DNA of 41,351 nt from a virus (IMGVR_UViG_3300031555_005503:1-41351); one strand, 5' to 3'. Positions 1 to 41,351 are shown, counted from the stretch's first letter. The notes: generated by a model from the letters alone, not told the origin. Made by a program: numbers and translations.

Positions 1-73
1 CGAGGTAGCTCAATGGTGGAGCAACCGGCTGTTAACCGGTAGGCTGTGGGTTCGAGCCCCACCCTCGGAGCCA
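1..73 (+). tRNA. tRNA-Asn(GTT), first two nt cut off by window edge
   Basis: Anticodon arm ACCGG-CTGTTAA-CCGGT, T-loop GTTCGAG, acceptor CGAGG/CCTCG, encoded CCA at 71-73. Confidence 0.95.
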
Positions 74-177
74 TTTGCAGTTGTTAGATTTTCGTCTGCG
101 TTAATTAAATATGAAAATTGGCGATGAGAGTTAGTACAAATTAGAGAGTCAATAGATGCATCGCCACTCTCTACTAC

Positions 178-253
178 GCACGCATGGCTCAACTGGCAGA
201 GCAGCTGATTTGTAATCAGCAGGTTGGGGGTTCGATTCCCTCTGCGTGCTCCA
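178..253 (+). tRNA. tRNA-Thr(TGT)
   Basis: Acceptor GCACGCA/TGCGTGC, anticodon arm GCTGA-TTTGTAA-TCAGC, GTTCGATT T-loop, encoded CCA. Confidence 0.97.
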
Positions 254-257
254 ACAT

Positions 258-332
258 GGTCTCGTGGGCAAGTGGTTAAGCCATCGCCCTTTCACGGCGA
301 TAACCCGAGTTCGAGTCTCGGCGGGATCACCA
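258..332 (+). tRNA. tRNA-Glu(TTC)
   Basis: Acceptor GGTCTCG/CGGGATC, anticodon arm TCGCC-CTTTCAC-GGCGA, GTTCGAG T-loop, encoded CCA. Confidence 0.95.
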
Positions 333-335
333 TTT

Positions 336-412
336 GGCACTGTAGTTCAGTTGGTTAGAATGCCAGCCTGTCACGCTGGAGGTCACGGGTTCGAGCCCCG
401 TCAGTGTCGCCA
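336..412 (+). tRNA. tRNA-Asp(GTC)
   Basis: Acceptor GGCACTG/CAGTGTC, anticodon arm CCAGC-CTGTCAC-GCTGG, GTTCGAG T-loop, encoded CCA. Confidence 0.97.
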
Positions 413-423
413 AACTTTTACCA

Positions 424-450
424 TAGGGGCAATCTCTCCCCTACTCTTTT
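424..450 (+). terminator. Intrinsic terminator-like hairpin after tRNA cluster
   Basis: TAGGGG/CCCCTA stem followed by CTCTTTT. Confidence 0.55.
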
Positions 451-454
451 ATAT

Positions 455-489
455 GCGGGTCATTATTGGCCCGCCCTCTCTCTTTTTTT
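455..489 (+). terminator. Second tandem terminator-like hairpin
   Basis: GCGGGTCA/TGGCCCGC stem, then pyrimidine run ending in T7. Confidence 0.6.
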
Positions 490-539
490 GATTGAAGTGA
501 TAAAGTGAAAATGTGATGATGCGATAAGGAGGTGTGGCA

Positions 540-1679
540 ATGCCACCAAAGAAAAAAGTCGCAACTAAAAGTGCAAAGAATTCTGTAAATGGAGATATTA
601 AAGTTTATCGTTGCTGTACATGTGGCAGAGAAGAAACAATTCCAGACAGAAAATTTTATAAATTAACTTATTCTCCTGATCATAAAGGTAATGATTCATA
701 TGCACATATATGCGTTGATTGTGTTAAAGAAGAATTTATTAGATTATCTAAGCGATATAGTGATAAATTTGCGACAATTGTTATTTGCGCAAAGCTTAAT
801 GTTCCATTTTATAGAAGTTTATATGAATCAGTACATAGAAGTCAGGACGCTTTTAGTTTTGGACATTATATTAGACAGACTAATAATAAACAGTATTCCG
901 GTAAAACATTCGCCCTTACTCTTTACGATGGCGAATTAGAAGTGACCAAGAAAGAATCTGAGGAGGCTGCTGAAGAATTATCAGAAACTAATTGGTCTGT
1001 TGATGAAAGACGAGCGAAGAATGAAGTAATTACCATGATGGGATACGATCCATTTGATGGTTATGCTCCTAAAATTAGAAAGAAGTTGTTTACTGAATTA
1101 CTTGGTTATCTTGATGATGATGAGTTGTTAAGTGACAACTATAAATTAGCTCAGATAATACAAGTTATAAATAATAATTTACAAATAAATCAATATGATG
1201 TTGCCATATCTAGATTAAACCCATCTAAAGATGTTGATGAAATTAGAGAACTCAACAAGATTAAAAAGGAGCTTGTTGCCAGTAATGAAAAGATTGCCAA
1301 GGAAAATGGAATATCTGTTAAAGGTCGTGGCGATCAAAAGGCTGGCAAAGGTACATTAACTGGATTAATGAGAGATATGCGTGAAAAGGATATTGAATCT
1401 GCAGAAGTTAATTTCTATAACCAGTTAATATCCCCTGCGAGTAGATGGGCTGCAGATATAAGTATGCAAGCAATGATTGATAATATTCAACTTGATGAAA
1501 ATGATATCAATGATATTATCGAGATGCAGCGTTCTAAGCTTGCGGAGTATCAAGATGAAAATGATGCTTTAAAAGAAGAACGTCGATTATGGAAAGTTGA
1601 AGAAATCAAGTCAAAAGAAAAAATTAAAAAACTTGAAGAACAAGTTCTTGCATTAGGTGGTGAATTATTAGATGGCTAA
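540..1679 (+). CDS. Putative terminase small subunit with N-terminal Cys4 zinc-binding motif
   Basis: SD AAGGAGG 7 nt before ATG 540 (track starts at GTG 534); CTC..C and CVDC motifs; C-terminal coiled coil; overlaps the TerL start. Function from position only. Confidence 0.6.
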   Translation: MPPKKKVATKSAKNSVNGDIKVYRCCTCGREETIPDRKFYKLTYSPDHKGNDSYAHICVDCVKEEFIRLSKRYSDKFATIVICAKLNVPFYRSLYESVHRSQDAFSFGHYIRQTNNKQYSGKTFALTLYDGELEVTKKESEEAAEELSETNWSVDERRAKNEVITMMGYDPFDGYAPKIRKKLFTELLGYLDDDELLSDNYKLAQIIQVINNNLQINQYDVAISRLNPSKDVDEIRELNKIKKELVASNEKIAKENGISVKGRGDQKAGKGTLTGLMRDMREKDIESAEVNFYNQLISPASRWAADISMQAMIDNIQLDENDINDIIEMQRSKLAEYQDENDALKEERRLWKVEEIKSKEKIKKLEEQVLALGGELLDG

Positions 1680-3513
1680 AAAAGTCATATTAACTACCGC
1701 AAGAAGAAGATTGTATGAGTTAGATGCTCGTACTCTCAATTATTATAGAAGAAACCCAGTAATCGCCTGTGAAGATTTACTGGGTATTTATTTATCTGAT
1801 TCTCAAGCTTGGGTATTACAAGCATCTTGGAATACAAGTAAAGCTGTATGGTCTTGCAGTAGAAACTGGGGTAAATCGTTCATGATTGCTATTTATTGTA
1901 TACTGCGAGCCATACTTTATTCTAATCAGAATATATATATAATTTCCTCGGTTGGTAATCAAGCTAAAGAAACATTTACTAAGATCGAAGAAATTTGTTT
2001 GAAAGTTGGTAGAACTGCAGAAAGTATTCCTGATCTTAAAGATATAGTAATGTTTGAGACGGAAGGTAATTCTAAAAACCCTTCTGGTTTTAAACATGAT
2101 CCCGCTGGATATGAAGTTAAGTTTCATTCTGGGTCAAAAATTGTAACTCTTAATAGTAAGCCGGATAATGTAAGAGGTAAACGTGCGAATCTCATTGTTT
2201 ACGATGAATGTGCATTTGTAGATAATGAGCTTATCATTGCCACTACCCCATTCGTATCTCAGGATGCTGATGCGAAATACGGTAAAGATGCTGCTAAAGA
2301 AAAAGATACTGCATGTAGACAACCGTATAATCAGATAATTATGGCTTCTTCACAAAATACAATTGATTGTTATTTTTATAAAGAATTTAAAAATGTGGCT
2401 AAGCAGATGCTGGCCGGTGATAAAACTGTATTCTGTGCAGATATGCCATGTACAACTTCGCTAAAAATGTACATGAAGGGCGAAGAAGTTGCGCCACTTC
2501 TTAAGCAAAGTGTAGTTGATGCGGCTATAAAATCAGATCCAGAAAAAGCTCGTCGAGAATATTATAATAAACCTGATCTTACTGGTGGTACAAATCAGAT
2601 TATTAAATGGAATGTAATGAGAAATAATGAAACTCAAATTATTCCTTATTCTGATTGTAAAGGTAAGAAAATAATTCTCGGCTTCGACCCCGCAAGAACT
2701 GGGGATAATAGTATTATGATTGCCATGGAAATTGAAGAAGATCCTGAGTTAGGAATCTGTGGTAATGTCATAGGATGCACAAATTTTATAGATTTAGCAT
2801 CTGCAAAGAAATACAAACTGGACTCAAACCGTCAACTTGCTGAAATACGTAATATTATTTTAGGATACAATGGTAATAATCCAGATTATGAATATTTAGA
2901 CACCCTACTTATCGATAGCGGTAGTGGTGGTGGCGGTACTTCTACATACGCCGATCAATTATTAAATGATTTTACAGATGTAAATGGTAAAATTCATCAT
3001 GGTCTTATAGATGCGTCGCATGATTTATACTCAGGATATCGAGGCCGTTATCCAAATGCTATAGATAAACTTCGTTTGATAAGTCCACGAAAATATAGAA
3101 CTCAAATGGTTGAAGAATTTATTGAACTTATGGAACTTGGAGTAATTCGTTTTCCATATCAATATAATGGACAAGAGTTTTTAAAGGTTCTCAAGGGTGT
3201 TGATCCTGAAACAGATGAAGAGATTATGGAAACATATAATCTTTCTCAAGATGAAATAGTTCATTTAAATCAAATAGACCTAATGAAAACAGAGATATGC
3301 TCTATACATAAATCTACAAATGCAGAAAATACGAGTGTTACTTATAGCTTGCCACGTGAGAAGCAGAATATTATGCATGATGACCGCTTCTATACTATGC
3401 TTCTTTGCGCACATCGTCTTTATGAACTGCGCCGAGGTAAAACTATACGTGATAATCGTCGTAAACGCGATATGTCGAAATTTGTGCAATTTAGAGCGCC
3501 AAAAATCTTTTAG
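1672..3513 (+). CDS. terL: Terminase large subunit
   Basis: Walker A-like SRNWGKS, RGKRANLIVYDE Walker B, RNase H-like ILGFDPARTGDNS, DSGSGGG and HDDRFY motifs. Confidence 0.95.
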   Translation: MAKKVILTTARRRLYELDARTLNYYRRNPVIACEDLLGIYLSDSQAWVLQASWNTSKAVWSCSRNWGKSFMIAIYCILRAILYSNQNIYIISSVGNQAKETFTKIEEICLKVGRTAESIPDLKDIVMFETEGNSKNPSGFKHDPAGYEVKFHSGSKIVTLNSKPDNVRGKRANLIVYDECAFVDNELIIATTPFVSQDADAKYGKDAAKEKDTACRQPYNQIIMASSQNTIDCYFYKEFKNVAKQMLAGDKTVFCADMPCTTSLKMYMKGEEVAPLLKQSVVDAAIKSDPEKARREYYNKPDLTGGTNQIIKWNVMRNNETQIIPYSDCKGKKIILGFDPARTGDNSIMIAMEIEEDPELGICGNVIGCTNFIDLASAKKYKLDSNRQLAEIRNIILGYNGNNPDYEYLDTLLIDSGSGGGGTSTYADQLLNDFTDVNGKIHHGLIDASHDLYSGYRGRYPNAIDKLRLISPRKYRTQMVEEFIELMELGVIRFPYQYNGQEFLKVLKGVDPETDEEIMETYNLSQDEIVHLNQIDLMKTEICSIHKSTNAENTSVTYSLPREKQNIMHDDRFYTMLLCAHRLYELRRGKTIRDNRRKRDMSKFVQFRAPKIF

Positions 3514-3528
3514 AAAGGAGGAATTAGT

Positions 3529-5085
3529 TTGGCAGATGGTAAAGGACAGCGTATTGATCCGATTAATTCAAGTGAAACGTCTCAATTATCTGAAAAACAG
3601 AAGGAAGATAGTTTACAAAAAGAGAAACGTTATCAGCAATTTCGTCAGATAATGTACGCTGCCACAAATCAATTACAATTTGGAAACCTGCTTAAGACAG
3701 TTACTCCAACATATACTCAGTATACTAAAGAAAATTATCGTACATATATTCAGAATCCGAGTAGAAATGAAAAGGATATTAGAGCAATGTCACAGTTTTT
3801 AGCTCGTGTTTCTATGCCATATAGACGTATTTTATGGTATACTGCTACAATTTATTCTTTCTATTGGAATTTAATGCCAAAGATTGATATTTCAGATCTT
3901 CCTGATGAAGAAGATTTAATGACGGCTTACAATGAAATGTGTCATAATATTGATAAACTTGAAATGCCGTTAGAAATGACAAATATTCTCTATTTTATGC
4001 TTAGAGATGGAATATTTTATGGATTTTTATATGAAGATGATGAATCAATCTTTATTCATAGATTAAATCCAGATTATTGTAGACCAGTCCAGATTGAGGC
4101 TGGTGTTTTAAATTTTGCATTTGATTACAGTTATTTTAAGAAATATCCAGAAGCGCTTGAAACGTGGGATAGCTCATTCCAATCCGGATATAATGCTTAC
4201 GATAAAGATAATACAAATATGCGTTGGCAGATCCTCGATCCTGAAAGAACAATTTGTATTAAAGCAGATCCTGACTTAGATGAAATACTTCCCTTCTTTG
4301 TTGGTATTTTTGAGGCTCTTATTGATCTTATTGATGCTAGAACATTACAACGTAATAAAGATATCATTCAGAACTATAAGTTAATTACTCAGAAGATTCC
4401 AATCTTTAATGATGATGGTGCAAAAACAACCGACGATTTCAAATTAGAATATGATACTGTAATGAAATTTGCAAATGTGCTTCAGGAAAGTGTTCCTGCA
4501 GCGGTTGGAGTTGCTACTACTCCAATGGAAATTGACACTATAGATTTTAAAACAGATGATAACAGCAGTGACTTAAATGCAGCTTCGATGCGTCAGATTT
4601 TTGACGATTCTGGTGTATCCCAACTTTTATTTAATTCAGGTTCTACAGGATCAACAGGTGTTGATGCTTCTGTTAAAACAGATGCTGCTCTCACCTATCA
4701 ATGGGTTAAGCAAATTGAGCGCTGGGTTAAGCGTTTTATCAATTATCGTAAAGGGCAGATTTCATTTGATTTTGAAATTTTAGATGTGCATATATGGAAT
4801 AAGGACGCCGCTGTGGAGCGTGAACTTAAACTTGCTAATAGTGGTGTGCCAAATAAAATGAAGCTTGCGGCAACTGCTGGAATGAGTCCTATGGAAGTAA
4901 TTTCTGGACAACTTTGGGAAAATCAATTTCTTAAAATTCATGAAAATTGGATTCCATTGCAAACATCTTATACTATGTCTGGTGAAACTGGACGCCCTTC
5001 TAATGAACAAACGGGCAAAGTTAATGATAGTACAGATGCGAATAAAGATTCTGGAGAAAACGCAAGTAACTCTGTAGAGGAGTAA
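3529..5085 (+). CDS. Portal protein
   Basis: 518 aa directly after TerL; TTG start with AGGAGG SD; LRDGIFYGFLYED and RLNPDYCR segments typical of this phage type; synteny. Confidence 0.8.
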   Translation: MADGKGQRIDPINSSETSQLSEKQKEDSLQKEKRYQQFRQIMYAATNQLQFGNLLKTVTPTYTQYTKENYRTYIQNPSRNEKDIRAMSQFLARVSMPYRRILWYTATIYSFYWNLMPKIDISDLPDEEDLMTAYNEMCHNIDKLEMPLEMTNILYFMLRDGIFYGFLYEDDESIFIHRLNPDYCRPVQIEAGVLNFAFDYSYFKKYPEALETWDSSFQSGYNAYDKDNTNMRWQILDPERTICIKADPDLDEILPFFVGIFEALIDLIDARTLQRNKDIIQNYKLITQKIPIFNDDGAKTTDDFKLEYDTVMKFANVLQESVPAAVGVATTPMEIDTIDFKTDDNSSDLNAASMRQIFDDSGVSQLLFNSGSTGSTGVDASVKTDAALTYQWVKQIERWVKRFINYRKGQISFDFEILDVHIWNKDAAVERELKLANSGVPNKMKLAATAGMSPMEVISGQLWENQFLKIHENWIPLQTSYTMSGETGRPSNEQTGKVNDSTDANKDSGENASNSVEE

Positions 5086-5091
5086 TGATAA

Positions 5092-5262
5092 ATGTTTATA
5101 TATACAAAAAATAAACGAGTAATTAAGCAGCTTGAAAGTGATGGTTGTAAATTACTTAAAGAATGCAATGATGGTGTGAAAATTTACGCTCTGTCCCCTT
5201 CCTCTACTTTTATATTTGAAAAGCAAAAGAATACTTGGGTAAGTAATAAACTTACTTTTTAA
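5092..5262 (+). CDS. Small hypothetical protein (56 aa, MFIYTKNKRV...SNKLTF), below ORF-track cutoff
   Basis: AGAGGAG SD 9 nt upstream; fills the portal-protease gap. Confidence 0.7.
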   Translation: MFIYTKNKRVIKQLESDGCKLLKECNDGVKIYALSPSSTFIFEKQKNTWVSNKLTF

Positions 5263-5292
5263 TGGCTCGGCTATAATGTCGGGCCATTTTTT
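5261..5292 (+). terminator. Intrinsic terminator-like hairpin
   Basis: AATGGCTCGGC/GTCGGGCCATT stem, TATAAT loop, T-run. Confidence 0.7.
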
Positions 5293-5323
5293 AATTCAAA
5301 AATCGAGGAAAGGAGGAGAACAC

Positions 5324-6970
5324 TTGGAGCCAAAAAATATGAAAATTGAGTTTTCCTCTGCACTGATTGATATAGCAGAAAGAAACCCGTCTTTTGATAT
5401 TGGAAAACTTAGAGTTGCGTATACGGGTAAAAATCGCAACAACACTTTTATTAGTAAAGAATCCTTTGAGAGAGCCATTCCTACGATGTTTAATTGCCCT
5501 GTTGTGGCTAATTATAATCGCAAGAAAGATGAAATTGGTTCTCACGATGGTGAATTTATAAAGAACAAAGATGGAGATACAGTTTATGTAAATATTACAC
5601 AGCCAGTCGGTCTTGTGCCTGAATCTGCACACTGGAACTGGGAAACTGTGGAAGATAACGGCGTAATGCATCAATATCTTTGTACTGAAGTAGTACTTTG
5701 GAAACGTCAGGAAGCTTATACAAAGTTAAAAGAGTCTGGCGTGACAAAGCAATCTATGGAAATCGAAGTAACTAGAGGTGAAATGCTCGACGATTACTAC
5801 GATATAAAAGATTTTTGCTTCACGGCTTTTTGTTTGCTTGGCACTGCAGAGCCGTGTTTCGAATCTGCTGCCCTATTTACTTTTGCAGAGCAAGAGGATT
5901 TTAAGGCGCAATACACGGAAATGCTTAAGGAATTTAAGCTCGCATTTGCAAGTGCCAATGAAAATGACAAAAAGGAGGGAAACGAAAAGTTGAAACTCAA
6001 AGAACTTTTAGAAAAGTATTCAGTTGCCGAAGAAGATCTTAAGTTTGAAACTGAAGGCTTATCTGACGACGAATTAGAAGCAAAGTTTGCTGAAGAATTT
6101 GAAGAACAAAAGAAAAAGGATGATGCTGATTCAGATCCTGAACCAGAAGAAGATCCAGAAGAAAAGCCTGAAGAAGAACCGGAAGATCCTGAGGTTGAAT
6201 CTGAAGAAGAAGTAGAACCGGTTTCTGAAGAAGAACCTGTTAATGAACCAGAGCCTGAAGAAGAACCGGCTGAAGAACCTGCTTCTGAAGAAAATGGCGA
6301 AGAATTTGCGCTTAATTCTCAGATTGGAGAATCACTTAGAGAAGCAGTTGCTGGACTTGAGCTTATTGAAGCTGAATGGGGTTCTTATTCAAGATACTGG
6401 ATGGTTGATTATGATGAATCTGCTAGTGAAGTTTATTTCTATGATGGAAACGATTATAAGCTTTACGGTTGTGGATATACTTTTGACGGTGACGATGTAA
6501 ATGTAGATTTTTCAAATATCAAGAGAAAGAAGTATAGCATTGTTGACTATGTTGAAGGTACTACTGAACAGGATTTCTCACTGTTTAGTCTGATTGATTC
6601 TTTCAATGAAAAGTATGCTGATATTAAACTAGATACTGCTGAATTTGAAAGACTAAGAAAATTTGAAGAAGATATTCTGGCTGCTAATAGAAAAGCAGAA
6701 GAAGAAGCTCTTTTTGAAAAATTTGAAGATAAGTTAAAAGATAATGATGAATTTAAAGCTCTTAAGGAAAAGGCTGCTGAGTATGAACTCGACGCTTTAG
6801 AAAAAGAGCTTTTTGCTTTAGTTGGAAAGATTGATTTCTCATTCTCACTGAACAAAGAAGAAAAAGTAAAGCCAATGGTTGGATTTGAAGCACTTTTTGC
6901 AAGAGAAGAATCTTCTGACGATGATTCCATGAACAAGTTTATGGAAAAGCAATTAAAGAAAAGTAACTAA
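5324..6970 (+). CDS. Prohead protease-scaffold fusion
   Basis: TTG at 5324 with AGGAGG SD (track's 5276 start lies inside a hairpin); N-terminal VAYTGKNRNNT, IGSHD, QSMEIEV, FTAFCLLG..EPCFESA motifs; acidic linker and helical C-terminus; lies between portal and capsid genes. Confidence 0.75.
   Translation: MEPKNMKIEFSSALIDIAERNPSFDIGKLRVAYTGKNRNNTFISKESFERAIPTMFNCPVVANYNRKKDEIGSHDGEFIKNKDGDTVYVNITQPVGLVPESAHWNWETVEDNGVMHQYLCTEVVLWKRQEAYTKLKESGVTKQSMEIEVTRGEMLDDYYDIKDFCFTAFCLLGTAEPCFESAALFTFAEQEDFKAQYTEMLKEFKLAFASANENDKKEGNEKLKLKELLEKYSVAEEDLKFETEGLSDDELEAKFAEEFEEQKKKDDADSDPEPEEDPEEKPEEEPEDPEVESEEEVEPVSEEEPVNEPEPEEEPAEEPASEENGEEFALNSQIGESLREAVAGLELIEAEWGSYSRYWMVDYDESASEVYFYDGNDYKLYGCGYTFDGDDVNVDFSNIKRKKYSIVDYVEGTTEQDFSLFSLIDSFNEKYADIKLDTAEFERLRKFEEDILAANRKAEEEALFEKFEDKLKDNDEFKALKEKAAEYELDALEKELFALVGKIDFSFSLNKEEKVKPMVGFEALFAREESSDDDSMNKFMEKQLKKSN
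6134..6290 (+). repeat. Glu/Pro low-complexity linker (PEEE-type degenerate repeats)
   Basis: DPEPEEDPEEKPEEEPEDPEVESEEEVEPVSEEEPVNEPEPEEEPAEEPASEE; recurring GAAGAACC. Confidence 0.8.
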
Positions 6971-6984
6971 GGAGGATATAAAAA

Positions 6985-7515
6985 ATGGCAAGAGAAAAGT
7001 ATGGATATGCTGAATCTAGCACTCTGAGAGCTACAGTTGCTGGCCCTATTAGAAGTGCTGTAAATCCAGATATGGCTCTCGAGAATGGGATGCATTTAAC
7101 AATTGGTCAGCTGACTGATATTACAAATAGCGAGGAAATTTATGATGTAGCACTGCCTACAGCAAAGGATGCAATCGTACTGGTTCTGTCCGCACTGACT
7201 GCTTATGATACAACAACTACTCTGGGACAGCATGAAATGTACCTGAGAAAGGAAGCTGGATTCCCAGCAAGAGTTTATTTCATTTATGAAGCTGATAGAT
7301 ATAAGGTTGCTGACTATTGCGTTACTCCTATTGCTGAAGTTCCTGTAGCTAAGAATCTGGTTGTTGTTGATACTGAAACTGGCTTCCTGAAGGAAATCGC
7401 TGCTGGTTCAGACATTGCTGATTATGGTTATGTTGGTGAAATCGAAGGTATCGAATATAAGTCAAACCTGACTCTTGTAAAGATCAGAGTTCTGAAGAAT
7501 GAAACTGTAGCTTAA
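6985..7515 (+). CDS. Probable head decoration protein
   Basis: 176 aa immediately upstream of major capsid gene; LENGM motif; high-expression codon style. Confidence 0.6.
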   Translation: MAREKYGYAESSTLRATVAGPIRSAVNPDMALENGMHLTIGQLTDITNSEEIYDVALPTAKDAIVLVLSALTAYDTTTTLGQHEMYLRKEAGFPARVYFIYEADRYKVADYCVTPIAEVPVAKNLVVVDTETGFLKEIAAGSDIADYGYVGEIEGIEYKSNLTLVKIRVLKNETVA

Positions 7516-7549
7516 TTACAGGAAAATTTTACGAAAGGGGTAAAAAATA

Positions 7550-8569
7550 ATGAATGAAATCACAAGATTAATGCTGAATACTTCATATGGACTGCCTACT
7601 GGTAAGTTCTCTATCGAAGATTCTAATAAGGCAATTAGAGCATATATGGCAGCTGAACTGGGAATTCCAGAAGGCGCAAAGGCAACTGAAATTAGAAAGC
7701 TGATGAGATATAATGACAGAAAGATTAGACTGTATGAAATCATTGAAGAAACAGTTGAAAATCTGCTCGTATCTGGTTGGACTGATAATGAATTCTTCAA
7801 TAGATTTGTAGAATTTAGAAATATGCCACTGGGAGATGAAAATCTGTTCTATGTTCCAGATGAATCAATTCTGACTGTATCTGAATTCTCTGGCGACCAC
7901 AATGATCTGGTTAGACAGAAGCTCGGAGCTGGTTCTGAATATAAGGTTACTGTAAGAGATTATGGTATTAAGGTATATGACGAATTTATCAGATTCCAGG
8001 CTGGTATTATTGACTGGGCTGCTTTTACAAATAAGATGTATGAAGCAATCGATAAGAAGATTAATGATCAGATCTTTGAAGCATTCATGGGTCTTGATAG
8101 CATCGTTCCTGCTGGATATGGTGTTACTGGAGATCTGGATCTGCAGAAGGCTGTTGATTTAGCAGAAGCAGTTTCTACAGCTACTGGCGAAGAAGTTATG
8201 ATCGCTGGTACAAGAACAGCAGTTTCTAGACTGATGAACCTGACTCCATCCGGATGGATTTCCAATGGTATGAAGGATCAGAGAAATACACTTGGTTATG
8301 TTACACACTTTGAAGGAATTGAAACTATGGTAGTTCCTAATGTATTTGAATTAGGTACAACTATTCCTAAGTACCCTAATAACAAGCTGTACTTCCTGCC
8401 TAAGTCAGATGCTAAGCCTATCAAGTTCGTATATGAAGGAGATATGGATTATACTGAAGATACAGATAAGACAACTAGAAAAGACCAGACAGTTGAAGCT
8501 ATGATCCAGTACAAGGCTGGTATCGCAACTGTATTTGGTAAGTACTTTGGTACATACGTATATAGCTAA
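7550..8569 (+). CDS. Major capsid protein
   Basis: 339 aa; YEIIEETV..GW..NEFF..FVEFRN..LGDENLFY, RQKLG and IAGTRTA pattern; position; strong codon bias. Confidence 0.85.
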   Translation: MNEITRLMLNTSYGLPTGKFSIEDSNKAIRAYMAAELGIPEGAKATEIRKLMRYNDRKIRLYEIIEETVENLLVSGWTDNEFFNRFVEFRNMPLGDENLFYVPDESILTVSEFSGDHNDLVRQKLGAGSEYKVTVRDYGIKVYDEFIRFQAGIIDWAAFTNKMYEAIDKKINDQIFEAFMGLDSIVPAGYGVTGDLDLQKAVDLAEAVSTATGEEVMIAGTRTAVSRLMNLTPSGWISNGMKDQRNTLGYVTHFEGIETMVVPNVFELGTTIPKYPNNKLYFLPKSDAKPIKFVYEGDMDYTEDTDKTTRKDQTVEAMIQYKAGIATVFGKYFGTYVYS

Positions 8570-8587
8570 TTTGAGCGAAAATATATT

Positions 8588-8619
8588 GGGCGGATAACCT
8601 CCGCCCTTTTGTTTTTTTT
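8588..8619 (+). terminator. Intrinsic terminator after capsid gene
   Basis: GGGCGGA/TCCGCCC stem plus TTTTGTTTTTTTT. Confidence 0.85.
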
Positions 8620-8636
8620 GAGAAAAGGAGAAAATA

Positions 8637-9203
8637 ATGTCAGAAGAAGTAAAAGTTGTAGCAGCGCCTAAGAAAACTGCAACTAAAAAGAAAACTGCTA
8701 CAAGTACCAAATCAACTACAAGTAAGACTACTAAGCCAAAAGAAAAAAAGTTTGAATTAAATACTTTAATTAAATGTAGAAGTGTTAGACAGAATGAGGT
8801 TTTTTATAAATCTAATTCCGGAGCATCATATGTTTGGGCTGGAGTCGATGATATTAGAGAACTACCTTATCAGGAAATCGTTTCTATGCGAGCTGCTAGG
8901 TCACCATTTTTATACGAACCTTGGATTATTATTGAAGATGAAGATCTCATGAAGAAGCCAGAGTTCCAGAGAGATTTTGGTGATTTATATGCATTATATG
9001 CAGAATTAGACGACCCAAGAAAATTCTTTGAACAGCCTGTAGATGTTATCAAAGAAAAGCTTCATGGGGTTCCAAGTGGTTTTAAAGATTTAATTGTTTA
9101 TAACGCTGGAACTTATATTGAAGATGGAACTTTAGATAGATTAAGTGTAGTTACTGCTTTAGATGAAATGTTTGGTACTAATCTTAAGATGTTAATGATG
9201 TAA
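8637..9203 (+). CDS. Hypothetical head-region protein
   Basis: AAGGAG SD; Lys/Thr-rich N-terminus; position after capsid gene. Confidence 0.6.
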   Translation: MSEEVKVVAAPKKTATKKKTATSTKSTTSKTTKPKEKKFELNTLIKCRSVRQNEVFYKSNSGASYVWAGVDDIRELPYQEIVSMRAARSPFLYEPWIIIEDEDLMKKPEFQRDFGDLYALYAELDDPRKFFEQPVDVIKEKLHGVPSGFKDLIVYNAGTYIEDGTLDRLSVVTALDEMFGTNLKMLMM

Positions 9204-9218
9204 AAGGAGGTGTATTAG

Positions 9219-9641
9219 ATGGGCACTTCCTATGATAAAATATATCGCATTTTTTCAAACAAGATAGTTGATTATGAACCGTTATTAATGTCAGATGATG
9301 AGCTACGATCATACTGTCATAGCTTTCTCGCTTCTGCAATGGTTAAAATCAAAAATTTTGATCATGATTTATCCGACAGAGATGATGTTATTGCTTCTTT
9401 TGGAGTGGATTTATCTGATAAAGAATGTGAAGTAATTGCATGTCAAATGGTGGTTGAATGGGTAGAACGTAAAACAAATACCGTGCAAAATATTCATATG
9501 TTTGTTGGAACTAAAGATGAAAGCATGGCATCCCAGGCAAATCATATTAGAGCATTACTAGAATTAAGAGATAAGCAAACGGCGCTTATATCTGTAATTA
9601 TTAGAGATCATAAATATCGTGCATGGATAGAGGAGGCATAA
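9219..9641 (+). CDS. Putative head-tail connector
   Basis: 140 aa helical protein, AGGAGG SD; function from synteny. Confidence 0.5.
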   Translation: MGTSYDKIYRIFSNKIVDYEPLLMSDDELRSYCHSFLASAMVKIKNFDHDLSDRDDVIASFGVDLSDKECEVIACQMVVEWVERKTNTVQNIHMFVGTKDESMASQANHIRALLELRDKQTALISVIIRDHKYRAWIEEA

Positions 9642-9642
9642 A

Positions 9643-9954
9643 ATGGATACTAAATATGGTCAAATTCCCCCTTCTATCTTTAATGATTATCGTGACTCTT
9701 TAATAAGCCGAGTTTGGATTCTTCTTCCACTTAGAGAAGAAAATTGTTCAACATTAAAAGAAAATATTGAGCGACTGAATCGTGAATTGTATGGTTTATT
9801 AAAGGTAAACTCTAAGCATAACAAATATATTCTTACGATAATGAATCTTCTTGAAAATTCTATTTCTGAGCAAAATTTTTCTATATATCGTTCAGATATT
9901 TTGCGTTGTTGTGAATTGATTAAAAAAATTGATGGTGGTGATTCTAATGTTTGA
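9643..9954 (+). CDS. Hypothetical neck-region protein
   Basis: GAGGAGG SD; tightly packed between neighbours. Confidence 0.6.
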   Translation: MDTKYGQIPPSIFNDYRDSLISRVWILLPLREENCSTLKENIERLNRELYGLLKVNSKHNKYILTIMNLLENSISEQNFSIYRSDILRCCELIKKIDGGDSNV

Positions 9955-10993
9955 AGAATATCGAGCAAGAATGGCACGTCAAGGAGGAAGTATTCGAGCT
10001 GCTAATAAATTACATGCTGAACAGATTATGGATCATAGTTTTGCTGATTCTCAATCTTATCGACAAGTATTTATTCACGGACAAGAATATGATGCTAGAA
10101 TTATATCTGATTCAAAGACAACGGTTCGTGGCGGAAATGGTAATTATGTAATTCAACTTAAAAATAATTATCCTTTAAAAGCTGGAACTTATATACAGAT
10201 TCCGGATACAGAGGGTAATCTTGATTGGTGGCTTACATTATATGAATCAGATGCGACTTTATTTCCAAAGCATATTATCAAGAAGTGTAATTACTTATTA
10301 AAATGGAAAAATCATGATGGTGAAATAGTTAAACGTTGGTGTGTATTTAGTGATAATAATAAATTAATGGATGCAGAAAGAAAGACTAATTATAATAAAT
10401 TGACTCTTTCTTATTATTCAACATCATTAATTCTCCCTTGTGATAATGAAACTATAAACATCAGAATAGATAAACGATTCCTTATTGATCATAAGGATGT
10501 TATTGATAATCCTGACGCATGGATTGTAACAAATAGAAATATCGTTTCTAAACGTTTTGATGCATATGATGGAGTTATCGAACTTGCTATTTCAAGACAT
10601 CAATTTAATCATAATACTGATAGTAAAAAGTATATGATCGCAGATTATTATACAAATTTAGATAATTTAGAAGAAGTCGATGAGACTTCTCTTTTTGATT
10701 GTCGAATTGTATTTAATGGAACTTCTGATTTGAAGATGAGTACTCCATTTAAGAATTATACCGCAGAAGTATATTGTAATGGCGTTCTCAAAGACGATAT
10801 TCCTATAATGTGGAATATTATTGCTGATGACTCTATACTTGATTATTTAACTTATGAGACTATTAAAAATACATTAAAAATAAAATGCAAATTTAATAGC
10901 TCTCTTCTTAATTCCCATTTTAAATTAATTGCAATAAATGAAGAATTTGGATGCTCCGCTGAACTTCCTGTAAAGGTGGTGAGCAATATTTAA
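9947..10993 (+). CDS. Putative head-closure/neck protein with beta-rich C-terminal domain
   Basis: ATG 9947 with GGTGGTG SD preferred over track start 9929; function from synteny. Confidence 0.5.
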   Translation: MFEEYRARMARQGGSIRAANKLHAEQIMDHSFADSQSYRQVFIHGQEYDARIISDSKTTVRGGNGNYVIQLKNNYPLKAGTYIQIPDTEGNLDWWLTLYESDATLFPKHIIKKCNYLLKWKNHDGEIVKRWCVFSDNNKLMDAERKTNYNKLTLSYYSTSLILPCDNETINIRIDKRFLIDHKDVIDNPDAWIVTNRNIVSKRFDAYDGVIELAISRHQFNHNTDSKKYMIADYYTNLDNLEEVDETSLFDCRIVFNGTSDLKMSTPFKNYTAEVYCNGVLKDDIPIMWNIIADDSILDYLTYETIKNTLKIKCKFNSSLLNSHFKLIAINEEFGCSAELPVKVVSNI

Positions 10994-11493
10994 TGAGTAC
11001 TTCTGAAGCAAATAGAATAGTTTCTATGAATAAAGAGCTTTACGATTATAAAAGAAAAGTAATTGATAAGCTCTTATCTAATCAAGAGATTGTTGAAGGG
11101 TTGAATGTTCAGGAAGAGTTGGATCCTGGCGAATTAGTTTATAAATATATATTCCCATTTGGTGTAATCGCACCAACTCAAACTGAAACAAAATGTTACA
11201 TCACTGTAGAAATTACAATGCCTCAGGTTTCTACAGTAAATAGATTCTTTAAAGATATTCTGTTAGTTATTAATGTCATTTGTCATAATGATTTAATGCG
11301 CACAGATTATAGTATACCGAGGCATGATTACTTATCTGCAAAAATTTGCGAATTACTAAATGGGAGCACTGCTTTTGGCTATGGAGAAGTTCAATTGGTA
11401 TCCAATACTGAGGGAGCATATTCTGAAAGACATTCTGGAAGAACTATGCGATTCCAAGTTAAAGAGCAGGCTCAAACTAATTTATGTAGATAG
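10993..11493 (+). CDS. Putative tail terminator/completion protein
   Basis: TAATG coupling to upstream gene; RHDYL..I.ELLNG..FGYG motif; position. Confidence 0.5.
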   Translation: MSTSEANRIVSMNKELYDYKRKVIDKLLSNQEIVEGLNVQEELDPGELVYKYIFPFGVIAPTQTETKCYITVEITMPQVSTVNRFFKDILLVINVICHNDLMRTDYSIPRHDYLSAKICELLNGSTAFGYGEVQLVSNTEGAYSERHSGRTMRFQVKEQAQTNLCR

Positions 11494-11502
11494 GATAAAT
11501 TT

Positions 11503-12246
11503 ATGATAGATAAATTAGCATTATTAAAAGGTGCTCCCTACCGTATCACAGATATGATTTCTGTTAGAAATCCAAAGTTAGGTGAAATCACTGACTTTGG
11601 TGAAGATAACTATTATGGATTACTTAGCCAATTATGCGCTACATCATTTGATTACCGCTTAGATCTTGAAGAGGCCGGTATTGATTATTTAACCATTGAT
11701 GATTGGCATATGTTTTTAAATTCTCGATTATCATTCGATTATGAAAAAACTAAAATGCTTATTCCTGATGTAGATATTGCTGAACTAAAAGCGGCGAAAT
11801 CTGATAGTGGAGAAATAGTGTTATTGAATGATGATGGTAAGATAGTTATTAATGAGTTTGTTTATCTTGAAATCGTAGACTTTATTCGAAGTTGTCATGG
11901 ATTTGAAAGGAATTTCAAAATTCCGGGTAATAAAATGGCTCGCACGATTTATATGCGTGAAGCCAAAGAATTAAGAGAGCGATCAAAAAGAAATCAGAAC
12001 AAACCATTTGAATCATATTTAGAGCCTTTAATTTCTGCTCTGTGTAATTCTGAAGGATTTAAATATAACTTTGATACAGTATGGGATTTATCAATATATA
12101 CATTTATGGATGCAACTCGAAGAATTCAAAAAATTAAGAGTGCAGACCATCTTATGGGCGGCATGTATGGTGGCATGTTAGACGTAAGTAAAATGAACAA
12201 AACACAATTAAATAAAGACTTAAATTGGATGGGAGAGCTTAAATAG
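11503..12246 (+). CDS. Tail-region protein, possibly an assembly chaperone
   Basis: 247 aa ORF directly before tail tube gene; function uncertain. Confidence 0.5.
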   Translation: MIDKLALLKGAPYRITDMISVRNPKLGEITDFGEDNYYGLLSQLCATSFDYRLDLEEAGIDYLTIDDWHMFLNSRLSFDYEKTKMLIPDVDIAELKAAKSDSGEIVLLNDDGKIVINEFVYLEIVDFIRSCHGFERNFKIPGNKMARTIYMREAKELRERSKRNQNKPFESYLEPLISALCNSEGFKYNFDTVWDLSIYTFMDATRRIQKIKSADHLMGGMYGGMLDVSKMNKTQLNKDLNWMGELK

Positions 12247-12258
12247 CTCTTCTTTTTT
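12233..12258 (+). terminator. Terminator-like hairpin overlapping stop codon
   Basis: GAGAGCT/AGCTCTT stem plus CTTTTTT. Confidence 0.6.
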
Positions 12259-12279
12259 ATTTTAAAGGAGGAATTATAG

Positions 12280-13062
12280 ATGGCAATTAATATAGACAAT
12301 CTGGTTATTAATAGAGCGCTGTCTGGATCAATGATCAATAGATCAACTGGTGAAGCTTATTACAGCCTTAATCAGATCACAGAACCATCTCTGGAATGTA
12401 CTGGTGAACAGGTTTACGCTGTTGACGCTCAGGGAATTAAGGTTGCATCCTTTGATAGAAATAAGGAAGCTACTCTGAGTGGTTCTAACGCATTTGTAAA
12501 CCTTGGACTGGCTGCTGCTCAGTGGGGTAGTGAAAAGAAGGTTGCTTCTGATACTGAAAAGATTATCGTTCCAGTAAGAGAAGTTGTTACAGTAACTGGT
12601 GGAGCTGCAGTTCTGAATACTGTTCCAGCTGTTGGCGAAATCGTTTCTGTAAGCATTATGACAAAGGATGGCGGAATTGATGCTACTCTGTCTCAGGCAG
12701 ATGCTGCTGCTGAAGGCAAGTTTGCTATTGACGGCGCTAATATTACTGTTGATGCTGCTTCAGTTCCAGACGGATCAAATCTCGTTGTTCTGTATAAGAA
12801 AGAATCTGCAAGTGCTGTACAGATTGAAAACAGAGCTGACTGCTTCGCTAAGGGTGGAGAATTCTGGCTTGAAGTACTGTTTGTTGACCCTTGTGATACA
12901 AACGTAGAATATCATGGATTCTTAGTATTCCCTAACGCTAAGATGTCCAACGAAACAACAATTGACTTTAATAATGAAGCAACTCATGGTTTCACAATTG
13001 AAGCTATGCAGGATTACTGCGACCCAGATAAGAAGCTGTTCCACCTGGTAGTTTCTGAATAA
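12280..13062 (+). CDS. Major tail (tube) protein
   Basis: 260 aa beta-rich; LSGSNAF.NLGL, FPNAKMS, EATHGFTIEAM motifs; capsid-like codon bias. Confidence 0.7.
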   Translation: MAINIDNLVINRALSGSMINRSTGEAYYSLNQITEPSLECTGEQVYAVDAQGIKVASFDRNKEATLSGSNAFVNLGLAAAQWGSEKKVASDTEKIIVPVREVVTVTGGAAVLNTVPAVGEIVSVSIMTKDGGIDATLSQADAAAEGKFAIDGANITVDAASVPDGSNLVVLYKKESASAVQIENRADCFAKGGEFWLEVLFVDPCDTNVEYHGFLVFPNAKMSNETTIDFNNEATHGFTIEAMQDYCDPDKKLFHLVVSE

Positions 13063-13079
13063 TCTGAGGCGGTGATCTT

Positions 13080-13439
13080 ATGGCTGCTAAAAACATAAGT
13101 AATTGTTTCCTTTGTGGCACTGAATATGAAGTTTGTAAGATGTGCAGACAGGTGAAAGAATACACACCTTGGAGACAGGAATGTGATTCTGCTAGACATT
13201 GGCAGATTTATACTATTGTGAAAGAACTTAGAAAAGGCATTTTAAATGCAGACGAAGCAAAAGAAAGACTTGATTATTTAAAAGTTGATCTTAATGAAAT
13301 TAAGACTTTTGTTCCATCTGTACAAGCTACTCTCTCTCCTCTTTATGAGGTTAAAACGATTGAGTCTAAGGTTCGTAAAAATAAAAGATTTACTGAGGTT
13401 GAATCTGAATTTGAAGTTTCAGTAGAAGACGAACAGTAA
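13080..13439 (+). CDS. Small Cys-rich (CxxC...CxxC) hypothetical protein
   Basis: CFLCGTEYEVCKMC; GAGGCGG SD. Confidence 0.65.
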   Translation: MAAKNISNCFLCGTEYEVCKMCRQVKEYTPWRQECDSARHWQIYTIVKELRKGILNADEAKERLDYLKVDLNEIKTFVPSVQATLSPLYEVKTIESKVRKNKRFTEVESEFEVSVEDEQ

Positions 13440-13458
13440 GTTAAAGAAGGTTTAGATT

Positions 13459-13530
13459 AGAGGTATTAGGAATGGAGGATTTATTGTTTTTTTAAAGGGA
13501 TATATCCCCTACCCTTTTACCTCTTTTTTT
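13459..13530 (+). terminator. Long-loop terminator-like structure
   Basis: AGAGGTA 13459-13465 pairs with TACCTCT 13518-13524, then T-run; inner AGGGA/TCCC hairpin. Confidence 0.45.
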
Positions 13531-13537
13531 ACGAATT

Positions 13538-13984
13538 ATGAATTATTCAACAATTTATTATTTAATTATTAATCAAAATGATGTGGATGAGTTTAATCAA
13601 ATGTATTTTAATGAACATCCGCGTGCAAAAATACCACCGATTAAAGCGCCTCAACATCCTAGTATAAATGAATATTCTATTATGAATAATCAGGCCGCTA
13701 ATAAATTAAAGCAAAATTGGAAAGCTTTTATTAGTTGGCTTTTGAATAAACATAGTTTAACTGGCTTGAATATACAAAAATGTCAAATTACTTATACAAC
13801 TTATTTTAAGACTGCTCATAGGCATGATGTCGATAATGTAAGTCCTAAATATATTTTTGATGCTTTTGTTGATAGTAAATTTATTGTCGATGATGATCTT
13901 GAACATATTACCAGTCTAACTATTAAAGGTGGTATCGATAAAGAAAATCCACGTATTGAATTTATTGTGGAGGTTATAGAGTAA
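13538..13984 (+). CDS. rusA: RusA-family Holliday junction resolvase
   Basis: HRHDVDNVSPKYIFDAFVDSKFIVDDD matches RusA D-x-DN...K...D....DD pattern; C-terminal PRIEFIV; no obvious SD. Confidence 0.7.
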   Translation: MNYSTIYYLIINQNDVDEFNQMYFNEHPRAKIPPIKAPQHPSINEYSIMNNQAANKLKQNWKAFISWLLNKHSLTGLNIQKCQITYTTYFKTAHRHDVDNVSPKYIFDAFVDSKFIVDDDLEHITSLTIKGGIDKENPRIEFIVEVIE

Positions 13985-13997
13985 AGGAGAAATATAT

Positions 13998-14585
13998 ATG
14001 GCAAAAACTTTAATGGAAAGCATTGAAGATTTTATTGTTGAAGATAAAAAATATATTAAGTATGGTACAGGAGACGATATTTTTAAAGTTGAAATAAATG
14101 AGGATGCGTCTTTAGATGATATACATAATGCGATTGTAATGATTGTTGATAATGTAGAAAATCAAAATTTTGCATACTATTTAATCGATATTTTAGAGGC
14201 ATATCATATTTTAAATTTATTTACAAATATCCCTGTTCCTATGATTAGTGATGAAATTCCAGATTTTGAAAAGTGTTATGATATTTGTTTAAAACTTCAG
14301 CTTAAGTATTACTTAACACAGACATCAAATATAGTTTTAAATCATATTTCAATGATTGAACAAAATGTTTGGAGATCTCTTGAATATAAAAAATCTCTTA
14401 AAGCTTTAATTCCTTATGAAAGCTTAATGGCGGCTTTAAACCAGTTCTATGAAATACTCGATGATCTTGATAAAGTCGTTGAAGCTCAGAAAGATATTGA
14501 TATCGAAGTAATCGCCAATCAGCTTAATGAAGTTACATCAAAGTTATCTTTGGTGGAAGAAATGAAAAAGGAAAATTCAAAATAA
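13998..14585 (+). CDS. Hypothetical protein
   Basis: AAGGAG SD; 195 aa ORF. Confidence 0.65.
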   Translation: MAKTLMESIEDFIVEDKKYIKYGTGDDIFKVEINEDASLDDIHNAIVMIVDNVENQNFAYYLIDILEAYHILNLFTNIPVPMISDEIPDFEKCYDICLKLQLKYYLTQTSNIVLNHISMIEQNVWRSLEYKKSLKALIPYESLMAALNQFYEILDDLDKVVEAQKDIDIEVIANQLNEVTSKLSLVEEMKKENSK

Positions 14586-14614
14586 CGTGAAGTATTTTTC
14601 ACGTTATTTTTTTT
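14581..14614 (+). terminator. Intrinsic terminator
   Basis: Perfect AATAACGTGAA/TTCACGTTATT stem with T-run. Confidence 0.75.
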
Positions 14615-14687
14615 ATGGATTTAAAGTTTATGTGAAATAAGATACATCGCTAACTTAACGATATTGAGATAAAGTGGGGTGATTAAG

Positions 14688-15455
14688 ATGTATATCATTT
14701 TAATAAATGAAGATAATACTATGAGTGCGACTCAGAAACAACGCATTATACAAAGAAGTAAGTTAGTTGATGACTTATGGTTCTTAGTAAACCCAATATA
14801 TAATGGACATGATTTAACAAATGCTACTGTTTTATTAGAATATGTAAAACCTGTAAGTAAAGAATATAAAACAGAAACGCTGGTATTATCTGAAGAAAGA
14901 TATAAAGATTATTTAAAATATATATTACCTGTAGATACAGAATTTACAAAAGAAGCTGGAATTCTTGAAGTTCAATTATCTTTTCTCTATTTAGATGTTG
15001 ATTCTGATGGAGCTCCAGTTCAAAGAGTACGTAAAATTTCTCCTGCGATAAAAGTAAAGGTCTTCCCTATTTCTGCTTGGAGCGATTTTATTCCTGATAG
15101 TGCATTAAGTGCTATAGATCAAAGAATTATAAAACAAGACGCTCAAATAAAGATGATGGCTGATTTAGTTGACAATATGAGCATGAATATGGTTGATGAT
15201 ATCAAATATAATGAAACTGAAGAAACATTACAACTTCAATCTGGTGGATATGGAATTGGAAGTAAGGTTTCTGTTCGAGATATGATTGACGATGGAATTC
15301 CAGTAGTAGATTTAGATAGTGATACTGGAGAAGTTGTTCTTCCAGAAGATAAATGTGATTGTGGATGCGAAGATAATGTAGTTGAATTCGGATATAGTGA
15401 AATTATTAAGGATCCTATTTCTTCAGAAGATGAAAACAACGTAGTTGAATTTTAA
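14688..15455 (+). CDS. BppU-like baseplate upper/adaptor protein
   Basis: ATG 14688 with GGGGTG SD (track GTG 14679); ATVLLEYVKP...YILPVDTEFTKEAGILEVQLSF BppU-type beta-sandwich; ends in duplicated VVEF motif. Confidence 0.6.
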   Translation: MYIILINEDNTMSATQKQRIIQRSKLVDDLWFLVNPIYNGHDLTNATVLLEYVKPVSKEYKTETLVLSEERYKDYLKYILPVDTEFTKEAGILEVQLSFLYLDVDSDGAPVQRVRKISPAIKVKVFPISAWSDFIPDSALSAIDQRIIKQDAQIKMMADLVDNMSMNMVDDIKYNETEETLQLQSGGYGIGSKVSVRDMIDDGIPVVDLDSDTGEVVLPEDKCDCGCEDNVVEFGYSEIIKDPISSEDENNVVEF

Positions 15456-15464
15456 TAAAAATAT

Positions 15465-15496
15465 GAGGATGAATTTTTCATCCTCTTTTATTTTTT
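15465..15496 (+). terminator. Intrinsic terminator-like hairpin
   Basis: GAGGATGAA/TTCATCCTC stem with T-rich tail. Confidence 0.75.
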
Positions 15497-15516
15497 GAAA
15501 GGAGGATGAATAATTA

Positions 15517-18500
15517 ATGAGTGTATCATTTAAAGACTCTATGAAAAAAAATTTAGAAAATGCAAATAATGTAGTTATTGTTTCTGCTTCTTCTGAATTT
15601 GATGAGCCCTTAGTTAACGAAACGATTTCTACAATAAATATAGATTATGAAACTGAGTCAGATTATATTATGACTTTAGATGCAAATGATGAAGTCCCTG
15701 AAATTGCCGCATATTCTGGAGATGATGGTAACTGGAATGAAGATAATAATTATAGAAGATATAATAAATTTGAAGATAATAAAATTTCACATATCACATC
15801 TGACAAAGATATTTTGCTTGATGGAAGTCAGTTTAATATAACTCAGGAAATTAATTCTCAGTATATCCCGTTTGAAATGCCAAGATATTATGACGGGTTT
15901 GATTTACATGGAACGGCGCTTTCAATTCATTATGAAACAAGTGATGGATTACATGGAGCGACTGAGCCAATTAATGTTAATTATAATGATGAAAAAATTA
16001 GATTTGGTTGGCTAGTAGACGCAGGTGCTACTCAGACTCCAGGAAATCTTAAATTTGAAATTCATGCTATTGGTAGCTTCCGTGATAGTAAAGGAAATGA
16101 TTGTTCTTATGTTTGGAAATCTAAATATAATGATACTTTAAATGTTTTACAATCATTGTGTGATAAAGATTGTCATGGTGCAATTAACATTGATGATTCT
16201 TGGGTGCAAGAACTTGTTACTGCTGTTGCAAAGAGCGTTTCTGAAGAAATTAAGAATGTTGTTGTAGGTGAATATATTCAGGCTGCTGAAGATGCAGCTA
16301 ATAGAGCTGAAGATGCAGCTGATAGAGCTGAGCAAGTTGTTACAGAAGAACTTAGTAAATACGCTACTACTGACTATGTTGATAATGCGATTGCAGAAGC
16401 AGATATATCAGATAAATTAAATGATTATGCCTTAAAAACATATGTTGATGGTGCTGTTGCGGGTGTTACAGAAAATTTAACAAATAATTATTATAATAAA
16501 ACGGATGCTGATACAAAAGTTGCGGCAACTCTTGAAGATTATGCTACTAAGCAGAATGTCTCTGATGCTATTGCCGCTGCCGATATTTCCGGTAAGCTCG
16601 CAGACTATTATAAAAAAGAAGAAACCTATTCAAGAACAGAGGTTGATACTGCCCTTGGAAATGTTAAAGTCGATTTAAGCGGATATGCAACTGAAAGTTT
16701 TGTAACTGGTAAAACCGATCCCTTATCAAGCTCTATTTCTACAAATGCAAGAAATATCGCAACTTTAAGTGGCACTGTTAAAGATTTGCAAGGTATTGTC
16801 GGATCTATAGACACCTCCCCTCGCCTTACCTATGATGTAGTTTATAATGATATAGAAGATCCAGATGTTGGTGAGAATGTATTTGTTTTTTATGAAATTG
16901 AGAATGAGGGCGAAGAAGATGAAAAGAAAAGTCCTAAACAGAAATTCACCATTGCTGGTGGCTCTGGTAGTGCTACAGGTAGTGCTTTAAAAATTGGTTA
17001 TGTAACCACTTCTCCCCTTGTTGTTACAGCAAATGATAGAGCATTAATTACATATACTTTCTCTGGTGTCGATTCTTCTGGCGATGCTATAACAGAAGGT
17101 AATGCTGTTTGGAAAGTTAATGGAAAGATTGTTGATACTAATACAGCCTCTGGAGTTACTAAGGATGAAGGTGGTAATGTCATAGCTCAGCAGGGAGAAA
17201 ATACATTTGACATTACAGATTACATTTCTATTGGTACACAAAAGGTTAATTTGACAATTACAGATGATGCTGGAAGTTTAGCTTCTAAAAATTGGACTGT
17301 TCAAGTTGTTGATGTAAGATTAGAATCTGACTTTAATGATAAGTTTTTCTATGAAACTGGAAAAATTACTTTTAATTACACCCCTTATGGTGCTATTTCT
17401 AAAGATATTCATTTCATTTTATATGATGATACTGGAAAAGGAACGGAAGTTAAAACTATCACTACTTCTGCTTCGGGTGTGCCAAATGGATATGAATTAA
17501 ACATTGAAGAACATGGCTCTCATTTATTAGAAGTTTATATGACTTCTAAAATCAATGGAAGTACAATTGAATCAAATCATATTTTTAAAGATATTATTGT
17601 ATATGAATCTGGGAACACCATTCCTATTATTGGTTGTGTTCAGCAAGATTTTATTATGCAGCAATATGATACTACAAATATTAAATATACAGTGTATGAT
17701 CCATCTACTGAAACTCCTGATGTTGAAATTGCTGTAGATGGAACAGTTGTGTCAATTCTTACACTGACGGAGAATACTGCAATTTATCCGTTTAAAACAG
17801 ATATTGTAGGAGAGCATATTATTACAATTACTTGTGGTGAAGCTATTAAAACATTAACAGCTAATGTTACAAAGCTGGATATTAATGTATCTCCTGTTAC
17901 TACTGGATTAGCATTTGACTTCAATCCTGTTGGTTATTCTAATAACTCAGTAGATAGATTATGGTCATATAATGATGTGACCATGACGGTTTCTGACAAT
18001 TTTGATTGGATAAATGGTGGCTATCAAATTGATGAAAATGGTGATCAGTATTTCTGTGTAAAGGCTGGTACTAATGCCATCATTAATTACAATTTATTTG
18101 CAGATGACCCCAAAAAAACTGGTAAGGAATTTAAGGTAATTTTTAGAACAAAAAATATTAGAAGACGTGACACCTCTTTCCTAACCTGTATTGATGAAAA
18201 TATTGGTTTGGATATGAAAGTTGAAAATGCAACTATCTATGATAGTGGTGGTTTATTGAAGTCAAATTATTGTGAAAATGAAATTATTGAATATGAATTT
18301 AATATAAATAAAGATATAAATATGATGATAGTTATGTCATATGAAGATGGCACACCTAGTAAACCTTATGAGTATACAGCAACTTCATCATTCAAACAAT
18401 CATCTCCTCAGCCTATTACCATAGGAAGTCCTGATTGTGATATTTACATTTATAGAATGAAAGCATATTCAATTTCATTAACAGATATAGATATTAAAAA

Positions 18501-21500
18501 TAATTTTATCGCTGATGCAAGAAATGCAACTGAAATGATTGCAAGATATAATAGAAACCAAATTTATAATGATAATAATGCATTGGTATCTACTTCTAAC
18601 AATGGCGATTTTTCTGTGGATGCTTTAATGAAAGCTGCGCCTGATTTAAGGTATATCTTCCTTGAAGTACCACAGTTCACAAACGATAAAGATAATAAAA
18701 TTGATGGTTGCACTGTTTATTTTAGATATCCTAATGGTACTAGACCTCATGATAATTGGAATTGTACTGGTGTAAGACATAGAGGACAAGGTACTTCAAG
18801 TAATTTATATGGTTATGCTGGAAGAAATATTGACCTTTGTATGGATAGAGATGAATCATTATTTACATATACAGATGAAGAAGGGAATATTATAGAATCT
18901 TCTACTATTACTTTAACAGATACATCTGTCCCTACTGATTATTTGAATATCAAGGTAAATATTGCATCATCTGAAAATGCAAACAATGCACAATTAGCTC
19001 GCAGATTTAATGAGTATCAACCTTTCTTACGTTATGCAAGAAAGAAAAATAGTAAAGTTAAAGATACTATGGAGTTTTACAATTGCGTTGTATTTATTAG
19101 AGAAACTAGTACTGACCCTTCTGTTCCTCATAGAGAATTTAACGATACTAATTGGCATTTTTACGCAATCGGTAATGTGGGCGATTCTAAGAAGACAGAC
19201 GATACTCGTGTTAACAATAAGAAAGACCCAAAAGAACATGTAATTGAAATTACGGATGCTGATAAGCCATTATCTGCTTTTCCAACAGGCAAAGATGGAC
19301 ATGCAATATGTCCAGTTGCAGAATGGAAGGCCGGCAATACTGCATATGATATTCTCTATTCTAATGAATATATTTACGATGAAGAAGGAGCTTTTGAATC
19401 CTTTGGCGGGAAAACATATGAATTTAGATATGAAATGAAAGATATTACTGACGAACAACGTCAAGCTAATATTGACACATGGAGAGATTTATATACATTT
19501 ATCGTGACTTCTACTGACGAAGAGTTTTATGCAAACTTAAAGAATTATTTTGTTGTGGATTCTGCATTGTATTATTACCTGTTTACAGAAAGATATACAA
19601 TGGTCGATAACAGAGCAAAAAATAGTTTTTGGCATTACGGCAAAGTATATATTTCAAATGAAGAAGCTGCGACACTTGGAGAGACTGAAGCAAGTTATTA
19701 TATTATTGACGATGATGCTGCGGCAATTAATAACGGATATCGTTATGATCTTACATTTGGATATGATATGGATACTGCTTTAGGTATCGATAATACTGGT
19801 GATTATGTATTTTCTTATGGTAAAGAAGATACAGATTATTATGTAGATGGAGATCCATCTTCTGATTATGTATTCAGGGTTGCAGACAGTGTATTTTTCT
19901 GTAGGCTTCGTAATTTATTCCCATCGGAATTACAAGCTATGTTTAAAAATAGAGAAGAAAAGAATGCTTGGAATTCTAATTCTCTTATTAGTCAATGGGA
20001 TAATTCTCAAGCTCAATTTCCAGAGGAACTTTGGAGATTGGATTATGAAAGAAAGTATTATAGACCTTACCTTGCTTTATCTATTGATAATAGTATTGTC
20101 CCAGTTGATGATAAAGGAGAATATAAAAAAGATGAAACATTCTTAATTGGTAAATTCTTTGGTCGTAAAAAATATGCTAGAAGAGCATTTGAAATTAATC
20201 AAGAAGTTTATTATGCTACAAAATATTTTGGGAATAAAGCTCTTTCAGATGTATTTTGGATAAGAGGTAATGTACCAATTGGAAGTAGTATAAAACCAAA
20301 TTATTCCCTTACTTTAGTTCCTTATTCTGATATGTATGTTTGTGTTCAGTACACTAGTACAGGTACGCCAATTCACCAAAAAGTGAAAGCTGGAGAAACT
20401 GTTGTATTTGAGAATGATGCAGAAAGAATGGACTTTATTTATGTCTATGCTGCAAGTTTCATTCAAGAAGTTGGCGATTTATCAAGATGTTTTGTTGGTG
20501 ATAACAATTTCACTAGTGCAACTCGTTTACAAAGAATTACAATTGGTAGTGATGATGAAGGATATGAAAATACCTTCATGAAAGAAGTACTGGTTGGAAA
20601 TAATCCTCTCTTAGAGTATCTAGATCTTAGAAATATTTCGGGTATCAATACCGTAATTGATTTAAGCGGATGCGGTAATTTAAAAGAATTATATGCGGAA
20701 GGTACAAATGCATCAGGCGTAATTTTTGCAAATGGTGGATTATTAGAAATAGCTCATTTACCAAAAATTACATCTTTATCAATGAAGAATTTAAATTACA
20801 TAACAGATTTTTTAGTTGATGGATATGATAATTTACAGACATTAATTGTAGAAAATACACCAACTATTAATACTTATAATATTGTTAATAACTCCCCTAT
20901 TCTTAAATTGCTTAGATTAATTAATTTAGATTGGACATCTGAAAATACAGATGTTTTAAATAGACTATTAAATATAGGCGGCATTGATTCATCTGGATAT
21001 GAAATTGATCAATCAGTTTTAACTGGTACAGTTTATGTTCCTGTTATTAGACAATATGAGTTTTATAAGTATCAAGAAGTATGGCCTGAGTTAGCAATTT
21101 CATCTAGTACTATAATTGAACAATATCCGGTTACATTTGTTAATTATGATGGAACGATATTAGATATTCAATATGTTGATAAAGGATCTTATGCAGTAGA
21201 TCCTATTGAATCGGGTAGAATTTCTACTCCTACAAAAGAAAGTACTATAAGTACAGAATATACTTTTAAAACATGGGATACTAATATAGCATCATTACAA
21301 ATTTTTGCCGATAGAACAATTACAGCTACATATTCCGAATCTTTAAGAAAATATGGTATTAGATATATTTCAAAAGGAACTCCTATGCCAGGTTATGAAG
21401 AGCCGGTAATGGGTTATTATGGAGAAAATCTGCCTTATGTTGGTGATATTCCAACATATACTCTTGAAGAAAGTGGATATAAATATTACTTATTTGATAG

Positions 21501-22878
21501 ATGGGATAAAAGTGGTTTCTTAGACGGAGATTTTAATAAGGATGGTATAAAAGAGATTCATGCTGTATTTAGTGAATTTGAATATACAGCTGATTATTTT
21601 ACTACTAAAGAATTAGAAGATCTCTCTCCTGTTCAATTATATGCATTAACTAAATTAGGTATAGATAATGTAGCAAATAATATTGAAATTGCAGATAAGT
21701 ATTCATTTACTATGGGATATGATGTTGACTATGAAGATGTTGCATCTGAAATAATTGTTTCTGAGCAGATGTCTTTTGATGGAACAAATTATTATGATAC
21801 CGGCATTAAATTATTTGATGAGGATAGAGATTTCGTTCTTGCTTTAGATTATAAGATATCTTCTAGTAATACAACTATGGGTACACTTATGCAATGTTAT
21901 CAGGATTCAGGTTCTAATGGTTTTAAATTAAATTATGATATAAATACAAGTAATTCTTATAGCCCATATTTTACTTGGGGTAGTTCATCAATTATACCAT
22001 CTTCAGTTGATAATCGAGAAATGTTAGTTATTAGACATAAAAAGGGTGATAATAATTTATACATTTATATATCTAATTTAGGTTCTCCTGAATTTTCATT
22101 ACATACAATGACCAAAGAATCTATCACTAAGTCTGATACTGCAACACTTATTTTAGGTGCTGCTAAAATGGCTGGTAATAGAATTGCAAATTACTGTATT
22201 GGTGATGTTTATTGGTGTAAAGTTTGGTATAAAGACTTAGGTGAAAAGACTTGTGAAGAACTTGTAGGTTGGACGCACGAACAGATTACTTTAGGAGTTA
22301 GTGGTTTTTATCGTTATTTATTGCATGATGATCAGGATAAAGAAACAATGTTAAGCCTTGTGTCATCACATGTATTAGAAAGAAAGATGCAATATAATAC
22401 TGAAAATACTAATGCTGGTGGTTGGGCAAAGTCTAATTTAAATAAAGTATTAAATACAAGATTTTATAATGCTGTACCTGTTCAAATAAGATCATTGTTA
22501 AAGAAAATGAATGTATTATCTACTACCGGACAAGGTTCTTCTACTGTTTCTGAGTCAGGATGTTATATAAATATACCTTCTTTATATGATGTTGATACTG
22601 AGCAGATAAGTTATAGAAATGAATTGTATGGTGGCGCTACAACAATTCAGAGTATGGCAACTCCAGAACAAAGAAGACGAGAATATTATTACGGTATTGA
22701 TAATGATAGTATTGATGCATACGAAACTTATTGGTTACGTTCTCCTAATACTAGCTATTCAACAAGTTATTATATATGGAGTGTTAGCGAAGGTAGTGGC
22801 GTAAGCATAAAAGGAAGTACTTATGGATTTAATACTCCAAGAACAAATTATGGAGTTGTTATAGAAATTTCATTTTAA
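15517..22878 (+). CDS. Giant (2453 aa) multidomain baseplate/fibre protein: BppU-like, repeats, Ig-like, LamG-like, CotH-like kinase, LRR, InlB B-repeat-like, LamG-like, DUF6273-like C-terminus
   Basis: IRFGWLVDA.AT..GNLKFEI (BppU); RGQGTSS, VDNRAKN, YDMDT (CotH-like); LEYLDLRN/LSGCGNLKELY (LRR); VTFVNYDGT..YTFKTWD; FDGTNYYDTG; NAGGWAKSNL...YWLRSP. Confidence 0.75.
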   Translation: MSVSFKDSMKKNLENANNVVIVSASSEFDEPLVNETISTINIDYETESDYIMTLDANDEVPEIAAYSGDDGNWNEDNNYRRYNKFEDNKISHITSDKDILLDGSQFNITQEINSQYIPFEMPRYYDGFDLHGTALSIHYETSDGLHGATEPINVNYNDEKIRFGWLVDAGATQTPGNLKFEIHAIGSFRDSKGNDCSYVWKSKYNDTLNVLQSLCDKDCHGAINIDDSWVQELVTAVAKSVSEEIKNVVVGEYIQAAEDAANRAEDAADRAEQVVTEELSKYATTDYVDNAIAEADISDKLNDYALKTYVDGAVAGVTENLTNNYYNKTDADTKVAATLEDYATKQNVSDAIAAADISGKLADYYKKEETYSRTEVDTALGNVKVDLSGYATESFVTGKTDPLSSSISTNARNIATLSGTVKDLQGIVGSIDTSPRLTYDVVYNDIEDPDVGENVFVFYEIENEGEEDEKKSPKQKFTIAGGSGSATGSALKIGYVTTSPLVVTANDRALITYTFSGVDSSGDAITEGNAVWKVNGKIVDTNTASGVTKDEGGNVIAQQGENTFDITDYISIGTQKVNLTITDDAGSLASKNWTVQVVDVRLESDFNDKFFYETGKITFNYTPYGAISKDIHFILYDDTGKGTEVKTITTSASGVPNGYELNIEEHGSHLLEVYMTSKINGSTIESNHIFKDIIVYESGNTIPIIGCVQQDFIMQQYDTTNIKYTVYDPSTETPDVEIAVDGTVVSILTLTENTAIYPFKTDIVGEHIITITCGEAIKTLTANVTKLDINVSPVTTGLAFDFNPVGYSNNSVDRLWSYNDVTMTVSDNFDWINGGYQIDENGDQYFCVKAGTNAIINYNLFADDPKKTGKEFKVIFRTKNIRRRDTSFLTCIDENIGLDMKVENATIYDSGGLLKSNYCENEIIEYEFNINKDINMMIVMSYEDGTPSKPYEYTATSSFKQSSPQPITIGSPDCDIYIYRMKAYSISLTDIDIKNNFIADARNATEMIARYNRNQIYNDNNALVSTSNNGDFSVDALMKAAPDLRYIFLEVPQFTNDKDNKIDGCTVYFRYPNGTRPHDNWNCTGVRHRGQGTSSNLYGYAGRNIDLCMDRDESLFTYTDEEGNIIESSTITLTDTSVPTDYLNIKVNIASSENANNAQLARRFNEYQPFLRYARKKNSKVKDTMEFYNCVVFIRETSTDPSVPHREFNDTNWHFYAIGNVGDSKKTDDTRVNNKKDPKEHVIEITDADKPLSAFPTGKDGHAICPVAEWKAGNTAYDILYSNEYIYDEEGAFESFGGKTYEFRYEMKDITDEQRQANIDTWRDLYTFIVTSTDEEFYANLKNYFVVDSALYYYLFTERYTMVDNRAKNSFWHYGKVYISNEEAATLGETEASYYIIDDDAAAINNGYRYDLTFGYDMDTALGIDNTGDYVFSYGKEDTDYYVDGDPSSDYVFRVADSVFFCRLRNLFPSELQAMFKNREEKNAWNSNSLISQWDNSQAQFPEELWRLDYERKYYRPYLALSIDNSIVPVDDKGEYKKDETFLIGKFFGRKKYARRAFEINQEVYYATKYFGNKALSDVFWIRGNVPIGSSIKPNYSLTLVPYSDMYVCVQYTSTGTPIHQKVKAGETVVFENDAERMDFIYVYAASFIQEVGDLSRCFVGDNNFTSATRLQRITIGSDDEGYENTFMKEVLVGNNPLLEYLDLRNISGINTVIDLSGCGNLKELYAEGTNASGVIFANGGLLEIAHLPKITSLSMKNLNYITDFLVDGYDNLQTLIVENTPTINTYNIVNNSPILKLLRLINLDWTSENTDVLNRLLNIGGIDSSGYEIDQSVLTGTVYVPVIRQYEFYKYQEVWPELAISSSTIIEQYPVTFVNYDGTILDIQYVDKGSYAVDPIESGRISTPTKESTISTEYTFKTWDTNIASLQIFADRTITATYSESLRKYGIRYISKGTPMPGYEEPVMGYYGENLPYVGDIPTYTLEESGYKYYLFDRWDKSGFLDGDFNKDGIKEIHAVFSEFEYTADYFTTKELEDLSPVQLYALTKLGIDNVANNIEIADKYSFTMGYDVDYEDVASEIIVSEQMSFDGTNYYDTGIKLFDEDRDFVLALDYKISSSNTTMGTLMQCYQDSGSNGFKLNYDINTSNSYSPYFTWGSSSIIPSSVDNREMLVIRHKKGDNNLYIYISNLGSPEFSLHTMTKESITKSDTATLILGAAKMAGNRIANYCIGDVYWCKVWYKDLGEKTCEELVGWTHEQITLGVSGFYRYLLHDDQDKETMLSLVSSHVLERKMQYNTENTNAGGWAKSNLNKVLNTRFYNAVPVQIRSLLKKMNVLSTTGQGSSTVSESGCYINIPSLYDVDTEQISYRNELYGGATTIQSMATPEQRRREYYYGIDNDSIDAYETYWLRSPNTSYSTSYYIWSVSEGSGVSIKGSTYGFNTPRTNYGVVIEISF
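16285..16332 (+). repeat. 21-bp tandem duplication (AEDAANR/AEDAADR heptads)
   Basis: gctgaagatgcagctaataga then gctgaagatgcagctgataga, one mismatch, plus partial third unit. Confidence 0.85.
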
Positions 22879-22887
22879 ATATTATAT

Positions 22888-22923
22888 GAGGGCCCGGGTA
22901 TTCTCCCCTGCCCTCTTTTTTTT
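22888..22923 (+). terminator. Intrinsic terminator
   Basis: GAGGGC/GCCCTC stem followed by T8. Confidence 0.75.
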
Positions 22924-22938
22924 GTGAGGTAAAAGTTT

Positions 22939-23253
22939 ATGTATTATAAAGTAATAAAAAATAATACGGTAATTGATGTGCTTGATCATCTCACTTATTT
23001 AAAATGGCAAGAAAAAAATAAAGTTATGCTTTTAAGTGATTTGAATGAAGCTCAGGCAATTTTATCTTCTGATGGAACTACTATTTGGCATGTAGAAGGT
23101 TTATATGATCTACCGGTAAAAGACTATGATACTGTGAAGCTTATTAAGATTGATAAATATGAATATAGTCAACTTAAAATATTAAATCTTAAAACACCTA
23201 CTGAAATCATTGATGCTTTTGTATTAGATTTACTTAATAGAGAGGTGATTTAA
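22939..23253 (+). CDS. Small fibre-associated protein (XkdW-like position)
   Basis: GAGGT SD; follows giant fibre gene and precedes XkdX-like gene. Confidence 0.55.
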   Translation: MYYKVIKNNTVIDVLDHLTYLKWQEKNKVMLLSDLNEAQAILSSDGTTIWHVEGLYDLPVKDYDTVKLIKIDKYEYSQLKILNLKTPTEIIDAFVLDLLNREVI

Positions 23254-23254
23254 T

Positions 23255-23386
23255 ATGAATCAGTTTGTTGAGTCATTAAAACGTTTATATATGAACCAAA
23301 AAGTGACAAAAGATAAAATTATAAATCTTTGTAAAAACAAAAAAATTACTGAAGATGAAAAGATATATATTTTAGATATCTGTTAA
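23255..23386 (+). CDS. XkdX-like small protein (43 aa), below ORF-track cutoff
   Basis: MNQFVESLKRLY...KKITEDEKIYILDIC; GAGGTG SD. Confidence 0.65.
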   Translation: MNQFVESLKRLYMNQKVTKDKIINLCKNKKITEDEKIYILDIC

Positions 23387-23418
23387 ATGTTCTGATAAAA
23401 TTTATCAGAACATTTTTT
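23386..23418 (+). terminator. Intrinsic terminator-like hairpin
   Basis: 13-bp perfect inverted repeat AATGTTCTGATAA/TTATCAGAACATT with T-run. Confidence 0.7.
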
Positions 23419-23445
23419 ATATAAAAAACATAAAGGAGGAATAAA

Positions 23446-24312
23446 ATGGCGGATAAGGCTAAACATGCTTTTGGTGCATTAGAGAATGTTGATGCTGCAT
23501 TAGCTAGTGGAAAAATTGACGCTTTTGATATTATCTTTGCAAAAGATGTTAATGGTAAACCATATGTTGGTTGGATTGACAGAGATGGTAACAAAGTTAT
23601 TTGTGATGATTCTGCAGAATTAGCAAAATTAGAAGCACAATTAGAAGCTGAAATTGCAACAAAGGCCAATGCTGAAGAAGTTGATGAAAAAATTGAAACC
23701 ATTAAAACTTATACTGATGGTAAGGTCGAATCAGCAGTTGAAGCAGCAATGAGCGAACATTTAATTAAAAGATATGTAATTGAGGATGTTCCTGTTGGTA
23801 CTCTCATAGATTATTTTGATAAAGAAATTAGAATTATGTGCCCTGCTGATGCAGAATTTACTAAACAGGCTGTTGGCGTTGGTGGAGATGCTAATACTTA
23901 CTACATAACTTTTAAAACTTATGTACCTAGTGATGATGTAGTTGGTTATATTGAGCATTTAGGAGATAAGTCTGATATTGAAGTTTTAACTGACTTAAAA
24001 ACAGATGAATATGGCAGAAAATATCAGCCAACATGGTTAGGAGTTGCTAAGTATGATGATGCAACTGGTTGGATTTATTATGGAGCTAACTCATCTGTTG
24101 ACAAATATATTGGCTGGAATTATCAAATTGATTGGTATAATGCTGATGGAATGATGGTTAAATCTGATGCGGTAAGAATTAACTTATCTAACGAAGATTG
24201 TCATAATGTTATTGAACCATATTATATGGGAAGCATGAGAAAAGAAATTGATACAAAAATTGAAGAAAAAATTGCAGAAATTGAAGGCGCAATTGAAGTT
24301 ATAGAATTTTAA
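23446..24312 (+). CDS. Hypothetical fibre-region adaptor protein
   Basis: AAGGAGG SD; coiled-coil segments flanking a beta domain; ends IEVIEF. Confidence 0.6.
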   Translation: MADKAKHAFGALENVDAALASGKIDAFDIIFAKDVNGKPYVGWIDRDGNKVICDDSAELAKLEAQLEAEIATKANAEEVDEKIETIKTYTDGKVESAVEAAMSEHLIKRYVIEDVPVGTLIDYFDKEIRIMCPADAEFTKQAVGVGGDANTYYITFKTYVPSDDVVGYIEHLGDKSDIEVLTDLKTDEYGRKYQPTWLGVAKYDDATGWIYYGANSSVDKYIGWNYQIDWYNADGMMVKSDAVRINLSNEDCHNVIEPYYMGSMRKEIDTKIEEKIAEIEGAIEVIEF

Positions 24313-24339
24313 ATTGTTCTAGTATGATGGAGGTATAAT

Positions 24340-24795
24340 ATGGCAAATGCAGTAATGCAACTAGTTGCCACAAACTCCTCTAGAATAAGAGAGTTACCTA
24401 TTAAAAATGGGCAGCTTATTTTTGTACAAGATTCAGGTCGTATTGTTTTTGACTATAAAGATAAAAGAGTTTTTTATAATCAAATTGTAGAACTTGAAAC
24501 AGAAGTTGAAAGACAATTATTAGAAGACCCTTTGAGTGGCTATTATTTTGTTATTGGAAGTGGTTGTCTTTGGTTTTATAAAGATGGTTGGAGTCAGATT
24601 ACAGAAAAGCCTGAAGAAGTCGTACATATCGATGTGGAGCTTCCGCAACTAGGACAAGCTAAAGAAGGAACTCTTTATGTTAATAAAACAGAAAGAGAAA
24701 TAGCGGTTTTTGACAGTGCTTCAAATAATTATATTGTAGTTTCTGATTATACAAATGAAGTGACTGACGAAGATATTGAAAATTTATTTATGTAA
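24340..24795 (+). CDS. Hypothetical fibre-region adaptor protein
   Basis: GGAGG SD; LPIKNGQLIFVQD N-terminal motif; ends EVTDEDIENLFM. Confidence 0.6.
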   Translation: MANAVMQLVATNSSRIRELPIKNGQLIFVQDSGRIVFDYKDKRVFYNQIVELETEVERQLLEDPLSGYYFVIGSGCLWFYKDGWSQITEKPEEVVHIDVELPQLGQAKEGTLYVNKTEREIAVFDSASNNYIVVSDYTNEVTDEDIENLFM

Positions 24796-24800
24796 ATCGT

Positions 24801-24830
24801 ATACACCTCAAAGGGTGTATTTTTTTATTT
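24801..24830 (+). terminator. Terminator-like hairpin
   Basis: ATACACCT/GGGTGTAT stem plus T-run. Confidence 0.65.
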
Positions 24831-24851
24831 AATTAAAAGGAGTTTAAAATT

Positions 24852-26198
24852 ATGGCTGAAATTAAAAAGTATGTATCTTATGACAAATTAGGAAAATATG
24901 ATGCGAAAATTAAGGGCGTTATTACAGCAGGCGATGAAGCTACATTAGCTGCTGCACAGTTATATGCTGAAGGATTAGCATCAAATTATGATGCAGCTGG
25001 ATCTGCAGCGACAGTACAGGGTAAGTTAGATGACGAAGTAGCTAGAGCACAGGCTGCTGAAGCTGCTGCTCTGAAAGCTGGTCAGGATGCTCAGGCAGAT
25101 GTAGATGCTCTGGAAACTTATGTTGGTACTATTCCTGAAACAGCTACTGCTACAGATGTAGTTGGTTATATTGAAGAAAAGACAGCTGGTATTGCTACAG
25201 ATGCGGCTCTGGAAGGATTAACAAATAGAGTAATTCAGGCCGAAAAAGATATTGATGCCATTGAAGCTGACTATCTGAAGGCTGCTGACAAAACTGAGCT
25301 GTCTGATCTTATTACTGCTGAAGCTGATAGAGCTAAGGGTATCGAAGGCGGACTGGAAACTAGACTGAAGGCTGTTGAAGATGACCATCTGGTAGCAGCT
25401 GATAAGACTGCGTTAGAAGGTTCAATTGCTGCTGCTCAGAAGGCTGCTGATGATGTTCAGGCTGAAATGGATGCTTTCAAGCTGGCTGCTGAAGTAGGCG
25501 ATGCTGCTGTTGATACTCTGAAGGAAATCCAGGATTACATTACAACTGACGGTGCTGCTGCTGACGAAATGACTAAGAATATCGGTGCTAATGCTGATGC
25601 TATCGATGCACTGGAAGGAAGAATGGATACAGCTGAAGGAGCTATCGATGCTGCAGAAGGCAGACTGGATGCAGCTGAAGCTGATATTGATGCATTACAG
25701 GCTCTGTTTGGCGAAGGCGATGGCTCTGTTGCTGATATGATCGCTGATGCTGTTGCTGGAGAAGCTGCATTAAGAGAAGCTGGCGATGCTGCCGCTGAAG
25801 CATCTGCTGCTGCTGCTTCACAGGCTGCTGCTACTGCTCAGGCTGCTGCTGAAGCTGCTGATGCTAAGGCTGTTGCTGCTCAGGGCGAAGTAGATGCTCT
25901 GGAAACAGTTGTAGCTGGTAAAGCTGCTCAGGCTGACCTGACTGCATTAACTGGAAGAGTAGAAACTGCTGAGGGCGAAATTGATACACTCCAGTCAGAA
26001 ATGGACGCTGTAGAAGCTGCTGCTGCTGCTAACGCTGAAGCTATTGCTGCTCTTCAGGCTGCTTCCGCAACTCACGCTACAAAGACTGAATTAGAAGCTG
26101 AAGTTACAAGAGCCAAGGCTGCTGAAGAAGCTAATGCTGCTGCTATTGCTGCTTTTGTAGAAGTTTCCGAAGAAGAAATTAACGCTCTTTTTCAGTAA
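24852..26198 (+). CDS. Ala-rich long coiled-coil fibre/shaft protein
   Basis: 448 aa Ala/Asp/Glu-rich heptads; DTLKEI motif; N-tag KKYVSYDKL, C-tag EVSEEEINALFQ. Confidence 0.65.
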   Translation: MAEIKKYVSYDKLGKYDAKIKGVITAGDEATLAAAQLYAEGLASNYDAAGSAATVQGKLDDEVARAQAAEAAALKAGQDAQADVDALETYVGTIPETATATDVVGYIEEKTAGIATDAALEGLTNRVIQAEKDIDAIEADYLKAADKTELSDLITAEADRAKGIEGGLETRLKAVEDDHLVAADKTALEGSIAAAQKAADDVQAEMDAFKLAAEVGDAAVDTLKEIQDYITTDGAAADEMTKNIGANADAIDALEGRMDTAEGAIDAAEGRLDAAEADIDALQALFGEGDGSVADMIADAVAGEAALREAGDAAAEASAAAASQAAATAQAAAEAADAKAVAAQGEVDALETVVAGKAAQADLTALTGRVETAEGEIDTLQSEMDAVEAAAAANAEAIAALQAASATHATKTELEAEVTRAKAAEEANAAAIAAFVEVSEEEINALFQ

Positions 26199-26268
26199 CC
26201 CATCTAATTCAAGATTAAACTTTGCATCACTTGATAATTTTATTTTAGAATAAATGAGGTGAGATTAG

Positions 26269-26934
26269 ATGGGATATATTAAACAAAATTTTGTAAGTGG
26301 TCAGACTTTAAGAGCTGACCACTTAAATCACATTGAAGATGGAATTGTTTCTATCTCTAAAGCTGGTTGCGACTGGAATTTAATGGATAATAAGCCGTTT
26401 TATGATAACACTACAGCTGATCTAATGTTTGAATTGGATGTGACGTTATCTCGTATCCAGCAAATTGAGGGGAGCTATTACAGCGGTTCTGCATCAACTA
26501 CGTTTTATTTAGAAGACTCACCATATTATTCTTATTTCAAAGCGAATACAACATATCGAGTAACAATAGGTGACAGAGTAGAACTATTAGTTAAGGGTGG
26601 TAATGCCCCAACTTTATATACTGATAAAAATAGTAGCGGTAATTTCGATTCTACTTGTGAAGGGTTTTACTTTATGAGAACTGGCGGTCAGATGCTTAAT
26701 ATTCATCTGGATAGTACCTACGGAAATGGTGAAAGTGAGATCACTAAACATATTATCGTCGAAAAAGTTGATATCGACCTTAAAACTCTTGACGAAATAT
26801 ACCTGCCTGACGACTATATCAACAGTCTTATCGATACTAAATTAGATGGACTGGATGAAAAATACCCAACAAAAGAATATACAAACGAACTCATAGATGC
26901 AAAGTTGGGGGTGATCGAGAATGGCACTTACTGA
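26269..26934 (+). CDS. Hypothetical fibre-region protein
   Basis: GAGGTG SD; FVSGQTLRADHLNHIEDGI and DW....KPFY motifs; ends VIENGTY. Confidence 0.6.
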   Translation: MGYIKQNFVSGQTLRADHLNHIEDGIVSISKAGCDWNLMDNKPFYDNTTADLMFELDVTLSRIQQIEGSYYSGSASTTFYLEDSPYYSYFKANTTYRVTIGDRVELLVKGGNAPTLYTDKNSSGNFDSTCEGFYFMRTGGQMLNIHLDSTYGNGESEITKHIIVEKVDIDLKTLDEIYLPDDYINSLIDTKLDGLDEKYPTKEYTNELIDAKLGVIENGTY

Positions 26935-27661
26935 TAAGTTAACAGCGATTGCTGACGGTTTCAGAGCCAGCAGAGGCACGACTAATCCATTATCCCTTGA
27001 TGATATGGCGATATTAGCTGCTGAGGCTGTTGGTGGGGGTAGTGATGATACGACTCTTAAAGATATTATCGAAAGAACTGCTGTAAATCCAGTATTACCT
27101 AGTGATTTAACTAAAATTGGTGATTCCATGTTTTATAAGTGTGAGGACTTGAAATTAACGTCATTACCTGCTGGAGTTACAACAATTGGTGATAATGCTT
27201 TCGGTTATTGTACCAATTTAGCATTAATATCATTGCCTGCCGGACTTACATATATCGGGATGCGTGCTTTCGGTTATTGTGATAATTTAGCATTAACGTC
27301 ATTACCTGCTGGAGTTACATATATTGGAGATTATGCGTTTGATGAGTGTATCCGCTTGAAATTAACGTCATTGCCTGCTGGAGTTACATATATCGGGACG
27401 CGTGCTTTTGCGGAGTGCATTAATTTAGCATTAACGTCATTACCTGCTGGAGTTACAACAATTGGTGCTAATGCTTTCGCGCAGTGCTCAGATCTTACTG
27501 AAATCACATTTGAAGGCACGCCAGATTCAATAAACCAAAAAGCTTTCTATTTATGTACTAATCTCAGAACCATCAACGTTCCATGGGCTGAGGGTGAAGT
27601 TTCAGGTGCTCCTTGGGGTGCGACTTATGCGACTATCAATTATAATTATACAGAAGTATAG
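26921..27661 (+). CDS. BspA-type leucine-rich repeat (LRR_5) protein, candidate receptor-binding module
   Basis: Repeats of L.LTSLPAGVT.IG..AF..C; 14-nt overlap with upstream gene. Confidence 0.85.
   Translation: MALTDKLTAIADGFRASRGTTNPLSLDDMAILAAEAVGGGSDDTTLKDIIERTAVNPVLPSDLTKIGDSMFYKCEDLKLTSLPAGVTTIGDNAFGYCTNLALISLPAGLTYIGMRAFGYCDNLALTSLPAGVTYIGDYAFDECIRLKLTSLPAGVTYIGTRAFAECINLALTSLPAGVTTIGANAFAQCSDLTEITFEGTPDSINQKAFYLCTNLRTINVPWAEGEVSGAPWGATYATINYNYTEV
27149..27493 (+). repeat. Five tandem 69-bp (23-aa) LRR units
   Basis: Units start at 27149, 27218, 27287, 27356 and 27425; near-identical ttaacgtcattacctgctggagttaca core. Confidence 0.95.
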
Positions 27662-27706
27662 TTGTAAGGATATCTAAAAGTGTTTTTTAAATTAAATTAT
27701 TATTTT

Positions 27707-27736
27707 GAGTAGGGGTTCTCTCCCCTACTCTTTTTT
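27707..27736 (+). terminator. Intrinsic terminator
   Basis: Perfect GAGTAGGGG/CCCCTACTC stem plus T6. Confidence 0.85.
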
Positions 27737-27786
27737 ATATATGTTATAAAAAAATTAAATCTTGATAATTATAAAGGGAATAAGAA

Positions 27787-28375
27787 ATGAATAGCAAAAA
27801 AATATTTATCTTTATCAGGACTGTCCATTTTTTATTCTAAGTTTAAAGAATGGATGAGTTCTACATTTATTACAGAAGAATATGTAGATACAAAAATTGC
27901 GGATTTAGTTAATTCTGCTCCAGAAACATTGGACACTCTTGGAGAACTTGCGACCGCTTTTCAAGAAAATAGAGAGGTAGTTGATGTATTAAATGAAGCA
28001 ATAGTAGTTAAAGCAGATAAAACTTATGTTGATGAAGCTATTGCTAATATCCCAACAGAATCAGATATCTTTATGGTAAGTTGTCCTGATGGAAGCACAA
28101 TTTCTCATACTTTTGAACAAATCAAAGAAGCTATTGATGGCGGAAAAACAGTTTATGCTTATGTATATGGTGAACACATTATACCTTTAACATATGTTGC
28201 TGACGATGCATCTTTTATTAAATTTAGTTCTGTTAGAAACCAAGATACAACAACTTGGATTGATGAACTAATTGTCAACAATGATAATAGTTTTGTAGTT
28301 AAGCATGAAGATTTATTAGGTTCAGTTTCTATTACAGAAAATGAATTAGATATTTTAGAATCATTATTGATATAG
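27787..28375 (+). pseudogene. Fibre adaptor gene with apparent +1 frameshift near the start (track ORF 27854..28375 is its downstream part)
   Basis: ATG 27787 has AAGGGA SD 7 nt upstream. Removing one A from the A7 at 27796-27802 gives MNSKKYLSLSGL fused to the 27854 ORF. Body has LVNSAPETLDTLGELA fibre motif. Confidence 0.55.
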
Positions 28376-28386
28376 GGGGTGAGTGA

Positions 28387-29823
28387 ATGAGTAGATTATA
28401 CGACGTGTTAGAGCATATTATTGAAAAGGTAAATAAATCTGTAAAATTTGAAGAAGGACAGATTTTAACCGATGCTGAAAAACAAATAGTATTAACTAAC
28501 TTAGGTTTGACTAATATAACTCCTGGAACCCCCACACCTTCTCCAGAAGAAACAATTACAACAGAATATGTGTATACCTATGACGGTGACACCAATTCAG
28601 AAGAGCATAGTTGGATTACAAATTATAGCAATATTAAAGTGTTTGCTAAAATGGGCGATATTCCAACCGGCAACCTAAATTTAATTGGAGCAACAATTTT
28701 TAGAACAAATCCTAGTAATCAATGGCTGGATAGAATTTTTACTATCACGCAAGAACATCTTGATAAAGTTTTAAATAAAGCTGAAACGGATATTCCTGCA
28801 GTGCAAGAAGGTTTAATCCAAATTTACGACATGATGGCTTCTGATTTTTCAGAATTTACAGTGTTGTGTATTTGCACTAAACCAGGATGGTATAATGTTT
28901 GTTTCGATGACTGGTATGAAATTATCAACTTTCCAGAAACTGGCATTTATGCTTACGATAAACGCACTTATGGCGGAAACGATTATGCGCAAACTTTTAC
29001 TTTTTCCGTTACCACTACTGTTAATAACTCTGGTTCAAACGATTCTAGTATCGAAGGAATAGATACAAGCATTCCAACACAATATAATGGAAATGAAATT
29101 TCTATGTTTAGTCGTGGCATTTGTATTGGAGATAGCGTAACCGAAGGTTCTTTTGATAATGCAGATGGAGGAGCTATTGTAAAACGTTTTTCTTATCCTG
29201 CAATCTTAGAAAGAATTACTGGAGTAGAAATGATAAATGCGGGCGTTGCTGGATTGACTTCTCAAACTTGGTACGAAGCCACATTAGATAGTACTCCTCA
29301 TTGGGGAACTTGGGTGAACCAAGAATGGGTATGGGACATGAATCCGGTAAATAGTGGTAATGATATTATTAGTAAATCATTAGATTATTCTAATTTTGAT
29401 TTTGCTATTATTCATTTAGGAATTAATGATTTGGCTCCTCTTTATGATAACTCAAAAACAATCGAAGAAATTTTAACAACTTTTGAGACCTATATAGGTT
29501 ATATTATTAGAGATTTAAAAGCCGCTAACAGTGGAATTAAAATCTTTTTAGCTACAATTATTCCAAGCTATGCAACACCTTCCAATTTAACCTATAAACA
29601 GTTAAATGAGAAAATTGCGGAAATTGCAAATGCAACCGAAAATACTTTCTTGTTAGACTTAACTTCTTATTCTGCATTGGCTTCAAAACCAGAGTATAAT
29701 GTAACTCATCCTACCGCACTTGGTTATCATAAACTTGCTAATGAAATTAAATCTTATATTAGTTATATTATTAGTAAAAATTTAGATAATTTCACTAATA
29801 TACAGTTTATTAATTTATTATAA
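28387..29823 (+). CDS. SGNH/GDSL esterase with N-terminal anchor module
   Basis: Blocks IGDSVTEG, INAGVAG, IHLGIND and NVTHPTALGY. Confidence 0.8.
   Translation: MSRLYDVLEHIIEKVNKSVKFEEGQILTDAEKQIVLTNLGLTNITPGTPTPSPEETITTEYVYTYDGDTNSEEHSWITNYSNIKVFAKMGDIPTGNLNLIGATIFRTNPSNQWLDRIFTITQEHLDKVLNKAETDIPAVQEGLIQIYDMMASDFSEFTVLCICTKPGWYNVCFDDWYEIINFPETGIYAYDKRTYGGNDYAQTFTFSVTTTVNNSGSNDSSIEGIDTSIPTQYNGNEISMFSRGICIGDSVTEGSFDNADGGAIVKRFSYPAILERITGVEMINAGVAGLTSQTWYEATLDSTPHWGTWVNQEWVWDMNPVNSGNDIISKSLDYSNFDFAIIHLGINDLAPLYDNSKTIEEILTTFETYIGYIIRDLKAANSGIKIFLATIIPSYATPSNLTYKQLNEKIAEIANATENTFLLDLTSYSALASKPEYNVTHPTALGYHKLANEIKSYISYIISKNLDNFTNIQFINLL
28390..28509 (+). repeat. 120-bp N-terminal module, copy 1 (copy 2 at 29845-29964)
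   Basis: Ungapped alignment, 34/40 aa identical; 14 synonymous and 6 non-synonymous codon differences. Confidence 0.9.
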
Positions 29824-29832
29824 ATATAAGAG

Positions 29833-32046
29833 GTGAATAAAATAAGTAGATTATATGATGTTTTAGAACAAATTATTGAAAAGGTAAATAAATCAGTAAA
29901 ATTTGATGAAAGTCAAATATTAACTGAAGAAGAACGACAAATTGTTTTAACTAATTTGGGATTAGATAATTCACCTTCAATGCCTGTAAAAATAAATATA
30001 GAACCAGAAGATAATGATATTCCAAAAGTATTCATCGATGGAGTAATTCCTAGCACTAAAGATGAAGTATTGGCGGAATTAACATATATTTCAAAAACAT
30101 TATCTTTCCATTCTTATATTGCAATTAAATGTCAAGGAACTTCTTCTATGTCTTATCCTAAGAAAAATTTTACTATTAAATTATTCAAAGATGAAGATAG
30201 AAGTGAAAAAATGAAAGTTAATTTTAAGGGATGGGGAAAACAAAATAAATTCTGTTTAAAAGCTAATTGGATTGATATTTCTCATTTAAGAAATGTGGTT
30301 TCTGCAAGAATTTGGGGAGATATTGTTAAGTCTCGTTCTAATTATGAAGAATATCCGGAAGAACTTAAAACAAGTCCAAATCAAGGTGCTGTTGATGGAT
30401 TCCCAATCAAAGTATATAATAACGGAATATATCAAGGAAGATATACTTGGAATATTCCAAAAGATAAATGGATGACTAATATGGATGATAATTTAGACGA
30501 GCATTGTGTTTTATGTGGCGAAAATTATGATAGTGGATGTTTTCGCGCATTACCTGTTATTGATGAAAGCGATTGGTCTGATGAAATTCATGACACAGTT
30601 CCGCAATTAATTAAAACAAGTTGGACTAATGTAATTAATTTTGTTATGAATAGCTCAGATAGCGAATTTAAAACAAATATTGGTAATTATTTTGATTTGC
30701 AGAGTTTAATCGATTATCATATATTTGGCATGTATATTTGCGGGATTGATCAATATGGTAAAAATCAAATATATATGACATATGATGGAATCAAATGGAT
30801 TGCCTCAATGTATGACTTAGATAGTACTTGGGGGCTGTATTGGAATGGCCAAACAATGCTTAATTATAATTATGAAAGAAGACAATTTGAAGATCAAATT
30901 CAAGGGCGTTTAGGCAATTTATTGTATGAAAAATTAGAACAGAATTTCTATACTGAATTACAAGCTCGTTGGGAAGAATTAAAATCTTCTGCTTTAAAGT
31001 TGTCTAATGTGATTAATCATTTTGAGAGAATGGCTGATTTAGTTCCACAAGAATTGATAAAAGAAGATTATGCTTCTACAACTGCAAATGGTCAATATAC
31101 AAGTATCCCATCTGTTTCTAAAAATAACATTCAACAAATTAGAAATTTTGCAGTATCTCGTATGCTTTGGACAGATGAATATTTGAATTCACTAACACCA
31201 ATAGAGCGAGTACCATGTACCGATATTACTTTAAATACATTTGAATTATACTTCGATGAAACAACTGAGTCTACACAGTATGTAGATGTTACTGTTTCAC
31301 CTTCTAACACTACAGATAAAGTTGTTTGGAAATCAAATGATGAGTCTATTGTAACAGTAAGTAAAGGATATATTACAGCTCATAGTATTGGTAATACAAC
31401 TATTACTATAACTTGCGGAGATTGTTCTAAAACTCTTTATGTGTATGTTACTTATATTAAAGAAGATACTTCAGAAGAAGAAATTATTTATCAATTACCA
31501 GCTACTACAACATTTAATGGGTCAAATTATATTGACACTGGGGTTGCTCCTCTTGCAGAGGATACGCCATTTACAGTATTTGTTGATTGGATCGATACAA
31601 ATGAAAGTGAATTTGTGGCAAGTAAATATGTAGTTATGCATTGCATGAATGAAAATAGTCCATATAATGGTATGATATTACAATACGCCCCAGCTGGTGT
31701 TGTTTCTGAATATAGACAAAATTCTAATAGCATTTCTTCTAACTCTACTGGTGGATTAATTGAAAATGCTGATCTTGAAAGAGTAAAAGTTGTATATCGT
31801 AAGGCTGCTGATGGAACAATTACTGTTGCTAGATGCTACAATGAAAATGGTCAAATCCATAAGAATGAAAAAGTTATGGAATATGTTGCAGTATCTGAGG
31901 CATTAAGATTGGGATGTTATCGTTCTAATTCTGGCGGAACTGGACGTTTTGCTAAAGGTATCTTAAATGACTGTAAGATTTATAATTATGCAATCTCTGA
32001 TGAAGAGATGAATGAATTATTATTGTCTACTACAGTTTTATCATAA
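29833..32046 (+). CDS. CotH-family kinase with anchor module, Big_2-like Ig domain and LamG-like domain (start uncertain: GTG 29833 or ATA 29842)
   Basis: KCQGTSSMSYPKKNF, LKANWIDISHLRN, DGFPI, GIDQYGKN, MYDLDSTWG; VSPSNTTDKVVWKS (Ig); FNGSNYIDTG. Confidence 0.8.
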   Translation: MNKISRLYDVLEQIIEKVNKSVKFDESQILTEEERQIVLTNLGLDNSPSMPVKINIEPEDNDIPKVFIDGVIPSTKDEVLAELTYISKTLSFHSYIAIKCQGTSSMSYPKKNFTIKLFKDEDRSEKMKVNFKGWGKQNKFCLKANWIDISHLRNVVSARIWGDIVKSRSNYEEYPEELKTSPNQGAVDGFPIKVYNNGIYQGRYTWNIPKDKWMTNMDDNLDEHCVLCGENYDSGCFRALPVIDESDWSDEIHDTVPQLIKTSWTNVINFVMNSSDSEFKTNIGNYFDLQSLIDYHIFGMYICGIDQYGKNQIYMTYDGIKWIASMYDLDSTWGLYWNGQTMLNYNYERRQFEDQIQGRLGNLLYEKLEQNFYTELQARWEELKSSALKLSNVINHFERMADLVPQELIKEDYASTTANGQYTSIPSVSKNNIQQIRNFAVSRMLWTDEYLNSLTPIERVPCTDITLNTFELYFDETTESTQYVDVTVSPSNTTDKVVWKSNDESIVTVSKGYITAHSIGNTTITITCGDCSKTLYVYVTYIKEDTSEEEIIYQLPATTTFNGSNYIDTGVAPLAEDTPFTVFVDWIDTNESEFVASKYVVMHCMNENSPYNGMILQYAPAGVVSEYRQNSNSISSNSTGGLIENADLERVKVVYRKAADGTITVARCYNENGQIHKNEKVMEYVAVSEALRLGCYRSNSGGTGRFAKGILNDCKIYNYAISDEEMNELLLSTTVLS
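29845..29964 (+). repeat. 120-bp N-terminal module, copy 2
   Basis: See copy 1 at 28390-28509. Confidence 0.9.
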
Positions 32047-32197
32047 GGTAGAAAATGGACTGATATAGTCATTCTTATTAAAATTAAAGCTAATCTGTTT
32101 GGATGTACTGATATAAATAAAAACATTATTTCAAATAATCCATAATAAATTTAAAATATTTATTTTTTTTATTTTCTAAAAAGGAGAAAGTTAAATT

Positions 32198-33448
32198 ATG
32201 GCTAAAAAACAATATTTAGATTATTCTGGCCTGCAAACATATGATGAGCAGATAAAAGCGTATATTAATGCGGCTGATACTGCTACTTCTACTAGTTTAA
32301 CAAACGGAGATATTGTAGTTAAAGAAGCTCAACATGCTACAAATGCAACTAATGCAACTAATGCAACTCATGCGACTTCTGCTGATTCTGCTGCAAGTGC
32401 TAATACAGCTGGCTCTGCTACAAAGGCTACTCAGGATGGAAATGGAAAAGTAATTTCATCTACATATGAAACAAAGACTGATGCCACTTCTAAGCTGACA
32501 GAAGCAAAAGGTTATACTGACACTGAAATTGGAAAAATTACTGCTGGAACTATTGTGGCTGGTAAGGCAACAAAAGATGGTAGTGGCAACACAATTACGA
32601 GTACTTATGAAACAAAGTCTGATGCTACTGCTAAATTAACTGAAGCTAAAAATTATACAGATGGAAAGATTGCAAATTTATTAGATAATTCAACTGAAGC
32701 TGTTGACTCTATCATGGAGCTTGCGGCTGCAATGGAAGATAATGCAGATGCAATCGAAGCTCTTAATGGTATTGTGGCTGGCAAAGCACCCGCTACTCAC
32801 TCCCATGGTATTTCTGATGTGACTAATTTACAGTCTACATTAAATGCTAAGGCTGCTCAGTCAAGTTTAGATTCACATACTAGTAATGGGGATATTCACG
32901 TTACTACTGCTTTAAAGGGCAATTGGAATACAGCTTATACTCATTCTCAAGCTTCTCATGCTCCTGTTGAAGCTGAAAAGAACCAGAATGCATTCTCTAA
33001 TGTAAAGGTAGGTTCTACAACAGTTGCTGCTGATAAAACTACAGATACAATTGAATTTGCTGGAACTAATGTAACTATTACTCCAGATGCGACAAATGAT
33101 AAGGTTACTTTCGCTGTTGCTGATGGTACAACGGGTGCTAAGGGTGTTGTACAACTTACCGATAGTACTTCAAGTACATCTACTACCACTGCCGCAACTC
33201 CTAAAGCTGTTAAATCTGCTTATGATTTAGCAAATACAGCTAAAACAAATGCTGCTACTGCTCAGTCTACAGCCGATGGTGCTGCTACTGTTGCTAATGA
33301 AGCTAAGTCTGCTTCCACAGCTAATACAACAGCAATTGGAAGTAACACCTCTGCTATTTCTGCTTTAACTGGTAGAGTAGCTGCTTTAGAAGGACTGGAT
33401 ACTTGCGAACGTATTCCGACAGCTTCTATCACAGCCCTCTTTTCTTAA
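32198..33448 (+). CDS. Tail fibre protein (Ala/Thr/Ser-rich) with phage tail fibre repeat
   Basis: AKGVVQLTDSTSSTSTTTAATPKAVKSAYDLA matches the phage tail fibre repeat; internal duplication KATxDG.G..I.STYETK.DAT.KLTEAK.YTD; N-tag KKQYLDYSGL, C-tag IPTASITALFS. Confidence 0.85.
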   Translation: MAKKQYLDYSGLQTYDEQIKAYINAADTATSTSLTNGDIVVKEAQHATNATNATNATHATSADSAASANTAGSATKATQDGNGKVISSTYETKTDATSKLTEAKGYTDTEIGKITAGTIVAGKATKDGSGNTITSTYETKSDATAKLTEAKNYTDGKIANLLDNSTEAVDSIMELAAAMEDNADAIEALNGIVAGKAPATHSHGISDVTNLQSTLNAKAAQSSLDSHTSNGDIHVTTALKGNWNTAYTHSQASHAPVEAEKNQNAFSNVKVGSTTVAADKTTDTIEFAGTNVTITPDATNDKVTFAVADGTTGAKGVVQLTDSTSSTSTTTAATPKAVKSAYDLANTAKTNAATAQSTADGAATVANEAKSASTANTTAIGSNTSAISALTGRVAALEGLDTCERIPTASITALFS

Positions 33449-33475
33449 TTACATATAAATATACAGGCAACAGAT

Positions 33476-33505
33476 AACCCCACTTCATGTGGGGTTTGTT
33501 TGTTG
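33476..33505 (+). terminator. Terminator-like hairpin
   Basis: AACCCCAC/GTGGGGTT stem, TG-rich T tail. Confidence 0.55.
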
Positions 33506-33566
33506 TAATTACAATATAAATTTAGAATTTTATTATCAATTAAATAAATTAAAGGAGGAAGTATTT

Positions 33567-33938
33567 TTGGCAAACGAAAAAAAGTATGTTGGTCTCACAG
33601 GTTTGATTAGTGTAATAAATAATATTAAGACAAAATATGCTCAGATACAACACGCACATGTTAAGTCAGAAATAATAGATTTTCCAAGCATTCCTTTTAA
33701 GACAAGCGAGCTGATAAATGACAGTGGCTTTAAAACTACTGATAATAATACAACATATACGCTAAGTAAATCAGGAGATGTTGTTACTTTAATTGGCAGT
33801 GATGATTCTACATCTATATTTGTCATTGAAAAAGAACTTCCTACTGTAACTACTAATAATGAAGGGGATTTCCTTAGAGTTGTAAATGGGGTTTGGGCTG
33901 CGGCAACAATTCCTAATGCAGAGGGGGCGAGTTTCTAA
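33567..33938 (+). CDS. Short fibre adaptor protein
   Basis: TTG 33567 with AAGGAGG SD (track start 33489 lies in a hairpin); N-tag KKYVGLTGL; LPTVTTNNEGDFLRVVNGVWAA; ends AEGASF. Confidence 0.65.
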   Translation: MANEKKYVGLTGLISVINNIKTKYAQIQHAHVKSEIIDFPSIPFKTSELINDSGFKTTDNNTTYTLSKSGDVVTLIGSDDSTSIFVIEKELPTVTTNNEGDFLRVVNGVWAAATIPNAEGASF

Positions 33939-34456
33939 TGGCCGAATATTTAATTCAAGAATCTACTTTAAATAATATTGGTGATTCAATTAGAAATACG
34001 TTAAAAGAATCAAATGTATATACGCCAGCAGAAATGGCTAATAAAATAAATACTCGTATGCTTGGAGTTCCTGATCCTATTGTTGCAGGAGATTATCCTA
34101 TTTATGGATTAACTACTAGTTCAAAAATTACAAGCACATCTTATTCCGACTTAGGAGTATATGTTTTTACAGCTAATAGAGCTGGAACATATAGATTTAA
34201 ATGGTGTTGTATGAAACCTGCTGTAACGTTAGGTGGTAGTGGAACTTGTGCAAGTGCTTTATTTTTAAATGATGTATCTCAATTTGAAAATACAAGCTTT
34301 AGTGATAATGTACAATATAATTCAGTAGATGTGACTATGAAAGTTGGAGATGTGGTGCGAATTAAAGCTAAGCATTCTGGCGGTATGTATGCAACATATG
34401 TTTATGGTGTTCATGTCTGTATAGGATGGAGCGATGCTAATGCGTTTTTTGTTTAA
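33938..34456 (+). CDS. Small beta-sandwich fibre-tip-like protein
   Basis: TAATG coupling; N-tag YLIQESTLNNIGDSIR. Confidence 0.6.
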   Translation: MAEYLIQESTLNNIGDSIRNTLKESNVYTPAEMANKINTRMLGVPDPIVAGDYPIYGLTTSSKITSTSYSDLGVYVFTANRAGTYRFKWCCMKPAVTLGGSGTCASALFLNDVSQFENTSFSDNVQYNSVDVTMKVGDVVRIKAKHSGGMYATYVYGVHVCIGWSDANAFFV

Positions 34457-34638
34457 CAAAATCAAAGAGTTTTTTATTGAATTTAAATTATTAAAAGATA
34501 TGATTGAATCGTTAAGAGATGATATTTACAAGATGTAAAATTAGAAAAAGAAATTTTAATCGCCTTATATAAGGTGATTTCAAATAAAAAAAATAATAAG
34601 TAAAATTAAATAAAATTTTAAAGTAAGGAGATATTAAA

Positions 34639-35961
34639 ATGGCCAAAAAACAATACTTAGACCTTACTGGTTTAACAACTCTTGTAGATGAGATTAAAGC
34701 TCTATTATCTGGTAAAGCAAACTCATCTCATAATCATGCCGCCTCCAATATCACATCTGGAACTTTATCTTCTGATAGACTTCCAACAGTTCCTATTGAT
34801 AAGGGTGGTACTGGAGCGACAACGGCTGCGGCTGTTTTAACTAATTTAGGTTTAACTGCTACAGCGGCAGAATTAAATAAAATGGATGGAGTAACAGCTA
34901 CTACAACTGAATTGAATTATGTTGACGGTGTAACTTCTAATATCCAAGCACAATTAGATAGTAAGGCTGCATCCAGTACTCTGTCTTCTCATACAAGTAA
35001 TCAAAAAAATCCTCATGGAGTTACAGCTGCTCAGGTTGGAGCATTACCTACAAGTGGCGGTGCTATTTCTGGAGAACTATCTGTTTCAGGTAAAATTATG
35101 CAGGGAGCTACAAGTTCCGATTCAACCATTGCTAATATGAACAGATATCAATCAGATTTATATGTTCAAGGAGACGGTTCTGCTCCTAATAATCCAAAGG
35201 TCGCTGGGTTCTATCTTGGCAAGAGTCAGTCAGATGAAAATCGTCACATGGATATTGTTTCTGGTGGAGACTATTCATATATTGACTTTAATCAAACAAG
35301 TCACGAATCAGATTATGATGCTAGACTTTTAGTTAATGTAAATACTGGTGATACTCAGTGGATGTGGGGCCCTGGAATGACAACCCCTATCTTTAATGTA
35401 ATGGGATATTTAAGGAAAAATGGTGTAGATGTAGCCACATTAAATGACCTTGGCGGTCATACTGGTGATAAATCTAATCCACACGGAGTAACAGCTGCCC
35501 AGGTTGGGGCTTATACTAAGGCAGAAATTGATAGTGCTTTAGCTGGCAAGCAAGCTGCTGGAAGCTACGCTGCAAGCAGTCACACTCATGATGATAGGTA
35601 TTACACTGAGTCTGAAATTAATACTAAATTAGCTGGCAAATCTGATACAAATCACACTCATAATTATGCTGGCTCATCTTCTGCTGGCGGAGCAGCGACA
35701 TCTGCAAATAAAGTTAATAGTTCTTTAACTGTTAAGTTAAATGGTGGTTCTACAGAAGGAACTAATATGTTTACGTTTAATGGTTCTGCTGCAAAAAGTG
35801 TAAATATTACGCCCGCTTCTATTGGTGCTCAGGCTGCTGGCAGCTATATGGATTTAGCTTCTGCACAAGCCGCAACTGGCGTAAAAACTTTTAGCAATGG
35901 AATTAAAATTGGTTCAGCTAAACTTACTTATTCATCAGATGCTTTAATAATTTCATTTTAA
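34639..35961 (+). CDS. Tail fibre protein
   Basis: N-tag KKQYLDLTGL; GTLSSDRLP, GGTGATT, two NPHGVTAAQVGA repeats, HTHDDRYYTESEI. Confidence 0.8.
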   Translation: MAKKQYLDLTGLTTLVDEIKALLSGKANSSHNHAASNITSGTLSSDRLPTVPIDKGGTGATTAAAVLTNLGLTATAAELNKMDGVTATTTELNYVDGVTSNIQAQLDSKAASSTLSSHTSNQKNPHGVTAAQVGALPTSGGAISGELSVSGKIMQGATSSDSTIANMNRYQSDLYVQGDGSAPNNPKVAGFYLGKSQSDENRHMDIVSGGDYSYIDFNQTSHESDYDARLLVNVNTGDTQWMWGPGMTTPIFNVMGYLRKNGVDVATLNDLGGHTGDKSNPHGVTAAQVGAYTKAEIDSALAGKQAAGSYAASSHTHDDRYYTESEINTKLAGKSDTNHTHNYAGSSSAGGAATSANKVNSSLTVKLNGGSTEGTNMFTFNGSAAKSVNITPASIGAQAAGSYMDLASAQAATGVKTFSNGIKIGSAKLTYSSDALIISF

Positions 35962-35975
35962 TTAGGAGGTAAACT

Positions 35976-37247
35976 ATGGCAACCGTAGAAATAAAATGTG
36001 ATTCTGCCCCTAATTCAAAAACTTTTAAAAATTCTGCGTCCGTTCGTGTAACTTATACAACCTCTGGTGGGACTTTAAAAATCACTGAAATCGAAGGAAA
36101 AAGAACTGATGGTTATACTACTTATAACTACGACACCAGCTCTTGTACCGTAATTGTTGGCGGAGTGTCAAAAACCGTTTCAATCAATCAATCGATGTTT
36201 GGTCCTTCATGGAAAAAATGGGAAGCTACTGATACCACTTGGAGCGGTATTACTTATAGTTCGGTAAATATTACTGTTAAAATGCCTTCTGGAAGTTTAG
36301 CTCATAGTAGTTCGGAATTCAAAACAGATAGTGAAATACCAGTTCCTAAAAGCACTTATACAGTTTCATACAATGCTAATGGCGGAAGCGGAGCTCCGTC
36401 TAGCCAAACAAAGACATATGGAACTACTTTAACATTATCTAGCACTAAACCAACTAGAGCATCTGTAGTGGAAGAAAATACAACTACAACATATACTTTT
36501 AAAGGTTGGGGAACATCTGCATCTTCTAAAACAGCATCGTATCAGCCTGGTGGAAGTTATACAAAAAATGCCGATCTTTATTTATATGCAATATGGGAAT
36601 CCACTGCTACTACTAAATATTATATTAATTATGAAACTGGTACTGGGCTAATGATTCCATCGCAAGTAAAACCTTCCGGAAGTGGGATAGTTTTAACAAG
36701 CACTACGCCAGAAAAAAATGGATTTACTTTTCTTAGATGGAATACAAGTAATGATGGGAAAGGTACAAATTATAATTCAGGCGCATATTATTCTGCTAAT
36801 AGTAATGCTACATTATGGGCAATTTATAGTGCTTGGACACATACAGTTTCATATAATGCTAATGGCGGAAGCGGAGCTCCTTCAGGGTTTACTAAAACAG
36901 GTGGGTCAAGCGTTATATTATCAGAAACAGTTCCGACAAGAAGTGGATATGTTTTTAGATATTGGAATACAGCATCGAATGGCTCCGGTACTAAATATGA
37001 ACCTGGTGATGAATATATATATGAACAAAATGGTGGGACTGTAACATTATACGCTATTTGGGCATCTGAAAATATTTCAATTGGTATTTCTGATAAGAAG
37101 TGTAATGCTTTATATTTCGAAGAAGATTCTACTTTATTGGGATTTAAAGATAATTCAGCTGTTGTTGCGGGTGAATTTATAGAGGGATCGTCATCTGTTA
37201 AAATTCAGCCTGGAAAGATGAGTTTTTTTGAAATAATTGAAAAGTAA
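35976..37247 (+). CDS. InlB B-repeat (Listeria-Bacteroides repeat) containing surface/fibre protein
   Basis: Three repeats of Y.VSYNANGG...P..G..F..W.T...G..Y..G..Y....LYAIW. Confidence 0.8.
   Translation: MATVEIKCDSAPNSKTFKNSASVRVTYTTSGGTLKITEIEGKRTDGYTTYNYDTSSCTVIVGGVSKTVSINQSMFGPSWKKWEATDTTWSGITYSSVNITVKMPSGSLAHSSSEFKTDSEIPVPKSTYTVSYNANGGSGAPSSQTKTYGTTLTLSSTKPTRASVVEENTTTTYTFKGWGTSASSKTASYQPGGSYTKNADLYLYAIWESTATTKYYINYETGTGLMIPSQVKPSGSGIVLTSTTPEKNGFTFLRWNTSNDGKGTNYNSGAYYSANSNATLWAIYSAWTHTVSYNANGGSGAPSGFTKTGGSSVILSETVPTRSGYVFRYWNTASNGSGTKYEPGDEYIYEQNGGTVTLYAIWASENISIGISDKKCNALYFEEDSTLLGFKDNSAVVAGEFIEGSSSVKIQPGKMSFFEIIEK
36358..36880 (+). repeat. 40-bp direct repeat pair (36358-36397 and 36841-36880)
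   Basis: atacagtttcataYaatgctaatggcggaagcggagctcc, one mismatch, 483 bp apart and in frame. Confidence 0.9.
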
Positions 37248-37259
37248 AAATAAAGAGTG

Positions 37260-37301
37260 ATAAGGCAGATCATTTAAAGATCTGCCTTATTATATTTTTT
37301 T
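37260..37301 (+). terminator. Intrinsic terminator
   Basis: 12-bp perfect stem ATAAGGCAGATC/GATCTGCCTTAT followed by T-rich tail. Confidence 0.75.
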
Positions 37302-37320
37302 ATGTTAAAAGGAGTTTTAT

Positions 37321-38016
37321 ATGGCGCAATTAAAAAATACAACAATTGACGGCACGTTAAATGTTAGTGGGGCTGCATCTTTTGGAGATAAAGCAACAAC
37401 AAGACAAAATTTAAATTATATAGGTGCAAATCCTGTAACTTTAAATACTGACACTCCTGCAACATGGAGAGCATTAGGTATGGGTGTTGCATATATTCAA
37501 TCTAATGGAATTATAAATAACCAGCCATATCAATATGGTTTTATTGAAAATAGAGTAGCAGGAGAATTAATTTCTCAAACATGGACTTCTATGTCTGGAA
37601 ATGGCGAGACATATCATCGGGAAGGAAATGCAAGTGGTTGGTATTCAGGTAGCGCAGAATGGGTACAAGTTGTAGACAAAAATAATGCATTTAAAAAAAT
37701 TTGGGATGGAACATGGTTAAGTGATGGCAATGACATAGCTGAAACGCCAAATTATACTATGTTTTTAGTAGGATTAAAATCAAGTAGTGGAGAAGTACAA
37801 GGTACTCTTGTTCCGGTGTTTAAAAATGGAACGTTTATCAGAGGTATTGGTGGATATGTAAGCTCTACTACTACAGACTATACTTATCATTTTTCTGCAA
37901 ATTTATCTGGTAATTCTTGGACTTTAGTAAATGCTGATTATTTATGGCATGGAAGTGAAAGTAACCATGGGAAAAGAGTGTTATGTACTCCTACTATTAT
38001 TTATGGAGTAATTTAA
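37321..38016 (+). CDS. Fibre knob/tip-like protein
   Basis: AAGGAG SD; MAQLKNTTIDG start; PYQYGFI..SQTW..YHREGN..GW knob-like segment. Confidence 0.55.
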   Translation: MAQLKNTTIDGTLNVSGAASFGDKATTRQNLNYIGANPVTLNTDTPATWRALGMGVAYIQSNGIINNQPYQYGFIENRVAGELISQTWTSMSGNGETYHREGNASGWYSGSAEWVQVVDKNNAFKKIWDGTWLSDGNDIAETPNYTMFLVGLKSSSGEVQGTLVPVFKNGTFIRGIGGYVSSTTTDYTYHFSANLSGNSWTLVNADYLWHGSESNHGKRVLCTPTIIYGVI

Positions 38017-38028
38017 GGAGAATATGTG

Positions 38029-38298
38029 ATGATATTTATAAAGACAAATGATGATAAAAGAATTACTTGTGTAACAACTTATAGACCTAATATGGTGTGT
38101 TATGAAGATGAAATTGAATTAGAAAATCTTCCAAATGGGATAACATTAAATAATGTACATGATTATCTTTATATTGATGGAGAGTTTATTTATGATCCTG
38201 TTCCAGTTGTAACTATAGAAGAGCCGACAGTTTATGACAAATTAGAAGCACAAGTTTTATATACGGCAATGATGACTGATACTTTAATGGAGGATTAA
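38029..38298 (+). CDS. XkdW-like fibre chaperone
   Basis: AAGGAG SD (GTG 38026 also possible); ends LEAQVLYTAMMTDTLMED; precedes XkdX-like gene. Confidence 0.55.
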   Translation: MIFIKTNDDKRITCVTTYRPNMVCYEDEIELENLPNGITLNNVHDYLYIDGEFIYDPVPVVTIEEPTVYDKLEAQVLYTAMMTDTLMED

Positions 38299-38301
38299 AT
38301 T

Positions 38302-38424
38302 ATGAAAGATAAAATAGCAAAATTTTATAAATTTAAATTATGGACAAGAGATATGGTTGAAATTGCTGTTGAAAAAAATGTTATTACACGCGAAGAGGCT
38401 AATGAAATTTTAGGCATTGAATAA
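38302..38424 (+). CDS. XkdX-family small protein (40 aa), below ORF-track cutoff
   Basis: KIAKFY..KLWTRDMVEIAVEKNVITREEANEILG; GGAGG SD. Confidence 0.75.
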   Translation: MKDKIAKFYKFKLWTRDMVEIAVEKNVITREEANEILGIE

Positions 38425-38446
38425 TTACATATAAGGAGATGATGAT

Positions 38447-38896
38447 ATGCCAAATAAGGTACGTCAGGAATCTCAAGGTGTATATAATAAAACAGATACT
38501 AAGTATGATCCATTAAAAGTTGATGGCATACTTGGACCTCAGACAATCAAACTTACACAACAGCTTTTAGGTGTAAAACAAGATGGCTATATATCTAATC
38601 AGCCTATGCATATTAAATTTAATATTGATATGAATGCCACTACTTCATGTGTGTGGCAATTTGTTTATCTGCGTCATAAATATAAAGGCGGTTCGCCTAT
38701 GGTAACTATGTTGCAGAAATTAGTTGGCGCTAATGCTGACGGATATTTTAATAAAAATACAATAAATGCTATGCAAGCCTTTCTTCATGGGAAAGGCTTT
38801 TCTTGTGGGCCGGTAAACGGAATACTTGGCCCACGGACAGTTGAGGCATGGCAGCGCTATCTAAATTATAAATACGGAAAGGGGGAAGTAGAGTGA
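38447..38896 (+). CDS. Peptidoglycan-binding domain protein with no catalytic domain
   Basis: LKVDGILGPQT, LQKLVGANADG, VNGILGPRTVEAWQRYLN PGBD-type repeats. Confidence 0.75.
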   Translation: MPNKVRQESQGVYNKTDTKYDPLKVDGILGPQTIKLTQQLLGVKQDGYISNQPMHIKFNIDMNATTSCVWQFVYLRHKYKGGSPMVTMLQKLVGANADGYFNKNTINAMQAFLHGKGFSCGPVNGILGPRTVEAWQRYLNYKYGKGEVE

Positions 38897-39225
38897 GCAC
38901 GTCAGTTCTTATTGCAATACTTACCTCCAGCACTGTTATTGGCGGAATAGTAAGCTTAATACAGTTTTTTGTTATTCGCCATTACAATCAGAAAGATAAT
39001 AATCATAAAACACTTTCAGTGTTAGCTTACGATCTTTTAGCTACTAAGTTAGAAAGATGTTTAGATAAAGGATATGCTACCCCTGAACAACGCAGAGACG
39101 TTAAAGTTATTTATGACGCATATCATTCCAATGGTTGGAACGGCGATATGGATAGCAGAATGAAGAAATTTTACGATTTACCAATTAAACACCTTGATGA
39201 TGTCTATAAAGGAAATAATGAATAG
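38893..39225 (+). CDS. Putative holin-like membrane protein
   Basis: Single N-terminal hydrophobic helix; C-terminal YDAYHSNGWNG..M..LP; overlaps PG-binding gene. Confidence 0.5.
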   Translation: MSTSVLIAILTSSTVIGGIVSLIQFFVIRHYNQKDNNHKTLSVLAYDLLATKLERCLDKGYATPEQRRDVKVIYDAYHSNGWNGDMDSRMKKFYDLPIKHLDDVYKGNNE

Positions 39226-39256
39226 GGTTTGGGGCGACTCCCCTACCCTATTTTTC
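39222..39256 (+). terminator. Terminator-like hairpin
   Basis: TAGGGT..GGGG/CCCC..ACCCTA stem plus T5. Confidence 0.65.
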
Positions 39257-39268
39257 TAGGAGAAAAGT

Positions 39269-40282
39269 ATGAAAAAAATACAACCTATTACTCAAGAAGA
39301 ATGGGAAAAATGTAATGAGTTTAATAGGAATATAGTCGATGAATTTTTAAATAATTCGTTTCACTTATCTCCGCAGAGTAAGAAAGCGTATAAATCAAAC
39401 TTGATGATTTGGTTTAACTGGGTAAGAAAGAATTTAAATAATAAACCGCAATATGAAATTAAACCGCTTGAATATTTGCGATATCAAAGCTGGCTCTTAT
39501 CTATAGGCCATAGTTCATCAGATATTAGTAATAAACGAGCTGCAATTTCTTCTCTCTGTAATTATATGGAGATGTATTATATAGATCAATTTCCTAATTT
39601 CAGAACTTGTATTGCTAAGGGTATGAGTAAACCTGAGGCAAAATTTGTGCGTGAAAAAATTCCGCCTACAAAAGAAGAAATGGAGAAGTTGTTTACTGAA
39701 CTTGAGATGCGTGAAGAATGGCAAAAACTTGCTTATTTAAAATATACATATGATACAGGTTGTAGACGCGCAGAAAGTATTCAGTTATTAAAAGAAGTAG
39801 TTGATTATATGCCAATTGTCAAAGAAAAAGAAATTGAAGACGAGGATGGCAATAAGCATACTGTTGTAATTAAGTACTATCGTAGCAATAGTACTCGTTG
39901 TAAAGGGCGTGGCGAAACTGGCAAGATTCGTAAACTGGTATTCACTCAAGATACAATGGATGCAATAAATAAATGGCTGGAAGTCCGTGGAGATGACGAC
40001 TGCCCCTATGTATTCGTATCTGGTATTGGAAAAAATGTAAAGCAAATTAGCGATAGCGCACTTAATAAATGGGCGTCTGGTATATTCACTGAAATTCTTG
40101 GACGTCGTTTTCATCCGCATATATTGCGTGAAGCCAGAGCTACAACGGCGGTAGTTGAAGAAGGAAAATCTATTGAATCGGTTCAAAAACTTTTGGGTCA
40201 TCAAGATTCCAGCACAACGGTTAATCATTATATCATCAGAGATGAAACTGATGAAGAAATAGACGAATTATTTATAGACTAG
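39269..40282 (+). CDS. Tyrosine recombinase (phage integrase family)
   Basis: TGCRRAE (R), KGRG (K), HPHILR (HxxR), LGH and NHY (Y) all present. Confidence 0.92.
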   Translation: MKKIQPITQEEWEKCNEFNRNIVDEFLNNSFHLSPQSKKAYKSNLMIWFNWVRKNLNNKPQYEIKPLEYLRYQSWLLSIGHSSSDISNKRAAISSLCNYMEMYYIDQFPNFRTCIAKGMSKPEAKFVREKIPPTKEEMEKLFTELEMREEWQKLAYLKYTYDTGCRRAESIQLLKEVVDYMPIVKEKEIEDEDGNKHTVVIKYYRSNSTRCKGRGETGKIRKLVFTQDTMDAINKWLEVRGDDDCPYVFVSGIGKNVKQISDSALNKWASGIFTEILGRRFHPHILREARATTAVVEEGKSIESVQKLLGHQDSSTTVNHYIIRDETDEEIDELFID

Positions 40283-40306
40283 CTGATTTTTTCGGAAAGG
40301 ATTTTT

Positions 40307-40918
40307 ATGGAGATAATTATCCCTCAGAGCGTAGATAACTTATCGTTACCCGCTCCTGAACTCATTACATTTTATAAAAATTTAGAGAATAGAGTTATTT
40401 GGTTAGATTCAGAGGTGGACGACCTCTATTTAGAATATGCCAGATATATAATTGATTTTAACAGAGAAGATAAAGATATAGCTATAGAAGAACGTAAACC
40501 TATTAAGCTTATGATTATGTCTCCCGGCGGTTCATTAGCTATTAACAATGCTATGATTGACTTAATCAAAATGAGTAAAACACCGGTATACGGATATAAT
40601 ATGGGAACTGCAGATTCTGCCGCTTGCTTTATGTTTATGGCATGTCATAAAAGATTTGCAATGCCAAAAGCAAGTTTTCTGCTTCATAAAGGCTCTACCA
40701 CTAATATGTCTGGTACTTATGATCAGGTTGCTGCAGAAATGGATGAGTATGAACGCCTTATTAGTGAGTTAGCATTGTTCATTTTAGAACATAGTTCCAT
40801 TTCAGAAGAAACGTTAACTCAAAATCTTGGCGGTGAATGGTATGTAACAGCAAAGCAAGCATGCGAAGAGTATGGATTTGTAGATGAAATAGTAACTGAT
40901 ATTAATGTATTGCTGTAG
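40307..40918 (+). CDS. ClpP-like (S14) peptidase
   Basis: IMSPGGS, GTADSAA (Ser), FLLHKG (His), TAKQA..YGFVDEI. Confidence 0.85.
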   Translation: MEIIIPQSVDNLSLPAPELITFYKNLENRVIWLDSEVDDLYLEYARYIIDFNREDKDIAIEERKPIKLMIMSPGGSLAINNAMIDLIKMSKTPVYGYNMGTADSAACFMFMACHKRFAMPKASFLLHKGSTTNMSGTYDQVAAEMDEYERLISELALFILEHSSISEETLTQNLGGEWYVTAKQACEEYGFVDEIVTDINVLL

Positions 40919-40928
40919 GCGGTGGATT

Positions 40929-41351
40929 ATGGCGAAAGCAAAAAATAAAATAAGGGTGAATTTCTGTGGTGAAAATGCCAGAGAAGTTACCGGCTCTATG
41001 ACTCACATTGTTATGTCTAATCATGAAATATTGCTTGAGTGTGGCCTATATCAGTCCAACTCGCCAAGAGAAGATTACAAGGTTAATAGTCAGAAGTTTC
41101 CATTCAAAGTTCGCGACATTGATTATATATTTCTTAGTCATGCACATATCGATCATAGTGGCCTCATTCCTAAGCTTTATGCTCAAGGATGTAAAGCTAA
41201 AATAATTTGTGCAAAAGGAACTAAAGATTTATTTAAAGTGTTGGCGCTTGACTCTGCCTATATTATTAATCGCGATTGCGAATTTTTAAATAAGAAATAT
41301 AAGATGAAGGCATCCCCCTTTTATACTGAAGATGATGTTTATACGGCATTA
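40929..41351 (+). CDS. MBL-fold (beta-CASP-type) nuclease, 3' end beyond window
   Basis: Not in track. Translates MAKAKNKIRVNFCGENAREVTGS...LLECGLYQ...FLSHAHIDHSGLIPKL (HxHxDH); open to the window end. Confidence 0.88.
   Translation, partial: MAKAKNKIRVNFCGENAREVTGSMTHIVMSNHEILLECGLYQSNSPREDYKVNSQKFPFKVRDIDYIFLSHAHIDHSGLIPKLYAQGCKAKIICAKGTKDLFKVLALDSAYIINRDCEFLNKKYKMKASPFYTEDDVYTAL

Follow-up and report, generated by a model that had tools for sequence, protein, structure and literature searches.

The window, by which we mean the whole 41,351-nucleotide stretch of viral DNA analysed here, is the structural arm of a large, uncultured and probably temperate phage whose hosts are gut Clostridia/Lachnospiraceae; the portal is similar to that of large Firmicutes siphoviruses, and a search of GenBank phages returned no close DNA relatives. 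Positions 24340 to 38016 hold a train of fibre genes, named here by their start positions, whose products begin or end with short modules that we call N-tags and C-tags, of types A, B and C. The assigned roles (starter, extender, converter, payload) are predictions. The features are as follows.

24340..24795, + strand: putative chain-starter protein, 151 aa; C-tag A only
24751-24792, + strand: C-tag A of 24340 (residues 138-150)
24852..26198, + strand: putative extender fibre, 448 aa; N-tag A at 24852-24920, C-tag A at 26157-26195
26269..26934, + strand: fibre protein, 221 aa; C-tag B variant GVIENGTY at 26908-26931
26921..27661, + strand: putative BspA-type leucine-rich-repeat (LRR) payload, 246 aa; N-tag B at 26921-27016 (match to the N-tag B HMM)
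27787..28375, + strand: converter candidate; N-tag A (frame from ATA 27791), C-tag C at 28331-28372
28387..29823, + strand: putative GDSL/SGNH esterase payload, 478 aa; N-tag C at 28387-28533
29833..32046, + strand: putative CotH kinase-like, Big_2 and LamG-like payload; N-tag C at about 29842-29985
32198..33448, + strand: putative extender fibre, 416 aa; N-tag A at 32198-32266, C-tag A at 33410-33445
33567..33938, + strand: putative converter/adaptor, 123 aa, TTG start; N-tag A at 33567-33638
33906-33935, + strand: C-tag B of 33567, IPNAEGASF
33938..34456, + strand: putative payload, fold unassigned by Pfam/PHROG, 172 aa; N-tag B at 33938-34033
34639..35961, + strand: putative terminal fibre, 440 aa; N-tag A only, at 34639-34707; PHROG tail-fibre families
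35976..38016, + strand: two more tail genes, 35976 (Flg_new repeats) and 37321

Pfam matches were obtained for 26921 (LRR_5, E 5e-55, 185 bits, gathering cut-off 27.7), 28387 (Lipase_GDSL_2, E 1.6e-16, 61.7 bits, gathering cut-off 32.9), 29833 (CotH, E 3.5e-29, 102.8 bits, gathering cut-off 23.8; Big_2, 1.1e-8), 32198 (Phage_fiber_2) and 35976 (Flg_new, 101.5 bits, gathering cut-off 27), and residues 7-70 of 27787 gave PHROG tail-fibre matches. Neither 24340, which carries no N-tag A, nor 33938 has any Pfam or PHROG match. The N-terminus of 24340 may be similar to the starts of Mtd-type fibres, and the C-terminus of 33567 to a foldon hairpin; the libraries gave zero matches for either likeness, and we build nothing on them. 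Terminator-like hairpins are not commoner in the region than in shuffles (8 versus 6.3), and we therefore draw no operon model from them.

Two gene starts need comment. The likely true start of 29833 is ATA 29842 rather than GTG 29833. Gene 27787 cannot stand as it had been written in an earlier note on this DNA, since the tagged ORF lies in another frame than ATG 27787, a codon with a good ribosome-binding site. This tagged frame begins after a TGA, with an ATA at 27791, and a run of seven A residues follows at 27796-27802, where six instead would restore the frame; the alternatives are an A7 run that ought to read A6, a +1 slip and initiation at ATA 27791.

The tags are terminal, co-occur and follow a directional gene order

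N-tag A is a basic module of about 23 aa (consensus MAEKKYLDLTGLTEYDEKIKAKI; pattern KKY[LV]xLxxL...K.K) with invariant K, K, Y, L and K, and C-tag A is an acidic module of about 12 aa (EAITNDEINALF; pattern [IV]-[ST]-x-x-[DE]-I-x-x-L-F) with invariant D, L and F; in 32198 the latter reads RIPTASITALFS. All five N-tags A claimed in the earlier note (24852, 27787/27791, 32198, 33567 and 34639) were confirmed: comparing their first 30 aa in pairs gave local scores of 33-65, where shuffles reached a mean maximum of 34, and a simple pattern, run over the 110,740-base contig in all six frames, matches those five gene starts only. The two closest copies share 45 of 72 nucleotides, conservation of the K-K-Y... 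type lies at the level of residues, and the intergenic DNA is not conserved. For C-tag A, a score of 31 within the window equals the 99.9th percentile of shuffles; taken from the window alone, the claim of a common tag is no better than chance, but it becomes clear once relatives are included. In the same comparison the C-terminus of the integrase resembles C-tag A, scoring 41 with 24340.

The relatives comprise about 100 related loci (1,406 ORFs, 568,608 residues), namely one clade of related uncultured phages together with two short phage contigs, L093 and L094, that are unrelated. Across these ORFs, N-tag A has 63-66 unique terminal matches versus 1 internal match, itself a mis-called start, and C-tag A has 38-54 versus 0-1. 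No single-chain "Rosetta stone" fusion of C-tag A followed by N-tag A occurs among the 1,406 ORFs.

N-tag B was confirmed: its pattern matches only 26921 and 33938 in the 110,740-base contig; in the fetched DNA the corresponding HMM (E 2e-15 for 33938) finds nine non-redundant gene starts. For eight of these nine there is an overlap of 1 or 14 nt with the upstream gene. In the window, 26269 overlaps 26921 by 14 nt, and the stop of 33567 overlaps the start of 33938 (TAATG). Behind N-tag B stand mutually unrelated bodies of 136 to 632 aa, and the upstream products end in E-x-x-[STG]-[FYV]. The earlier note had grouped two endings, VIENGTY and AEGASF, as C-tag B; their likeness to each other is loose, but each is kept in relatives with an N-tag B gene next to it. 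Homologues of 26269 in L093 and L094 have the same ending and the same 14-nt overlap with an N-tag B gene; the N-terminus of 26269 is of a different recurrent type, YIKQNF..G..L.A..LN..EDGI. The search for homologues of 33567 in viral contigs matched its internal repeat only.

The type C claim divides in two. The N-module is real, with 37 of 49 residues (76%) identical between 28387 and 29833, 14 synonymous codon differences and nothing else common to both proteins; the C-tag of 27787 (ITENELDILESLLI), however, recurs nowhere in the fetched data, and the pairing amounts to one case. A search with the 51-aa N-module confirmed no relatives in viral contigs. For a fourth proposed pair, the end of 35976 with the start of 37321, neither terminus recurs in the fetched DNA, and the pair is not supported because a tag was verified on neither protein.

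In the related loci the type of a C-tag predicts the type of the next gene's N-tag, as the earlier note had proposed should be checked, and the table of junctions is diagonal for A and B. Among unique junctions, a C-tag A gene is followed by N-tag A in 45 cases, by N-tag B in 0 and by neither in 16 (n = 61); a gene with the C-tag B pattern is followed by N-tag B in 6, by N-tag A in 0 and by neither in 1; and an untagged gene is followed by N-tag A in 25, by N-tag B in 4 and by neither in 571 (n = 600). These counts are inflated by synteny, because the comparative data are one clade and two short contigs, a problem that is reduced, and still present, after collapsing of protein families and shuffling of gene order. 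With families collapsed, C-tag A precedes N-tag A at 19 of 30 junctions versus 12 of 150 otherwise, and 2,000 within-locus shuffles of gene order gave a mean of 9.8 and a maximum of 18 such junctions against the 19 observed.

The order is also directional, running from proteins with a C-tag only, through extenders tagged at both ends, to proteins with an N-tag only. C-only genes have an N-tag A gene next in 21 of 27 cases and before in 1 of 26, and N-only genes have a C-tag A gene before in 22 of 35 and next in 2 of 34; one train (L032) reads -C163 NC446 NC676 NC136 N-231, and L044 and L097 are similar. The bodies of starter and terminal proteins are unrelated to those of extenders, and in L065-L091 N-tag A genes of 88 to 990 aa stand behind the same 356-aa gene. 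Double tagging, on which the notion of extenders and converters was built, is borne out by 24852 and 32198 (N-tag A and C-tag A) and by 33567 (N-tag A and C-tag B), the last of these being one of several small adaptors with this tag combination (83 aa in L097, 123 aa for 33567, 124 aa in L005/L025) that seem to exist only to present C-tag B. The two A tags co-occur: both are found in 66 loci, neither in 26 and one only in 7, and homologues of 24340 without C-tag A lie in loci without N-tag A genes. The exceptions are the 16 of 61 unique C-tag A junctions without N-tag A, among which the window contributes 24852, followed by 26269, and the 25 N-tag A genes that come after untagged genes.

A predicted joint and what the tags may do

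A trimeric prediction along the lines suggested in the earlier note was run with three copies of 24340 and three of residues 1-110 of 24852, and it placed the interface in the two tags. With the trimer state assumed, the 3:3 complex reached an ipSAE of 0.74 versus 0.02 for the best of 3 controls. Of 80 solved complexes, 58 attained the ipSAE mark, as did 2 of 110 mismatched pairs, counts that hold only roughly here because user alignments and trimers were used, the tool having been calibrated on single-chain pairs and not on 3:3 assemblies with user alignments. Partner pLDDT was at least 88 and contacts agreed between runs to at least 94%; as a monomer, 24340 was modelled poorly (mean pLDDT 53). 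The predicted contacts involve residues 138-143, 145-146 and 149-150 of 24340 and residues 4-17, 19 and 23 of 24852, which form strand-plus-helix against strand-plus-helix, three chains on three. Profile searches of solved structures in the PDB gave no match to the 24340 family and, for the N-terminus of 24852, matches at chance level only (E 0.4-0.7), and tblastn with the first 60 aa of 24852 and with 24340 against 50,697 phage records gave zero matches; because the PDB contains no sequence relative of either family, memorised structures are an unlikely source of the ipSAE result.

We consider it fairly probable that the fibres are made of separately encoded, probably trimeric segments joined non-covalently by short terminal modules of types A, B and C. 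The central docking idea of the earlier note is thereby partly supported: it holds for A and B, with binding predicted, because the C-tag type predicts the next N-tag, the order is directional and the predicted 24340/24852 interface consists of the tags. Most likely, matched end-peptides snap one fibre piece onto the next, so that the build-up and the possible tips can be read from gene order. For type A, the C-tag of an upstream segment would pair with the N-tag module of the next, leading from the starter 24340 to the extenders 24852 and 32198 and ending in the N-tag-A-only fibre 34639 or in a converter (33567 or 27787). For type B, the next gene is translationally coupled, and its product would cap the E-x-x-[STG]-[FYV] end of a fibre or converter and bring a variable body such as the LRR of 26921 or the fold without library match of 33938. 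For type C, the GDSL esterase and the CotH-like protein would use their common third N-module, probably at the same site. We infer binding for types B and C, as well as the stoichiometry and the location in the virion. The window has five N-tag A modules versus three C-tag A ends, so that equivalent sites on different copies of the fibre are probably filled by alternative segments, an arrangement that would give one virion several tips; it is from these gene numbers alone that we infer branching.

The same excess of N-tag A genes would be expected if the tags had nothing to do with each other and all N-tag A modules plugged into one common baseplate socket, with C-tag A a trimer-closing cap and adjacency a product of tandem duplication; many proteins do carry both tags in tandem, like duplicated paralogues, and the 25 N-tag A genes behind untagged genes would also fit. 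We judge this unlikely. Tandem duplication leaves unexplained why C-only genes have N-tag A next and almost never before, N-only genes hardly ever have a C-tag A gene next, starter and terminal bodies do not resemble extenders, and the predicted interface joins both tags while the controls stay near zero. For type B only, the N-tag B proteins might be fibre assembly chaperones (Tfa, T4-type gp38) that are absent from the virion. Genes for tail-fibre chaperones usually sit directly downstream of the fibre gene, and the N-tag B genes are immediately downstream and translationally coupled (-1 or -14 nt). Set against this, the bodies are large and highly variable, the adhesin-type LRR_5 domain better suits a receptor-binding tip, and the 83-124 aa converters seem made only to present C-tag B, which renders a chaperone role distinctly improbable. 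It is very improbable indeed that the conserved ends are DNA-level recombination linkers for cassette exchange with no protein-protein role, since, although tags lie exactly at module borders and bodies are swapped among close relatives (the 88 to 990 aa genes above), nucleotide identity in the tags is low (45/72) with many synonymous differences, intergenic DNA is unconserved, conservation is at the residue level and the predicted interface would be left without a reason. Maintenance of the tags by DNA-level exchange was rejected on that low identity; cassette exchange could be a secondary benefit of docking tags.

The docking reading extends, tentatively, to an assembly code of several channels, in which A, B and one more pair would make at least three orthogonal types and in which mixed multi-segment fibres on one virion would have a composition readable and re-programmable from gene termini across uncultured gut Clostridia phages; we put this forward as a possibility rather than an expectation. 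The further pair, SEV..YL.I to MAE.KDKVIT, is found in L005 and L097. In 8 of 8 cases the C-variant AF..VFG is followed by the N-variant [YF][LV]D..GL without KK, which suggests sub-specificity inside type A. Gut Clostridia phages are almost all uncultured, and what their adsorption organ looks like cannot now be derived from their long trains of fibre-like genes. A tag grammar would let sequence predict fibre architecture and alternative receptor-binding tips, would explain how esterase, CotH-like and LRR proteins are mounted on the virion, and would mark natural module borders for exchange in laboratory phage-host pairs; being short (12 and 23 residues), the paired tag peptides themselves lend themselves to biochemical testing.

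Comparison with known assembly systems

Modular polyketide synthases are joined by docking domains, matched C- and N-terminal modules that fall into orthogonal classes, act as dimers and have a gene order collinear with assembly. The earlier note's comparison with these domains is apt as an analogy, but there is no homology or sequence relationship; the synthases form an enzyme assembly line of dimers, whereas here we deal with fibres and assume trimers.

The long tail fibre of T4 is assembled in series from gp34, gp35, gp36 and gp37, and its distal piece bears the receptor-binding part (PMC5537660, PMC3004832). Our putative fibres would likewise consist of separately encoded segments set end to end, with gene order as assembly order. 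Such collinearity is indeed found, in the direction C-only to N+C to N-only. Homology to gp34, gp35, gp36 or gp37 was not detected, the matches being generic tail-fibre PHROGs and Phage_fiber_2/PTR repeats only. Unlike T4, the phage has a Gram-positive host and is probably a siphovirus; its predicted joints are short, recognisable tag pairs that recur as many as four or five times per train on unrelated bodies, and no gp35-like hinge protein was identified.

Type B recalls the gp38 of T2, T6 and S16, a tip protein encoded directly after gp37 with a conserved N-terminal attachment and a variable binding part (PMC3157838, PMC12892980). The layout is shared, with eight of nine N-tag B genes overlapping the upstream gene and bodies of 136 to 632 aa; no fibre-region gene matches a gp38 family in Pfam or PHROG. 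Unlike gp38, the N-tag B bodies are LRR or unmatched folds and not the glycine-rich gp38 fold, their attachment is predicted from the genes, and a short E-x-x-[STG]-[FYV] terminus makes up the fibre end.

In podophages of Klebsiella (KP32, K11 and KP34), RBP2 has a conserved N-terminal docking peptide and exchangeable modules, and in the KP32 type the short peptide of this secondary receptor-binding protein attaches to a T4gp10-like branching domain inside the primary one, RBP1 (PMC13352976, PMC6872550). N-tags A, B and C are similarly N-terminal docking modules, as we predict, on otherwise unrelated proteins, a likeness that is functional only; Pfam and PHROG revealed no T4gp10-like branching domain in the fibre genes. 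Unlike in KP32, the predicted receiver is the peptide at the very C-terminus of the protein before it, and chains are expected, not a single branch. The tailspike complex of Ackermannviridae (CBA120/Det7 type) also has binding proteins encoded in a row and joined via N-terminal modules, but these are folded domains on a branched hub, versus terminal peptide pairs here, and no homology was detected (PMC11414711). The "chain-like fibers" of phage A1002 were rejected as a parallel, being dimers hung on a rope protein (PMC13730344). According to our searches with 24340 and the N-terminus of 24852, the short, repeated, multi-type tag system is without a relative in the PDB or among GenBank phages; the T4 long fibre, the gp38 adhesin and the docking peptide of the Klebsiella phages already illustrate the principle of joined fibre pieces.

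Terminal tags among the fibre-type genes of the window

The full record of this phage spans 110,740 bases and is estimated to be 64% complete, the window being its first 41 kb. The + strand carries all genes of interest, and single genes are named here by their start coordinates:

1672, + strand: large terminase
3529, + strand: portal, then head and tail genes
15517-22878, + strand: giant protein of 2,453 aa
23446-38016, + strand: fourteen fibre-type genes
Downstream of the fibre-type genes, + strand: peptidoglycan-binding protein, integrase and ClpP-like protease
26921: LRR_5 (Pfam)
28387: GDSL esterase (Pfam)
29833: CotH and Big_2, plus a weak LamG-like match (Pfam)
32198: Phage_fiber_2 (Pfam)
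35976: Flg_new repeats (Pfam)

The small proteins 24340, 26269, 33567, 33938 and 37321 gave zero matches in Pfam and PHROG. A RusA-like Holliday junction resolvase gene (13538-13984; PHROG E value 4e-19) lies amid the structural gene block. The portal is 27-35% identical to those of large Firmicutes siphoviruses (Alicyclobacillus phage KKP_3916, Bacillus PJN02, Brevibacillus Sundance and Lactococcus phage PMBT69), and no close DNA relative of this phage was found among GenBank phages. A gut Clostridia bacterium is the most likely host, since relatives of 24340 were located on contigs from metagenome-assembled genomes of Clostridia, Lachnospiraceae and Wujia, with one contig bearing the label Paludibacteraceae.

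The type A N-terminal tag (N-A) is common to 24852, 32198, 33567 (from a TTG start), 34639 and the frame from 27791. The first 30 residues give local alignment scores of 33-65; in shuffled sets the maximum averaged 34 and never exceeded 44. The similarity between these proteins ends after ~23 residues. The esterase 28387 and the CotH-like protein 29833 share a type C module (N-C), with 37 of 49 N-terminal residues identical and the rest of the proteins unrelated. Searched across the entire contig in six frames, simple patterns for N-A, N-C and the type B module (N-B) match the named gene starts only. The closest pair of N-A tags (32198 and 34639) has only 45/72 nucleotides in common; the N-C modules are identical at 106/144 nucleotides and differ by 14 synonymous codons, and the non-coding DNA on either side of them is dissimilar. 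These comparisons show that selection acts on the tag peptides. The type A C-terminal tag (C-A) is weak alone: the three fibre ends score 31 mutually, the 99.9th percentile of shuffles, and the integrase (39269-40282) ends in DETDEEIDELFID, which scores 41 with the C-terminus of 24340, above the window's fibre ends among themselves. The integrase end cautions against reading short acidic ..I..LF motifs out of context.

Position and order of the tags in related phages

We fetched 80 viral loci with an alignment of the small gene 22939, at the head of the fibre train, added further loci via 24340 and via homologues of 26269, and grew HMMs from the window's tags (consensus MAEKKYLDLTGLTEYDEKIKAKI for N-A and EAITNDEINALF for C-A). 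Among 1,406 ORFs (568,608 residues), 63-66 unique N-A matches started in the first 25 residues versus a single internal one, itself the product of an annotated start that lies too far 5' (MPNTKKYVSL follows an internal Met), and 38-54 unique C-A matches ended at most 12 residues from the C-terminus versus 0-1 elsewhere. N-A and C-A are therefore terminus-specific modules rather than general fibre repeats.

The earlier note had suggested testing whether the type of a C-tag predicts the type of the next gene's N-tag. At unique junctions, C-A mostly leads to N-A, type B C-tags (C-B) mostly lead to N-B, and there are no cross-pairs. In particular, in counts that, like all comparative counts here, come from one clade of related phages and are not independent events, the gene after a C-A gene carried N-A at 45 unique junctions, N-B at 0 and neither at 16, and the gene after an untagged gene carried N-A at 25, N-B at 4 and neither at 571. 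With whole-protein families collapsed, N-A came next at 19/30 junctions after C-A versus 12/150 otherwise; in 2,000 within-locus shuffles of gene order the count averaged 9.8 and always stayed below 19. Genes with C-A only had an N-A gene next in 21/27 cases and before them in 1/26, and genes with N-A only had a C-A gene before them in 22/35 and next in 2/34, the typical train running from a C-only gene through two or three genes with both tags to an N-only gene (for example, in loci L032, L044 and L098). Both A tags were present in 66 loci, neither in 26 and one only in 7, and homologues of 24340 without C-A occur in loci without any N-A gene. Tandem duplication by itself does not account for this direction of gene order.

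The N-B module opens nine non-redundant genes, eight of them with an overlap of 1 or 14 nt into the preceding gene, and every preceding gene has at its C-terminal end a short peptide that contains E and whose last residue is F, Y or V. After an E-x-x-[STG]-[FYV] ending the next gene carried N-B at six unique junctions, N-A at none and neither at one; at this exceptional junction a 141-aa ORF is inserted, and locus L003 has a 141-aa ORF between the C-B gene and its N-B gene. The proteins upstream of N-B genes are otherwise unrelated (83 to 1,086 aa), and four start with N-A, namely 33567, a 124-aa protein (L005/L025), an 83-aa protein (L097) and a 1,086-aa protein (L039), which bears out the proposal of "converter" proteins that join N-A to another type of C-tag. 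The junction between 26269 and the LRR gene, 14-nt overlap included, is conserved on the short contigs L093 and L094, the second of which also has genes for an SPP1-type holin and an amidase.

Further terminal signatures and insertions were seen in these loci. A ~470-aa ORF (MDKIVDKHIDLNQFPQDKQG...) occupies differing places within fibre trains (L017:10554-11966 and L096:2144-3553), in L096 separating a C-A starter from its N-A partner; this ORF and the 141-aa ORF of L003 may be mobile insertions. The C-terminal signature ..[VI][VI]EF ends a ~255-aa protein (14688-15455) just upstream of the giant protein, as well as the 23446 family (23446-24312 in the window) and an unrelated 'MAIDSKNL' family, in many loci (for example, L025 and L097), and the giant protein (end 22878) always closes with ..IEISF. 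The genes that follow ..[VI][VI]EF start variously (the giant protein with MSLSF.DSLK, the 24340 family, the AFG family), and no single cognate N-tag is evident among them. A further candidate pair, absent from the window, consists of small proteins ending ..ATVSEV..YL.I followed by a gene starting MAE.KDKVIT.ESL (L005:18222-19044 and L097:19390-20430). The N-terminal types M.N.SI.AAFER.W.HV and M.YIKQNF..G..L.A..LN..EDGI, the latter being that of 26269, recur on otherwise different fibre proteins (L016, L093, L095, L097, L025, L099:12885 and 26269 in the window), and a C-terminal ..VQIITWEDDD recurs in L095, L096 and L100.

Predicted docking and a putative assembly

We predicted a complex of three copies of 24340 with three copies of residues 1-110 of 24852, using a 12-row alignment per partner. 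The complex scored 0.74 (runs 0.76, 0.74 and 0.71) versus 0.02 for the best of three controls, on a scale whose mark, attained by 58/80 solved complexes and 2/110 mismatched pairs, is a rough guide for a prediction with several copies of each chain and alignments of our own making. The partner pLDDT did not fall below 88, and contacts agreed by at least 94% between runs. In all three copies the confident interface joins residues 138-143, 145-146 and 149-150 of 24340 to residues 4-17, 19 and 23 of 24852, coinciding exactly with C-A against N-A, and the contact list fits side-by-side strands, one per partner, after which the short, acidic helix of C-A lies against the lysine-rich helix of N-A. 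Recall of a known complex is an unlikely source of the prediction, since no sequence relative of either family was found among solved structures. The prediction supports binding of C-A to N-A.

In the assembly that we propose, 24340 would act as a starter that presents C-A, and the extenders 24852 and 32198 would lengthen the fibre and present C-A anew. The chain would be terminated by the N-A-only fibre 34639, or by the converters 33567 and, if expressed, 27787, which would switch tag type and bring in tips via B (the LRR protein and a 172-aa protein) or via C (the esterase and the CotH-like protein). As N-A modules outnumber C-A ends by five to three, it is probable that alternative segments vie for equivalent sites, so that one virion would carry several versions of the fibre; this surplus of N-A genes in the window is also what suggests that the appendage may branch.

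Two of the four pairs proposed earlier fared less well than A and B. For type C, the N-C module shared by 28387 and 29833 stands, but its pairing with the end of 27787 rests on adjacency in one genome, as neither that C-tag nor N-C recurs elsewhere in the fetched data. For the fourth pair (the end of 35976 and the start of 37321) we saw no tag and no recurrence in the fetched data, and this pair is not supported. Gene 27787 itself does carry N-A, in the frame from 27791, but cannot be read from the ATG at 27787, which is out of frame with the tag. This ATG has a good ribosome-binding site, but reading from it gives MNSKKIFIF, and a stop comes after 17 codons; in the tagged frame a TGA is directly followed by the first codon, ATA at 27791. 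The first codons include a run of seven A (A7, 27796-27802), and with A6 the N-tagged product would be MNSKKYLSLSGL. The out-of-frame ATG and the A7 run leave three readings of 27787: a frameshift, either as a true variant or through misassembly; dependence on a +1 slip; or initiation at ATA. The A7 run might serve to turn the converter that would bear the esterase and the CotH-like protein on and off, or it may stem from misassembly. ATA codons at 27791 (ATA GCA AAA AAA TAT) and 29842 (ATA AGT AGA TTA) align with the ATG of paralogues, and the annotated GTG of 29833 falls within the ribosome-binding site GAGGTG; ATA starts at these two positions may serve to reduce expression.

Comparison with known fibre systems

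Serial fibres are known in T4 (PMC5537660, PMC3004832), T2/S16-type phages have tip adhesins whose attachment part is N-terminal and conserved (PMC3157838), and in Klebsiella podophages a conserved N-terminal docking peptide has been shown experimentally to bind a branching domain (PMC13352976). The tag system would work in the manner of these fibres; membership in the T4, T2/S16-type or Klebsiella podophage systems was negative in every sequence test made. The system stands apart in its very short, matched peptides at the termini, in their serial reuse, in having several orthogonal types and in its small dedicated converters.
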